IMG/VR virus record: IMGVR_UViG_3300011474_000007
Span: 1-64,000 of that record
From: an uncultured virus (IMG/VR IMGVR_UViG_3300011474_000007)
Lineage: Duplodnaviria > Heunggongvirae > Uroviricota > Caudoviricetes
Reading direction: 5' to 3' (one strand)
DNA length: 64,000 nt
The notes under the pieces were generated by a model. The model ran no database searches, was not told where the DNA came from, and saw nothing but the letters and a program-made list of their open reading frames with translations. Both the position numbers and the translations under genes were made by a program. The number at the start of each line of letters is the position of its first letter. Position 1 is the first letter of the stretch. Shown here one piece after another: positions 1-64,000 of the stretch.

Positions 1-123
1 ACTTCTTTACTCATATTAACATCTTCCCTCTCTTTTAAAAAATTACTTGTAAGGAATGTTTGTCCAAACCTTACAAGTATTATATTACCAAATTATTTTA
101 TATTGGTCAACTATGTATTTAAT

Positions 124-774
124 TTATTTTATATTATTTGATAACTTATCTATTAATCCTACTAAATAACCTCCAATAAAGTTACCCATAACTATAACAC
201 TTATTTTAATAATAGTATATTTATTCCATATATGACTACATGAAATATAAAATATATCAGCAATACTATGCTCAAAACCACAAAACACAAAAATAACTAC
301 TGGAATCAAAATTGAGATTGTTTTATCTATTAAATATTTTTGTTTTGAAGATAATAAAACTCCATATCCTACTAATATTCCACAGAAAATTGCTAGTATA
401 AATAAACTAATATTTGTGTCTGCAACTTTTAATTGAACTAATTTATATGCTTTAGTTTGTAAATTTGTATTTAATCTTGTTGATTCAAATACATAAGCTG
501 CTAAGTATGCTCCTATAAAATTTCCTATCAATGATTGTAAAATTAGCAAAATATGTTCTTTTTTATTTTGAGCAACTGATAACAATGGATTCAATCTTGT
601 ATATAATAGGTTACTAAAATTCATAACTAAGAATAATCCTATTACAAATAATACGCTTCCTATAATTTTGTTATCAGTTAAAAGATAGGATATACATCCT
701 ATAGAAATATATATCCCAACCATTACTGAATTTAATAAATTTAATAATATTTTCTTAAATTTATTCATAAACAC
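124..774 (-). CDS. Formate/nitrite transporter (FNT, FocA/NirC family)
   Basis: About 6 hydrophobic helices, GN(F)IG repeats and the GFEHSIAD motif typical of FNT channels; 3 bp downstream of nrdG. Confidence 0.85.
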   Translation of the reverse strand: MFMNKFKKILLNLLNSVMVGIYISIGCISYLLTDNKIIGSVLFVIGLFLVMNFSNLLYTRLNPLLSVAQNKKEHILLILQSLIGNFIGAYLAAYVFESTRLNTNLQTKAYKLVQLKVADTNISLFILAIFCGILVGYGVLLSSKQKYLIDKTISILIPVVIFVFCGFEHSIADIFYISCSHIWNKYTIIKISVIVMGNFIGGYLVGLIDKLSNNIK

Positions 775-777
775 CTC

Positions 778-1281
778 TTAATAATTATACTCCCATAATA
801 CTATTTTATTTTGTTTTAAACTTTTTTGTACATCTATTACTCTTTGATTTGAAGAGCCTTTAAACTTTAATTTTAAACTTCTTTTATTTATATGAAATTT
901 ACCATCTATTAATACATCTATATATTTCAGCAACTGTTTTTTTAATTTGTTTTTCATAATATCATCATAAGAATATCCAGTCCATAGCCAAATAGGCTTT
1001 CTAGATTCTTTTTTTAATCTTTCTAATAAGTGTAACATTATTCCCATATCTTGCTGCATAGGCTCTCCACCTAAAATATTGATTCCTTTAACATTTGGAT
1101 TATTTGCATATCTCAAGAATTGATCTTCTTCTTCTTGTGTCCATTTGTGCCCATAATTAAAATCTTGTGCTACTTTATTAAAACACCCCTCACATTTGTG
1201 AGTACAACCACTTACAAACAATGTTGTGCATACATAAGGGGCATTAGCAATATCATACTCTAACATTTCACTATAATTCAT
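778..1281 (-). CDS. nrdG: Anaerobic ribonucleotide reductase activating enzyme (radical SAM)
   Basis: CxxxCxxC (CTHKCEGC), LGGEP and GSSNQR motifs; follows nrdD. Confidence 0.95.
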   Translation of the reverse strand: MNYSEMLEYDIANAPYVCTTLFVSGCTHKCEGCFNKVAQDFNYGHKWTQEEEDQFLRYANNPNVKGINILGGEPMQQDMGIMLHLLERLKKESRKPIWLWTGYSYDDIMKNKLKKQLLKYIDVLIDGKFHINKRSLKLKFKGSSNQRVIDVQKSLKQNKIVLWEYNY

Positions 1282-1313
1282 TAAAAAACACTTCCCTTAG
1301 ATATTTCGTAATA

Positions 1314-4300
1314 TTATAAATGTGTTACTCTTTCTTTTATTTCTTGAGTCCTTCCTATACTCCAATAGTTTGTGCCTATATAACCACAAGTTCTTCTCAT
1401 TACTTGCATTTCTGATTCATCTCTATTACCACAATTAGGACAATACCACTTAAAATTTTCATCATTTAACATTTCACCACTATATCCACATTTATAACAT
1501 ATATCAGGTTTAGTATTAATCTCAGCATATTGAATATTATGATATATAAAATTAATTACTTGTTCCACTGCTTCTAAGTTTTTACTCATATCTGGAACTT
1601 CTATGTAAGATATACACCCACCCAAGCTAATATTATGAAATTGTGATTCAAATTTTAATTTACTAAAAGCATCAATTTTTTCGCATACATTAACGTGGTA
1701 AGAATTTGTATAATATAATTTATCTGTAACATTAGGTATTTCTCCAAATTTTTGTTTATCTATTCTACAGAATCTATAAACAGTGTTCTCTGCAGGCGAA
1801 CCATATAAACTAAATCCTAAGCCAGTTTCTTCTTTCCATTTTTTACAACAATTATTCATATGATTCATAACTTCTAATGCAAACTTTTCTCCCTCTTTAG
1901 TTGTATGACTAATCCCTAGCATAGCTTGAACCATTTCATATATGCCAACATATCCTAGTGATAATGTTGAATAACCACTCTTTAAATATTTATCTATTTT
2001 TTCACCCTTATGTAATCTTGCTATTGCACCATGTTGCCAATGAATAGGAGAAATATCTGATAATGTTCCTAATAACTGTTTATGTCTAAATAATAATGCT
2101 TCCTTACATAATTCTAATCTTTGATTTAAAATATTCCAAAATAAATCCATATTTTTATTTGCTATAATACCTATTTGCGGAAGATTTAAACTAACAACTC
2201 CTTGATTAAATCTTCCATAAAATTTATAATTGCCATTCTCATCTTTATAAGGTGAAAGGTGAGACCTGCACAAGCGAGATGTATATTACTATACTGGTTA
2301 CTCACTTCGACTATATCTTTACAAATATAAATATTAACAATTATACTTGCACCTTGCACTTCCATCAATGGAATTTCACCCTTGATGTACTCTACTCAGT
2401 TACTCTCCTGTATTATTACAAGATACCCTTTCGATAGTCTGTTGACCTTTTATATAATCTTCATAATATTTGAAATAATAACCATTGTATGGAGACTTAG
2501 TTTTCCTTTTACATCTAGAACAAACCATACTATCAGTTGTAACATTGTGAAATTTTTGCAGTTCTCTAATTGAATTAAATATATTAATATTTTTTGGATT
2601 ATCTATAGAGATAGATACACATTTTTTAGAGGTAGGGCTTAGTATACCTCGTTTCCCAAACATACCATTTCTCTCACCACAAAATCCCCCATGAATCCTC
2701 ATTGGGTTTTTATCGCCTAGCTTGCTTTTACTTAATTTTTTCGATATTTCTTTTCTATTAGGGTGTTTAGACAGTGTATCTCCTCCACATTTTCCTTTGC
2801 TTGTTTTAGTATTATAACCTTTATTTATTGTATCTAATTTATTAATCCAAAGCATTTCTTTTTCATCTAATTCAGATTGAGTTGTCGCACTATCTATTTG
2901 CTCTATATGAAAATTTTCAGCTCCATATTTTCTTACTGCTCGATAAAATTTTGTATCATGTTCATATTTTTGATATCCCATGTGTCTTTTAAATCTTTGT
3001 TTTAAGGTTTCACTAGTTTGTCCTATATATAGTTTATTATTTTTTTTACATACTATTTTATATATTATCAAAGTTATTACACCTTATTTTTTTAGCTCGT
3101 TATAAGATTATATAACTTGGCACAGGATTGACCTCAACTTTACTTGGTAGGCTTCCCCTGTTAGCCTATTCATTAACAAATTATTTCTCATTTGATACTT
3201 TAACGTTGAATAGACACCCTAGATTTCTAGGTTCACAAGGTTTTACATGGGCAACTTATTTACCCATCGGTGGGAAAGTATTCCCTTCATAATTTTCTCT
3301 CATCATTTTAGCTGATTGATAGTCCGGAACTAATCTTTTTGCTGTACATTTAGCAGCTAATTTAGTTATGTAATCATACTTGCCACCTTCTAAACAATTA
3401 TGTTCATCTAATAAATAAACTAGCTTAGGGAAAGCCTCTCCAATTTCCTGCCCTTTATAATTTTTCATACCTTTTAATCTTTGCTTTATCATTTCTTCAC
3501 AAATCAACGCTTGTTCTTCTTCATATTCACTTCCAGCTTCTATTTGTAAATGTATAGTAGCAAACGGTGCTTGCTTGCACCACTTTATATTTCTATAAAG
3601 AATAGACTATCTCTTTACCCTCAACATAGTTGATAGGGTAGTCGGCACTTCGGAATAAGGAGTTCCACCTTAAACCTACACTATTCATAACCATATTCAA
3701 TAAGAACTTAGGTCGTTTTAGTTAGTCGTTACACCTTCAAAGAAGTTTTCTTCTAAGTTTGGCTCGGTATTGGCATGTTAAATTTAAATATAAATCCATT
3801 TATATCCTGCAAAAGTTTTATGAGCACCCTTGCAGGCTTTTGATAAATTATCACTTTTTTTACCTGTGTAGTAAATTTCGGCTTCAATAGCACTATTAAA
3901 AATCTCATTTGTATCTAAATTTTTAACTTTTTTAAATGTAGAATTTTGTTTATCTTTTTTCATTAAACATATACTTTTTACATACCATTTAAAACTTTCC
4001 TCCATCATTTATATTTAAATTTAATTTAGCTTTCACCGATAGCATTACTACAGTATAGTAATACACCCTAGATTTCTAGGTTCACCGACTGATACTCTAA
4101 CATATTACTATATTAGACAGCCATTTTGACCATTAGTTGTTTGCAATGTAGATAACTGATATCTTATAGTTTGTACACCGTCTTTTAAAGCTTTTTTTCT
4201 TCTATGCTTTGCTTCCTTTAAAGCCAATTCCTTATCATTGTATTCTTTCATAAAATATTTATATTCTTTATCATAACTCTTTCTTAAATAAGGTGCTAAA

Positions 4301-4983
4301 TGTTTAATTGTTATACTTTGTCCACCATATTGATTACTAGCAACTTGAGCCATTATTTGAGTAACTACAGTACATGCTGTTTCAAAAGATTTAGGAGATT
4401 CAACTAGTTTATCATTTATTACAGTTCCATTGTCTAACATATCTTGTAAATTTATTAAACAACAATTAAAAATTTTTTGAATAGCATAATCTAAATCATG
4501 ATAATGTATTATTCCATTATCATGTGCTTGTACTATGTATGTTGGTATCTTTTTTCTTCTTGCTATGTCTTTTGATACTTCTCCAGCAATTAGATCTCTT
4601 TGAGTTGAAGCCACATAAGCATTTTTATTAGAATTTTCTCTCATTATATCTTCATTAGTTGTATCAATTAGAGATAATATACTTTCATCAGTAGTGTTTG
4701 TTCCTCTTTTAAATTCTTGAACAGCTCTATATCCTTCATAAGCTTTTGCAGTTTGATTTTGCTTGTATTGAATTAATTTATTATAAACATAGGTTTCAAT
4801 TTGAAATATAGTAGGGATAGAATCCAGTGTTTTAAAATATTCTTCGGCATCACTACTTATAGTTTTTGCTATTTTAGGTAAATATACTCCACTTCCATTC
4901 TTCATAGCCTTTACAATTGCTATCTCTATTTTATTCTTGTCAAAATTTGTTTTTGTACCATCTCTTTTTATAATTTTAATCAT
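1314..4983 (-). CDS. nrdD: Class III (anaerobic) ribonucleotide reductase, 3 exons
   Basis: Exons 4983-4129, 3573-3262 and 2270-1314 join in frame (TTNG|QAPF and PPMG|CRSH) to 707 aa; N-terminal ATP cone, CxxC...CxxC metal site and RRTCGY glycyl-radical loop. Confidence 0.95.
2271..3261 (-). ncRNA. Group I intron (second nrdD intron), contains GIY-YIG endonuclease
   Basis: Exon ends in U (ATGGGT) pairing with intron GCCCAT (P1 with U-G); terminal G at 2271; GACTA and GATATAGTC (P7) elements; removal restores PMGCRS. Confidence 0.93.
2400..3071 (-). CDS. Intron-encoded GIY-YIG homing endonuclease
   Basis: IIY...LYIGQT...R...E...GYN motif, NUMOD3/NUMOD1-like C-terminus; lies inside the intron. 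Confidence 0.9.
   Translation of the reverse strand: MIIYKIVCKKNNKLYIGQTSETLKQRFKRHMGYQKYEHDTKFYRAVRKYGAENFHIEQIDSATTQSELDEKEMLWINKLDTINKGYNTKTSKGKCGGDTLSKHPNRKEISKKLSKSKLGDKNPMRIHGGFCGERNGMFGKRGILSPTSKKCVSISIDNPKNINIFNSIRELQKFHNVTTDSMVCSRCKRKTKSPYNGYYFKYYEDYIKGQQTIERVSCNNTGE
3574..4128 (-). ncRNA. Group I intron (first nrdD intron)
   Basis: Exon ends AATGGT; intron ends in G before CAA GCA CCG TTT; shares GAACCTAGAAATCTAGGGTGT and P7 elements with the second intron. Confidence 0.92.
3784..4008 (-). CDS. NUMOD1-like DNA-binding mini-ORF (homing endonuclease remnant) inside intron
   Basis: KKVKNLDTNEIFNSAIEA...LSKACKG..KTFAGYKW pattern; no nuclease domain. Confidence 0.65.
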   Translation of the reverse strand: MMEESFKWYVKSICLMKKDKQNSTFKKVKNLDTNEIFNSAIEAEIYYTGKKSDNLSKACKGAHKTFAGYKWIYI

Positions 4984-5123
4984 GCAATTCCTTCTTTCTT
5001 GTTAATTAATTAATGTCTATTAATCTCTCAATCTATTTTTAAATATTCACTCACCTCCTTCATAAGCTCATCACATTTTTCTTTGTCAAATTATTTTTAA
5101 ATAAAATCAACCTTTTATTTAAT

Positions 5124-5324
5124 CTATTTAAAATGAATACCAACTATCTCAAAAATACCTCTTATTTGATATTCCCAAGCTATTAAATTATCCCCTTGTA
5201 TTTTAGGAAATATTCTTTTGAATTGTCTTATATATTCTTCAGGAGTTATATCACATCCCTTTTTAATTTTAGAAGTAATATCCACTTCTATTTTATATAA
5301 TATTTGATCATCTAACATAAACAA
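5124..5324 (-). CDS. Hypothetical protein
   Basis: ORF with RBS (GGAAAGGGTG) on the operon strand. Confidence 0.55.
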   Translation of the reverse strand: MFMLDDQILYKIEVDITSKIKKGCDITPEEYIRQFKRIFPKIQGDNLIAWEYQIRGIFEIVGIHFK

Positions 5325-5385
5325 TCACCCTTTCCATATTTGTTTTCTCATAGTCTTATTAGCATTTTAAAACCCCCTTAAATCT

Positions 5386-6006
5386 TTATTTAATAATATA
5401 CCCTTTTACTCTCATTCTTCCCATGTTATTTACTCTTCTCAAATATTCATAATCAGATTCATCTTCATTCTTAGATATAAAAACATCTAGTCTATATTTA
5501 TCGTCAAAATCACTGCCTCCTCTATCTAAAACTTCTACTACTCCATATCCCTGTAATTTAATTTTTGTACCTTGAGGCAAGACATTATTAGCTACCATAC
5601 CATCTCTTAATTTATTTCCATTACACGTAACCGCTCCATACTTACTATTTTCACAATTTAATGATGTATAAAATGTAATTTCAAACATTTCTTCACTTCC
5701 TAATACATCACCTCCTCTCGATAACTTAGCTTTTTTTAACTGTATATTTTTATCTTTTAGACTTCTTACATCATTTTCTAAATTTTTTATTTTCTTATTT
5801 TTTTCATTATTTATACTTTCTATATTTTTAATTTGCACATCTTTTTTATCAATTTCTTTATCTAATATTTTATTTCTAGTTTGTTCTTTTTCAAATTTCT
5901 TTTGTTGGGTATGTATTTGTTGTTCATTCTTATTTTTAATATGTAATAAATGCATATTACTTATAGCTAAAATACAAATTATAGCTAGTAATCTTTTCGA
6001 TTTCAA
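5386..6006 (-). CDS. Secreted or membrane-anchored coiled-coil + 3D domain protein (putative lytic transglycosylase-like)
   Basis: N-terminal hydrophobic segment, coiled coil, SRGG linker, then T-F-Y...VLDRGG...RLDVF 3D pattern; start moved to TTG at 6006 after AAAGGATGG. Confidence 0.75.
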   Translation of the reverse strand: MKSKRLLAIICILAISNMHLLHIKNKNEQQIHTQQKKFEKEQTRNKILDKEIDKKDVQIKNIESINNEKNKKIKNLENDVRSLKDKNIQLKKAKLSRGGDVLGSEEMFEITFYTSLNCENSKYGAVTCNGNKLRDGMVANNVLPQGTKIKLQGYGVVEVLDRGGSDFDDKYRLDVFISKNEDESDYEYLRRVNNMGRMRVKGYIIK

Positions 6007-6026
6007 ATAACCATCCTTTCTACTAT

Positions 6027-6374
6027 TTAATCGTCGTTCCATCCGCAATATGGGCATTTTCTAATACTTATTAACTGTCCACATTCCGTTCCAAAATGCT
6101 CTAAATTCTCATTATCTCTTTTTGTTATTACAATTAATTCTTCATTGCATTTTGGACACCTATCATTATTAAAATTATAATCTTCTATTTCTGATTCCAT
6201 TCTTTGTAATGTTTGTTTTAATCTTTTTACTTTATTTTGTTTTATCATATTTAAAGAATCTGATACAAATTCATGTAATAAATTTAACCCATCGTCTTGT
6301 AAATATATTTCTGGATTACGAAAAATATCTTTAAATTCATTAAAATAAATTTCTCCTTTATCCATTTTAACCAC
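6027..6374 (-). CDS. Hypothetical Zn-ribbon protein
   Basis: CPKC...CPYC; GGGAGG RBS and its own sigma-A promoter. Confidence 0.65.
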   Translation of the reverse strand: MVKMDKGEIYFNEFKDIFRNPEIYLQDDGLNLLHEFVSDSLNMIKQNKVKRLKQTLQRMESEIEDYNFNNDRCPKCNEELIVITKRDNENLEHFGTECGQLISIRKCPYCGWNDD

Positions 6375-6658
6375 CTCCCATTTAATATTATCAAATTATT
6401 TTATATAAGTCAAGCATCTGAATTTATTTTAACTTTTCATAAAAACTATATATAACCCTAGGTTTCTTATATTTTTATATAATTCAATATTTAATTTTTA
6501 ATACAAATTTATTAAAATTGTTTACTTTTTTCATATTTACATAATATTTATAATGTAAATTAATTTTCTTCTTTCTATTGTTTCAAATGTTTTATTTACT
6601 GTTTTCTCCTAATTCTTCTAACTCCATATACTTTCTTATAAATTGTTTTATATTATAA

Positions 6659-7279
6659 TTATTTACTCCAAAATTTCCATTTAGATTTTCTTTTATTCTT
6701 TTCCTTATTGTTAAAATAATTATTTTGAAAAGTTTCTAATTCTGATTTTAGTATATCATTATATTCTTGCAATAAATTTATCTTCTTGTCCATAAAATCT
6801 ATTGTTTTATCTTTGTTATCTATAAAGTTAGATATATTATTCATATAATCTATTTGCCCCTCAAAATATCCGAATTTATATGTATTATCATATTCATTCT
6901 CATAAACAACTAGCTCTGATCTAGGGATCATATCTCCTTCCTTATAAGATTTATTACCTCTAAGTTGTACAAAGTAATCCAATTCGTATAAATCATCTTT
7001 AGACGTTATAGTTTGATATATTTGATCCTCTATGATTATTAATACTTGTCTTATATTACAATCTGTTTGACATGTATAATAATCATATTCTAAATCATCA
7101 TTACATCCTTTGTGATTAAATAATTCCAATTCATTTTCCTGTTCTATATCATTTTCTATTTTATTCAATTGTTCTGTTAATTCATTAAACCACTCTCTAT
7201 CTTTTGTTTCTAATGCTATATTAATCATGTCTTTCATAAATTCTTTATCTTTAATATCTGATATGGTAATCACCTCCAA
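6659..7279 (-). CDS. IDEAL-domain-like hypothetical protein
   Basis: MINIALETKDREWFNEL resembles the IDEAL motif; basic/aromatic C-terminus KWKFW. Confidence 0.55.
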   Translation of the reverse strand: MEVITISDIKDKEFMKDMINIALETKDREWFNELTEQLNKIENDIEQENELELFNHKGCNDDLEYDYYTCQTDCNIRQVLIIIEDQIYQTITSKDDLYELDYFVQLRGNKSYKEGDMIPRSELVVYENEYDNTYKFGYFEGQIDYMNNISNFIDNKDKTIDFMDKKINLLQEYNDILKSELETFQNNYFNNKEKNKRKSKWKFWSK

Positions 7280-7345
7280 GGCTTGGATAAGAAAATGAAT
7301 TTATACTACTCTCCTATTAAAATAAATATGTTCATAATTATTAAT

Positions 7346-7864
7346 CTATATATTTTTCAGATAATCTCTTATATAATATTTAAGAACATAATAAATAAAT
7401 ATAAATGCAACATCTCTATCAATAAATATAAAAGGAAAATCATATGATATTGATAAACTATGCAACATAGCAAGATAAGAATTAGGTTCAAGTTTGTTTT
7501 TATAAGTTTTATTAATTATATTTTTATATGTATCATCTTCTATCATTAATATCAATTTGCTATCTTTGGCTTTTTCAAACTCTCTTTTAAATCTATCTCT
7601 ATTCGTACTTATATTATTGCCTAACTCATTTAGACTATTTTTTCTCTCAATCACTATTTTAGTGTTAAAATAAATATCTTCTTTAATATTATACTTATCA
7701 TTTTTAGGTAGTTTTACAGAATAATCTCCAAAATCTAATTTATATTTTTCCCAGCTTATATCATACTTATCAAATGATTTTATAATATGTGAATTAGCTT
7801 TTTCTCTAGTATCTACTAAAATAACTATTGTATTTAGTAACTCTTTAATTTCTTTATCTTTCAT
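7346..7864 (-). CDS. ERCC4-type nuclease
   Basis: VDTRE...GDY...ERKxxxE...IE motif. Confidence 0.85.
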   Translation of the reverse strand: MKDKEIKELLNTIVILVDTREKANSHIIKSFDKYDISWEKYKLDFGDYSVKLPKNDKYNIKEDIYFNTKIVIERKNSLNELGNNISTNRDRFKREFEKAKDSKLILMIEDDTYKNIINKTYKNKLEPNSYLAMLHSLSISYDFPFIFIDRDVAFIFIYYVLKYYIRDYLKNI

Positions 7865-10800
7865 TAATTCACCACCATACTATAATTATTTAATATAAAT
7901 TCTTTTTCATCTAATACTACCCATTTACCATCAATTTTTCTTCTTTTTGGTTTTTCTTTAATATCATTTATACAAATCATATCATATTGGGATAATGGTT
8001 TTTCATTAAAATATTTTTTATCTACTTTAAGTGTTGCAGATGTTCCATCATTTAATTTATATAAAGTTATAAAAGGTGTCCCATACCTATTTTTTTCTAT
8101 CTCTGAAACTATTACAGTGTTATCATTGTATGATTTGTCTATATAAGATATATAACCTACGTATTCTGACTCTGTTTCAAATATTTCTTTAATAGATATA
8201 TCTTCATTAGGTATATTATCTATTAGCTTCTTCATTAAATTAAACATATCTATATCTTTAAATAATTTTTCCGTTTCTTTTTTTGAATATCTTCTAACTA
8301 AATCTATTGTTAATAAATTTGGTAAATTGTCCTTTCTAAATTGTTTCTTTTTATATACACTATTAAATATATTAAATATAGTTAATATCTTATTTGATTT
8401 ACCAAATTCAGAAAAGAAATCTAATTTTATAAGTATTTCAAATTGTCTCATATCAATACTTGTTTTATCCAAAATATCTTTCATAGCTTCCAAGAATGAA
8501 TCATATTTATTTTCTCTTAAACGATATAATTCCTCTCCTATTTTTTCATTACAATATTTTATACTTCCTATACCTTTATAAATAGTGTTAGTTTCTTTAT
8601 TAGGCATATATTTTCCACTAGAATATCTAAACTTAGGTGGTCTAATTGATATGTTTAATTGTTTTGCTAATTCTGTCCCCATTACAATATCTTTTTCGTT
8701 GTCTCCATTATTTAAATATGCTGTTGTAAACTCTAAAGGATAATAATATCTCAATAACCCACAATTATATCCTATCATACTATATCCTGTAGAATGATTA
8801 TATCCAAATTGATATTCAGCACTATCAGAAAGTATTTTTATAAATTGCTTTGCTTCTTTTTCTGCTATATCTTTTTCTTTATTGGCATATTTACAATATC
8901 CATCCAATATTTTGGGTAGCTCTTCTTCTAATATGTCTAGTTTTTTTCCACCTATTGCTCTTCTTACATTATCTGCATGGCTACCACTAAATCCACATAT
9001 ATTCATTAAAAACTTTAATGTATCTTCTTGGAATACTAAAAACCCATTGTTATCTTCTAATAATGCATCAATTTCTTTAGAAGGATTGTTGTTATATTCT
9101 CCTTGTATTAACCTGTCTCGATAACTTTTTCCTGAAGGTCTTAAAGAAGCGTTTACTAACGATAAATCATTAATTTTTAACTCTTCATTACTTTTAATTT
9201 TTCTTGAAATATATTTTTTTAATAAATCAAAGGCATAATTCGTTATTTCTTATGTTTCCATAAGAACTGACTATATCTTTATCTTATAACCTATATAAGA
9301 TACCATGCACTTCCAAACAAGGAATTTCACCCTGAATGTACTCTACTTTGTTATCGATTAAGAATATGGTCTTAATTTACATTTCGATAGTCGATTGAGG
9401 TTTTGTTAATTTATGTACATTAATTTCTTTTTTATAAATCTAATTTTTCACTTTTTATGTGTTTTCTTTTATATAATTTACTCTTATATAAGCCATGTCT
9501 TTTATTCATCATTATCTCCTATATGTGAACACACAAACCAACAACTTCCCACAGGATTGCCATATCATATTTAACTTAGGTTTTCCTGTTAGCATAATCA
9601 CTATTAGTCATTTCCTACTAATCCTAAACGTTGATTATACACCCTATATTTATAGGTTCACATGGTTTAACGAGAGCAATTTGTTTACCCTCAAACTGAA
9701 AAATTCCTACTGGCGATTCTATAATATTTCTCCACACCTCTTGATTTTCCCAATCTATCTCATGCGATTGTAGATAATTAGAGTTAATTAATTTATATGT
9801 ATCTTTTATAATTCCTATATTTTTTAAACCTAATATATCATATTTAACATAATTTAAATCATGTAATTCATCCATATTTATTTGTGAAATTATCTTATTA
9901 TCAGTATACATAACTCCTATATTATTTTTTAATGTAATAGGTGATGCCACTATACCTGCTGGATGCATACCTTTGCTAATAACAGTCCCTTTTAACCCAT
10001 CAAAATAATAAAATAATTCATTATACTTATCTTTTAAATTTAAATAGTTATTATATTTTTCTATAAACAAATCTATTTCTTTTTCATCTTTTAAATTTAG
10101 CTTCTTTAACTCATCTAAAAATTTATTATGTTTAAGAAAATCTAAATTGCTTTTTTCTTTTCCTGTTACTTTATTATAAGCGTCTGTATATTTTTGTTGT
10201 ATTGTTGCAAATTCTTCTTTTATATTTTTTGTATTATTTATACTATATTTTTTTGCTATCGCTTCATCATCTTCATATAAAATTGTCAAAGCTCTAGATA
10301 TTTCATCTATAGTACCTTTATCTGCTATTGTTCCTGTAGTTAAAATATAACAAGTGTATTCCTCTCCAAATCTATTAATAATATATTGATAAACCTTTTC
10401 TCTATCTGATGGGCTAAAATCCAAATCTATATCTCCTAAACTAACTCTATCTTCATTAGCAAAACGTGAAAAAATAGTATTCCATCGTACAGGATCTACA
10501 TCTATTATATCTAATATATAAGCAATAGTTGATCCCCCTACGCTTCCTCTACAAAAACCTGTTGGAATATCATTGTTATGGCACCATCTAACTAGCTCAC
10601 TCATGAATAACATGAAACTAAACATTCCTAGTTTCTTAAACACTTTATATTCTGTTTGTATATTTTTTATATATGCTTTATTACTACCATCAATAATTCC
10701 TTTATCTATTTTTTCTTGATATAATTTAGCTACAGTTTCTCTAAATGTTCTATCTTCATCCTTATATAAATTAGGATATTTAAAAGATGTATCAAAAGAA

Positions 10801-11609
10801 ATATCTTGAATTATATCATTTAATTTATTTGTATTATTTATTGCTTCTATATAGATATCATATGGTATTAGATTTTCTTTTTCTTCTTGTTGCTTATACT
10901 TTTCTATCAATGTTTCCGTTGTTTGAAAGGTTAAATCAAAAGAATCTTCATCAGCATAAACCATTTTTTTAGCAGTTTTTAATATTTTTCTACATTCAGC
11001 TTTATATTGCGTTGATGAGTGTGTATCTGTCCCTAATATTAAGGGTTTATTATATTTCTTAGATAATTTATATAAATACATATTAAAATCTCTTTGTTGT
11101 TGATAATCATGAGGTTGTATCTCAAAAAAAGTATATTTTTCTGCTAACTTTTCATAATAAGGATTTTTCTTATCTAATTGTGCTAATGGTGATGCTAGAC
11201 AAGCAGAAGTAGATATTATATTATCAGATATATTTAAAAATTCATCAAATGTAATTCTAGGTTTATAATATTTATGTAAGTTATCATCAGCTATTGATAC
11301 TAAAGACATTAATTCGGATACCCCTTCATTATTTTTAGCTATTAAGACTGTATGATAATTATCTCTAATTTTTTCATTTAATGTTTCTGTTAAATATACT
11401 TCACAAGCGAATACGAATTTTATATTTTTTTTATCACAATATTGTTTCTTTTCATACCAGTTTATTATATTACCATGTTCAGAGAATGCTATTGCTTTAA
11501 TATTATTTTTTTCACATAAATCTATATAGTCTTTATAATTTGTACAACTATCTAATAATGATAATTCCGTATGCACATGATATGGAAAATAGGTATGTAA
11601 AACATTCAA
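7864..11609 (-). CDS. dnaE: DNA polymerase III alpha (DnaE, family C), 2 exons
   Basis: Exons 11609-9687 and 9240-7864 join in frame (FQFEG|NYAFDLL) to 1099 aa; PHP domain (HVH, TDTH), RGS, DIDLD, HPAG, KYDILGL. Confidence 0.95.
9241..9686 (-). ncRNA. Group I intron in dnaE
   Basis: P1 GAGGGT/GCTCTC with U-G pair; terminal G at 9241; ATCGACTATCG and AAGATATAGTC core elements. Confidence 0.92.
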
Positions 11610-11623
11610 TATTATCCACCTCC

Positions 11624-13249
11624 TTAATATATATTTATATCACTTATTAATACTTGCTTTGCTTTTTCAGTTTTTCTTGTTTTAAAGTTATACCATGAAT
11701 TTATACTTAAACTACCTATAACATCAAAACAAAAAGCATTATATAATTTATTAACCTCTATTTCATTTAAATTAAATTTTAAGCAATCTAAATCGTCAGC
11801 TTGTAACTTTATATGAATATCTTTCATAACTTTTGCGTTAGTTTTAAATAAATATTTGATAAGAAATTGAGGAGTTTTAAATCCTTCCCCAACTATAAAG
11901 TTTAATTTTGATATATCCTGTAATAGATCCCATGTTATTTCACTTTGTTTTAACTCTAAATCAACTAAAGTTGTATCATCATAATCTACATTTTTCAACT
12001 TTTCATCTAAAAAAGAAATCAGCTCATCTAATTCATCAGTCTTCACTTCTATTCCAAAAGCCCCTTCATGTCCTCCTACTTCTACTGATAATTTGCAACT
12101 ATTTATTAATTCTTTAACATCTATGTTTCCTAAACTTCTGCCACTACCAACATAGGTATTTTTCTCTTTATCTAAATTTAATATAAACGTAGGCTTTTTA
12201 TATTTTTGCATTATATTATTTGCAACTAGTCCATTTAACGTTTTGTTCTTTTCCTCAACTTCATTCATTATTACAAATATTGTTTTATGCGAATTATCTA
12301 TATTTTCTTCGACCTTTTTTACTAGTTTTGCTTGTATTTCTTTTCTTTGCTTATTAAGTTTATCGCATTTTTTAATAGTATTTTTTATCACTTTTTCATC
12401 ATCAGAAGTTAATATTGTAATAGCATCTTCTATTTGATTTAATCTTATTATAGAGTTAATAAAAGGCACTACATAAAAGGATATATCTGTTGTATTAGGC
12501 TTATAATCTTTTTTTAAATGCTTTAGTAACAATTTTAATTGTATATTACAATCATTATGTATTTTGAATATACCTTCTAAAATTAATCTTCTTGTTTCTA
12601 ATTCAGATACATTCATCATATCTCCAATAAGTCCTACAGCACAAAAATCTATCAAATCTTTTGCATAATTATTCCCTAATACTTCATCTATGGCTTGGCA
12701 AACTTTATAACAAACTCCTACCCCACTAAGATATTTATTAGGATAGTCATTAAGTTGAGGATTTACTATTATAGCATAAGGATTATCTTTATCAGATTCG
12801 TGATGGTCTAAAATCACTATATTCATATTTTGGGATAAATCTTCACATTCTTTTACTGAATTTGTACTACTATCAACTATTATTAATAAATCTAAATCCT
12901 TCGGGACATTATCAACTATAACTCCATGTCCATCTTTTCTTTGGTGATAAATATTTATAGGTTTTATATTATATTTTTTTAAATAATGATACATGATAGC
13001 TAAAGATGTTATTCCATCTGTATCTATATCTCCATATATACCTATATTAAAATTATTTTGTATTGCATATGTAATAGTTTGTATCGCTTTTCTTATATTA
13101 GATAATTCCCAGTATGAATGTAATACATCTTTTGAAGGAAATAAAAACTCTTCTTTATTTTTTATACCTCTTATTTTTAATATCTTATCAATAATATTAT
13201 CATTTTTATTATATTTGATTTTAGGCTCTTTAATTTTATATCTCAACAC
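11624..13249 (-). CDS. recJ: RecJ-like DHH ssDNA exonuclease
   Basis: GDIDTDG, LDHH, GSGRS and GGH motifs. Confidence 0.92.
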   Translation of the reverse strand: MLRYKIKEPKIKYNKNDNIIDKILKIRGIKNKEEFLFPSKDVLHSYWELSNIRKAIQTITYAIQNNFNIGIYGDIDTDGITSLAIMYHYLKKYNIKPINIYHQRKDGHGVIVDNVPKDLDLLIIVDSSTNSVKECEDLSQNMNIVILDHHESDKDNPYAIIVNPQLNDYPNKYLSGVGVCYKVCQAIDEVLGNNYAKDLIDFCAVGLIGDMMNVSELETRRLILEGIFKIHNDCNIQLKLLLKHLKKDYKPNTTDISFYVVPFINSIIRLNQIEDAITILTSDDEKVIKNTIKKCDKLNKQRKEIQAKLVKKVEENIDNSHKTIFVIMNEVEEKNKTLNGLVANNIMQKYKKPTFILNLDKEKNTYVGSGRSLGNIDVKELINSCKLSVEVGGHEGAFGIEVKTDELDELISFLDEKLKNVDYDDTTLVDLELKQSEITWDLLQDISKLNFIVGEGFKTPQFLIKYLFKTNAKVMKDIHIKLQADDLDCLKFNLNEIEVNKLYNAFCFDVIGSLSINSWYNFKTRKTEKAKQVLISDINIY

Positions 13250-13265
13250 ATCAATTCCTTTCTAA

Positions 13266-14291
13266 TTAATATTTTATTAAATGAGAATTTAATATTTTTT
13301 CTATTGTATCTCTATCTAAATCAAGCAAAGCTATCTTTTCTTCTTTAATATAATTGTTTTTACTCATATCCATATCAACTATATAAACATCGTTTGTGAA
13401 AAAAGGATTATTAATTTTTACTTTTTTAGCTTGTTCTCTACAATGTTCTAACGATATTCCTTCATCTAAAGCAATTATTACATCACAACACATAGATTTA
13501 ATCAAATTTGCTTGTCTATGAGAAATATGATTTCCACCTAAGCTTACAACATTATTTAAGTTTATATCCCTACCTTTTAATACTGATTTCTCACTTTCAC
13601 AGACAATTATATATTTTTTATTTAATATACTTTTATAATTCTGATAAAAACCATATAGCACATATGACTTAGTAAAATCAATTATAGGTAGATATTTATA
13701 TTCATTTCCATGAAACTCTTTTTTATTTTTCCTCCCCATAATTCCAACTAAATCACCATTTTCATTTAACCACGGTATAGTTATTCTATTAGAAATAATA
13801 TCATAACCTATATCAAAATATTCTTGTGTAATGGCACTAATTCCATCTTCAATAAATAACAAGCTTGTACCATATTGAATATAATTAATAAGAATATCCT
13901 TATCATATATTTTAGGTATAAAATCCTCAGTATTTTTTACCTTTGAATATCTTTTAAAAAATCCACCAAAAGGCAACTTAATAGTTCTTCTTTCGAAATA
14001 TGTATTTGTTATATTTAATTTTCTGCCCAACCATCTAATAGAATCACCTAGTTCAACATTTTTCATTTCAGATACTAAAGTAATAATGTCCCCTGAAATG
14101 CCTCTACTAAAGCTTGTATACTTTAAAGTATCTATTAATAAACTATTTCCACTACCTGACCCTTCATTATCTAATCCAAATCTGAATTGATTTTGTGATG
14201 TTTTATGTATATTATGGCATCCTATATCAACTAAAATATCATATATCTTATCTTCATTATCTTTTAATAAATCTTTTATCTTTATTATCAT
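13266..14291 (-). CDS. DNA primase (Toprim), SPbeta YorJ-like
   Basis: RITIP...GR, ESEKS and IALD Toprim motifs; between helicase and RecJ. Confidence 0.85.
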   Translation of the reverse strand: MIIKIKDLLKDNEDKIYDILVDIGCHNIHKTSQNQFRFGLDNEGSGSGNSLLIDTLKYTSFSRGISGDIITLVSEMKNVELGDSIRWLGRKLNITNTYFERRTIKLPFGGFFKRYSKVKNTEDFIPKIYDKDILINYIQYGTSLLFIEDGISAITQEYFDIGYDIISNRITIPWLNENGDLVGIMGRKNKKEFHGNEYKYLPIIDFTKSYVLYGFYQNYKSILNKKYIIVCESEKSVLKGRDINLNNVVSLGGNHISHRQANLIKSMCCDVIIALDEGISLEHCREQAKKVKINNPFFTNDVYIVDMDMSKNNYIKEEKIALLDLDRDTIEKILNSHLIKY

Positions 14292-14303
14292 AAGGGTTCT
14301 CCC

Positions 14304-15803
14304 TTAATATCTATTTTTTTGATGTGGGGTACATCTGCCTATTTCATACCATTTATTTAAATGTCCTTTAAATTCGTAAATCAAAGCATTTCCTACTTCA
14401 TCATTTCTAGTTTTAAAATGAAAGAAAATCTTATATTTTTTATTTTTATCTAATGTTATATATTCTTTTTCATTAGTATATCTACCATTAGAATCTTTTT
14501 TTAATCTATATGGCTTTATATCATAAGTTTCTTCGTCAAATTCATCTTCCCATATATCTCTAAACCCAATCATTTCACTAAATACTTCTGCTACTTGTTT
14601 ACCATTACTTAAACAATCTGTGTCTAATACTCTTATTCTATTTTTATATGCTTGTGCTAATTGAAATGTAACAACACCAGCTATATTTTCTTTTGAACAT
14701 ACCTGAAATAATTCTTTTGAATCATTAAGTAAAGACAACCATGTGCTTTCCGTTTCTCCAGAGTATTTCATAGTATCATATATTAGAACTTCTAACCCTA
14801 TTTTAGATAACTTTTTTGCTACCCTCTTTACTTTGCTTATATCATAATCATATACTTTTGCAAAAGTAATATATGGTGCATAATCTATAGTAATTATCTT
14901 TCTTGCCTTTTCTATCATCTCTTCATCTGTTTTTGACCATTGACCTGATTTTAATTTCTTTCTTGTTAAACTCCAATAATCTAACTTTTCTGTTAAAACA
15001 TATATTTGTAACAATAATTTATAAACAATGGACTGTTGTTCATTTGAAATTATGGCTACTTTTTTTCTTTGTTCTGCAATAGGAATTATTATATTATTCA
15101 TAACAAATGAACTTTTACCACCATTAGTATAGGATGCAAACATTGTTAGATCTCCTTTAGGCAGACCCATTGTCATATAGTTTAATAAGGGACAATGCTT
15201 TCCAAAGTTAACTCCCATATTAGCCCCATTTTTTATATCTGAAATTTCTTTATCAGTTAAGTCTAATGTTTCAAATTCAATATCATTGGATACCTTTATA
15301 TCTACATCATTTGTTTGATATTCTATGTAATCCACTAATTGACTGCTTGTCATTTTAATTAATTTATCCCAATGTTTAACTATATCTAATATACCTTTTT
15401 CTTCATAATATTCTTTAACCAAGTTCCATTTTGTCCAATCATCAAAGATTGCATCAGCATTTTGAATTTCAATTATGTTTTTTAATTCCTTAATAGTACC
15501 ATATCCACCTAATATATCGTACTTTTCTTTAAGCGCTAATTCTTCTACTTCAGATACAAAAGATACCTCATCTACACATTCTATTCCTTTTGAATATAGT
15601 CTCTCAACCATACCAATATAGAATAAAGCATCTTCGCTTAACAAATTTTTATTTATTGAAAACTCTGTTAATATATCAGGATTTTTTAATATTAATCCTG
15701 ATAGCATGCCTTCTGCTTGTTTTATTTTGCTTTCTAATTCCTCTTCTTTATCTGATACTTTTTTTATTTTATCAGTAATTTTAATTTCTTTGATTTTATC
15801 CAT
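14304..15803 (-). CDS. DnaB-like replicative helicase
   Basis: Walker A-like TNGGKS, SNE, Walker B LIYD, FQL, KTR. Confidence 0.85.
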   Translation of the reverse strand: MDKIKEIKITDKIKKVSDKEEELESKIKQAEGMLSGLILKNPDILTEFSINKNLLSEDALFYIGMVERLYSKGIECVDEVSFVSEVEELALKEKYDILGGYGTIKELKNIIEIQNADAIFDDWTKWNLVKEYYEEKGILDIVKHWDKLIKMTSSQLVDYIEYQTNDVDIKVSNDIEFETLDLTDKEISDIKNGANMGVNFGKHCPLLNYMTMGLPKGDLTMFASYTNGGKSSFVMNNIIIPIAEQRKKVAIISNEQQSIVYKLLLQIYVLTEKLDYWSLTRKKLKSGQWSKTDEEMIEKARKIITIDYAPYITFAKVYDYDISKVKRVAKKLSKIGLEVLIYDTMKYSGETESTWLSLLNDSKELFQVCSKENIAGVVTFQLAQAYKNRIRVLDTDCLSNGKQVAEVFSEMIGFRDIWEDEFDEETYDIKPYRLKKDSNGRYTNEKEYITLDKNKKYKIFFHFKTRNDEVGNALIYEFKGHLNKWYEIGRCTPHQKNRY

Positions 15804-15822
15804 TACTATAACATCACCTCAC

Positions 15823-16338
15823 TCAATCTAAAAATTCACTTATATCATTATTGTTTATTGAATTATTTGTAGTTATGTTATTTATTATATTTATATCTAC
15901 ATTTTCATTATTCTTTTGTGTAAATAGTTTTTCCATTTCTTTTTGTTCTTGTATATATTTTTTATATGCACAATTAATATTGTTTTGAATAATAACCATT
16001 ATATATCTAGTTTTAGCATATTCAGTATTATATTCTTTATTATTCAAAAACCACTTAATACTATCTTCACATTCTCTAAATGTTCTTTCGATTATTATAT
16101 AGTCATAAAATTTATTTAATTTATTAACTTCTTTTTTCATTATAGGAGTTATAAATGGTTCATTTAATATATGTTTTATTGTATTAAAACACTTATCTTT
16201 GTTCTGCTTATTTTTTAGATCCCTTTTATACTCCCCTTCACTACAGTAATATATATTTTTACTATTGATAACTACTTTATAAGCCTTATCAGTAGTTAAA
16301 ATTTTTTTACATATTTTACACTTACATTTTCTTGACAT
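15823..16338 (-). CDS. Zn-finger protein of the replication block (YorH-like)
   Basis: CKIC...YYCS; synteny between the AAA ATPase and helicase. Confidence 0.6.
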   Translation of the reverse strand: MSRKCKCKICKKILTTDKAYKVVINSKNIYYCSEGEYKRDLKNKQNKDKCFNTIKHILNEPFITPIMKKEVNKLNKFYDYIIIERTFRECEDSIKWFLNNKEYNTEYAKTRYIMVIIQNNINCAYKKYIQEQKEMEKLFTQKNNENVDINIINNITTNNSINNNDISEFLD

Positions 16339-16448
16339 TTTTTACCCCCTTATTTTGAATTTTAAGAGCATAAACTCGTCTCATATTTAATCCTTATGAA
16401 ATTTAGAATTGATTAGGGAGGTTTTCTACACTCCCTAATATTAAATTA

Positions 16449-17872
16449 TTATATTAATTCCAATACTTCATCTAAACACTCCATAGGTATAGTTTTTGCA
16501 TCCTCAAAGTTATTAATTTCATATCTTATCATTATTTTTTGCAAACTAGTCATATCTAAACTCGCTAAATTTTCTTTTATTTTTTCTATTTTTTCTTCCT
16601 TTATTTTTATTTTATTTATTGCCTTCTTTTCTTGTTTTTTTTCTTTTATTGTTACATCCTTATCTAAAGGCTTGTCTCCAAATATATTAGCTTGTTTCTC
16701 CATTGCTGCTTTTAATTCTTTAATTATTACATCACTATCTAATGCACACTTATCACATATATATTTTAAATGAGATTTAACGTCTAATGCATATTCTTCA
16801 TCTCTAAATGATATAACTCTTTTTTCTGATGCTATTTTACCTATTTGTTTTTGTTTCTTTGAGAAAGCGTCTTTCATAGTTTGTAGATCTGTTAATTCTC
16901 TTTCATAATAAGCACAACCAACAATATTAACTTTATCTTTAATACAATTGTAATACTTATTATCTAAATTTGAAGTGATTTGTTCAAATTCGATATCTGT
17001 CATTAGATCCTTCTTATTTTTTTGTTTTGTATGTCCTATAAAAAATAGAGAATATCCGTAGTCTCTTAATTTAAAAACTTTACTAGCAACTAAATCTACA
17101 ACTTTATTTTCTCCTGCTTGGACAGCTACCCTTATATTTCTATAAGGACTAGACTATATCATCATCTATAAAATAGATGCTTGGCACTTCGAGTAGTAAT
17201 CATCTCTACCCTACTCTACTCCCTTTCTTCTTTTTTAGAAGTGATTTCGATAGTCGTTTGACGATTATATATTTTAAAATAAATATAGTTTCGCACAGGA
17301 TTGGCATACCTTCTTGTCTAAGTGGCTTTAGCTTTCCCTGTTAGCTTACTTATTATCTATCATTTCCTATAGATCACTATACGTTAAGTAAACACCGTTT
17401 GATTAGAACGTTCACCAAGTTTGCTTATATAATCTCTTATATAAGGGACTACCTAAATTAATCCTCCAAAACATTTCTTTATTGTATCTACTTTATCAGT
17501 AGGATTTGTAACTTTTTTATTATGTAATTCTATAACTTTAGTTTCAGCTAATCTAAATATTTCATCAACACTATCAATTCCTATCATTTTTAAATCAGGA
17601 TAATCCTCATTTTTATATTCACATAGTGTTTCTATTACGTCTTCTAAATCATCCCAATCTTCTACTCTTTCGTTCCATAAATTACCTATATGCTCTGGTT
17701 CTGGCTCTTGCCCTATTGTTAATAATAAAAATCCGTCTATCCCAAATTCTTTTTGTCCCATTTCACATACAGTTGTAGTCTTTCCTATGCCTGCTACTCC
17801 ATTCATTAAATATGTATAACTTGCTATATCTTTTTTAACTTGTCTTATTCTACCTATTTTTCTTTTTGCCAT
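16449..17872 (-). CDS. AAA/P-loop ATPase (Sak4/AAA_24-like, YorG-like), 2 exons
   Basis: Exons 17872-17461 and 17122-16449 join in frame (CFGG-T|TC-QAGE) to 361 aa; GVAGIGKTT, IGIDS, FIGHTK. Confidence 0.88.
17123..17460 (-). ncRNA. Group I intron (ORF-less, 338 nt) in the AAA ATPase gene
   Basis: P1 GGAT/GTCC with U-G pair; terminal G at 17123; AACGACTATCG and GATATAGTC; same core blocks as the other three introns. Confidence 0.9.
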
Positions 17873-17940
17873 AAAAACAACACCCCTTAAATATTTTATT
17901 GTCTTAAAATTATTTTATAATAAGATAAAATTCAAATTTT

Positions 17941-19167
17941 TTATTTTCCAAAAAGTTTAGCCATCATATCTTCTTTTTCAGTATCTTTACTGTCTGTTTT
18001 TTCTTCTATTTCTTCTTTTTTTACATCTGAAATCTTTTTATCAGAATCGTCTAATGCTAAATAGTCAGGTATATCTTTTACTGAAAATGCTTCTATACTT
18101 CCATCTGGATATTTTGCTAAATCTCCATCACAAACTTTTAATAATTCAATTCTATCTCCATAAATATCACCTTTTGGTCTAAAATCATCTATTGTGCTTT
18201 TTCCAACTTTAATACTTAATTTTTGCATATCTGTTAAACAATCTTCATTAAATTCTTTTTTCTCAGCACCATTTATGATATTTATTTCAAGTCCTATTTT
18301 ATGTACCATTTTTTTATCATCTATCTTAAAGAGACCTTTCATATATTCTAGTAAAACTGCTTGCTCAGGTATTTCTTCATCTACTTTTCTATAATCAAGC
18401 ACTACTGATAAAGGGAATAAAGTATCTTTTTTCTTAATTCTTTCACCTATGTATCCATTAACTATCATTTGTTTAAGTCTATTATCATCATCTATTCCAT
18501 CTTTCTCATAGAAAAAGTCTACAAACATTTTTAATTGGTTTTTAGTTTCTTTTGGTACTATTTCTATAAAACTAGGTATGTATTGTAGTCTATTTTTACC
18601 TTTATAATAATTTGATTTAACACTTCCAGTTACTCTTATTTTTTTGTCCTTTATAACTGGCATAGCTTTATTTAAAAAGTCTATTGCGTCTTTCATATGA
18701 CAAAACTCTATTCTATTTTTAGCCAATTGTTTAATTTGCTCATTATATTCTTTAATTTTTTGAGAATCTTCTTCTGTTTTATCTTCTTCCTTTTTCATCT
18801 CGTGATTTAATTTTTTAAATATTAATTTAGTATATTCTTTCTTTAATTCAAAATCTGTTTCTAAATCAATAATTATTTTTGTTATATTAGATGCTCTATC
18901 TATGTTTTCTTGCTTTGATGTATCTTCTAAATTTACAGTAAACATCTCTCCGTCTTGTCCCAATATTTTACAAGTCTTAACATCATCACAATGTATATAC
19001 TCAGCATTTAAAAATTGTGCATTAGAATCGTCTTTTATACCCATATTTAATCTAGTTCTTGACCATTTACTTGTATCTGATAATTTATTAGTTGATACTA
19101 TCTCCTTGCCAGTGATTATCTCACCTATAAAATCAAATTTTGAATAGTTAAATAATTTATTTGCCAT
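17941..19167 (-). CDS. Putative phage ssDNA-binding protein (YorF-like)
   Basis: First gene of the replication block; OB-like strands (IRVTGSV), acidic C-terminal region. Confidence 0.55.
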   Translation of the reverse strand: MANKLFNYSKFDFIGEIITGKEIVSTNKLSDTSKWSRTRLNMGIKDDSNAQFLNAEYIHCDDVKTCKILGQDGEMFTVNLEDTSKQENIDRASNITKIIIDLETDFELKKEYTKLIFKKLNHEMKKEEDKTEEDSQKIKEYNEQIKQLAKNRIEFCHMKDAIDFLNKAMPVIKDKKIRVTGSVKSNYYKGKNRLQYIPSFIEIVPKETKNQLKMFVDFFYEKDGIDDDNRLKQMIVNGYIGERIKKKDTLFPLSVVLDYRKVDEEIPEQAVLLEYMKGLFKIDDKKMVHKIGLEINIINGAEKKEFNEDCLTDMQKLSIKVGKSTIDDFRPKGDIYGDRIELLKVCDGDLAKYPDGSIEAFSVKDIPDYLALDDSDKKISDVKKEEIEEKTDSKDTEKEDMMAKLFGK

Positions 19168-19221
19168 ATGTATTTCCCCTTTCAGTTTTAAATATTATTT
19201 AGTAAATTATTTTGTATTAAT

Positions 19222-19506
19222 TTATTCCTTATTTAAATATACATTTATTAACTCTTTATTTGGACAATATGTTTCAAAATCCTTAATTTCTAAATACTTT
19301 TGCAGCTCTACTAAATTTTCTTCAGTTTTCTTAAAATCTTTATAATTATTTATATCCAATTCAAAATAATTGTCATTTCTCTCCAAACTTTTAATTAAAT
19401 CTTTTTCAATTTGTCCTAGTAGTTTCTTATTATTCCTTTCATATTTTTCTTGAAATTCTTTCTTTGATTTCTTTTTAATTAATTTTAATTCTTCTAGATC
19501 AAACAT
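19222..19506 (-). CDS. Hypothetical protein
   Basis: ORF with AGGAG RBS. Confidence 0.6.
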   Translation of the reverse strand: MFDLEELKLIKKKSKKEFQEKYERNNKKLLGQIEKDLIKSLERNDNYFELDINNYKDFKKTEENLVELQKYLEIKDFETYCPNKELINVYLNKE

Positions 19507-19526
19507 CTTATCACTCCTCTATATAA

Positions 19527-20120
19527 TTATAATATATTATTTAAATAATTATCTGTTAACTTATCATATTGTTTCTTTTTAGCTTTATAATATGCCATCT
19601 TTTCTGTATTTGATGTATCATGATTTTCCTTAATGTATTCAATTCCTGAAGAACCATCATTTAATATTGCTTTTACAAATTGTTCCGTTCTTTCAAACTT
19701 TACTTTTTCTTTTTTTCGTTCGATTTCATTATATATTATTTTTTCATATCCTTCCTTTGCTTTTTTTATTAACTCTATATCTTCATAATTAACATATAAT
19801 CTATTTAACTGATCTGTTTGAATTAATACTTTACCTACAGATGAGCAATTTTCTAAGAACTTACATTCTTTACCTGACAATGCTTTGTATTCTCCACCTA
19901 TTATTTTTACTGTATCTCCTTTTTTAAATTCTGTTGTAGTATATATAGAATTCGATGTTTTACCACTTTTATTTATGATATCATTTTTAACATTTCCTTT
20001 TGTTTGATTTTGAACTTTACTTTTACCTCTAAAATCTTCTTGATCATTTCTTTCTTTTTCGTATTCTTTGACTATTTCTTGAAGTATTTCATCTAAAAAA
20101 TTCATTGGCAATCCCTCCAT
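19527..20120 (-). CDS. Hypothetical protein with KOW-like segment
   Basis: FKKGDTVKIIGG motif; the likely start is the second Met. Confidence 0.6.
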   Translation of the reverse strand: MEGLPMNFLDEILQEIVKEYEKERNDQEDFRGKSKVQNQTKGNVKNDIINKSGKTSNSIYTTTEFKKGDTVKIIGGEYKALSGKECKFLENCSSVGKVLIQTDQLNRLYVNYEDIELIKKAKEGYEKIIYNEIERKKEKVKFERTEQFVKAILNDGSSGIEYIKENHDTSNTEKMAYYKAKKKQYDKLTDNYLNNIL

Positions 20121-20192
20121 TTAAACCATTATTTTATTTTCTATATCTTACCTTTTTAATATATCACATCATTTTAATTATGTCAAATTATT

Positions 20193-20951
20193 TTATATTA
20201 CTATTTTCAATTTATTAATTCTAGGCATTATAATATCATTTATGTATTCTTTATTTATCTCTGTTGCTATGTAATTTCTATTATTCTTTATACAACCTTC
20301 TATTTCACTTCCACTACCTGCAAATGGTATATATATTAAATCATTTTCATTAGATGAACTTAATATTATTCTTTCTTCTGATTCATATGGCTTTTCTGCT
20401 TTATGTGTATTTCCCTTGTTATATAAACATACATCTTTACAATCTATCCATACATTTGTAATTAATTTTGAATTTCCTAATCTATTAAGTCCTTCAAAAT
20501 CAGAATATTGTTTATTATATGTTTTATGTTTACCTTTGCTATATACTAATAACTCTTGTCTGGCAAAAGGAAAATGTCTTGTATTGCCAAAAACCCTAAA
20601 ATTCCTCATTGTGATCCAATTTAAAAAAACAAAATCTGTCTTATTTTCTACGTTTAGCATATATTTAATAAAAGGATGTTCTCTATTTTTCCCAACTGCA
20701 CCCCATACATAAAACTGACCCCCTGTTTTTAATATTCTATAACATTCTTTAGTCCATATTTTACACCATTCCAAATAATTTTCTTCTGTATTCCATTGAT
20801 TATCCCAATCATCCTTCACTATTTTATAATACGGCGGGTCAGCTATTATCAAATCTATACAGTCATTAGGTAATCTTTTCATGAATTCTATACAGTCTTC
20901 ATTATATATTTTGTTTAAAGGTAAATTGTTTAAATTATAAATATATATCAC
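20193..20951 (-). CDS. Orphan N6-adenine/N4-cytosine DNA methyltransferase (beta class)
   Basis: DPPY precedes PFAGSG; HxxxKP. Confidence 0.92.
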   Translation of the reverse strand: MIYIYNLNNLPLNKIYNEDCIEFMKRLPNDCIDLIIADPPYYKIVKDDWDNQWNTEENYLEWCKIWTKECYRILKTGGQFYVWGAVGKNREHPFIKYMLNVENKTDFVFLNWITMRNFRVFGNTRHFPFARQELLVYSKGKHKTYNKQYSDFEGLNRLGNSKLITNVWIDCKDVCLYNKGNTHKAEKPYESEERIILSSSNENDLIYIPFAGSGSEIEGCIKNNRNYIATEINKEYINDIIMPRINKLKIVI

Positions 20952-21011
20952 CCTCCCTCATATCATTAAATTGTTTTAAATTAATTACTTGTTCTTTTAT
21001 AATCTATTATA

Positions 21012-21317
21012 TTAATCATCCTCCTCTTTAAAATAATCTACTATACCACTAATTAATAACAATAGATTTAAAATAGGAGTCATATATACGACAAACATAA
21101 AAACATATCCCATTAATGGATTAATTGTACTAGCATTTATTAAGCCATTGACAAAGCCACTTATTCTTTGCCTTGTTTTTTCATTATCTATTTTTTCTAA
21201 GCTTTCTTGTATTTTATTAAAAGATTCAAATGGGTCTATGTCTCGATTCATATTGTTTATTTTATTTATTGTAAAAGCCATTGCTCCTATTAAAATATTT
21301 AAAGTAAAGAAATTCAA
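21012..21317 (-). CDS. Small membrane protein
   Basis: Hydrophobic segments; AGGAGG RBS. Confidence 0.6.
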   Translation of the reverse strand: MNFFTLNILIGAMAFTINKINNMNRDIDPFESFNKIQESLEKIDNEKTRQRISGFVNGLINASTINPLMGYVFMFVVYMTPILNLLLLISGIVDYFKEEDD

Positions 21318-21439
21318 ATTTTCACCTCCTTAAAAGCATCATTTTTAATATTTATTATACATAAAAAATTTGTTTTAATAAAATTCAAATTTTATAATTA
21401 TTTTTTTATTATTAACTCTTGTTATTTTAAACATAAGAG

Positions 21440-22993
21440 TTAATAATGTTTTAACTCATCAGGTATATTAAAAGCATTCATTATGCCAATTTTTTCTTTA
21501 GTATTCTTTTCTTTCTTGCTCTCTTCTAAATCAACAAAACTTAACAAATATATTATCGCATTTCTTACAACTTTAGCAATCCTAATTGTTTGCTCAACTA
21601 AGTATTCTTCACTCATAGATTGTATTGAATTATCTCCCATCCAATACACATCAAGAAATCTATGTGTTAAAGCATGTCTTATTTCTACCAATTCCTCATA
21701 TCTTCCATTGTTTAAATCTAAATAAATATTAAATAACGCATTTAAATTAAAATTGTTTGTTTCTAAAATTTTATTATGTATTTTTTCTCTTTTTCTATCA
21801 CTATTTTCATACCAAATACTATTAAAGTCAATATATCTTTCTTTTTTATCCATTTTAAGATATTCATTAATAAATATTGCAATTTTATCTAAAATATCAA
21901 ACATATTTTTAAAAGCAAATTTTACAAGTTGAACATAAATATTATTTTCTACATAATTCAAAGTATCTACAATAGTAACATCTTTGTCAACGAAGTTTAA
22001 AGTATCATCATTAAATCTGGATTGTATGAGTAAAAATCTTGCTGTAATATAATTCTGTTTAATTTCATTAATGAATGATGAAAGCTTCAAAAATGGGTCA
22101 TTCTCTAAAGGAATCTCTACAGAAATAATCATTTTATTAATTGCCATATCGTCTCCTAATGCAGAGTTACATTTTTGACAATGATTACATAAATTTAGAT
22201 ATAATTTATGTTTAATACAAAACTCTTTAGAAAACTTCTCTAAGTCAGATTCAGAAGTTATATTTAAAGTTTTTAAATTACATATATCTTTACATTTATT
22301 AAAATCCACATATTTTTCCATCTCTTTTATATGTTTAAGAAATATTTCTTCTGCTTCTTTATATACTCCTTTGTCTAATCCTAATTTCATTAAGTTATAA
22401 GAATCTTTATAATGAGTAACCCATCTATCTCCTGTTAACCTTGCATAATATTTAAGAGACATTCCTTTGTTCGCTAAAGCCATTCCAAAATTAGGATTTA
22501 TACTTAGTGCTTTGTCATAATATTCAATTGCTTCTATACTTCTTCCTACAGAATCTAATAAATTTGCCATATTAACAAAGATATAAACAAGAATTTCTGG
22601 ATTTAAAATTTTACATTTTAAAGATTTATTATAAAAATTTATTGCTTTATGAGATTCTATATCTTTAGTCATAAATCCATAGAAAGGATTTGTTCTTCTT
22701 TTTAAACTAAAAAGTGCATTGTATCCATTACCCAAATTGTAATAAACACTTTGTTTAATATTATTATCTTGTTCTAATTGAAATAAGTTATTTTCAAGTC
22801 CATGTATTCCTTTTTTAATTAGTTCTTCTTTGTATAAAATAGAACCTATATCTATATATATTCCACTGGAATAGTAATCTTTATATAAATCATCAGTTTG
22901 TAAATTTTCAATCTCTCTTAAAATTTTTAAAGCTTTTTCAATATTTCCGTTATTAATATTTTTATATGCTTCATTACAAAGTTCATTTATCAT
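21440..22993 (-). CDS. TPR + HEPN (LA2681-like) protein
   Basis: TPR repeats (AIEYYDKALSINP), ILDKIA, and RHALTH (RxxxxH) RNase motif. Confidence 0.8.
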   Translation of the reverse strand: MINELCNEAYKNINNGNIEKALKILREIENLQTDDLYKDYYSSGIYIDIGSILYKEELIKKGIHGLENNLFQLEQDNNIKQSVYYNLGNGYNALFSLKRRTNPFYGFMTKDIESHKAINFYNKSLKCKILNPEILVYIFVNMANLLDSVGRSIEAIEYYDKALSINPNFGMALANKGMSLKYYARLTGDRWVTHYKDSYNLMKLGLDKGVYKEAEEIFLKHIKEMEKYVDFNKCKDICNLKTLNITSESDLEKFSKEFCIKHKLYLNLCNHCQKCNSALGDDMAINKMIISVEIPLENDPFLKLSSFINEIKQNYITARFLLIQSRFNDDTLNFVDKDVTIVDTLNYVENNIYVQLVKFAFKNMFDILDKIAIFINEYLKMDKKERYIDFNSIWYENSDRKREKIHNKILETNNFNLNALFNIYLDLNNGRYEELVEIRHALTHRFLDVYWMGDNSIQSMSEEYLVEQTIRIAKVVRNAIIYLLSFVDLEESKKEKNTKEKIGIMNAFNIPDELKHY

Positions 22994-23194
22994 TATGTTA
23001 TATCCTCCAAATTACTTGTGAACTATATAAAATTTCATATATTTTCGTTCATCTTATATGATAACAAATTATTTTATATAAATCAATAGTTGTTTCCCTA
23101 AGTTTTACCTTGTTTTTTCAATATCAATAAGTAAGTTTTCTCTTCATTTTAATATCTACTTATATTTTTAAAGTAATTAAAAAACAAATAATCC

Positions 23195-24109
23195 CTATCC
23201 TATTTGAACTTCATTTGCATATTTCTTTTTATCTTCATCAAGCACATGGGTGTATATTTGTGTAGTCGCTATATTACTATGACCTAAAAACTGTTGAACA
23301 TATCTCAAATCTTTTGTTTGACTTAAACTAATTGTTGCTGAAGTATGGCGTAATTTATGGGCAGTTATAGGTTTATCTATCCTAGCAATCTTACAATATT
23401 GTTTAATTACGTTATTAGCCTGTGTATCGCTAATTTCAAATAGTTTACCTTCTGTTATACTTTCAAAGTTCAAATAGTCCCTTATAGCCTCTCTGGTGAT
23501 ATTATTAAGATATATAAATCTTTCTTTACTACCTTTACCTACAATTTTTAATTTTTCATCATTTATAATATCTTCTACTTTTAAATTTAATAATTCGCTT
23601 ACTCTAAGCCCATGATTAAGCAATATAACTATCATACAATAATTTCTCTTGTTTTTAAGACTTCCATCCTGAACAACTTCTAATAACCTTTTACATTCAT
23701 CTAAAGTCAAATATACAGGTTCTCTTTTTTTTATATCAGGAGTTTCTAATTCTCTTGTTGGATTTTCTTTAATTAGCTTTACTTTAGTTTCTAAATAATT
23801 AAAAAAAGATTTTAAACTAGCTATTTTTCTTGCTCTAGATTTTTCACTATTATATCTTTCATCTTGCAAGAAATATATAAAGTTATACAAATCTTCCAAC
23901 ACAATAGATTTAATATGATTATCTCCAATATCTAATATATTTATATTTTGAAAGTTAATATCTTTGGATATTAAACCTTTATTTATTTTATAAAATCTAA
24001 AAAACATTCTTAAATCTACTTCATAACCATCTATTGTATTCTTACTTTTATTTTTTATAACTTTTAAATAATTTAAAAAATCTTCTACTCTTTTAGGCAA
24101 TGTATTCAC
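23195..24109 (-). CDS. XerC/D-like tyrosine recombinase
   Basis: GLRVSE, GKGSKER, HKLRH, LGH, TQIYTH: complete catalytic set. Confidence 0.93.
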   Translation of the reverse strand: MNTLPKRVEDFLNYLKVIKNKSKNTIDGYEVDLRMFFRFYKINKGLISKDINFQNINILDIGDNHIKSIVLEDLYNFIYFLQDERYNSEKSRARKIASLKSFFNYLETKVKLIKENPTRELETPDIKKREPVYLTLDECKRLLEVVQDGSLKNKRNYCMIVILLNHGLRVSELLNLKVEDIINDEKLKIVGKGSKERFIYLNNITREAIRDYLNFESITEGKLFEISDTQANNVIKQYCKIARIDKPITAHKLRHTSATISLSQTKDLRYVQQFLGHSNIATTQIYTHVLDEDKKKYANEVQIG

Positions 24110-24289
24110 TCCAAAGCATCTCCCTTTGATTTGTAAACAAATTATTTTATATTAATAAAATAACACGTATTAGAAAAAATTACAAGAATTATTTTAAAAT
24201 TTCCTTATATTGAACCTCGCTTCCTATAATTTTATTTTAACAAATTGCGTTATTATTGCCAAAACTATAAATTGGATAAAAAAACTTTC

Positions 24290-24480
24290 ATTTTCTATCT
24301 CAATGTTTTCCCTTTCTATAGGAGAAAGTTTTTCTAATCTCGTTCTCTCTAGCTCTGCTATGTGTTATAAACTAAATCTTACGGCAGGCATACCACTGAA
24401 CTATGTTAAAACACCATTTTCTCTCCAGTTATCAATTGTTTTTTTCTGCAACCTGCCATCTTTTTGCTAACTCCTTCTTA
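24290..24480 (-). pseudogene. Degraded excisionase-like/MerR-type HTH gene
   Basis: Pieces read KELAKRWQVAE / KTIDNWRENGVLT*FSGMPAVRFSL*HIAELE, with a frameshift in an A7 run and two stops. Confidence 0.6.
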
Positions 24481-24481
24481 G

Positions 24482-24781
24482 TTAAAAACTTATTGATATT
24501 ACATTGCTCATAGGAAAAAAGCATTGTATATTACTATTATCATCTATACTAAATAAACCGATACCTTTCTCATTTATGATTTTAACATATACATTTGCTT
24601 TTCCTATCTCCTTTAATTTATCTCCTACAATAGAATTGTTAACTTCTATATTAATAAACAATGTCTTATTCTCCTTATCAAATTTTCTTTCTTCTGAACC
24701 ATTTAATATTCCAATTTCTCTTAAATAATCCATTGTTTTTGACCATGTCACATTATTATCCATTGATGCTGTTATTATCAT
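24482..24781 (-). CDS. Hypothetical protein
   Basis: 99-aa ORF on the operon strand. Confidence 0.55.
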   Translation of the reverse strand: MIITASMDNNVTWSKTMDYLREIGILNGSEERKFDKENKTLFINIEVNNSIVGDKLKEIGKANVYVKIINEKGIGLFSIDDNSNIQCFFPMSNVISISF

Positions 24782-24972
24782 AATTATTAACTCTCTTTCA
24801 CTCTATATTTGAATTACACGAATTATGTTTTTTAGCCACAGTTAATCTTCCAAATTTTTTACCTGTCAAATCTATCCTTTTTGGCAATTTATCATCTCCT
24901 AAAAATTCACATAAAATCGTGAATTTATATTAATTCTATTTCCTTTCTTACTTTTAAAATAATTTTCACTTC

Positions 24973-25197
24973 TTACATTTTTTCAGCTTTATCAATAAAT
25001 TCACTTGCATTATTTACAATATTAAACGGAGCATATTCTTCCCAAGTTTCCAAATCACTAATGGTAACTACTTGTTTTGAAGTATTTTTTAGTCTTGCAG
25101 TAAGAAATTTTGATAATCCTGCCACTTCTTTGCCATTATTTAATTCAAGTGCTAAAGACCCTTTTTTATTAAAATCTTTTACTATTAAATAGCACAT
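24973..25197 (-). CDS. Small protein coupled to the SAS gene (DUF6718-like, putative antitoxin)
   Basis: Overlaps the SAS 3' end; MCYLIVKDFNKKG start. Confidence 0.65.
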   Translation of the reverse strand: MCYLIVKDFNKKGSLALELNNGKEVAGLSKFLTARLKNTSKQVVTISDLETWEEYAPFNIVNNASEFIDKAEKM

Positions 25198-25744
25198 ATT
25201 CTAAACACCTCTCGAAATCTTTTTTATCATTTATTTTATCTGAATCATACATTTTTCTTAATTTTACTCCAATATCATTATCTTTATACTTATATACATA
25301 TGTATGTAGCCAAATATTGAATTTAAAATCCTTATTGGTAAAAAATTGTATTTCTATTGGATAATGATAATTGCTTCTTCTATAATAGATGTGATATCCT
25401 CTATATCCATCATCATTAGATTTTCCTTTTGTCATATCTACACACCTTACTAGCTCTGAATCAAGATTAATATTGTTATAACTATCTACTATAACTCTTA
25501 TTCCTAGTATATCATTAAAACAACCATAAACTTCTTTGCTAGGATAGTATTTATCATATTTTAATAATATTGATTGTAAAGATTTAATTCTATAATTATA
25601 ATTTTGTAATAAATCTACATTATCATTTAGAAAATCTATATAGTTTTCTAAATCATTTATTAATTCATTTTTGTTAAATTTTCTTAAAGTATTTTTTAGA
25701 CTTTTACCTAAAGTAGTTTTAAAACTTAATTTATCTAATATCAT
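25169..25744 (-). CDS. Small alarmone synthetase-like protein (RelA/SpoT nucleotidyltransferase)
   Basis: RIKS, DILGIR, GYRGYH and EIQ motifs. Confidence 0.85.
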   Translation of the reverse strand: MILDKLSFKTTLGKSLKNTLRKFNKNELINDLENYIDFLNDNVDLLQNYNYRIKSLQSILLKYDKYYPSKEVYGCFNDILGIRVIVDSYNNINLDSELVRCVDMTKGKSNDDGYRGYHIYYRRSNYHYPIEIQFFTNKDFKFNIWLHTYVYKYKDNDIGVKLRKMYDSDKINDKKDFERCLEYVLFNSKRF

Positions 25745-25802
25745 TAATAATTCATCGTTATTGATAAGTTTTCACCTTCTTCTATCATTTTAATTTCTCG
25801 CA

Positions 25803-26492
25803 TTATCTTTCTAAGCATTTATTATATAAAAAATCACAAATGCCATCAGCTTTTTGTGTATTATAGAATTCAACCATTAACGTATTGAATTCTAACTTAT
25901 CTTTTGCTTTTATATTTAAAACTCCTTGACCATTAGATAATAAAATACCATTTGCCAATAATCTTCCAGTTCTTTTATTACCATCATAATAGAATTGATT
26001 TAAAGCTACAAATAAGAATATATCAAAAGCTAATTCTGTTTTAGTCTTGCATCTATCTATAATTTCAGGTAATTCATTTGAAAACACAGAATTTAATTCT
26101 TCTGCTTTTGGAGGAATATAATCAGTTCCACCTATTCTCATCTTACTATCTCTAAACTTTCCACTTACTAATGCTTCATTAATTGATACTCTGTTATTTA
26201 TATTATTAAATATTTCTTTACTAAGTTGAAATTCATTTATTTGAACTAATTCAAATAAATACTCCCAACTATTTTTTAAGTCGTATATTTGTTGCTCATC
26301 TGACACTCTATGACCTCCAACTGTTATTCCGTCTAATAAAGTCTGAACTTCTGGAAAAGTAAAAGGGTTCCCCTCTAAACTCCCCATATTAAAAATAACA
26401 TCTGGAAGTGTCTTTTTAGCTATAAATATGAGTTTTTTAATATCTATAAGTGGAATTATATCTGAATATTGTTTTGTCCTTGTAAATAGCAT
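25803..26492 (-). CDS. Fic-domain protein (non-canonical motif)
   Basis: SLEGN and QFYYDGNKRTGR (His replaced by Gln). Confidence 0.85.
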   Translation of the reverse strand: MLFTRTKQYSDIIPLIDIKKLIFIAKKTLPDVIFNMGSLEGNPFTFPEVQTLLDGITVGGHRVSDEQQIYDLKNSWEYLFELVQINEFQLSKEIFNNINNRVSINEALVSGKFRDSKMRIGGTDYIPPKAEELNSVFSNELPEIIDRCKTKTELAFDIFLFVALNQFYYDGNKRTGRLLANGILLSNGQGVLNIKAKDKLEFNTLMVEFYNTQKADGICDFLYNKCLER

Positions 26493-26769
26493 TTTAACAC
26501 CTCATTTTTTATAAAACAATTATAATAAATTTAATCTCTTTTATCATTTACCTTATACTATTCTTTAATTTTATTCTTTTACTAAAAGCTATTATTTTCA
26601 TCCTTATTATACCATAAAATTATTCTAGTTATAACTTTGATGAATTTTATTATGTTTTTCTTAAAATAATTTTTCGTATTTGATTATTTAACATTTCTGA
26701 TGATAAATAATCAAATTATTTTGTTTTTAAATAAAATTTCTATCTTATTTAATAAAGTACGCTTAATAA

Positions 26770-27326
26770 TCACCGAATACCTCAAATAATATTTTGACAT
26801 GGTATCCTATGAATTTTATTTGGTGATAAATGGCTGTATTTCTATTAGTTTTATTAGAAAAGTGATTAATTGGCGTATAAAAACTATAAGAATATAATCA
26901 TATTTTATTTATTTTTTAAATTTATATACGTCAATCAGTCACCAAATACCACACTACATATATGTCTGTGGTATTTAATGACTTTTTAAAATATATAGTT
27001 AATAATCAATATATCAATTACATATTCATTTGTAAAAGCTTTAAAAACGTTAATTAAACAATCTATTTCTACATTTAATGATTTTCATACTTTGTAAAAT
27101 CATTAAACAACACATTTTAAAACTATAAAATCATCAGATACCACAAACCAATAATTTATGTGTGGTATCTGATGAACATTTTAGCTTTATAATCAACTTA
27201 ATAAAGCATTTGTATGTTTTTAAATCACTTATTTGTGGTATTGTATGATTTTATTAACGTATATGTTTTTATTATTAATCATCAGATACCACAAATAAGT
27301 ACAAGCTGTGGTATCTGATGATTAAT
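26770..27326. repeat. Inverted pairs of Rep iteron TGTGGTAT(C/T)TGATGA downstream of rep
   Basis: Pairs at 26770/26798, 26939/26967, 27131/27161 and 27279/27307, plus a single copy at 27234. Confidence 0.85.
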
Positions 27327-28586
27327 TTATTTGGTTATTGCTGCTTCACTATAAATAGGATTGTTTAAAATATCCTTATTTCCCTTTATCAAAGTACCTA
27401 TTATATAAAATTTAGGATTATCTATGTTATTAATATGAATATCTACATATCTAAGTATTGCTTGAGCCATAGGTATTTTATCTAGTTCTAAATATTTATC
27501 TACTTCTTCATAAGTGAATCCATATTTTAACAAACCTTTTAAAACTTCGGTATAGGTAGTGTATCTTAATAATAAATTTTGTGTGGTATCTAGTGACTTT
27601 TTATTTTTATCTTTATTTTTAAATATAAAAACAATACCTTCTTTACTAGCTTCATAGTCTTTTAAATATTTTTTATCTTTTAATTCTTGACAAGCTGACC
27701 TAATACGTCTATTTCTATAAGAAACCGTTTTACTATCATCTAAGGGTATTCTTTCATATAATTTCTTATATGTTATGTACATTTCATTCCTATTATTTCT
27801 CCATTTATTTATAATTAGATATATTCTTCTAGCTAAATCATTTTTTAAAGAAAGTCTTAGACTCTTATTAGAAATCTTACCTTTTCCATTACAAATGTTA
27901 TTAAAAAAGAATTCATCAATTACCACACTTGCCTTATCTTTTAATGACTTTCTATCTAAAACAGGGGTGCCATCGGTATTTATATAACTATAGGTTTCAT
28001 AATGGCCTAAAATCCCAACCACTTTTTTTGCATCTGTTATATATGTTTTTTCTACAGGATCATACAATCCTCCAAATGCAGTATTATATATATTCGTATC
28101 ACATAATACTTCTATTGCTTTGTCTAATCTTTCTTTGTTTTTTCCTCCAAAACCTTTGAAACCCATCTCCTTTGACAGCTCTCTAAAAGTAAAGTTTATT
28201 TTATTACTTATTTTTTTATTTGATATAACAACATCGTTATTATTCCTAAAATGTATTCTAAGCAAAGCTAATAAAACTTCATACTCGAAAGGTGACGGAA
28301 CACCATGTATACTACTTCTTACTTCTATACACCTTTCTAATCCATCATTGCTTTTCCATGTATATTTTACAGCATTTACTACTTTTTCTTTACTTTTATT
28401 CTGATAATAATATATAAAAGGCATATCTATAAGATTATTCTCTATCCATTCTTCATCAACCGAAATAGTAATAATATTTTGTTTTTGTCTTGTAACATTA
28501 CTACTAAATTCTTGTTTATTTTCATCTATTTTATCATTTAAAACTTCGGCTAATCCTATTTGTTCACAGTTATCCACATTATTCAC
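27327..28586 (-). CDS. Plasmid replication initiator protein
   Basis: Winged-helix initiator pattern (GVP..FEYEVLLAL, FTFRELSKEMG, LARRIY); flanked by iterons. Confidence 0.8.
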   Translation of the reverse strand: MNNVDNCEQIGLAEVLNDKIDENKQEFSSNVTRQKQNIITISVDEEWIENNLIDMPFIYYYQNKSKEKVVNAVKYTWKSNDGLERCIEVRSSIHGVPSPFEYEVLLALLRIHFRNNNDVVISNKKISNKINFTFRELSKEMGFKGFGGKNKERLDKAIEVLCDTNIYNTAFGGLYDPVEKTYITDAKKVVGILGHYETYSYINTDGTPVLDRKSLKDKASVVIDEFFFNNICNGKGKISNKSLRLSLKNDLARRIYLIINKWRNNRNEMYITYKKLYERIPLDDSKTVSYRNRRIRSACQELKDKKYLKDYEASKEGIVFIFKNKDKNKKSLDTTQNLLLRYTTYTEVLKGLLKYGFTYEEVDKYLELDKIPMAQAILRYVDIHINNIDNPKFYIIGTLIKGNKDILNNPIYSEAAITK

Positions 28587-28622
28587 ATCCTTTGTATGAA
28601 AAATATTATATGTATTATAACA

Positions 28623-28860
28623 TGTGGTATTTGATGATTCAAGGGTGTGGTATCTAATACTTTAACTTGTGGTATTTGGTGATTTAAGGGTGTGGTATTC
28701 AATGAACTGAGTTGTGGTATCTGGTGAACTCAGAATGCATCCAAATTGTTGATATGACTGTTCTACAAAAACTGATAAGCTTCTTATAAGCTTTAGAAGT
28801 ATAAGCTCTTTATAAGCTATAGAAGATATAAGCTATTATTTTTAATGTTATATCTTCTAT
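28623..28860. repeat. Origin: five direct iterons plus ATAAGCT AT-rich repeats
   Basis: TGTGGTAT at 28623, 28646, 28668, 28691 and 28713 (22-23 bp period), then ATAAGCT repeats at about 28774-28833. Confidence 0.88.
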
Positions 28861-28980
28861 ATTATACTATATGATTTTATAAAATATTACTAAAAATAAC
28901 TAGATTTAATTTTTTCATTCCTAATACATTTAAAAACAGGAAATCTGAAAGAAATACATCCTTTTTGATTTTTAGTTTCT

Positions 28981-29285
28981 TCAATTATTCAAATATTTCT
29001 CTAAAGTCTTTTTGGCTAAATTTAAATCCTCAAATCTAAAACTTCCTAGTCTCTTTTTCTCAACATTTTTATTAATATTTACTAACCATCTTTTCTATCC
29101 AATGTTAATCCTTTTTCCCAAGTATCTAACATGTCTTCTGAGAACCCTTATATTGTTTCCCATTTTTCATCATATGTTATGTTTCTACATCCATACCATT
29201 TATAATTTTCACTTTTAGAATAATTACATCTTTTTTTCATATTCTGCCAACATTCATAAAATTGTTTTGGATAATATTTATTCAT
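28981..29285 (-). pseudogene. HNH/AP2-type endonuclease pseudogene
   Basis: MNKLYPKQFYECWQNMKKRC...YKWYGCRNITYDEKWETI*GFSEDM...GLTLDRKD, then an AP2-like tail in another frame (WLVNI...KRLGSF). Confidence 0.75.
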
Positions 29286-29309
29286 TGTATAATCTCACCA
29301 TCCATTTTG

Positions 29310-30603
29310 CTAATACATACTTATTTCATCTTTATCATCTCTAATGATTCCTTTCCATGTAGGAAATCTCATACCATATTCATTTTTTTGGTTTTTAGTA
29401 ATTTCAAAATAGCCTATCGTAACTATTTTTCCTATTAATAAATGTGGATTATTGAAATATGTAATCCTTTCATTATCACTAAATCCACTACCAACATTTA
29501 TTTTATATAATTTCCCATCTAGTTTAAATTGAACAGTTATAGCTCCTAATCTTCTTGCATTTTTACCAGTACCTTCAATAATATCAATTACTCTAACATT
29601 ACAATCGTTAAATTTTTTTACTTTTAACAAATCTTTCGTTCTTTTGCATTGATATTTAGAATCAGCTAAATTGATCATAATACCTTCTTCCCCATTTTGT
29701 ATAGCTTTATTTAATAATTCATCTATTTTATTTTTATCTTCTCCAATATATAACATAGGAACTTCTTTAATCCATTCTGTTTTTAAATCACATAAGAGGT
29801 TGTGTAATTGATTTTTTCTTGTTAAAGTGTCATTTATAGACTTACCTTGTTTAAATTCGTCTAAAGACATCATATCGAATATTAAATTAGTTTTATTAAC
29901 ATCTTTTTTTCTTATAATCTTTTGAGTTTCCTGAAAAAGTTGTTTACTATCTAAGTTTTTATCATTCTTTAATAAAACTTCCCCATCATAAACCATATTA
30001 TCTTTTAATTTTTCTCCATCTTTAATAATATCTATTAAATCTTCTATTGATTGTCCTTGTCTTGAAAATAATCTTGTAGTTCCATTCTCTTTTACTAAAA
30101 CCATTCTATTTCCATCCAGTTTTGTAGTTATTATAAATTTTCCATTTACTCTATTTATATTTTCATAGTATTTTTCAGCCAACATAACATTAAATTCTGG
30201 AATAAAATTTTTATGTATTTTATTAATTGTTTTTGCTGTGATTCCTATTTTTAAAGACTTAGTTACCAATTGCTTTAAGATATCTTGATATTGTATATCT
30301 TGCTTAATAATCCAATTTTGAATTATTCTTATATACTTATCTGTACCTGTATTATTTATTTTTAAAAAATTTATAACATCTGTTATTGTAGTTAGCTCTC
30401 TATTTGCTTCTAATTTTATTTTTTTACTAAGCCTTTTTGAACTTATTCCTGTAACTATATAAGGATTATATAAAAAGAAAAGTATGTCTTTAAGCAGTTC
30501 ATTATCTTTATTTTCTTTTAAAATACTTTCTTTTGCAGCTCTACCTGAATTACTGCTTATATTTTTTAGTATTTCTAAACATTTTTTTTAAATTATTGTT
30601 CAT
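29310..30603 (-). CDS. ATP-dependent DNA ligase, frameshifted near the 5' end
   Basis: KLDG, DGE, EGIM, KVK, RFP; frame is open back to about 30581 (FLYNPYIVTGIS); ATG at 30603 is one base out of frame across an A8 run. Confidence 0.85.
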
Positions 30604-30749
30604 AAAACTCATCCTTTTATTTATATTTTTAAATTATTTTTATTTAATAGTCAAAGTATAAAGTATATTTAAAACAATTTATACTTTGACTACCAAATTG
30701 TTTTTATTTACATTTCTGGAATATTATTTTATTAACAAATTATTGCTGA

Positions 30750-31010
30750 TTAATACCAATTCTCCATTATTATTTCTTTGTTTTTTGTAAAGATACTTAT
30801 ATTAGTTATATCTTCTTCTATATTAATTATATCTTTTATTTTAACTATGTACTTGTCCATTTTTCTATATTCATTAAATCCTTGTATTTCAATGGAATTA
30901 GTATTGCATTTATAACATATATTTTCTAAAATTTTTTCACTTCCTCCTATCTCTGAAATTGTTATACCATCCTTAGTATTTTTTAGATAATTTATTATCT
31001 TTACTTCCAT
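30750..31010 (-). CDS. Small hypothetical protein with upstream SOS-type box
   Basis: GGAGG RBS before ATG at 31010; followed by an inverted repeat at 30649-30692. Confidence 0.6.
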   Translation of the reverse strand: MEVKIINYLKNTKDGITISEIGGSEKILENICYKCNTNSIEIQGFNEYRKMDKYIVKIKDIINIEEDITNISIFTKNKEIIMENWY

Positions 31011-31055
31011 GTAAAAACCTCCAAAAATTTTTTTATTTAAACTTGTTTCACACAT

Positions 31056-31069
31056 CGAACAAGTGTTTG
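31056..31069. promoter_or_regulatory. LexA/DinR (Cheo) box
   Basis: CGAAC-AAGT-GTTTG fits the Firmicutes GAAC-N4-GTTY consensus; just downstream of a TGcTATAAT -10. Confidence 0.6.
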
Positions 31070-31382
31070 TGTTTAATTATATTTATATTATAGCATAAGG
31101 CAAATGTGGTAACAATTACTTTTAAATGTGTTTTTTTAACATATTTTTTATAGACAAATGTTATTTTTAACACAAATTTAATAGTATTATAATAGAAACT
31201 TAATATTATATTTTTTATGTATTTTATTTTAAATTTTAAAATTATTTTATATAGTAACATAGAATAATAAGAAAATTTTGTCGAATTTAGTATAAAAGTT
31301 TTTATAAAAATTTTCAATTAGTTCTAAAATAATACATAGAACTAATTGAAAACTAATATATTTAATTAATTTAATTTTAAAT

Positions 31383-32462
31383 TTATTCAAAATTAACAAT
31401 ATCATTTTTAAACAAGTCATATAAATTATCATAAATATTATATAATCTATAACCAGTTTGGAAACCTAATTTCTCATTTTGCTCAATATATCGAGCAAAA
31501 TCTATTTTTTTTAGTTTATTCCCAGCATACTTTTCTTCTGTAAGTTTTACCATTCTGTTGATGATTCCTGAATGATATAGGCTTTGAACAGTTATATGTT
31601 GTCCGTTTATATTCAAAAAATATTTAAATATCTTTAGTACTCTTGATTGAATTGTTTGCCCATAAACTTGTTTACCACTATAATTGTTCATTCGAGCATT
31701 TAGCTGAGCTGTTGGGGCAATTAAATATGGTGATTCAACTATATCTGTCATGTCATGAATTCCTGTCCCCTTACCGTTTTTAAAATAATAAACATCTGAC
31801 AATAGCGTATTTTCAATAGCATCGGCAAGAAATTCATTGCATTTTAATTGTTTTAATTCTCCTGTATCCTGTTCTACATATTCTAATATTTTATTTTCTC
31901 TATCATATTGCTTTTTTTTAATAGCGATTAAATCAGCGTGATTAGTGCCTTTTACTCCTTCGTAAATTAATAGTGATATAAGTACATCTTGAGGATTTAC
32001 CAAATCTTGTACTGCTTCATACAATGATCCTTCAGTGACATACTTTAAATACTTCAGTCTTTTATTTACTAGTCCTTGTATATATTCCTTTTGAGATAGT
32101 GCATTCAATAATGCTATATCTTTTTGTATTCCATAACGTTCTGTACAAAATCTTAAATAGTCTAGTATTCTATTTTTGTATGCCATGGCTGAGCTTTCTG
32201 AGCTAAAAGTCATATTTTCTAACATTTTAGAAATTTCATCAAGAGTGAAATACTCTATTGTTCTGTCTGGGTCTATCGTTTCTTCAAATGCTCTTATCTT
32301 ATACATCTGATTTTCATAATTATCTATAGTTACATCTTGTAAATCTTGTTCATTTTTTAAAAAATTTATATATTCTTTTTTTCTATCATCCAGCTCTCTA
32401 AAATATAGCTTATTAAGACTAGTAAACTCTCGTGTTTTATCTGACATTTTCTTTTTCACCAC
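31383..32462 (-). CDS. Catalytically degenerate tyrosine-recombinase-fold protein (YopR/MrpR-like repressor)
   Basis: LLIYEGVKG and TVQSLYHSG replace GxR and HxxRH; follows a YopQ-like gene. Confidence 0.7.
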   Translation of the reverse strand: MVKKKMSDKTREFTSLNKLYFRELDDRKKEYINFLKNEQDLQDVTIDNYENQMYKIRAFEETIDPDRTIEYFTLDEISKMLENMTFSSESSAMAYKNRILDYLRFCTERYGIQKDIALLNALSQKEYIQGLVNKRLKYLKYVTEGSLYEAVQDLVNPQDVLISLLIYEGVKGTNHADLIAIKKKQYDRENKILEYVEQDTGELKQLKCNEFLADAIENTLLSDVYYFKNGKGTGIHDMTDIVESPYLIAPTAQLNARMNNYSGKQVYGQTIQSRVLKIFKYFLNINGQHITVQSLYHSGIINRMVKLTEEKYAGNKLKKIDFARYIEQNEKLGFQTGYRLYNIYDNLYDLFKNDIVNFE

Positions 32463-33858
32463 TTTCTTTTAATAAACTATCAATATATTCTTCTAATTTT
32501 TTTATATTAGTTTTACTCATTTCGTCTTTATATAAGTGTATATCTTCTAAAATGCCATCTTTTCTATAATCTATTTTTTCTAATACATCAATTAATCTCT
32601 CTTTCCAATCATCATCATTCATTAATTTAGAAGCTATATATAAATAACCTCTAAACATATGCATATTTAATTCATAACCTTCTTCTCTTGACAGTTTAAT
32701 ATTTTTCATTTTTTCTTTATGAAAGCTTAAAACGTACTTAAAAAATTCCTTTAAGAATTTTTTAACTTTATCTTCTCTTATAATGTCAAATTCATCTAAT
32801 TCAAAATACTTTAATCCATCAGCAAAAATATATAAAGGTGTTAATTTGTTTAATCGTTTTACATCTTTTAATTCTCTTCCTAATTTTCCTGCTAATGGGC
32901 TTCCACTAATGCCACCGCCCTTATTCATATAATAAGCTATTTTATTTTCTATAGTCATTTCCATAGCTTTAGTAAGAGTTTCATCAAGGGGATTTTTCTT
33001 GCTCTCTTGAAAAATGTATTGTCTAGCTAAATATGGATCTAAATTCATAATTTGAACGCCCATATTAAGTACAAAATCTTTACCTTTTCTACGACATATA
33101 TTTCTAGCTAAACTTCCACCAGTTGTTCTATGATTTCCATCAATTAGATTTAAATTTGTATTCTTGTTTATTCTTATAATAATATCATATAAATCATTTT
33201 CTTTATCAATAATGTGAAAATCTTCTTGCCCATTTGAAGGAACATTAATAGCAATATATGTTGGAATATATTCATCTTCAGCCATGCTTTTAGATATTTC
33301 TTTAATAGATTTTGAAAAAACTTTAGCTTTTTCTATCCAAGTTCCTCTCCACTCATATTTTTCTGTCTCTCTTTGACAATTGATATTATAGAACAAAATA
33401 CCTTTCTCTCTTAAATCTAAAATATAATTAAAATCAGCAACCCCGCTATATATGCCTTCTTTCATAAATTTCACATCTTTAAATACTACTGTTTTAAAGT
33501 CTTGTTCTTCCTCAACAGGTAATATTGAATTTTTATATTGCCTTATTTCATCTTCTGTAAAATAAAATTCTGGATTTAAATCCATTTTAAGTTGTTGTTG
33601 TAATTCATTTAATTTGGAAACGAAATCATCTTTTAATAACATTTTATAAAATGTTTCTGTTATTAAATATAACTCTCTTTCATTCAACATTTCCACTTGT
33701 ATATTTTGATTAAATAGATTATTTATAACTTCTTCATCTACTTTATTTTCTAAAGTTTTAATTACAAAAGGTTTTTTCATTAAAAATTGTTTTAAGCCTA
33801 GACAACCTGTTAATTCCCTTATTAATTTATCATAATTATAATTTTTATTTTCTATCAT
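32437..33858 (-). CDS. DGQHR/DndB-ParB-like domain protein (YopQ-like)
   Basis: NCQR, IPTYIAIN and LIDGNHR motifs. Confidence 0.7.
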   Translation of the reverse strand: MIENKNYNYDKLIRELTGCLGLKQFLMKKPFVIKTLENKVDEEVINNLFNQNIQVEMLNERELYLITETFYKMLLKDDFVSKLNELQQQLKMDLNPEFYFTEDEIRQYKNSILPVEEEQDFKTVVFKDVKFMKEGIYSGVADFNYILDLREKGILFYNINCQRETEKYEWRGTWIEKAKVFSKSIKEISKSMAEDEYIPTYIAINVPSNGQEDFHIIDKENDLYDIIIRINKNTNLNLIDGNHRTTGGSLARNICRRKGKDFVLNMGVQIMNLDPYLARQYIFQESKKNPLDETLTKAMEMTIENKIAYYMNKGGGISGSPLAGKLGRELKDVKRLNKLTPLYIFADGLKYFELDEFDIIREDKVKKFLKEFFKYVLSFHKEKMKNIKLSREEGYELNMHMFRGYLYIASKLMNDDDWKERLIDVLEKIDYRKDGILEDIHLYKDEMSKTNIKKLEEYIDSLLKESGEKENVR

Positions 33859-34551
33859 ATTATAAATACCTCCCTTTTTAAACCACTTTTATATTATATC
33901 ATATATATAAAATAATTTGCAATAATATTTTCTAGATGTTTTATTGACTTTCAATTTCATTTATTTTTCAAATTATTTCATTATATATATATTATGTGGT
34001 AGAAAAGATATAACGTCAACAGTTTTTATAATGTTTCTAAATTATTTTATATCTATTTTAAGTATACAATATGTTGTGTTATACTTTTAAAAAAATGTAT
34101 GTATATTGTGGTTAATATATAATAAAATAAGGAATTTATATTAAATTATTTAAATTTTCTTTTATTTTGAAGAGTCAAAATCTTTAGAATATCTATATTC
34201 ATCAAGATAATGGGATATTAAGTTTAAGTAAGACTCTAAGTCTTTAAGTTTATTTGGTGGAACAGGATCACTAGTAACACTTCCTTCTAGTTCTTTCCAT
34301 GCTTTTTTGCGTTTCTTGGTGCATCAAGTGGAGGAAATCTAATGTCATAATGTTCTAATGGTTTGAATTCGGGAAGTATTGCAGAAATTATTTATCTTTA
34401 AACAATATAAAGTTACTTTTGTTAATACTACTATTAATATTATAGGAATATAATCAGGTGAAATTAGAATATTTAAAAAATATTCATGCAAAACAAGGAA
34501 TTATATTACAAATATAGAATATATTATATGAATAACATATAAGGAGGTTTT

Positions 34552-34923
34552 TTGATGATTAAAAATAAAAAATTTTTAATTAGTTTACTAGGATTATCTA
34601 TATATTCACTTGTAAATAGTAATAATATAGTTTCTGCTAATGAAGTAGAAGTATCTAGTAATCCAAAACAAGTAAAAACTGTCCAAAAGATGGATGTATC
34701 CTCAAGGGGACTAGGAATAGCATCCCCTGGTGAGGTAATTGCCGATGAATTAAATATTAGAAGCGGTCCAGGTACTAATTATACTATAATTGATTCAATA
34801 AGTAAGGGTCATGCAGTACAAGTTACTGATTATACTAAAGGTTGGAGTTATATAATTTATACAGATGGTGGTACACAGAAGCGTGGATGGGCAGCTTCTA
34901 GATACATTCGTTTAGCACCATAG
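34552..34923 (+). CDS. Secreted single bacterial SH3 domain protein
   Basis: Signal peptide (VSA), LNIRSGPGTNY...GW...GW...YI. Confidence 0.85.
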   Translation: MMIKNKKFLISLLGLSIYSLVNSNNIVSANEVEVSSNPKQVKTVQKMDVSSRGLGIASPGEVIADELNIRSGPGTNYTIIDSISKGHAVQVTDYTKGWSYIIYTDGGTQKRGWAASRYIRLAP

Positions 34924-35262
34924 GTATTGCAATATATAGTTAAAAAGTTAGTTTTTATTACAAATAAAGAATAGCTTTCTTATGGTTTATACTAAAAATA
35001 AAATAAATTGGAGCTGTCGCATTAGCACAAAAAAATTTGCTAATGTGGTAGCATTTTTTAGGTATTTCATAGAAATTTTAATGATGCTTTAAGCCCAAAT
35101 AAGTTCAATACTTAAGAAATGACGCACTTTAATAAACCTTTGATATTAAGGCTTTTTTGATTTGCAGAGTTTTTAAAATTTTAAAATTATGCACTCTTTT
35201 TAAGCGGAAAAAGATATGCTCCAGTTCTAAACTAGTCATGCAAACCCTCCTTTTAACAAATC

Positions 35263-35364
35263 TTATTTATAATTAGATATAATTACTTTTAGCATAGTTA
35301 TAGCTAATAATATACTTGTTATAGATACTATTGCTAAAGCCCTTTCTTGCTGCTTATTAAACAT
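35263..35364 (-). CDS. 33-aa single-TM peptide (not in ORF track)
   Basis: MFNKQQERALAIVSITSILLAITMLKVIISNYK; AGGTG RBS; sits in the operon. Confidence 0.5.
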   Translation of the reverse strand: MFNKQQERALAIVSITSILLAITMLKVIISNYK

Positions 35365-35379
35365 ACTACACCTACTTTC

Positions 35380-35676
35380 TTAAAAATACATAGCTATAAT
35401 ACAATATATTAACATGCTTGTTATCCCTACACTTATAGCTCCTAATACATCGTTTAAATTATTTCTAATGAAATCCTCTACTTTAGCAACTTTTAACCAT
35501 TTGTTTTCAGCTTCCTTTTTAACCCTCCATGTCTTTCCTAAAGCACTTACTGTTATATAAGATGTGTTACCTACATGTTGCTTTTGACTACCTTCATAGA
35601 CCTTTTTATAGCTTTTAACATCTTTTATAGCTTTTTTATTATTAAAATTTTGTGATAAAATTTCCAATTTATTCAC
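35380..35676 (-). CDS. Hypothetical protein with C-terminal TM
   Basis: ORF; hydrophobic C-terminus. Confidence 0.55.
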   Translation of the reverse strand: MNKLEILSQNFNNKKAIKDVKSYKKVYEGSQKQHVGNTSYITVSALGKTWRVKKEAENKWLKVAKVEDFIRNNLNDVLGAISVGITSMLIYCIIAMYF

Positions 35677-35712
35677 TCCTTAATTTTAAATTATTTGGCA
35701 TACGGGATCTGG

Positions 35713-36645
35713 CTAACATAAACTAAAAATCTTGCCTAACACTACTCCAATTAATTTCTCCACTCCGTCTTTGTCATTATCTTTAATTCTAATAATTGTA
35801 TAATTAGAATTATCTATATTTATAGCAGTGTCTGAATAAGCCTCACATAGAACCTTATCATTATTATAATAACAATCTCCATCTTTATAAGATAAATATT
35901 CTATTATATCCTTCATTCTCTTTTCATCTTCTTTTTCTTGATATTTATGTCTAAATTCATCAAACTCACATATAATTTTTAATTTTAAAAAAAAGAAATC
36001 TATTTGATATTTATTGTTGCACACACTATATTGATGCTCGGGTAAATGAAATTTATTTTGTATTATATTTTTTAACTTTAAATTATCTATATTCCACCCA
36101 TTTTCTAAGATATTATTTAAAATAATATTTATTCTCTTTAAGAATTTATTTTTAAAATCAATTTCTCTATAAACAATATCATCATTTATCATAAAAGTAT
36201 TACATTGAAAATACTCATTTAATAAGTGTTTTTTTATGGCATGATTTTTAATCCTCATTATATTATACAATTTACAATAACCTTTTTTTGATAAAACATA
36301 TATCTTATTAGTATTACCTATTTGAGCCTGAGTATAAACCCTTTGTTCCTTTAATCTTTTACATATTAATACGTGTTTTTTTAAATCAATAATATCTTCT
36401 TTATCAATAAAATTTTCAATATTATTATTAATTAATTCATTTATTCTTGCTATTTTTTTAGTTATTTCTTTTTTATCATTTGGATTATCACAATGCAATT
36501 TTGCAATTTGAGGTACTGTCAATATTTTTTGACCTTGTCCAAAACCACCATATAGTTCTTTAATTTTAACTGTAGTATCAGAAATTTCAATTTCATTTCC
36601 AGTACATACTATTTCCCATTTTAATTGTTCTTCAATGTTAGACAT
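35713..36645 (-). CDS. ORF6N-like DNA-binding domain fused to a DUF559/Vsr-like nuclease
   Basis: QIAKLH...RINELINNNI N-terminus; YQIDF...ICEFDE..H C-terminus. Confidence 0.6.
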   Translation of the reverse strand: MSNIEEQLKWEIVCTGNEIEISDTTVKIKELYGGFGQGQKILTVPQIAKLHCDNPNDKKEITKKIARINELINNNIENFIDKEDIIDLKKHVLICKRLKEQRVYTQAQIGNTNKIYVLSKKGYCKLYNIMRIKNHAIKKHLLNEYFQCNTFMINDDIVYREIDFKNKFLKRINIILNNILENGWNIDNLKLKNIIQNKFHLPEHQYSVCNNKYQIDFFFLKLKIICEFDEFRHKYQEKEDEKRMKDIIEYLSYKDGDCYYNNDKVLCEAYSDTAINIDNSNYTIIRIKDNDKDGVEKLIGVVLGKIFSLC

Positions 36646-36825
36646 TAAACCACCTTACCTCTCATATGTTATTGTATAAGTTAAAAATTATTTTATATTA
36701 ATAAATTTATATTATAGCTATTATGCTGATTTATTTTTGATAACTTATATTAAAATTTAAAAGGCTATAGGCTTTATTGCGTCGATAGCCTAATTAAATC
36801 AAAATATATATTTTATCAAATTATT

Positions 36826-37407
36826 TTACAATTTGTAATCCATAGCTTGTTTTAAACAATATTCTAATATACAAAAATCAAATTCCTTAGTTTTCTTTAG
36901 TAAATTGCTTACATTGTAATTTTGTATTAATTTTTTAATGTAATTTATATATTTTTCACTTTTAATGGCATCTTTTGGATTTATATCGTTATAACATATA
37001 TAATCACATGTTAAGTCTATAAATATGTCAAAATCACTCTCAACATCTTCAAAACTTTTACCATATTCATGGGCAAAAATTAAATCCTTATTGTCTTTTA
37101 AATCTGAATAAGTCCATCTATGCAATAATGTATGTGTTATGTTTTTAGTATCTTTGATTACTTCTTTTTGATGTGTATCCTTAAATGTGTAACCATTAAA
37201 AATAAAAAATGTTTCATCTTCTATTAAAACAATTCTATCTATTCTTTTAGCTCTTGGTCTTTGAATATAAATATATAATGCGTTTTCATATTGGGCAAAA
37301 TTTGAATAATAAAATCCTTTTATTATTCCTTTATATAAAGTTGGTACTAAATCATTAGATTTTAAAATTGATACCTTTTGACCTGCTCCTAAATTTAATG
37401 GGTTCAT
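36826..37407 (-). CDS. Hypothetical protein
   Basis: 193-aa ORF with AAGGAG RBS. Confidence 0.65.
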   Translation of the reverse strand: MNPLNLGAGQKVSILKSNDLVPTLYKGIIKGFYYSNFAQYENALYIYIQRPRAKRIDRIVLIEDETFFIFNGYTFKDTHQKEVIKDTKNITHTLLHRWTYSDLKDNKDLIFAHEYGKSFEDVESDFDIFIDLTCDYICYNDINPKDAIKSEKYINYIKKLIQNYNVSNLLKKTKEFDFCILEYCLKQAMDYKL

Positions 37408-37465
37408 TTTTAAACAACTCCTTTAATATTTACAATCAAATTATTTTACATTAAAATTAACACTG

Positions 37466-37741
37466 TTATTGTATAGAAAATAGTTTTATTACTGTATTAT
37501 TTTTGGAAGGTTTAATATAAATAAATTTATCACCTTTGTATGATTTGCCCATATCTATCCAGACTTTATTATTTTGGTCTGTAGTTGTACACATATAATA
37601 ATATCCGTTTTCTTTGCAGTTGTCTTCTGATTCTATTATGGTGTTGGCTATACCTATAATACCATTCACATATAAAAACAATCCTCCTACAATTGCAATT
37701 ATTCCTGTGTTTATTAAACCTTTTCTTATGAGTTTTCTCAT
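37466..37741 (-). CDS. Hypothetical membrane-anchored protein
   Basis: N-terminal TM; AAGGAG RBS. Confidence 0.6.
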   Translation of the reverse strand: MRKLIRKGLINTGIIAIVGGLFLYVNGIIGIANTIIESEDNCKENGYYYMCTTTDQNNKVWIDMGKSYKGDKFIYIKPSKNNTVIKLFSIQ

Positions 37742-38249
37742 TTAAAACATCTCCTTATAATTAACAAATTATTTTATAATAATTTCTAGTTTTTCATTTT
37801 AATTTTTAATATATGTATATCCCGTTGACACTTGTTATTATAATATTATGGCTTTTAATAATAGCTAAATTGTTTATACTGTCTTTATGATTTTAGTACC
37901 ATGTATAAATTGAAAACACCCTCTATTCTTATTGTTAATTACTTCCCTCACTCTCTAACTATATTATACATCTATAGGATACAATTGTCAATATATTTAT
38001 CAAATTATTTTTAAATTAAATATAAAAAAATAGTAGTGTAAAACTACTATAAAGGTATATATTAAGTTGACCTAGTTAGCTTTCTTTATTAACAAATAAT
38101 AATATTAGGTTAACTATAGTCAAAATTATAATAAATATATTTTTACTATAAATACTATAAATTAAAAATAAAATTAAGGTTGATAGTAAAATTTTATTAG
38201 TGATTTTTAAATTCATAACTATATAATGGATTTAGGTAAGGGAAAAGCA

Positions 38250-38397
38250 TTAGTGTCTTTTACTATAATTTTTAGGCTTTTGGATATTTTTTATTATGCA
38301 TTTATTTTGATTAGTGGATTAATGTGCATACATTTAATAAAGTTAATATAATATCTAAAAAACCATTGATTAAGTTTATCATTTATCCTAAATCCAC
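38250..38397 (-). pseudogene. Decayed paralog of the type I toxin-like gene
   Basis: AGGAGG RBS, GTG-DLG*MINLINGFLDIILTLLNVC..., several stops; same flanking architecture as 38521-38667. Confidence 0.6.
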
Positions 38398-38469
38398 GGT
38401 CACACCTCCTTTTAATTCATATATATAATGCGAAATTATTTAATCAGTATAAATAGTAAAACTTTTCCA

Positions 38470-38497
38470 TTGATTTCTAGCCTCATAATGATATAAT
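38470..38497 (+). promoter_or_regulatory. Sigma-A promoter for a putative antisense antitoxin RNA
   Basis: TTGATT-16-TATAAT with extended TG; convergent on the toxin 3' end. Confidence 0.6.
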
Positions 38498-38520
38498 GTA
38501 ATTGGGTTAAGGAAAAGGCA

Positions 38521-38667
38521 TTAACGCCTTTTCCTTTTAGATTTAGACTTTTTGGATTTTTTCTTATGTTTTTTGTTGTATATATCCTTTAACTGGAATG
38601 CGAGGATAAATACATTAAACAAAGAACCTAAGAACTCCAAAAGGTCTTTTATTTTTTGTAAATCCAT
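38521..38667 (-). CDS. Type I toxin-like peptide, 48 aa (not in ORF track)
   Basis: MDLQKIKDLLEFLGSLFNVFILAFQLKDIYNKKHKKKSKKSKSKRKRR; GGGAGG RBS; TTGACT-17-TATAAT promoter. Confidence 0.75.
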   Translation of the reverse strand: MDLQKIKDLLEFLGSLFNVFILAFQLKDIYNKKHKKKSKKSKSKRKRR

Positions 38668-40027
38668 GTTGTCACCTCCCTTAACCTTATGTATATATTA
38701 TATCAAATTATTTTGCATTAGTCAAGTGATTTTGGTAAATTAATATAAAATTTTCCAATATATTTTATAGTTTATACCATTTACAAGTATATAAATATAT
38801 TAATATATATACTATAGTTATCATATAAGATTAAACTATATAGTATTGTTATTAATTCAATGTATTAGTTAGTCTGTAGCATTATGTAGGTATACATATG
38901 TAGATAGGTGTAAGTAGTAATATAATATATGTTAGTACATATAAGTTAGTTCCCTACTGATTAATAATTAACGCTAGTTAATTTAAATTTGTAATAACTA
39001 TTTTTATAGTGTTGGTTATAGTGGTTTAAGTGGGCGTAGTATGGGGTGGTGCTTTAGGGTATATCAAAATTGATTTTAAGTTTTATTTTTATATTTTAGA
39101 AAATATTTATTTATGTATATTAATTGTGGATTTATAATTTAGTAATTGATTTGTTTGTAAGTCTGTTTTTGTATATTTATGTATTGTATATTTGTATTGT
39201 AAGTCATCCTAGCAAAATTCTATTTTACAATAAAAACCGACATAGATAACTATATGTTAAAATATAGATATGATAGTACATAATATTAATATAATATAAT
39301 TTAGTATTAAAAAACAAATTATATAGTATTTGATACTATATATGATTTTCATACCCTACTTTTGTAGTATGCAATTTTCATAATCTTACTTGCAAGTTAT
39401 TTTTTATTATTTTTATATACTTGAAATTCATTTATAGCCATTTTAACAGTTTTTATTTTCAAAGGTGTAATTATACTTGAAACTATTTTAAATTCTTATG
39501 AGTGGTTCTCACGAGGTGAAAGTTTAGATATGATCTTTATTTTATATGTGTAAGATTAGAAATATTGGTTTTAGATATGATTTAGTAATAAATGGTTATA
39601 AAGTTTAGCTTAATGTATATTAAGCTAAGTTATTATGTAAACTATATAGACCGGGGGTACTTTTACATTTTAATTTGTACTTGAAAACTATCCTCGGTGC
39701 GTAACTCTTCTACACACACCACACAGTTAAAATTTTCAATCTCTCCTAATCTATCGAATCTCGATAAACCATTATAATAATAAAGATTTTCTACAATCTT
39801 ATAAAATTCAAAAGTACAAAAAATTAAATCGAACAAACCTTTTAATATCAACATTTTTAAAATTTAAAATTCCTATTTCGATAAGGGGATTTTTAATCAT
39901 AAAAATTCAGCTAACGTTAATATTAATGCGTTTATTCGATTTAATCTATTTTTCATGTAAAAATTACCCTTAAATAACTCAATCATATTGAGAATACTAG
40001 CTTTTATCGAAAAACTAGTAAGGTAAT

Positions 40028-40068
40028 AACGTATAAAGACTCACACGACTTTAATCGTGTGAGGTTCA
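40028..40068 (+). mobile_element. Orphan IS200/IS605 right end
   Basis: 37/41 identical to 49900-49940, including the hairpin and terminal GGTTCA. Confidence 0.8.
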
Positions 40069-40194
40069 TCTTTAGTTATAAATGTTATATAAATAACCAT
40101 ACAAAATATTTAAAAGGAACTTTCATGAAAAAAAGTTGAGTATTATTTTATATGATACCCATTTATAGCAGTATTATACAACTGTATTAATTAT

Positions 40195-40485
40195 TTATTT
40201 TCCAAACAAACTCTTAGCAAACACCCATAAAGCTCTAAAGTAATTTATAGGATTACCGTAATATTTTACCCCCTCCCAAAAGTCATTTACGGCTTGAAAA
40301 CTGTTCAGAAAAATAAGAATTATACAACAACCACAACAAACAATTGTAAAAGCTTTAATCAAATCTGCTTTATTATTACTTCCAAAAGCTCTTATGGTTT
40401 TTTCTACAACTGTACCTACAACATAAACTTTCCCTATTTCTAATAACAATTGAAAATTGGTCATTATGTCACCTACTTCATACAA
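40195..40485 (-). CDS. Small membrane protein, SpoIIIAC/AD-like
   Basis: Two hydrophobic helices around EKTIRAFGSNNKADLI. Confidence 0.6.
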   Translation of the reverse strand: MYEVGDIMTNFQLLLEIGKVYVVGTVVEKTIRAFGSNNKADLIKAFTIVCCGCCIILIFLNSFQAVNDFWEGVKYYGNPINYFRALWVFAKSLFGK

Positions 40486-40667
40486 TTGCTAACTGTATTT
40501 AAAAGTTTAAAAGCAGTAGTTGCTACTGTAGTACCCATTAAAGATATAGTTACAACACTTATACTTTGAGCAATGTCTTGTTTACCTAATGCGGTACATA
40601 ATTTCTCTATAAGACAACTTCCAACCGCCATACCACCCATAGTAATTATTATTTTTGTATTACCCAT
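40473..40667 (-). CDS. Small membrane protein, SpoIIIAC/AD-like
   Basis: MGGMAVG..LIEKLC.ALGKQDIAQ.I pattern, like the SpoIIIAC helix-GK-helix. Confidence 0.65.
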   Translation of the reverse strand: MGNTKIIITMGGMAVGSCLIEKLCTALGKQDIAQSISVVTISLMGTTVATTAFKLLNTVSNCMK

Positions 40668-40765
40668 AAATAATCCATTCCTTTCTATGGATACATATCC
40701 CTTTTTTATTAAAACATCATAATAAAGTTAATATAATATCTTGATATAAGAGGGATATATACCCT

Positions 40766-41050
40766 CTATTTTCTCTTTTTATAACTTTTAAAATCAACAA
40801 CATTATTTTCATTAACGGCCTTCTTATGTTCAATATTTTCTGTTTGATTTTGTTTAATATAAATTTTATCTTTTAATTTTTTATTTATATTTTTTGTTTT
40901 CTTTAAAAGTAATCTAAGTATGTTACAATTTAAAATTAATATTTGTTTAACTATGTTTGAAAATAAATAAATCAACTTTCCAGCCTTTGTATTTCTTAGA
41001 ATTATAAATAAAATTTGTAATCCTAAAATACTTATTAAAACATCTATCAT
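40766..41050 (-). CDS. Small membrane protein with basic tail
   Basis: N-terminal TM; AAGGAG RBS. Confidence 0.65.
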   Translation of the reverse strand: MIDVLISILGLQILFIILRNTKAGKLIYLFSNIVKQILILNCNILRLLLKKTKNINKKLKDKIYIKQNQTENIEHKKAVNENNVVDFKSYKKRK

Positions 41051-41402
41051 TACTTTATCTCCTTTGTGTAATTTGAATCTTTTGTATGGTTTTTTAATAA
41101 ACTTTTGTGTGATTACTTAGACTCAAAATAATTAATATATTAATTCAAATCATTTATATATAAGTTATTTAATTTTCAACATTAATACAGTTTTAACTAT
41201 CGATATTTATATCTATTTATATATAAATGAGCAAAATCTCATCAAGACTTCAAACTCTTTTTATAAAAATAAACTGATATAACTATCAATAATTAAAGCT
41301 ATATAATATTAAAAATGAACACTTATATAATAATTTGCGTTATATAAAAATTACTTTAAGTAAAGTATTCAGCTTCTGTTTATGTAAAATATTCCTTAAT
41401 GC

Positions 41403-41431
41403 ATTATATGAGAATTATTCAAGAAGTGTGA
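41403..41431 (-). promoter_or_regulatory. Sigma-K-type promoter
   Basis: TCACA-N16-CATATAAT on the minus strand. Confidence 0.55.
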
Positions 41432-41606
41432 AACTTGTTTGGTGAAGATGGGGATGCTTTTGCATTGTTCCCCACCCTCTATATAGCTTCACTACGCTAT
41501 ATATTTGAAAATAAAGATGGCTTGATTGCTTGATTATAGGTGTATTAGGTGTGATTATTGTAATCATATACTGTAACATATACTATGATATATGTTATGT
41601 TCTAGA

Positions 41607-42257
41607 TTATTTAGTAAATATTTTTAAGAAATTATCTAATTTATGATTCAGATGAATGAATTTTATATTACTTTCTATATCTTGAAAATGGTCTCCACTA
41701 TCTATTAAAATTACCTGTGGAAACTCTCCAAATAATTCTTGTAATTCATTTGATTTATATAAATCTTCATATTTTTTTATTGTATTATGTCCAAAGTTAG
41801 TTGATGCAACTTCAACGATTTGAATATAGTGTTTACCATTAAATTCAAATATAAAAAATCCATCACTTTTTATTTTACCTTTTAACCAATTTTGTTCTCT
41901 TTTAAAATACTTTATATCCACGTCATGATACAATAGTTCTGCATAATAATCTAAAAGCAATATTCTGTGTAAGGAGGGTTTTAAATTTTGATATTCCTTA
42001 GAGTTAAATGTATAGGCATTTGTATTATTTAAAAAAGATAATTTAGTTATTTTAATATAGTTACATTCCTCTAGTCTCTTTAATCGTCTTCTTGCTATTG
42101 CTTGACCTTGGCTTTTATCTTTATAAAATATTTTAGCAATTTGTTTAGCTGTGCATACACCAACATTTTCAATATATCTAGCTATTTGCTTATCATTATC
42201 TGTTAACATGTGATCACTCCTTTGGTTTTGGTGGAATGTAAGGTACATAACCTTCAA
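41607..42257 (-). CDS. Replication-relaxation (Replic_Relax)-like protein: wHTH + PD-(D/E)XK
   Basis: TAKQIAKIF...ARRRLKRL wHTH, H, then KSDG...IVEV...KKY; probable start at MLTDND, coupled to ftsK. Confidence 0.75.
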   Translation of the reverse strand: MKVMYLTFHQNQRSDHMLTDNDKQIARYIENVGVCTAKQIAKIFYKDKSQGQAIARRRLKRLEECNYIKITKLSFLNNTNAYTFNSKEYQNLKPSLHRILLLDYYAELLYHDVDIKYFKREQNWLKGKIKSDGFFIFEFNGKHYIQIVEVASTNFGHNTIKKYEDLYKSNELQELFGEFPQVILIDSGDHFQDIESNIKFIHLNHKLDNFLKIFTK

Positions 42258-43968
42258 TCTTAGATAAATTTTCTTTTAATAGCTCTTCTTTAGTTTTAGG
42301 ATGTACTTTAGAGAAATCATTTTTAATATAAGGAGATTTAACAGAATTGCTTTGTTTTTTTATATTGACTTTGGAATTGTTTTCAGATGGCTTATCAATA
42401 GTTTTTAATGATTTGATTTTTTGATTTTGTTCTTGTAATTGCTTTATTCCAGCATTTATATCATCTTTTTTATTTTGATTATTAAATTTTGTATTAGAAT
42501 CACTATCAGATTTTTTATCTTTTTTAGGAGTTTTTACTATGCTTTCCTTAACATATTGATATATACTATCTGTTAAATCTAATGTGTATAAATAGCCCTC
42601 ATAAGCCTTACAGATTACATATGCTTTTCTAGGAGGTAAGCCTACTGCTTCGTATCTACCTTCGCCTAAAACGATTGTAGAGCACACAGAATCATTAAAT
42701 CCATAACATACCCTAACGTTACTCATGTTCTTAAGAAAGCTACTTAAAAGTAGCTTCTGAGGCTTCTGGTGAGATATGACATAAGTAATTCCATAAGCAC
42801 CTCCGAATTGTGCTATTCGTTCTAATAAATCAATAATGTCTTTGTAGAAACTTTTCTTATCTTTTATAGCATTAGCAGCAACAGTCATTATTTCATCTAC
42901 AACAACATAAATATATGGCAATTTATTTTCAGGATGTTTTCTATTATAATCTTTAAGATTTGGGTCTTGAAAATTATCTATCATAGACATAAATAATTTT
43001 TTTCTTCTATTCATTTCTTTATTTATATTTTCTATAATTTTTAAAATAGTGCTCATATCATCACAAAATGCAAATTCACTTACCTGTTTACAGTTTCTAT
43101 ACTTAGCCAAGTCCCCTTTTGCACCTTGTAATAGATATAAACTAACTTCATCTTCAGTATTATTATGAATTAAATTGGTTATTATATGATCTAAAGTACC
43201 GTTTTTACCACTTCTAGTTGAGCCAGCTATTAAAATATGAGGTTCTGAATTAATATCAACTAATATAGGATTTCCACTTTCGTCTACTCCTAAAAATAGT
43301 TCATATGGCTTTGTAGTTGGTACAGGTTTAAATTTAATCTTATTACAATTTTCAATATATATAAATTTACCATCTATATAGTTTTTATTTGCATAAGTTT
43401 TAAGAACAACAGTACACTTTAGGTTATTTTGTAATGTTTCTCTGACACTGCTTAGATGTTTATAGTTGTATCCCCAAGGAATATATAATCTTGCTTCAGC
43501 ACCATAAGAAGTAAACTTCAAATCATTTGGAGAAAAAGTTTGATGCATTTTATTAAAGAGTTCTGTATAAGTCATTGCTTTTTCCCAATTGCTCAGAAAT
43601 TCGGTTCTTTTCTGCGCCAGTATTATATCTTCTTTTATCTTACTGGTACATTCTTTAAATTTATCCTTTGATACACCTTGTTTTCTTATATTATCTTCTA
43701 AATCAATTTGTTTACCACTTTTAACTTGTTTTTTCTTTTCCGTATTTATATTTTTAGTTTCTTTGTTTTTTAATTTCCAAAATACATTGCTTTCTAAGTT
43801 AGCTTTTTTTCTATTTTTAGATTTATTAAATATGTTTTGAAGTGTTTTTTTGCAACTGTCTTTTAATAACAGTTTCTTATTTTCAATTTGTTTTTCTTCA
43901 TCATGAACATTAATAATATTTCCTTTTGAATCCCTTATAGTAAATTTAGCAATTACTTTGCTGCTCAT
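42214..43968 (-). CDS. FtsK/SpoIIIE-family ATPase
   Basis: PHILIAGSTRSGK, EMNRR, YVVVDE, SHQKP. Confidence 0.9.
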   Translation of the reverse strand: MSSKVIAKFTIRDSKGNIINVHDEEKQIENKKLLLKDSCKKTLQNIFNKSKNRKKANLESNVFWKLKNKETKNINTEKKKQVKSGKQIDLEDNIRKQGVSKDKFKECTSKIKEDIILAQKRTEFLSNWEKAMTYTELFNKMHQTFSPNDLKFTSYGAEARLYIPWGYNYKHLSSVRETLQNNLKCTVVLKTYANKNYIDGKFIYIENCNKIKFKPVPTTKPYELFLGVDESGNPILVDINSEPHILIAGSTRSGKNGTLDHIITNLIHNNTEDEVSLYLLQGAKGDLAKYRNCKQVSEFAFCDDMSTILKIIENINKEMNRRKKLFMSMIDNFQDPNLKDYNRKHPENKLPYIYVVVDEIMTVAANAIKDKKSFYKDIIDLLERIAQFGGAYGITYVISHQKPQKLLLSSFLKNMSNVRVCYGFNDSVCSTIVLGEGRYEAVGLPPRKAYVICKAYEGYLYTLDLTDSIYQYVKESIVKTPKKDKKSDSDSNTKFNNQNKKDDINAGIKQLQEQNQKIKSLKTIDKPSENNSKVNIKKQSNSVKSPYIKNDFSKVHPKTKEELLKENLSKIEGYVPYIPPKPKE

Positions 43969-43978
43969 TTACATCACC

Positions 43979-44167
43979 CTATTTGTTTATTTTTATATTA
44001 CAACTATCATTAAATCCTTTTTCGAACTTTTTAATCTTTTTGAGATTTCTTGTAACAGTCATGTACTGCACTTTATTTTTATTCTTATCTTTTGACCATA
44101 TCTTATAAATGATATATGACACAAACCAAATGCCCCAACATATAAATCCAATCATTGTTATATCCAT
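43979..44167 (-). CDS. Small single-TM protein heading the FtsK operon
   Basis: GGAGG RBS; TM at residues 5-24. Confidence 0.65.
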   Translation of the reverse strand: MDITMIGFICWGIWFVSYIIYKIWSKDKNKNKVQYMTVTRNLKKIKKFEKGFNDSCNIKINK

Positions 44168-44210
44168 TAAGCTACCTCCTCAAGATTTATGTAGGTTATA
44201 TTTTATACTA

Positions 44211-44240
44211 TATACTATGGCATATGTCATAGATATGTGA
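44211..44240 (-). promoter_or_regulatory. Sigma-K-type promoter
   Basis: TCACA-N16-CATAGTATA about 45 bp upstream of the ATG. Confidence 0.6.
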
Positions 44241-44290
44241 AGAAATTTGAATAATATTTTAAATTTTACAAATAATATACAAATTGAGAG

Positions 44291-44953
44291 GTGTTTAGCG
44301 TGAGGATTGGAAGAGTATTTAGAAATACTAAGCGTGTTTTTAATATAATTTTATCTATAATAAGTTTTGGATTAGGTGTTCTTAGTTTTATTATATTTGC
44401 TATATATAAAACTTATAATTATGTAAAAAGAACTATATTTTATATAAATAAAACGTACAATTATTTAGATATTCAAAAGGAAATTAAAGCTATGGATGGC
44501 AGGCAATTCGAGATATTTTGTGGAGAATTATTTAAACAATTAGGGTTCAAAGTTAAAGTAACACAAAAAACTTGTGATTGTGGTAGAGATATAATATTAA
44601 AAAAGAATGGCTTTACAACTTATGTTGAATGTAAGAAATACGGAATAAACAACTTGATTGGAAGAGAACCATTACAAAAATTAGTAGGCAGTTCTATTGC
44701 GGATAGTGTTTTAAATATGATTTTTATAACTACAAGTGATTTCAACAAAAATGCCAAAGAATATGCTAAAAAAATGGATAGTTTAAAGCTCTGGACTACT
44801 ATAGATATTATGAAAAACATAGAAAAATTAAATGATAATCAGATATGTACAATATTTAAAAATACAGAAATGAAATATAATCGTGGAAATATAGTTGAGA
44901 AATTAGAAAATATTAATGAGAATTTAGTAGAAATAAATAAGAGTTTTAGGTAG
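44291..44953 (+). CDS. Mrr-like (Mrr_cat) endonuclease with N-terminal TM
   Basis: QFE...LG...DCGRDI...VECK...ITTSDF...A. Confidence 0.85.
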   Translation: MFSVRIGRVFRNTKRVFNIILSIISFGLGVLSFIIFAIYKTYNYVKRTIFYINKTYNYLDIQKEIKAMDGRQFEIFCGELFKQLGFKVKVTQKTCDCGRDIILKKNGFTTYVECKKYGINNLIGREPLQKLVGSSIADSVLNMIFITTSDFNKNAKEYAKKMDSLKLWTTIDIMKNIEKLNDNQICTIFKNTEMKYNRGNIVEKLENINENLVEINKSFR

Positions 44954-44980
44954 GACAATATATTTATCCTACCTAAAACT
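44942..44980. terminator. Bidirectional terminator between the mrr-like gene and tubZ
   Basis: 14-bp perfect inverted repeat AGTTTTAGGTAGGA/TCCTACCTAAAACT. Confidence 0.75.
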
Positions 44981-45007
44981 TAAATATTTAATTTATATAT
45001 TGATTTA

Positions 45008-46081
45008 TTAGATATCCCAAAAATTATCATCGGCAAATAAATCATCTAGATCTTTGCTTGATAATTTAGATTTTGTTTCTACTTCTTCTTCACCTGATCT
45101 ATTTTTATTTGTATTCTCACGTTGAACTATTAGGTCGTCTTGAACAACTCTTTTACTTTTTTTATTCTTCATTTCTTTTAATGCTTCTTTAGTTAATTCT
45201 ATAGCCTCTTTAGGCATTTCACAACCACCAAAAACAATAACATTATTACCGTCATCACCGTTATTGAACTTAGAAAATCCATATACTTCAAAATCTTTTT
45301 TCATGGAATTTATATCGAAATCATTCTTGTTTATGTTCCCTATCATACCATCGCAATTAAATTTTTCAGGCATATAGAATACACTAGATTTCATAGAAAC
45401 ATCTATTGCATCATTGATATCTCTTATCTTATTATCTAGTTTCAAAACAACTTTATATCCATTTGAACAATGAACTCTTTTTGTATCAGAACTATCTAAT
45501 TTACCACCAACTACTTCAAATCCTTCATTTAATTCCTTCATTGCTCTTAAGTTTACTTCTTGTTCATTAGAACATTTGTTATTATCTATGAATTGAATAC
45601 TATCTATTATTTTTTTATTCTTTAAAGCAATTAATTCATTCCAAGTATCTATAGTATTTTCAAAATCAAGATCACTTTCAGTCAAACTAGGAAATGTTGC
45701 AACTATATTTAAGGATTTTTCAGGACATAAATTTTTAACTATATATGGTAATAAAATTATAGCTTTTGAGCCTGTCCCTCCATTCATAGAGCTAAAAAAG
45801 TATACTACATCTTGATTAATGAATTTTTTTATCATTTCTGCAAATTTAGGAGCTTCTTCTTTTATGTATTCTTCAGCGACAGTTCTATTTTTACCAGTAC
45901 CATCAGCATTTGCTATATAAAAGCATCTTCTTTTTCTATCAAAGAATTTTAGGTTTTCCATTTCTGATAAATTAGTATTCATAAAAACACCAGTATATCT
46001 TTTATCTAAACCTAAGAAAACATCAAGTTGATTACAACCGCAACCTCCACAACCTACTGCTAATATCTTACTTTTTTCCAT
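45008..46081 (-). CDS. tubZ: Tubulin/FtsZ-like partition GTPase
   Basis: GCGGCGCN, DGTGKNR, and the NGGTGS tubulin signature. Confidence 0.9.
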   Translation of the reverse strand: MEKSKILAVGCGGCGCNQLDVFLGLDKRYTGVFMNTNLSEMENLKFFDRKRRCFYIANADGTGKNRTVAEEYIKEEAPKFAEMIKKFINQDVVYFFSSMNGGTGSKAIILLPYIVKNLCPEKSLNIVATFPSLTESDLDFENTIDTWNELIALKNKKIIDSIQFIDNNKCSNEQEVNLRAMKELNEGFEVVGGKLDSSDTKRVHCSNGYKVVLKLDNKIRDINDAIDVSMKSSVFYMPEKFNCDGMIGNINKNDFDINSMKKDFEVYGFSKFNNGDDGNNVIVFGGCEMPKEAIELTKEALKEMKNKKSKRVVQDDLIVQRENTNKNRSGEEEVETKSKLSSKDLDDLFADDNFWDI

Positions 46082-46084
46082 TTG

Positions 46085-46372
46085 TTATACCTCCCCAAAT
46101 ATATTTACTCGTAAACTATTTAACTCTTCAAAGCCTTTTTTTGTGAGCATAAAAGTATCTGCTCTTATAATTTTCAATCCCTTATCAATAAAACCTAATT
46201 TTTCAAACTTTTTTAATGTTTGTCTTACTTTTTTATCTGATAATTCAGTTTTTTCTATTATCTCTTTAACAGTTGTGCCATTACCTTTGCAAAGCCCTTT
46301 TTTTGTGTCATTTCTGTCAATTATAGCTTTTAATATTCTATAATCATTTTCCGTAAAGATAGTAGAACACAT
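46085..46372 (-). CDS. tubR: wHTH centromere-binding protein
   Basis: TVKEIIEKTELSDKKVRQTLKKF..LGFI wHTH; 3 bp upstream of tubZ. Confidence 0.8.
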   Translation of the reverse strand: MCSTIFTENDYRILKAIIDRNDTKKGLCKGNGTTVKEIIEKTELSDKKVRQTLKKFEKLGFIDKGLKIIRADTFMLTKKGFEELNSLRVNIFGEV

Positions 46373-46399
46373 TTTAGATTCACCTCTAACTAAATATAT

Positions 46400-46930
46400 A
46401 TTTTATTACTATTAGAATACTACTAACTTAGAATTAATTTATTATTTCCATAGATGTTAAATGATACTTTTATAGAACTTATTTTCCTGTAATTAATAAT
46501 ACTATAATACTATATTATAAAGTATATTTCAATACTGTTTGAAATATATTAATATTAATCAATATTAACTTAGAACTTAATTAGTACTAATATAGAACTT
46601 AATTATAATTATAATATAATTAAGTTAGTATAAAATTAGAATAATATTAGTATTTATATGGATATATTTTAGTGATTAAATAGATACAAAGCGTTATTAT
46701 ATGGGGTTAATTAAGTATTTATATAGAAGTATAAAGTAAATATATTAGTACTCAATTATTCCTAAGATGTCTATTTAGATAAATTACTATATGAATACAG
46801 TGAAATAGTTATATTTAAGTGAAATGAAGTTAAAGTTATTATATAATAAAGTTAAGCAAAGTTAAATAAATCTTAATTTAAAATAAAACTAATTTAAAGT
46901 TATATAAATAAATAGTTAAACTAACTTAAA
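46400..46930. repeat. Putative tubC centromere and divergent promoter region
   Basis: TAGAACTTAATT-like repeats at 46429, 46473, 46571 and 46593; AAAGTTA repeats at 46827-46902. Confidence 0.55.
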
Positions 46931-47019
46931 GTGATATTTATATAAATGAAAAGTAACATATACGTTTTAATTTACTTATGTTATACTTTAACTAAGCTTT
47001 GTTTAAGGAGTGGTTAAAA

Positions 47020-47760
47020 GTGAAAAATTTTGATAAAGATAATATTATTGATGCTGAATTTACAAATGTAGAAGAAAACATAAATAATGAGGACACTAAA
47101 ACAAGGTTGATCCGCGGTGAGCCTTTGTTCTTCACGACAATGCAGGTAAGTAAAATGGTAGGGGTAGAACCTTCAACTATAAGATTCTGGAGTAAAAGAT
47201 TTGAAAATTTATTAGATGTAGAAATTTCTAATAAAAATAAGCAGTACAAAAAATCAGATGTAGAGAAATTAAAATTTATTAAAAAGTTAACAAAACACGA
47301 TGGGCTTACGCTTCAGCAAGTGCAAGATTATTGTAGCACAAAAGGTTTTGATATAAATGAAATAGAACAAAGTGTAGTAGATTCTAGTAATCCATTGGCT
47401 ATTCAAACCATAATGTCAGCTTTAACAGTAGAGATAGATAAGAAGTTAAACTCTTTTTCAGAAAACTTATTAAATGAAATTGACAAGAGGCAAAAGAATG
47501 GGGTTTTAATTCAACAAGAAATGAATGATAAACTTCATGAAACTATAGCATTAACAGTAGATGAAATAGTTTCTGAAAAGTTAGACAAGTCTGTATCTGA
47601 GTTTAAATCCTATGTAGACGAAAAAGAAAGACAAGCTACTTCGAGAGATATAGAAATGATTGATATGTTAAAAAACAACATGGAAGAAAGAAAAAAGCAA
47701 CAAGAAGAGATAGAAGCAGAAAAGAAGAAATCATTTTGGGGAAGGTTATTAGGAAAATAA
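47020..47760 (+). CDS. tubY: MerR-HTH/coiled-coil partition regulator
   Basis: MerR HTH (VEPSTIRFWS), coiled coil, amphipathic KKSFWGRLL tail; GTG after AAGGAG; divergent from tubRZ. Confidence 0.75.
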   Translation: MKNFDKDNIIDAEFTNVEENINNEDTKTRLIRGEPLFFTTMQVSKMVGVEPSTIRFWSKRFENLLDVEISNKNKQYKKSDVEKLKFIKKLTKHDGLTLQQVQDYCSTKGFDINEIEQSVVDSSNPLAIQTIMSALTVEIDKKLNSFSENLLNEIDKRQKNGVLIQQEMNDKLHETIALTVDEIVSEKLDKSVSEFKSYVDEKERQATSRDIEMIDMLKNNMEERKKQQEEIEAEKKKSFWGRLLGK

Positions 47761-48116
47761 TCTTCCTTATACCTTAAATTGTGACATCATGAGAAAAGAT
47801 ATGAGAGCAAATTAAACGAAATAGATATAATATACTAGGGAAAGAGAATGTATCTTAAAATAGATTAGAATAAGTTTTAAGAATATATATAAAATAATTT
47901 GAATTTACCAAAATGATAGTTGGCCAATACAAAATAAGTTTAAAATATAAAAGCATACAAAAGGAGAGATTATTATGAAAAGATTTTTTTTACATAATTT
48001 AGGTATTTACATATAGAAATTATGGTAAATATGTTATATAATAGATAGAGTAGTGCACTATATTTTATATAAAATAAAAAATTTGTTTAATAATATTAAA
48101 ATAAAGGTGGGTTAAT

Positions 48117-48431
48117 ATGAAAAAGAAAATGAGTATTAAATTTATAGTATCAGTTTTGTGTGGTGTTCTAATGCTTTTTAATTTGACAGGAAGTGTACAT
48201 GCCGCATCAGATGATATTGTGTTTCGTCCTAACGGAAATGTTACTGCTGTTGTTACAGCCGATGATGTATGCTTTAGAAGACATGCAAGTACAAGTTCTG
48301 AAATTATCTATATTTTACAAAAAGGTGATAGGGGGAAATGGCTAGGAGGAACTGCTGGAAATGAATGGGGCAAAGTTCTTTATAATGGTGTAACTGGTTT
48401 TATTTATTCTCAATATCTTAAATATGAATAA
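48117..48431 (+). CDS. Secreted single bacterial SH3 domain protein
   Basis: Signal peptide (VHA), VCFRRHASTSS...W..V.Y.G.TGFI.SQYL; long inverted-repeat terminator at 48453-48510. Confidence 0.8.
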   Translation: MKKKMSIKFIVSVLCGVLMLFNLTGSVHAASDDIVFRPNGNVTAVVTADDVCFRRHASTSSEIIYILQKGDRGKWLGGTAGNEWGKVLYNGVTGFIYSQYLKYE

Positions 48432-48530
48432 GTAAAGTTTTTTATTAATACAAAAATACTCGCTCTTTCAAGAGGTGAATTAAATAAATTAATGAAAGAA
48501 CGAGTATTTTTTATGATTGTAGCGACTTGG

Positions 48531-49940
48531 CAAGAACACCCGTGACTTCAGTCATGGGATGAATTGTCAAAAGTATTTGATATATTTAAAATAATTTGTT
48601 AAAATAAATACAAGGAGGTGAGATAAAATGAAATTAAGTTTTAAATATTATCCTAAATTTAATCAACAACAATTAGATATTATGGAAGAATTATCTTATC
48701 ATACAACAAAATTATATAATATAGCAAATTATGATTGTAGGGAAGATATGGTCAAATCTTATGTAGAAATGAATAAGTTATATAACAACAACTACCATAA
48801 ACAGTTTTTACACAGTCATAACTATCAACAGTGTCTTAAATTATTAGAAAAGAATTGGAAGTCTTATTTTGCTAGTATAAAAGATTATAAAAAAAATCCT
48901 AGTAAATACAAAGGCATTCCAAGACGACCTAAATTTAAAAATACTGATAATAAAAAGAATGAAGTTATATTTACTCAACATGCTATAAGAATACAAGATA
49001 ATATACTTAAATTATCCTTATCAAAAGAAATGAAAAATAAATTTCAGGTTCAAAGTTTAAATTTTAATATGAAAAATATTAAAATACCTGTAGATTTAAT
49101 AACTATTAAACAGATAAAATTACAATGAGATAATTCAAAGAAAATATGGTATTTAAATATGATTTGGGTTAAAGAAGAAGTTAACATAGCCAAGGATTAT
49201 GATAATATTATGAGCATTGATTTAGGATTAAATAATTTAGCTACTATAACATTTGAAAATAATACAAATTCTTATATTATTGATGGTAAATATATTAGAT
49301 CTAAAAATAGTTATTATAATAAAGAAATAGCTAAATTGACAAGTATATCAATGAAACAATGTAAAAATTCTAAATATTTTAAGAGAACAAAACAAATCAA
49401 TAAATTACAGACAAAAAGGAATAACTTTATTAAAGATTATATTCATAAAGCAAGTAAGAAAGTAATTGATGTAGCTATTATTAATAGATGTCATACTATT
49501 ATAATAGGTGATTTTAAAGGAATTAAACAAGAAAATGCTGCTAAATCATTTGTACAAACACCTCAACAACAATTAGTTGATAAAATTAAATATAAAGCTG
49601 AATTATTAGGTATAAAAATAATAATGCAAAATGAATCATACACAAGTGGATGTAGTGCTTTAGATTTAGAAGAAATAAGCAAAGATAGTTATAATAAAAA
49701 TAGAAGAATATATAGAGGTTTATTTAAAAGTAATAAAGGAATATTAATTAATGCAGATATAAATGGTAGTTATAATATCATGAGAAAGTATTTAAAATGT
49801 ACTCCAAGGTCTTTGATAAAGATGATGGATAATGGATTTTTGAACAATCCAATACGTTTAAGGGTGGCGTAGTAATACGTGGAAACTTAAATATCAAACA
49901 ACGTATAAAAAATCACGCGACTTTAGTCGTGTGAGGTTCA
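48531..49940 (+). mobile_element. IS200/IS605-family (IS1341-type, tnpB only) element
   Basis: Left hairpin 48539-48558, right hairpin 49913-49934 ending GGTTCA; no tnpA. Confidence 0.85.
48628..49872 (+). pseudogene. tnpB: TnpB RNA-guided nuclease with an in-frame TGA at 49126-49128
   Basis: Both ORFs are in one frame; IDLG, NESYTS and NADING RuvC motifs. Confidence 0.88.
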
Positions 49941-50308
49941 AGAATTTAGCATTTCATTTCGCGACTTAACCTATAGGATGAAATGCTAAAAATAATAGTT
50001 GACCAATATAGAACAATTTATTAAAATAGAAACAGAACAAGTGAAAACAAATGAAGAAATTATAAAATATTAAGAAATAAAAACTGAGGTACGAGGGTTT
50101 TGTTTCTTATAATATATTTTATTAATTATTAGTATATATTGTTATATTAGTATATATTGTTTCACTCTCTTTAGTGACCAAATTACATTTACGTAGACTT
50201 CCTAAAAGAATGTAATTACATTTACGAAGTTAATTTAACTAAGTTGTGTAATGTTTTTTACATTCTCGGAGGAGAGAGTCAAAATATAAAAAAGGGACGT
50301 GTTTAATT

Positions 50309-51154
50309 GTGAATAATGACTTTTTTGTACAAGTATCGAATAATATGTTAGTAGAAGATAGGGAGTTAGAAGGTAGTTATATTTTATCTAATGAATCTTT
50401 ACTCATATACATATTAGTTTGCAAAACTATGACTATAAGAAACTATTGTACTTTTTCTATTAATCAGCTGTTTGATTTTTTACAGGTCAATCGTAATCAA
50501 ACTAAAATGTTAGATAAAATTAAAGGTTGTTTATTAGAACTAAAAGAAGTAAATATATTTTCATATTACGAAGATATTGATTTAAAAAAGGAAGTTAAAG
50601 ATGTAAACAAACTTAAAAAAGGGGAAATGTATTTTGTACAACTGGATTATGAGTTTGATAATAATTTTTTTATAGTTTATGATAATGAAATAAAAAAAAT
50701 ATTAGATTATTGCAAAGGTAAAAAGAATATAGATAAATTCAAATTAACAGGATATTTTTGTTATTTAATCATGAGAATGAATAAGGAAAATAAGATTTGT
50801 TATCCTTCATTTGATAAAATAGAGTTTGATGTAGGCATAGGAACTAAAGCAATAATATCATATAATACAATTTTAAAAGAATTAAAATTAATAGATTATG
50901 TTAATGCTGGATATAGAGTTGTAAGGGGAAAAGTAAAGCAAGATGTTAATTATTATTGTAGATATAAAGATAGGGAATGTTTAAAAGAATATGCAAAAAG
51001 ATTTAAAGAAGATAACAATCTAAAAGTACAAACAATTAATGAAAAGAAAAAAAGTAATAAAAAGAGAAGTCTAAAGCAGAAAATTAATTATTTAGAGAAG
51101 TTAGGAGATATTAGTGGATCAAAACAAATAAAAGATATATATGATAAGTTATAA
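50309..51154 (+). CDS. Tandem wHTH DNA-binding protein
   Basis: CYPSFDKI...I..YN.IL.ELKLI HTH pattern. Confidence 0.6.
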   Translation: MNNDFFVQVSNNMLVEDRELEGSYILSNESLLIYILVCKTMTIRNYCTFSINQLFDFLQVNRNQTKMLDKIKGCLLELKEVNIFSYYEDIDLKKEVKDVNKLKKGEMYFVQLDYEFDNNFFIVYDNEIKKILDYCKGKKNIDKFKLTGYFCYLIMRMNKENKICYPSFDKIEFDVGIGTKAIISYNTILKELKLIDYVNAGYRVVRGKVKQDVNYYCRYKDRECLKEYAKRFKEDNNLKVQTINEKKKSNKKRSLKQKINYLEKLGDISGSKQIKDIYDKL

Positions 51155-51327
51155 TTAAGAACTATTGAATCATTTAATAGTATAAATGTATAATTTTATT
51201 GTAAAATAGAAAATTTTTCATAACGGGACTTGAATAATATAAAATAATTTGTTATAATATGAGCATGATGAAGTAGAAGAAGAATTGCTAAAATGTCAAA
51301 TATAATATAAAGGAAGGAAACTGTATA

Positions 51328-52179
51328 ATGAAGAAAATAAAATCAAGTAAAAACTTAAAAAAAGGAAAGTTAACTAAAGATGAATTAAAATTATATGATT
51401 TAGAAGATAAAGAAATAAATATAATCTTAGAATATCAAAAAAAATTACCTGTGTTACAAAAAGAAAATGAAAATTGGGTTAACGCAAGAATTTTGCATAA
51501 TGAATTAGGTGTAGGTAGGGACTTTACCACATGGATAAAACAACAAGTTGAAGATTTGGATTTGGAAGAGGAAAAAGAATACAATATAAGATGGGTAAAA
51601 GGTAGCGACACCTTTAAAGGGGACGCTAGTAATTCTAATAAAATGGTGGCTTTAGGTTATAATAAAGAGTATTTTATAATTATTGAAATTGCAAAAGAAG
51701 TAGCTATGGTTGCAGGAGCAAAAGGTGGACGAACTGGTAAAGAATTAAAAGAAAGAAGTAAAATTGCTAGAAAATATTTTATATACATAGAGAAGGCTTT
51801 CAAAAATAGATATGAATGGAATTTAGATAGGGAAGATACAATTATTAAATGTAAGACATTAAAAAGTGCTTTAATAAAATATAAAAATCAGGTAATAAAG
51901 ACAATACCTAAATATACGCATAATAATCAATTTATAGCTGAATTCTGTTTATTGAATGAGGTCATTATTGGAATGTCTGCGAGTGAATATAAAAAGAGAA
52001 AAGGGTTTTCAAAAGATTTCCCAATTAGGAATAGCTTTAGCGAAAAAGAGTTAGAATTAATTCAAATACTAGAACAATATGATTCAGACTTAATAAGAAT
52101 ACAAAATGAATTTAACTATGAAGATAGAAGAAAATTTTTAAGTAAAAAATTAAAAAGCCTAATACAAAATAATTTGTAA
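51328..52179 (+). CDS. AntA/AntB-type antirepressor
   Basis: VNARILHNELGVGRDFTTWIK...AKEVAM...ARKYFI.IEK. Confidence 0.85.
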   Translation: MKKIKSSKNLKKGKLTKDELKLYDLEDKEINIILEYQKKLPVLQKENENWVNARILHNELGVGRDFTTWIKQQVEDLDLEEEKEYNIRWVKGSDTFKGDASNSNKMVALGYNKEYFIIIEIAKEVAMVAGAKGGRTGKELKERSKIARKYFIYIEKAFKNRYEWNLDREDTIIKCKTLKSALIKYKNQVIKTIPKYTHNNQFIAEFCLLNEVIIGMSASEYKKRKGFSKDFPIRNSFSEKELELIQILEQYDSDLIRIQNEFNYEDRRKFLSKKLKSLIQNNL

Positions 52180-52199
52180 TTATAGATAGGAGAGGGGCT

Positions 52200-52547
52200 A
52201 TGAAAAGCTTATTAAAAGCAAAGGGTAAAATAATAGGGGAGTTTAAAGGAGATTCTAATCTATGCAATTATAGATTATTGGAATCTAAGAAAGAAGATTT
52301 AAAAAATCATTATATAACAGGCATATTTAATAATAACCTAGGTGAATTTGTACATATAAGGTTGTTAGATGGCAAAAAACAAATATTTAATAGTAAAGGT
52401 ATACTGGAATATAGAAACGATTTAGGAGGTTCTCTGTGGCGTGTATTCGTGGGAGATAAATGTTTAGATGATGTATTGTGGACATACACAGATAAAGCAA
52501 GAGATATAGAAGTTATTATAGAGTTGGTTGAGAAAGGGGACAAGTAA
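52200..52547 (+). CDS. Hypothetical protein
   Basis: AGGAG RBS; operonic. Confidence 0.6.
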   Translation: MKSLLKAKGKIIGEFKGDSNLCNYRLLESKKEDLKNHYITGIFNNNLGEFVHIRLLDGKKQIFNSKGILEYRNDLGGSLWRVFVGDKCLDDVLWTYTDKARDIEVIIELVEKGDK

Positions 52548-52548
52548 T

Positions 52549-52749
52549 ATGTGTTTAATAGATGATGATAAAGAAGTTATAATTGAGTATAAAAATATTT
52601 ATGATTATGAAGGAGATAGACAAGCTTGGAGAAAGTGGACAAGACTAAATAATAAAATTAAGCGAGAAGAAAATTCTAAAAACAAAGTATATCGTACAGA
52701 AGAAGAGTATTGGAGTCAACAAATGAAAGAATGGGACTTTATGCTATAA
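52549..52749 (+). CDS. Hypothetical protein
   Basis: ATG at 52549 after AAGGGG, next to the upstream stop. Confidence 0.55.
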   Translation: MCLIDDDKEVIIEYKNIYDYEGDRQAWRKWTRLNNKIKREENSKNKVYRTEEEYWSQQMKEWDFML

Positions 52750-52835
52750 AGTTAAAGTTAATTTTACATATTGATATAATAATTTATAAATATATATTAA
52801 AACAAGTATTTTATTTAAATTTAGGGAGGGATTGA

Positions 52836-54431
52836 ATGCTAACTTGCCAAGTAGGTAAAAGTATTATTGATACATTTAGCTACAAAGAAGAAAAATTAAG
52901 AGAATGGTCAAATAAATCTATGTTAAAATGTCCAGTTTGTAATTCAAATATGATATATTGTCATGGTGATTTTAAAATACCTTATTTTAGACATGAAAAA
53001 GACAGTGATTGTCCTAATATATATTCGGAAGGAGTAACACAAGAACATTTAAAAGGAGTTCAATGTATTTATAAATGGTTAAAAAATCAAGAAGCAGTAA
53101 TGAATTTACAACTTGAAAAGTGGATTCCAGAAATAAGGCAGAGACCAGATATTTATTTTGAAATAGAAGAAAATAAAGAAATTAAAAAATACGCTATTGA
53201 ATTTCAATGTTCACCTATAGCAACTAAATATAATGAAAGACACAATTTGTATAGACTTAATAATATTAATGATATATGGATATTGGGGGTTAAAAAATAC
53301 GATTTTAATAATTGTAATATTGATAAGTATATATATAATAATAAACCAGTTGAAGAATATACTACAAAAACAATAGAAAGGGAAGTTTACAATCAAACTA
53401 AAATTATAAATTATTTTGATTGTAAATCAAAGCGAATGTATCAAATTAAAAAATTTAATAATACTCTTAGAAATAGATGTAGTATGTGTGGTGAGTATTA
53501 TACAGTTCCTTTAAAAACTAAATTTGATATAGAGTTTAATTCTGCATTTCTTGAAGAATATAAAATAAAAGAATTATATAATTTAAAGGAAGACAAAGAT
53601 AATGATAATTATTATAAAAACATATTAACAAATACTAGGGATTTTATTATAAAATATTTCAACAAACAAGACTTTTTAAAGGATTTAAAAACAAATATAG
53701 ATAACAAAGGTAATTTATATATGAATTTTGATATATATGACAACAAGTTTCATGTAGAGTATATAATTTCAAATAAAAAAGATATTGATAAATATATAAA
53801 AGAAACATATGAAAAATATAAAAATCTAAAAATTAAACCACTAATATTTACTAGTAATTTAATTTCTAATTTAAATGAATATGCATATGTAATAAATTTA
53901 ATTAGAAATAAGATTTATTTACCATATTATAATTATAATAAAATTTATTCTAGCAGTTTGGATGATTTAATATTTGATGGTGAAGTGTTAAATATTAATG
54001 GAGTAAAGTTAGATATTTTAAAAGAACAAATAGAGAGAGCTAAATTAAAAAAAGAAAGAGATATAAAAAATATTTTATTTAATCAAAGTAAAATATTAAA
54101 TGATATGAAACATCAAAAAGAAATTGAAGATTTTAGAAATAAATACAAGAAGATTTTAAACAAAGAAATAATATTAATTGATGGTTATTTTAGAGTTGAT
54201 TCAAATATAAGATTTAAATTTATAAAAAACTTTAAAAACGAAGAAAATTTTATATTAAATGAAATACCTAAAATAATTTCAAATTTAAAAAACAATCCCC
54301 AAATATACTTAATGACTCCAAAGCTAAGAGAATATAAAAGAATTTGCAAAAGGGATATGGATAAAATTGCTAATATAATGAATGAATATGGCTTTAGTAA
54401 CATTAAAATATATAATGAGGAGAATAAATAA
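52836..54431 (+). CDS. CoiA-like nuclease (Zn ribbon + PD-(D/E)XK)
   Basis: CPVC...PYFRH, RPDI...AIEFQCS. Confidence 0.8.
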   Translation: MLTCQVGKSIIDTFSYKEEKLREWSNKSMLKCPVCNSNMIYCHGDFKIPYFRHEKDSDCPNIYSEGVTQEHLKGVQCIYKWLKNQEAVMNLQLEKWIPEIRQRPDIYFEIEENKEIKKYAIEFQCSPIATKYNERHNLYRLNNINDIWILGVKKYDFNNCNIDKYIYNNKPVEEYTTKTIEREVYNQTKIINYFDCKSKRMYQIKKFNNTLRNRCSMCGEYYTVPLKTKFDIEFNSAFLEEYKIKELYNLKEDKDNDNYYKNILTNTRDFIIKYFNKQDFLKDLKTNIDNKGNLYMNFDIYDNKFHVEYIISNKKDIDKYIKETYEKYKNLKIKPLIFTSNLISNLNEYAYVINLIRNKIYLPYYNYNKIYSSSLDDLIFDGEVLNINGVKLDILKEQIERAKLKKERDIKNILFNQSKILNDMKHQKEIEDFRNKYKKILNKEIILIDGYFRVDSNIRFKFIKNFKNEENFILNEIPKIISNLKNNPQIYLMTPKLREYKRICKRDMDKIANIMNEYGFSNIKIYNEENK

Positions 54432-57055
54432 TGGCATTAAATAAACAAATACATATATATTCGGTAGATACAAGTGCTTTTTATAAGAAAGAAGAAAATA
54501 TATTTCATGATAAGATAAATAATTTTTGTATTTATAGAAATAATTTAATAAGAAAAAGAGATAAATATAAAAAAAGATATAAAAAAGATTTCCCAAATCA
54601 TAAATGGGAAAAAAATACACAGAAAAAGATAAAAGTCACTAATAAAAGAATTAAATATGAAAAAGAATTGCTTATTAAAAAATTAAAAGAAAACAAAAAT
54701 ATTAGAAAATTAAATAATAAATATTTGATTGATAAAAATATAATATCAGTTTTTGAATCTACATTAACAAGATTGCTAAATATAGAAACCAATTCGTTAT
54801 CAAAAGAATTAATTATAGTGCAAACATATTTTTTTGATGTTTTAGAAGATATAATATTAAACGGATTTAATTTAGAAAATGAACATTATGTGCCTCTTAC
54901 CGCAAGTGCTGGTCAGATTAGAACTAAAAAGACAGTTTTTATTAAAGAAAGTAGTTTTAATGAAATAAAAAATTCTATAACTTGTGGTTTAACATTAGAT
55001 ATAATTAATGCTAAAGGTGGAGTAAATGTAAATAAATATTTAGCTTATCTAGCACTTTCAAATTCTGCAACAGATGAATGGATTGATTTTGATATAGATA
55101 AAGCAATAGTTGTAGATGATATGGAATTTGAAATTGAACAAGAAGTGGATTTGATAAATGAAAAAGATTATTCTATAAATAGAAAAATAATAAAAATACC
55201 TATAAATCATACAGATGGATGTGGTATGATATTACCTTCAAAATCAAAAAAGGCTTTTATGTGTAGGTTACCTTGGGTAAAAGGATTACTTGAACCTTTT
55301 GGGTTTAATAGATTTATTAAAATGCTAAATAAAGAAACAGATAATTATTGTGGTAAAATAAAAGATATATATGGAAAAGAACACGATATATTGAAAGAAA
55401 AAATAGAGGTGGTATTTACAAAGTCACAGTTTAAGATGTGGAAGTATTATAATTCATGGGAAGAGTATAAAGATAATTTTAAAAAATATAATTGTCAGGC
55501 AGGAAAATGTAATGAAGAAGAAATTAAATTTTCTAGTGCTAAACTAAACTATCAAATGTTGCAAACTCTTACAGACATGAAAAATAAAGAATTAAAAGAA
55601 TTAAGTAAGTTAACAATTAAAAACATACAACAAATAGGAAATGATAGAAATACGATGTTGAAAGTTTTAGGCGTAACAAAATCAAATACTAATAAAAATT
55701 ACTTACAACAATCACTAGAAATTTATCCTGAATTATTAAATGATACATATAGCAAAGAAATTTTAAAACAAACTAAAAAAAGCTTAGTCAAAGATGGACG
55801 AGCAGGGAAATTAGATTTAGGAGATATGGGTACATATACTTTTATAAGTCCAGATTTATATGCATTTTGTGAATGGTTATTTTTAAAACACGATAATAAA
55901 AAACATTTTTATGAAGATAAAACACCGAAAGGATTACTTAATGATAAAGAAGTATATTGTAAGTTATTTAAAAACAAGCCTAAATTAGATTGTTTAAGGT
56001 CTCCACATTTATATAGAGAGCATGCAATAAGAAATAATGTAATAGATAAAGAAAAAAATACATGGTTTGTTACTAATGGATTATATACGAGTTGTCATGA
56101 TGCAATTAGTAAAATATTAATGTTTGATGTGGATGGAGACAAATCATTAGTTTGCTGTCATGATACTTTATTAGAAGTTGCTAAAAGAAATATGAAAAAT
56201 ATAGTACCGCTTTATTATAACATGAGAAAAGCAGACCCACAGATAATAAGCAGAGAAGTAATATTTCAAGGTTTAACGGCAGCTTATACAGGTGGAAATA
56301 TTGGAATGATTAGTAATAATATATCAAAAATATGGAATAGTGATAATATAAATCTTGATGTAATTAAATTACTCTGCCTTGAAAATAATTTTGTTATAGA
56401 TTATGCAAAAACATTATATAAACCTACACGACCTAAAGATAAGAAAAAATTAATTACCGATTATACAAAGTTGAAAGTACCACATTTTTTTATATATGCT
56501 AAGAAAAAAGATAAATCAAAAGTAGAGCCTATGAATAAAAGCACAGTTAATAGGCTTGAAAAAATAATACCAAATCCTAAATTAAACTTTAAAGCAATAA
56601 ATTTAGGCAGTTTTGATTATACAAAAATGATGAAAAATAAAGATATAGAATTAGACCAAGAAATTATAGCTGAATATACAAAACAAGATTTAAGAAAAAG
56701 ATTTATGATAAATAAAGATGATAATGATGAATCTAAAAATATAAGTTATTTATATGAAAAAATAAGAGGAAATATATTGAAAATAAATAATGATATTTAT
56801 TATGTAACAGATGTATTAGTTAAATTTTTGTATGAGTTTAAAAAATCTAATTATAAAACTACTTTATGGGAATGCTTTGGACATATAATCGTTGAAAATT
56901 TAAAAGAAAATATTAAAGAGGGATATATATTATGTGAAATATGTGGTAAAAGAATTAAGCTAACATCTAATAATAGAAAATTTTGTAGGGAATGCTGGAA
57001 AGAAGAACAGAGAAAGTTATGGAGAGAAAATAAAAGAAAGCATAGAAAAAAATAA
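54431..57055 (+). CDS. yonO: YonO-like single-subunit phage RNA polymerase
   Basis: SAGQIR, TDGCG, RLPWVKG, RSPH, catalytic DVDGD, IDYAK; C-terminal Zn finger. Confidence 0.9.
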   Translation: MALNKQIHIYSVDTSAFYKKEENIFHDKINNFCIYRNNLIRKRDKYKKRYKKDFPNHKWEKNTQKKIKVTNKRIKYEKELLIKKLKENKNIRKLNNKYLIDKNIISVFESTLTRLLNIETNSLSKELIIVQTYFFDVLEDIILNGFNLENEHYVPLTASAGQIRTKKTVFIKESSFNEIKNSITCGLTLDIINAKGGVNVNKYLAYLALSNSATDEWIDFDIDKAIVVDDMEFEIEQEVDLINEKDYSINRKIIKIPINHTDGCGMILPSKSKKAFMCRLPWVKGLLEPFGFNRFIKMLNKETDNYCGKIKDIYGKEHDILKEKIEVVFTKSQFKMWKYYNSWEEYKDNFKKYNCQAGKCNEEEIKFSSAKLNYQMLQTLTDMKNKELKELSKLTIKNIQQIGNDRNTMLKVLGVTKSNTNKNYLQQSLEIYPELLNDTYSKEILKQTKKSLVKDGRAGKLDLGDMGTYTFISPDLYAFCEWLFLKHDNKKHFYEDKTPKGLLNDKEVYCKLFKNKPKLDCLRSPHLYREHAIRNNVIDKEKNTWFVTNGLYTSCHDAISKILMFDVDGDKSLVCCHDTLLEVAKRNMKNIVPLYYNMRKADPQIISREVIFQGLTAAYTGGNIGMISNNISKIWNSDNINLDVIKLLCLENNFVIDYAKTLYKPTRPKDKKKLITDYTKLKVPHFFIYAKKKDKSKVEPMNKSTVNRLEKIIPNPKLNFKAINLGSFDYTKMMKNKDIELDQEIIAEYTKQDLRKRFMINKDDNDESKNISYLYEKIRGNILKINNDIYYVTDVLVKFLYEFKKSNYKTTLWECFGHIIVENLKENIKEGYILCEICGKRIKLTSNNRKFCRECWKEEQRKLWRENKRKHRKK

Positions 57056-57372
57056 AATGTCCAAGTTTAGAAAATTATTTATAAATGTGATGGTTAAGCT
57101 ATTTGTTGAGTATTAATTTATTATAGGATGTTATATAAGAATCCTTCAAATCCATTGATATGATTGGATTTACAAAGGTTTTATGTATTAAAAATAGCAG
57201 AGTGTATAAGGGGAAAGTAATTTATATATACAAAGACCAAGGAATGAAATCTCTCCACTTATAATAAAATCAAGAATGTAATTTAATATAATTTGATAAG
57301 TTGCAATTTAATCATAAGGATTAAATTAATATTATAAAATTTTAAAAAGAGAATTTTTAAGGAGGAAATAAA

Positions 57373-57660
57373 ATGGTAAAGAAAGAGTTATTAAAAGGAA
57401 TGGTAGAGGAAACTAAAGGAGAGTTAAATCAAAAACAATGTGAATTAGCATTAAAAGCGTTTGAAGAAGTAGTAGGAAAAGCTTTAGAAAATGGAGATAA
57501 AGTTACATTAACAGGATTTATGACAATGGAAACTAAAGAAGTTGCACAAAGAGAAGTGTTTAGAAATCCTAGAGAACCAGAATTAGGGAAGAAAGTTGTT
57601 CCTGCACATAAAGGTGTAAGAGTCAAAGTTGGTAAATCATTAAAGAATCGTATATTATAG
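57373..57660 (+). CDS. hup: HU-family DNA-binding protein
   Basis: V.L.GF, RNP, P.HK.V..K.GK.LK. Confidence 0.9.
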   Translation: MVKKELLKGMVEETKGELNQKQCELALKAFEEVVGKALENGDKVTLTGFMTMETKEVAQREVFRNPREPELGKKVVPAHKGVRVKVGKSLKNRIL

Positions 57661-57765
57661 AATTAAATATAAAATAATTTTGTATATAGTTATACATAGT
57701 GAAACTTATATGTAGAGCAAGGACTTATATTCTTGTTCTACCTCTGTAAGAGAGGGAGTATTAAA

Positions 57766-58989
57766 ATGAATAAAAATATTAAAGTGTTTATAGATACAAA
57801 TATTTTATTACATACTGATAATTTAGATATATTATTAGAGGAATATGGTGAATTGTATTTATCTAGTGTAGTTATTGAAGAATTAGAATCGATAAAAACA
57901 GACTCCAGAAAAGACAATGAAGTTAAATTTAGAGGACGAATTGCATTAAGACATATAATTGAAAACGAAGATAAGTATAAAATAATATTATGTGAAGACA
58001 AACACAGAAAAATCTGTGAAGATAAACATTTAGAACAGAGTAATGATAACTTAATCATTGCAACTGCTTATGAAGAAAGTCAGAGAAGTGAAGTTAAGTT
58101 TATAAGTAATGATATTTTAGCTTATAAAGTAGCTAAAGAAATATTTGGTTTGGATTCAATTAGATTAATTCAACAAGAAGACGAATATAAAGGTTTTAAA
58201 GAATTTGTAGGAAATACAGACGATGTTAATGAATTATTTTTGCAATATGAAAAGGGAAATAATTCATTAAATTTATTAGAAAATGAATATTTAATTTTGA
58301 AAAATACAGACTTAGATAAAGTTTATGAATATAGATTTAATAATGGAAAACTTAATTTGATAAAACTCCCTCCATCAAAGGTTGTTAAGGGATGGAATAG
58401 CAAACAACGATGTGCTTTAGATTTATTAATGGATAAGAATATTCCTATTAAAATAATAGCAGGTAATTTTGGTAGTGGAAAGACTGTTCTTAGTATTAGA
58501 ACAGCTGTACATCATATTTTAGATAAAGGAAATTATTATAAGATAATGCTAGTAAGAAATCCTTTAGGTTCAGGTGAAGAAATTGGATACCTAAAAGGTA
58601 CAAAAGAGGATAAAATAAGAGAATTTTATAAGCCAATAGAACAAAATTTAGATGGTGGAGAATTTCAGTTAAATGATATGGTAATGAAAGGACAATTAGA
58701 AATGGAGATACCATATTATATGAAAGGTATGAGCTTGAAAGATACGTTTGTTTTAGTTGATGAATGTGAAGATTTAAATAAAAAAATATTTAAATTAATA
58801 GGTTCAAGAATAGGAAATAATTCATGTGTAGCTTTTGTAGGAGATTGGAAACAAGCTGAAGCAAAGTATATGAATGATAATGGACTAATTCAATTCATAC
58901 AATACGCAAAAGGAAATCCACTAGTAGGAATTGTAGTACTTGATGAAGATGTAAGGTCTAGTGCAAGTAAATTATTTGCAGATTTTTAA
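57766..58989 (+). CDS. phoH: PIN-PhoH protein
   Basis: PIN (IDTN, EEL, ND, SND) plus GNFGSGKT, IGYLKG, VDE, GDWKQ. Confidence 0.9.
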   Translation: MNKNIKVFIDTNILLHTDNLDILLEEYGELYLSSVVIEELESIKTDSRKDNEVKFRGRIALRHIIENEDKYKIILCEDKHRKICEDKHLEQSNDNLIIATAYEESQRSEVKFISNDILAYKVAKEIFGLDSIRLIQQEDEYKGFKEFVGNTDDVNELFLQYEKGNNSLNLLENEYLILKNTDLDKVYEYRFNNGKLNLIKLPPSKVVKGWNSKQRCALDLLMDKNIPIKIIAGNFGSGKTVLSIRTAVHHILDKGNYYKIMLVRNPLGSGEEIGYLKGTKEDKIREFYKPIEQNLDGGEFQLNDMVMKGQLEMEIPYYMKGMSLKDTFVLVDECEDLNKKIFKLIGSRIGNNSCVAFVGDWKQAEAKYMNDNGLIQFIQYAKGNPLVGIVVLDEDVRSSASKLFADF

Positions 58990-59033
58990 TAGTATAAAAT
59001 AATTTAGTTATATTTTAAAGGAGAGGTTTTTTA

Positions 59034-59243
59034 ATGGCGAAACAATCAATAAATGAAAAAATAATAACAACTCATAAATTAGATATTGAAGGTACCTTAA
59101 ATGTAGATAATCTACAGGAAAATATGTTGCTAGCTGAATTAGAAGATGAAGGTGAAAAAGACTTAAAAAATTTAATAAGTAAATTTAATGGTAAATTCGT
59201 AAGAATATCAATAACTGATAAAGTTGAAGAAATACCAGAATAA
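59034..59243 (+). CDS. YonK-like small protein
   Basis: 69 aa acidic, L..L...FNGK.V.ISI pattern; synteny. Confidence 0.6.
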   Translation: MAKQSINEKIITTHKLDIEGTLNVDNLQENMLLAELEDEGEKDLKNLISKFNGKFVRISITDKVEEIPE

Positions 59244-59624
59244 TTTGATAGTTATTTAAATAGTGGATCAAAACAGATAAGAGTAGAAAAAAATATTAAA
59301 AATATAGTTTAGCTGTGACTTGACAAAGTATAGACTAAAGTAATATTTAATGATTAGAGGTAGGTAATATATCTGCCTCTTTATTTAATTTAAAATAATT
59401 TGTAAATATTATAAAGCCCATCTTTGTTTATATAAGAGGTGGATTTTTAATATTTACAAAAAGTGTGGTTTGTATAAGACAAATTGCTTATATAAACGTC
59501 AAACTTTCTTCTATTAAAGTAGTACGAGATACTACAATAGAAAATTAGAATATATTAATGTATTGCGGGACAATACAATATATTCTTTTTATCTAAAATA
59601 TGTAAGAAGAAAGGGAATGGTGGA

Positions 59625-60452
59625 ATGGAAAAAGAATTAAAAGTGTTAAATGAGGCTGAATTTGAAGGACAAAATATAAAGATTATAATTGAGAATGATG
59701 AACCTTTATTTGAGTTGTATAGCGTAGGTATGGCTTTAGGACAAGTAGTAAAAAATTCAAAAGGAATAATATATCCTAATAAAAAGAGAATTGATAAAAA
59801 TATTGAAAATGCTGAGATAAAGCCTTGTTTACGTGATGCAAACAAATATTTAACAGAAGAAATGTTATATGATTTAATGTTAGAAATGAAAACTGATAAA
59901 GTTAAGCCTTTCAGAAAGTGGATTACTAAAGAAGTACTACCAACAATTCGTAAAACAGGTGGATATGTAAATAACGCAGAATTGATGGTAAATACATATT
60001 TTAATGCTTTAGATAATACACATAAAGAAATAGTGAAAGGTCTATTTGTAAATATAGAAAACCAACAGAAGCAAATAATTAATTTAAGAAAAGAAAATAA
60101 ATTATTGGCTAAAGATGTTTCTGAATGGGCTAATGAAAGTATAATAAATGCTTTAGTAAGAAGAGATGGTTCCAGTGTACATAATTTTGCGCAAGCATGG
60201 ATAACATGGAAAAAGAATATTTTATATAGATATGGTATTAATATAAATAGCAGAATGACTAATTATTTAAATAATACATATAAAAAGACCAAGCCTCAAA
60301 CATTATCAATGCTTAAAAATAAAGAGGAGCTAACTATGGCTTTAAAAACGGCTATATCTATGTGTAGAGATGAAAACATAGATATTTCAGATATATTGGG
60401 AAAACATTTAAAAGAAGAAGATTTTAATAGATTAATAAAAGAAGATAATTAA
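59625..60452 (+). CDS. Bro-N domain protein (antirepressor-like)
   Basis: LTE..LY.L...F.KWIT.EVLPTIRKTGGY. Confidence 0.85.
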   Translation: MEKELKVLNEAEFEGQNIKIIIENDEPLFELYSVGMALGQVVKNSKGIIYPNKKRIDKNIENAEIKPCLRDANKYLTEEMLYDLMLEMKTDKVKPFRKWITKEVLPTIRKTGGYVNNAELMVNTYFNALDNTHKEIVKGLFVNIENQQKQIINLRKENKLLAKDVSEWANESIINALVRRDGSSVHNFAQAWITWKKNILYRYGININSRMTNYLNNTYKKTKPQTLSMLKNKEELTMALKTAISMCRDENIDISDILGKHLKEEDFNRLIKEDN

Positions 60453-60487
60453 TACTTATACATATTTTTAAAGGAGAATTTTAAAAG

Positions 60488-60634
60488 ATGAATATAGAGC
60501 AAAGATATGGTGAAAAGATAAGATGTAAAGAATGTAGTAGAGAGGTTCAGTTAAATGAATTTAGTACAGAGGTAATTGGAGTTAACACAGTAGTAGTCTA
60601 TTGTGAAAATGGGTGTGAATTTATATTAGAGTAA
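60488..60634 (+). CDS. 48-aa Zn-ribbon protein (not in ORF track)
   Basis: AAGGAG RBS; CKEC...CENGC. Confidence 0.55.
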   Translation: MNIEQRYGEKIRCKECSREVQLNEFSTEVIGVNTVVVYCENGCEFILE

Positions 60635-60678
60635 ATTAATACAAAATAATTTTTGATTAGTTTTTAAAGGAGAATGTT

Positions 60679-61923
60679 ATGGGGGAATTTTTAAAAAGAA
60701 AAGAAGTGGAAAGCGAATTAGAGTTCCATAAAAGAATTGTTTACGGAAAATTAGTTGATAAAACATTAGATGATATGGATTATAGAGAGTTATCAACTTA
60801 TGCATATGGAAAAGAATATTCCTCAGATGTTGCAAGGCGTATGTTCTATGGTAGCAGAAATACACTAAATTTAATAGATGAAAACAAATTGAATAACATA
60901 TCTGATAACGATACTTTAAATGAAATTGAAGAAAAGAAACTAGAATTAAAAAAGGAAAGAATGAAGTTAAATACTTTAAAGACTATAACAAATAAAGATT
61001 TGCGAGAAACTGCAAGGATAGAATTATATTTAGAGCAATTAAAAGAAGCTATAGAAAATATTAAACCTTTATATATTCCCAAAGAAGAAAATTATGATTT
61101 TGACATAATAGAAGATAAAGTTGGATTATTAGGAATAAGTGATATTCATTTTGGTAAAGCAGTAGAAATTAAAGATTTAAAAGGAAATATAATAAATAGA
61201 TATAATGAAGATGTGTTTAAGAATAGAATGGATAAATTATTATGGGAAACTGTTTCAATAGTTAGAAAGGAAAAATTAGATAAATTAATTATATATAATT
61301 TATCAGACTGTATTGATGGAATACTTAGAATTAGTCAGTTGAAAAATTTGCAATATGGAATTATTGACAGTGTAATAAAATTTAGTGAATTTATGGCAGA
61401 ATGGCTGAATAAATTGAGTAAATATGTGTCTATAGAATATTATCAATGTTGGGGAAACCATGATGAATGTAGAATTTTAACAGGTAAAAAAGGTGATTTC
61501 CCAGAAGAAAATGTTGGCATATTGATAATGGAATTTTTAGAATTGAGGTTGAAAGACAATAAAAATATCATAATTCATAATGAAAATCAAGCTTATATAT
61601 TTGTTAATATTCTAGGTATGAATATATTTGGTTTTCATGGTGAGAGTAAAAATTTAAGTAATGCTTTAAAAGATTTACAAATGATATATAAAGAAGATAT
61701 AGATTTATTGTTGGCAGGACATTTACATAGTGGGAATCTTATCACAGCTGGTATGGGAGAGTATGGGGATATTCAATGCATAAGAATACCTTCATTATGT
61801 GGTATAGATGATTATTCAGTTAAATTAATGAAATCTGCTAATGCGGGTAGTAATTTATTTATTATTGAAAAAGATAAAGGAAAAACAATTACATATGATA
61901 TTAATTTGAATATTAATTTTTAA
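60679..61923 (+). CDS. Calcineurin-like metallophosphoesterase (YonJ-like)
   Basis: SDIHFG, D.IDG, GNHD, HG, GHLH. Confidence 0.88.
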   Translation: MGEFLKRKEVESELEFHKRIVYGKLVDKTLDDMDYRELSTYAYGKEYSSDVARRMFYGSRNTLNLIDENKLNNISDNDTLNEIEEKKLELKKERMKLNTLKTITNKDLRETARIELYLEQLKEAIENIKPLYIPKEENYDFDIIEDKVGLLGISDIHFGKAVEIKDLKGNIINRYNEDVFKNRMDKLLWETVSIVRKEKLDKLIIYNLSDCIDGILRISQLKNLQYGIIDSVIKFSEFMAEWLNKLSKYVSIEYYQCWGNHDECRILTGKKGDFPEENVGILIMEFLELRLKDNKNIIIHNENQAYIFVNILGMNIFGFHGESKNLSNALKDLQMIYKEDIDLLLAGHLHSGNLITAGMGEYGDIQCIRIPSLCGIDDYSVKLMKSANAGSNLFIIEKDKGKTITYDINLNINF

Positions 61924-61964
61924 AAAGAAAGATTAAAAGATAACTACAATGAAGGTGGTCATAT

Positions 61965-62185
61965 ATGAACTTGGCTATTTTGAATGATAGATTAATGAAT
62001 AATAAACCAATTTATTTTCAGAAAAAAAGAGTAAGTATTATATGTATATATGATGTATTTGGATTGGTAGATTAAAGGAAATGGATAGTGAGGATATATT
62101 TGTAGTTGATGCTTTAACTCTATCAGATAGCCCATATAGTGAAAAAAGTATTTGCGTTAATAAATTATTAACAGACATAAAATGA
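61965..62185 (+). pseudogene. Small frameshifted hypothetical gene
   Basis: AAGGTGG RBS; frame breaks at about 62074 and resumes as KEMDSEDIFVVD... Confidence 0.4.
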
Positions 62186-62256
62186 TAGGGTTTCTTAACA
62201 AGAATTAAAATAGATATTAATATAAAATAATTTGTTGGAATGAAGGAGAATCGTGT

Positions 62257-62826
62257 ATGAGATTAGATAATTATGATGAGTTCGTAGAGCATGTAGTGGA
62301 TAAATTTTATGAAGAAGATAATATACAGGTGATTTGTGACTATGATTTAGCAGATTCATTAATGAATGAATTTGGAGATATGGATTATACAGATTATAAA
62401 GGAATTGATCTGCAATCAGACGTTGATGAGTATTATGTTACTAAATTTGAGGAAAAGTGTTTCTGTATAGAGCCATTAAAAGTGAATAACAAGATAAAAA
62501 CAACAACTAGTGATTATTTTATTATAGATAGTAGTATTCTAGAGGATAATCCAACTTTGTTAGAGTATCTAGAGGGCGATAATTTTGAAGTTGAAATTAT
62601 AGATTATAATTTGGAATGTGATTGTAAAAATTGTTGTGAGTCTTGTAATTGTGAAGAGGAAATGGATGAAGAAGATTTTGTATATCTTCAATTAGCTGAT
62701 TTAATTGAAGAATATGTAGGTTTGATATTGGATAACGAACGTAAAGAAGAAGTTCTAGGACATGCTTTAACTGAATTTGCAGGTAGGGTTTTAGAAGAAT
62801 TTAGCCTAGAGAAGAGAGAAGAATAG
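62257..62826 (+). CDS. Acidic hypothetical protein with Cys cluster
   Basis: AAGGAG RBS; CDCKNCCESCNC. Confidence 0.65.
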   Translation: MRLDNYDEFVEHVVDKFYEEDNIQVICDYDLADSLMNEFGDMDYTDYKGIDLQSDVDEYYVTKFEEKCFCIEPLKVNNKIKTTTSDYFIIDSSILEDNPTLLEYLEGDNFEVEIIDYNLECDCKNCCESCNCEEEMDEEDFVYLQLADLIEEYVGLILDNERKEEVLGHALTEFAGRVLEEFSLEKREE

Positions 62827-63044
62827 TCATAAAAGAGTGATTTTATTTAAAAGTAATTTAAAGAAAAATTAACTGATTTTCATGGTGAAGACCAGATACC
62901 TATAGGTAAAAGAGCGGCTAATCTAACTATTTTAGCTAAAAGAGTTATGTTAAGAATAGGTATATTGCCAACAACATTTTTTGTAGCAAAAAAGTTAGAA
63001 ATTATTTATCATGAAAAAATATAGAAAGGAAGTGAAAATGAAAA

Positions 63045-64000
63045 ATGGCTAGTAAACCTAAGATGAAATGCCAAGGTAAATGCCAAGGCACAAAATCAGT
63101 AGATAAATTCTATCGTAGTCAATCTCCAAAACATGAAATATTCGGAGGCTATTGTCCTTATTGTAAAGATTGTTTACAAAAGCTTGTTTATGTAAATGGA
63201 GTTTTCGATATAGAAAAATTAAAATTTGTACTTAAAAATTATTTAGATAAGCCATTTTTCAATGATGTTGTAGATAGTATTATGACTACAAACACATCAA
63301 ATCCTTTAGGAATGTATTTGAAACAGTTAAATCTAAGAAAGCAAGTTGGAAATGACGTCATGACATGGAAAGATGGAGAAACTGGAGAATCTGAAAATGT
63401 AAGGGATAGTAAAGATAATAAATTTGAAAAGAAAAAAATAAGCAAAAAAGATAAAGAAAATATTAAAATCGCACAAAAAGATGTTCTTAAATTATTGGGG
63501 TATGACCCTTTTATTAATGAACCCGAAGATGATAAATACAAATTATATAATAGTTTAATTGATTATTTAGATGAATCTACCTTAGAAGATAGTTTTAAAA
63601 TTCCTACAGTTATACAAATAGTTAAGACTTTTAATCAAGTAGATAAAATAGATAATGCATTAACAGAATATATGAATGATAAATCTAATATAGTTGGAAA
63701 TGCTAGTTCTATTAATACCCTATTTGGAGCTAAAAAAAATATGTTGGCATCGATATTAAATATGGCAAAAGATAATGGAATAAGTGTAAATCATAGTTTA
63801 AATAAATCAAAAGGTGCAGGTACTTTAACAGGTTCAATTAAAAAACTGCAAGATTTAGGATTTAATGAAGCAGAAATTAATCTGTTTAATATTGAAACTT
63901 GCGATGGTATGCAACAAGTAGCAAATGCTAGTAATAAAAGTATTGTACAACAACTTATGTTTGACGAGAATGATTATACCGAAATGATAAAAGAACAACG
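63045..64000 (+). CDS. Zn-finger protein, YonG-like (possible terminase small subunit), truncated by the window end
   Basis: MASKPKMKCQGKC...FY...CPYCKDC...LDKPF...LGYDPF; frame appears open to the window end. Confidence 0.6.
   Translation, partial: MASKPKMKCQGKCQGTKSVDKFYRSQSPKHEIFGGYCPYCKDCLQKLVYVNGVFDIEKLKFVLKNYLDKPFFNDVVDSIMTTNTSNPLGMYLKQLNLRKQVGNDVMTWKDGETGESENVRDSKDNKFEKKKISKKDKENIKIAQKDVLKLLGYDPFINEPEDDKYKLYNSLIDYLDESTLEDSFKIPTVIQIVKTFNQVDKIDNALTEYMNDKSNIVGNASSINTLFGAKKNMLASILNMAKDNGISVNHSLNKSKGAGTLTGSIKKLQDLGFNEAEINLFNIETCDGMQQVANASNKSIVQQLMFDENDYTEMIKEQ

Follow-up and report, generated by a model that had tools for sequence, protein, structure and literature searches.

A conserved six-gene set beside the tubZ/tubR genes of a Clostridium plasmid prophage: a candidate site-directed DNA pump

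In a 64,000-nt stretch of DNA from an uncultured virus (here called the window), six co-oriented genes next to tubZ and tubR raise the question whether they form a DNA-moving system and what such a system would serve. The window belongs to a 157,535-bp record that is 79% complete and represents a true tailed phage. A preliminary description regarded the genes as the best candidate for an undescribed system, placed them under sigma-K-type promoters and inferred that the system moves the phage-plasmid into the spore or to other cells. It is concluded here that a large Clostridium phage living as a plasmid carries a conserved six-gene set beside its partition genes. A coherent, conserved translocation-type module with SpoIIIAC/AD similarity stands, but control by sigma-K could not be established.

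The six genes and their surroundings

As described before, all six genes lie on the minus strand. They are split into two transcription units, the first encoding a membrane peptide, an ATPase and a nuclease-fold protein and the second three small membrane proteins. The 62-aa peptide (43979-44167) has one hydrophobic segment (residues 3-21) and a K/R-rich tail; 10 nt separate its stop from the ATPase start, and a peptide of the same build was found upstream of the FtsK-like gene in all 14 related loci. It is a candidate membrane anchor for the 584-aa FtsK/TcpA-type ATPase (42214-43968; PF01580, E 6e-22), in which no TM segment could be identified (the hydrophobic 19-mer maximum of 1.37 does not reach the threshold of 1.6). 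The ATPase consists of a disordered region (residues 1-100), an alpha+beta motor (~100-478), a K/N-rich disordered stretch and a conserved C-terminal tail, and has no gamma domain; the structure model has a pLDDT of 57, with low confidence outside the motor. It matched phrog_17074 at E 2e-114, and TcpA of pCW3 was the top PDB match both by sequence (6o1w, 9.7e-21; FtsK 2ius, 1.4e-19) and in Foldseek (6o1x, 5.6e-18; FtsK, 6.8e-18). The Walker A motif reads GSTRSGKN, with Asn replacing Ser/Thr in seven of seven aligned lineages (GKS in locus L025), and therefore pumping activity of the ATPase is not certain.

The likely ATG start of the third gene (41607-42206) lies 7 nt past the ATPase stop; the open reading frame list instead gives a TTG start at 42257. 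The 199-aa product was modelled (pLDDT 91.6) as a winged helix (residues 1-75, Z 9-10) followed by a PD-(D/E)xK nuclease fold resembling the NucS/EndoMS nuclease domain (residues 79-190; 2vld_B, Z 9.2). In the alignment H80, D115 and E132 are invariant, and the catalytic triad departs from the usual form (E-V-A/V, with no Lys). PF13814 was matched only at E 0.004 (residues 28-69) and phrog_9996 at E 4e-50, and hhalign gave 98.3% (E 1.5e-14) against a set of three phage proteins that includes two bona fide Replic_Relax members. Judged by these profile comparisons, the protein is a divergent MobC/Replic_Relax relative.

The gene next to the module encodes a TM-bearing Mrr-type endonuclease (44291-44953, plus strand). 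TubZ (45008-46081) and TubR (46085-46372), both on the minus strand, adjoin the module, in line with its reported nearness to tubZR, and a MerR-type protein (46999-47760, plus strand) occupies the position of CST188 in c-st; together these genes form the setting that accompanies the module. All 14 related loci have the tubR-tubZ pair beside the module, and the window adds a fifteenth; these represent about seven lineages, with FtsK identity falling to 36% in L018, which is the most diverged of the aligned lineages. L025 and L026 have the module but not the endonuclease. Those related loci that have named relatives are all Clostridium, and in PLSDB the related plasmids are classed as non-mobilizable. 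The module is located at the GC-skew switch. In agreement with the stated absence of T4SS genes, no VirB4-type AAA_10 or other T4SS gene was found in the 79% complete record, and a search of the record for a phage sigma factor was likewise negative.

Small membrane proteins and control sites

The second unit encodes a 94-aa protein with an N-terminal TM helix, an amphipathic stretch and a basic tail (40766-41050), a two-helix protein of 64 aa (40473-40667) and a membrane protein of 89 aa counted from its ATG (40195-40464), whose gene starts 8 nt past the stop of the 64-aa gene. A terminator-like hairpin (40040-40063, no strand assigned) closes the module. Counterparts of the 94-aa protein, 92-118 aa long, are present in all related loci, and searches of Pfam, PHROG, PADLOC and NCBIfam returned no family match for it.

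The 64-aa protein alone matched TIGR02848 over its full length at E 0.045, reached 14.2 bits against a SpoIIIAC equivalog cut-off of 56.65 bits and gave no match to PF06686; the small proteins stay below every curated SpoIIIAC cut-off. An alignment of 46 family members was assembled from the window and c-st proteins and 44 of the 46 matches of an exhaustive profile search; of these members, 37 matched TIGR02848 at E<=0.1, the best at 5.7e-9, and eight matched PF06686 at E<=0.01. A protein atlas links the 64-aa protein to a SpoIIIAC/AD cluster with a value of 0.93; the value for the 89-aa protein is only 0.82. The first ~50 residues of the latter identify it as a paralogue of the 64-aa protein (hhalign 92%, E 6e-7), a relation repeated in every locus (hmmsearch, about 1e-6). 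None of 40 word-search relatives carries the name SpoIIIAC, no SpoIIIAA, AB or AE-AH partners were seen, and the small proteins lie outside any spoIIIA operon. Both proteins are, on the strength of these profiles, distant SpoIIIAC/AD-superfamily homologues, and the likeness noticed in the preliminary description is real.

Each unit is preceded by TCACA-N16-CATAnnnT (41403-41431 and 44212-44240), the element earlier ascribed to sigma-K. These are the only two matches in the window, where 0.20 are expected (two were reached in one of 100 shuffles), and also the only two in the whole record. The relaxed form AC-N16-CATAnnnTA shows no excess over chance in the window (3 vs 4.28 expected). As had been observed, both elements are unlike the usual promoter motif of the phage, TAAAATAATTTG (<=1 mismatch), which occurs 35 times vs 9.8 expected (0 of 100 shuffles), mostly on the strand of the genes in the same arm, and nowhere on the module strand.

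The control region P1 (44202-44241, minus strand) carries TCACA-N16-CATAGTATA at 44212-44240, which can also be read as AC-N17-CATAnnnTA and overlaps the alternative readings TTCACA-N16-(TGc)CATAGT and ATGACA-N17-TATAAA. The first copy of a ~28-nt box, CATATG-yy-ATAG(T/C)ATATAGTATAA, also lies within P1. In each of the 13 loci scanned, and also in L025, a single CATAG[TC]ATA precedes the peptide gene (background 0.044 per kb); the L026 counterpart is AATAGTATA, in which the C of CATA is lost, and L018, L025 and L026 do not retain the AC at -35. A second box copy (41566-41598, minus strand; 76% to the P1 copy), found as repeat families D4 and D14, lies directly 3' of the nuclease stop codon and is present in six of seven loci compared, L018 being an ambiguous exception; the L025 copy was identified by eye. 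Recurring in this way after the nuclease gene, the box is operator- or transfer-origin-like.

Between the two units lies a non-coding stretch of 556 nt (41051-41606, minus strand), 89% identical to pNPD1_1 vs ~80% for the whole region, in which neither an Rfam family nor a conserved ORF was found. In the eight loci measured this gap is 358 nt in L025 and otherwise 555-628 nt. A G+C-rich hairpin (41444-41479, minus strand) inside this conserved region is not followed by a T-run; its stems vary between lineages, yet pairing is kept in all seven loci that were folded as 75-nt windows (-13.6 to -28.2 kcal/mol). P2 (41403-41432, minus strand), ~350 nt upstream of the next gene, reads TTCACA-N18-TATAAT as well as TCACA-N16-CATATAAT and matches the sigma-A consensus at 11 of 12 positions. 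Its -35 is conserved only in pNPD1-type loci (2/8) and its TCACA is missing from c-st and L018, where the -10 is retained (CATATAAT and CATAATAT, respectively). Since P2 is sigma-A-like and P1 loses its AC in three loci, sigma-K-type promoters are not established.

Relation to known translocation systems

According to the available text of Pathria et al. (2012, PMC3357382), the 'DNA translocation operon' of Bacillus phage 0305phi8-36 (orf200-207; homologues in SPO1, GBSV1 and Gamma) comprises an FtsK-type 'coupling' ATPase, a winged-helix protein of the relaxase family that resembles MobC, and small membrane anchors; its deletion caused no laboratory growth defect, and core relatives are present in strictly lytic phages. 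The core of the module shares this makeup, and the ATPase-nuclease pair was also found in Geobacillus phage PK5.1, Bacillus phage Andromeda and Clostridium phage LPCPA58, with tight spacing or overlap and small ORFs upstream. Unlike the operon as presented in that text, the window module has an ATPase without a TM segment of its own, a nuclease too divergent for PF13814 and a second operon with the SpoIIIAC/AD-like paralogue pair, and is fixed beside tubZ/tubR in plasmid prophages; searched with the SpoIIIAC-like family HMM, the loci of the Bacillus and Geobacillus phages and of LPCPA58 gave no match.

All six genes recur, with unchanged order and the long gap, as CST192-CST197 of c-st (NC_007581), where they adjoin endonuclease CST191 and tubR/tubZ (CST190/189) as in the window, and are shared by ~200-kb C. 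botulinum pNPD1_1-type plasmids (FtsK identity 39-41% to c-st, 69-72% to pNPD1). In both they are annotated merely as hypothetical or 'FtsK/SpoIIIE-like'. With the published operon and the annotated c-st genes, the claim of an undescribed system fails for the core. The available parts of the literature on c-st/pNPD1-type elements yielded no analysis of the module, box or SpoIIIAC likeness, the studied tubC centromere being another intergenic region, between tubR and cst191 (PMC6009700, as excerpted). Likewise, no description of the paralogue pair, of the constant tubZ/tubR linkage or of the box (twice per element in most lineages examined) with its covarying hairpin was found in the published text available. 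We tentatively regard the module as the form that the 'DNA translocation operon' takes in Clostridium phage-plasmids, with additional genes and a fixed link to the TubZ/TubR partition locus.

With TcpA-type systems (pCW3, Tn916/ICEBs1 family, streptococcal IMEs) the module shares an FtsK-related motor, its best PDB matches and an ATPase gene directly upstream of a nicking-type protein gene; unlike them, it has no T4SS in its record, no TM segments in the ATPase and a MobC-like partner, MobC occurring there only with VirD4 (PMC5357655, available text). Like SpoIIIE and SpoIIIA-SpoIIQ, it combines an FtsK-family motor with SpoIIIAC/AD-superfamily small proteins in spore-forming hosts, but its ATPase lacks the 4-TM domain and the gamma domain of SpoIIIE. 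In the TraB/clt/Spd system of Streptomyces, a single FtsK-like pump with several small membrane proteins and short repeats transfers dsDNA without a T4SS, and TraB recognises the repeats by its own C-terminal winged helix. Here, in contrast, repeat reading would fall to the separate nuclease-fold protein; the NCBIfam TraB model matched only at E 4.9e-4, far below its cut-off, and Streptomyces host biology differs.

Possible roles of the module

As a tentative explanation, the module may be a site-directed DNA pump that serves inheritance of the plasmid prophage across the septum, with mobilisation as the main rival. An inheritance role is suggested by the invariable tubR-tubZ linkage and the position at the GC-skew switch, by a tailed phage without T4SS ATPase whose related plasmids are typed non-mobilizable, by core relatives in strictly lytic phages, where conjugation would make little sense (PMC3357382, available text), and by the finding, in the accessible part of PMC9658697, that genes like these often lie beside plasmid segregation systems. 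Counted against it are the conjugative coupling protein TcpA among the closest matches of the ATPase by structure and sequence, the coupling-protein-then-relaxase order of mobilisation modules (PMC5357655, in part), FtsK-like matches in phages of non-endospore-forming hosts (Mycobacterium 52, Staphylococcus 6 and Listeria 6 of 340 records), the lack of a growth defect in the 0305phi8-36 deletion and the Walker A Asn.

Mobilisation, which we consider rather unlikely, would make the FtsK/TcpA-like ATPase a coupling protein and the MobC/Replic_Relax protein a relaxase nicking a transfer origin (boxes and hairpin), with ssDNA exported via the conjugation pore of a co-resident element and the small proteins docking the pump. 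This fits TcpA as top match by sequence and fold, PF13814 as the MobC relaxase family and the hhalign match to Replic_Relax, and also the direct repeats and inverted repeat beside the relaxase gene, an arrangement similar to pAD1 MobC-type transfer origins. The available text of PMC5357655 places an FtsK-like coupling-protein gene upstream of the relaxase gene in firmicute mobilisable elements; however, it pairs the MobC relaxases of streptococcal elements with VirD4, never with the TcpA type. The missing VirB4-type ATPase and other T4SS genes, the presence of the cassette in lytic phages (PMC3357382, in part), the constant linkage to partition genes, not to integrase or excisionase, and the atypical nuclease triad also argue against mobilisation.

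It is unlikely that both operons are expressed only in the mother cell via sigma-K (or sigma-E), with the SpoIIIAC/AD-like proteins building or joining a SpoIIIA-like channel for pump delivery into the forespore. In B. subtilis sigma-K acts after engulfment, which is late for DNA entry and counts against strict sigma-K control. Such control would be consistent with the TCACA-N16-CATAGTATA form of P1 in eight of eight loci tested, with the absence of the phage motif from the module strand and of a phage sigma factor from the record, and with the SpoIIIAC-superfamily pair, SpoIIIAD being a component of the SpoIIIA membrane complex (PMC2703783, available text). In C. difficile, according to the accessible part of PMC3789822, the mother-cell sigma factors have a common -10 (CATAnnnTA), sigma-K has AC at -35, and the sigK P2 promoter has the same -10 as P2 of the window, CATATAAT. 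Against it stand the sigma-A-like P2 with its TCACA missing in two loci, the lost AC and C positions of P1, the chance frequency of AC-N16-CATAnnnTA, the duplication of the P1 box with stricter conservation than a promoter needs, the failed SpoIIIAC thresholds and missing names among relatives, and the lack of other SpoIIIA components. 

A role unrelated to element movement, either in replication initiation or dimer resolution at a nearby origin or as a membrane-bound nuclease/ATPase for defence or superinfection exclusion, is very unlikely: it is favoured by the annotation of the second gene of the pair as 'replication initiation protein' in Bacillus phage Andromeda, a weak PHROG match to 'replication initiation by nicking' (E 9e-4), the GC-skew switch, the neighbouring endonuclease and matches of the motor to FtsK-domain models of the defence proteins SspH, mads8 and HerA, but the phage encodes its own polymerase, primase and helicase, the PADLOC matches cover the generic P-loop domain only and include no partner protein, the endonuclease is dispensed with in L025 and L026, and no gamma domain is present to activate Xer recombinases.

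In the inheritance pump tentatively preferred here, the peptide would anchor a hexameric pump in the membrane. By binding the boxes and the hairpin, the winged-helix nuclease would recognise DNA of the element itself and pass it on to a pump that lacks a gamma domain for reading DNA, and the small membrane proteins may provide a membrane platform or conduit; the peptide-pump and nuclease-box contacts are inferred only. The SpoIIIAC-superfamily pair, the -10 box matching CATAnnnTA and the exclusively Clostridium named relatives hint at sporulation, and a mother-cell sigma factor could possibly set the timing. The pump would have the task of bringing the plasmid prophage, a low-copy element of 150-200 kb, across the closing septum or clearing it through, the asymmetric sporulation septum included, and, working with TubZ/TubR, may thereby let daughter cells and forespores inherit the prophage.

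Setting of the module on a plasmid prophage

The six genes of the module could all be identified on the minus strand at 40195-44167, co-oriented as in the preliminary description. The window, with a G+C content of ∼24%, comprises the first 64 kb of a virus record of 157,535 bp that is estimated to be 79% complete. A PHROG scan identified replication genes of a tailed phage in the left arm (polymerase, primase, helicase, NrdD and ligase) and genes for terminase, portal, tape measure, tail proteins, endolysin and holin in the remainder of the record. The GC skew switches at the position of tubZ and tubR. With its own phage genes and tubZ/tubR at this switch, the element is therefore taken to be a plasmid prophage of the kind of Clostridium phage c-st. 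The closest annotated DNA was that of four Clostridium botulinum plasmids of ∼200 kb, which share ∼80% identity with 90-93% of a 6.5-kb query; in the same nucleotide search, one further record covered only 2% of it. Megablast against phages gave no match, and by protein the closest phages were c-st and D-1873 (39% identity for FtsK).

Some other genes of the window are also described here. Anaerobic ribonucleotide reductase NrdD is encoded in three pieces (4108-4983, 3256-3507 and 1314-2273, within 1314-4983 on the minus strand), and the GIY-YIG homing-endonuclease gene located among them (2400-3071) suggests an intron or introns. The DNA polymerase (phrog_405; 7864-11609, minus strand) occupies two ORFs ∼620 nt apart, one N-terminal (9624-11609) and one C-terminal (7864-9006), and this split could represent an intron, an intein or a break. 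A phrog_506 transposase (48628-49872, plus strand) consists of two adjacent ORFs (48628-49128 and 49159-49872), and an intact 486-aa copy is present elsewhere in the record (L019, 13202-14662).

A locus search with an FtsK alignment yielded 11 viral loci, several of them near-duplicates, and in all 11 the six genes were found in the same order. Neither a locus search with the single FtsK protein nor a profile search of genome contigs with alignment A3 gave a result. Searches with distant relatives of the 64-aa protein (alignments A8 and A13 of this family) identified three divergent viral loci of the same build, L018 (146-kb contig), L025 (49 kb) and L026 (76 kb). The proximity to tubZR that had been noted in the window was also observed in all 14 related loci, in each of which the module adjoins tubR-tubZ. 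Apart from the module, no DNA-pump-like machinery accompanies the partition locus in every related element examined. Between the two lies the gene of an Mrr_cat endonuclease whose N-terminal part is a TM helix (44291-44953, plus strand); this gene is divergent from the module, kept in c-st (CST191), in pNPD1, the ∼200-kb C. botulinum plasmid type, and in L018, and absent from L025 and L026. The MerR-type protein encoded at 46999-47760 (plus strand), at the position of c-st CST188 and with a long helical C-terminal half, is presumably TubY, the partner of TubZ/TubR. For the C-terminal region of TubY, binding to membrane and DNA was reported (PMC7762940).

Downstream of the module, 270-bp tandem repeat units contain two small minus-strand genes (38076-38216 and 38521-38667), encoding an all-hydrophobic peptide of 46 aa and one of 48 aa that combines a hydrophobic helix with a tail rich in Lys/Arg. 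Their conservation downstream of the module extends to L018 (8489-8653 and 8682-8825). We take the peptides to resemble type-I-toxin-like membrane peptides, perhaps involved in plasmid addiction.

Proteins encoded by the module

The product of the first gene is a 62-aa peptide with a single hydrophobic helix and a basic tail. The following 584-aa protein matched the FtsK_SpoIIIE motor PF01580 with 78.6 bits (E 6e-22), above the Pfam cut-off of 24, and in Foldseek its model, which has a mean pLDDT of 57 and is poor outside the motor, matched the FtsK motor (2ius/6t8g) with E ∼7e-18 over 367-386 columns. Whereas the motor domain is shared with FtsK/SpoIIIE, the N-terminal membrane part and the gamma domain are lacking. 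The earlier statement that the ATPase has no TM domain of its own agrees with a simple hydropathy scan, in which the maximum Kyte-Doolittle 19-mer was 1.37 (threshold 1.6). The C-terminal gamma winged-helix domain is absent from the model, which beyond residue 478 consists, at low pLDDT, of disorder and two short helices (501-517 and 560-569), and no Pfam match was obtained there. By sequence, TcpA of pCW3 (6o1w) was matched with E 9.7e-21 compared to 1.4e-19 for FtsK, and by fold TcpA (6o1x_A, E 5.6e-18) was level with FtsK (6.8e-18) in Foldseek. The ATPase is thus as near to TcpA of pCW3 as to FtsK in both sequence and fold. The Walker B motif D358-E359 is invariant in seven aligned lineages. 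In all seven, Walker A reads G-x-x-R-x-G-K-N (residues 249-256, 43195-43218), with Asn in place of the P-loop Ser/Thr; the L025 homologue has GKS. In view of the Asn, motor activity is putative.

Provided that translation starts at the conserved ATG, the third gene begins 7 nt past the stop codon of FtsK. The model of its product (pLDDT 91.6) contains a MarR-like winged helix (residues 1-75, Z 9-10) and a restriction-endonuclease-like fold, as residues 79-190 aligned with the nuclease domains of NucS/EndoMS (2vld_B; Z 9.2, rmsd 3.0, 103 residues) and VC1899 (Z 8.3); the best E value with Foldseek alone was only 1.4e-3. Together with the short spacing to FtsK, this is in line with the coupled wHTH-nuclease proposed before. 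Residues H80, D115 and E132 are invariant in the family, and the E-x-K position is without Lys. PF13814, described as the MobC relaxase family (PMC5357655), was matched with 17.7 bits over residues 28-69 only, below its gathering score of 25.3; among homologues, P0011 reached 18.5 bits and the c-st and L018 proteins gave no match. When the window protein family (A9) was compared with three phage partner proteins (A10) using hhalign, they aligned over 158 columns comprising both domains (98.3%, E 1.5e-14), and two of the three partners pass PF13814 (6.8e-14 and 6.1e-12). The protein is thus homologous to MobC/Replic_Relax proteins over both domains, but differs from them in remaining below the gathering score.

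Beyond a 556-nt gap follow three genes, for proteins of 94 aa (TM helix, basic tail), 64 aa and 89 aa, and two of these products had been called SpoIIIAC/AD-like. For the 64-aa protein, PF06686 gave no match at E≤0.1, and none at E≤10 in the whole record. Alone, it matched TIGR02848 over its full length with E 0.045, at 14.2 bits compared to a cut-off of 56.65. An exhaustive profile search for its family resulted in 46 representatives at E≤0.001, nearly all of 60-66 aa. Forty-four of these were aligned with the window and c-st proteins, and of the resulting 46 members 37 matched TIGR02848 at E≤0.1 (best 5.7e-9) and eight matched PF06686 at E≤0.01 (best 6e-5). A language-model protein atlas placed the 64-aa protein beside the SpoIIIAC/AD cluster (0.93), with 28 of 30 matches in that family set. 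The 89-aa protein shows homology to this family in its first 50 residues (hhalign 92%, E 6e-7), and the family HMM detects it in every locus (∼1e-6); its atlas score was only 0.82. A word-index search with the 64-aa protein gave only three close matches, tblastn of P0037, a distant family member, found only c-st-type records, and none of 40 relatives from a word search carries a SpoIIIAC name or Pfam label. Around the 64- and 89-aa genes the spoIIIA operon (SpoIIIAA, AB, AE-AH) is absent, their neighbours being the FtsK module and tubZ/tubR. Judged by the family profiles, both proteins are members of the SpoIIIAC/AD superfamily, but not orthologues of SpoIIIAC or SpoIIIAD, since they stay below the curated cut-offs and lie outside a spoIIIA operon. 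The ∼46 representative clusters form a new family of SpoIIIAC-like proteins which, wherever the context is visible, has so far been found only with this module.

Putative control regions, repeated box and hairpin

The pattern TCACA-N16-CATAnnnT, noted earlier before both sub-operons, could be confirmed at P1 (44202-44241), upstream of the 62-aa peptide gene, and at P2 (41403-41432), in the gap after the nuclease gene. These two sites compare with 0.20 expected in the window (one of 100 shuffles reaches two), and no others are present in the 157-kb record. The relaxed pattern AC-N16-CATAnnnTA was not enriched in the window (3 vs. 4.28 expected). A phage sigma factor that could serve the motif was not found in the record. 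The motif TAAAATAATTTG, previously regarded as the ordinary promoter motif used elsewhere, is enriched in the window, with 35 matches at ≤1 mismatch compared to 9.8 expected and a count reached in none of 100 shuffles. The matches are located mostly on the strand of the genes of their arm, with examples from both arms at 6392-6403, 24138-24149, 37765-37776, 47890-47901 and 48587-48598, and none is located on the strand of the module. TAAAATAATTTG is probably the standard -10 plus downstream motif of the phage.

For sigma factor assignment, a -10 of CATAnnnT(A) was required 16-18 nt from a -35 element, which is AC for sigma-K and ATA for sigma-E. In the source of this consensus, sigma-E and sigma-K of C. 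difficile have a common -10 and differ at -35, with ATA and AC, respectively (PMC3789822), and P1 in the window thus fits sigma-K. The P1 sequence TCAC[A/G]-N16-CATAG[T/C]ATA is kept in all eight loci tested (window, pNPD1-type and c-st-type). The nonamer CATAG[TC]ATA, with a background of 0.044 per kb, is found a single time in each of the 13 loci scanned, always at the same position, and also in L025, where a second exact CATAGTATA is located between the genes for the membrane peptide and FtsK (5010-5018), besides the one upstream of the peptide gene. P1 reads TGTCA-N16 in L018 and TCA-N15 in L025 and L026, none of which has AC at the sigma-K spacing, and in L026 the -10-like box reads AATAGTATA (AATA for CATA). 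The P1 DNA can also be read as ATGACA-N17-TATAAA, and the hexamer TATAAG/TATAAA is kept in most lineages. This conservation pattern would suit a protein-binding box at least as well as a promoter. P2 reads TTCACA-N18-TATAAT, which matches the sigma-A consensus at 11 of 12 positions and is the best such site in the region. Its TCACA is retained in the pNPD1 type only (2/8 loci); at this position c-st keeps CATATAAT and L018 has CATAATAT, both without TCACA.

A ∼28-nt stretch over the -10-like box of P1 recurs directly after the nuclease gene. Identity to pNPD1 is 89% in the 556-nt gap and ∼80% over the whole region. About 130 nt into the gap, a G+C-rich hairpin (41444-41479) is found in every lineage; its stem sequences differ while pairing is kept, and no T-run follows. 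For site-specific nicking at a transfer origin, itself a candidate function, the boxes and the hairpin are candidate sites. The arrangement of repeats and then an inverted repeat next to a gene of MobC type is reminiscent of transfer origins. Between the 94- and 64-aa genes, a 37-nt imperfect palindrome (76% complementary; 40689-40764) may be an internal attenuator or processing site. The only Rfam match in 37.5-47.2 kb was to a snoRNA, at chance level (E 0.78). A conserved small ORF at the hairpin was rejected, as a stop follows the ATG in pNPD1. The box was likewise rejected as TubR centromere by its location, since tubC sits between tubR and cst191 (PMC6009700).

Relation to known systems and possible functions

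An FtsK-like ATPase and a ∼200-aa 'replication-relaxation' protein, encoded by tightly spaced or overlapping genes with small ORFs before them, are common in Bacillus, Geobacillus and Clostridium phages. Pathria et al. (2012) named this the 'DNA translocation operon', consisting of a MobC-like relaxase, a translocase and membrane anchors, and found that phage 0305phi8-36 grew without defect under laboratory conditions when it was deleted; their paper, according to which phage SPO1 carries the core cassette as well, contains neither 'sporulation' nor 'spore' (PMC3357382). In the available text of other papers, translocation-cassette genes are merely remarked on (PMC9658697, PMC11526630, PMC3601020). 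The description of the module as an undescribed system was therefore abandoned: its core pair is published, and its equivalents in c-st are annotated as hypothetical (CST192-197). The module can firmly be assigned to the phage DNA-translocation cassette, as an enlarged and divergent member. Among the papers listed on c-st and FtsK, on SpoIIIAC, prophage and FtsK (judged by title), and on TubZ/c-st/TubY/FtsK, no treatment of the module was found, nor any prior description of the SpoIIIAC-like pair, the tubZ/tubR linkage or the box-plus-hairpin.

Tentatively, the module is read as a site-directed pump that would help the plasmid prophage to be inherited across septa, among them the sporulation septum. 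This reading is favoured because the module is constantly found beside the partition locus, no T4SS accompanies it and the core is also present in lytic phages. Its main rival is more doubtful; here the element would be mobilised by way of a pore provided in trans. In firmicute mobilisable elements, genes for FtsK-like TcpA coupling proteins lie upstream of relaxase genes (PMC5357655), and the motor of the window, which is as near to TcpA as to FtsK, is encoded directly upstream of a relaxase-type gene. In contrast to TcpA-type systems, no T4SS is present on the 79% complete 157-kb record, in agreement with the preliminary description: neither PF12846 (VirB4-type ATPase) nor a PHROG annotation of this kind was found.

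The stricter version, in which both operons are under sigma-K and a SpoIIIA-like channel delivers the element into the forespore, is possible but rather unlikely. The fit of P1 in 8/8 loci argues for it, but P2 reads as a sigma-A site, the AC of P1 is gone in L018, L025 and L026, and the SpoIIIAC likeness holds at superfamily level, not as orthology. It is less likely still that plasmid prophages of the c-st type encode a forespore-delivery machine of their own. In such a machine the 62-aa peptide would tether the FtsK-like pump, a box-binding nuclease-fold adaptor would load it, and the pump would act with SpoIIIAC/AD-derived membrane proteins, a mother-cell sigma factor being the switch, to bring the 150-200-kb element into the developing spore. 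If true, this would be an element-encoded route to 'virospores', and an offshoot of SpoIIIA channel components put to use in DNA transport. Least likely, and quite improbable, is a role in replication or defence; the defence reading was rejected, as the PADLOC matches are to the generic FtsK domain only.

In spore-forming Clostridia, low-copy plasmid prophages of 150-200 kb must reach each daughter cell and each spore. The module joins three subjects that are mostly studied separately: phage DNA translocation operons, firmicute coupling-protein/relaxase pairs and small SpoIIIA membrane proteins. A sporulation link, if real, would provide a concrete, testable mechanism for the carriage of phage genomes in spores; if the module serves mobilisation, conjugation would be an additional travel route of tailed phage-plasmids. 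On either reading, a more precise annotation results for six genes that are listed as 'hypothetical' in a well-known phage family.
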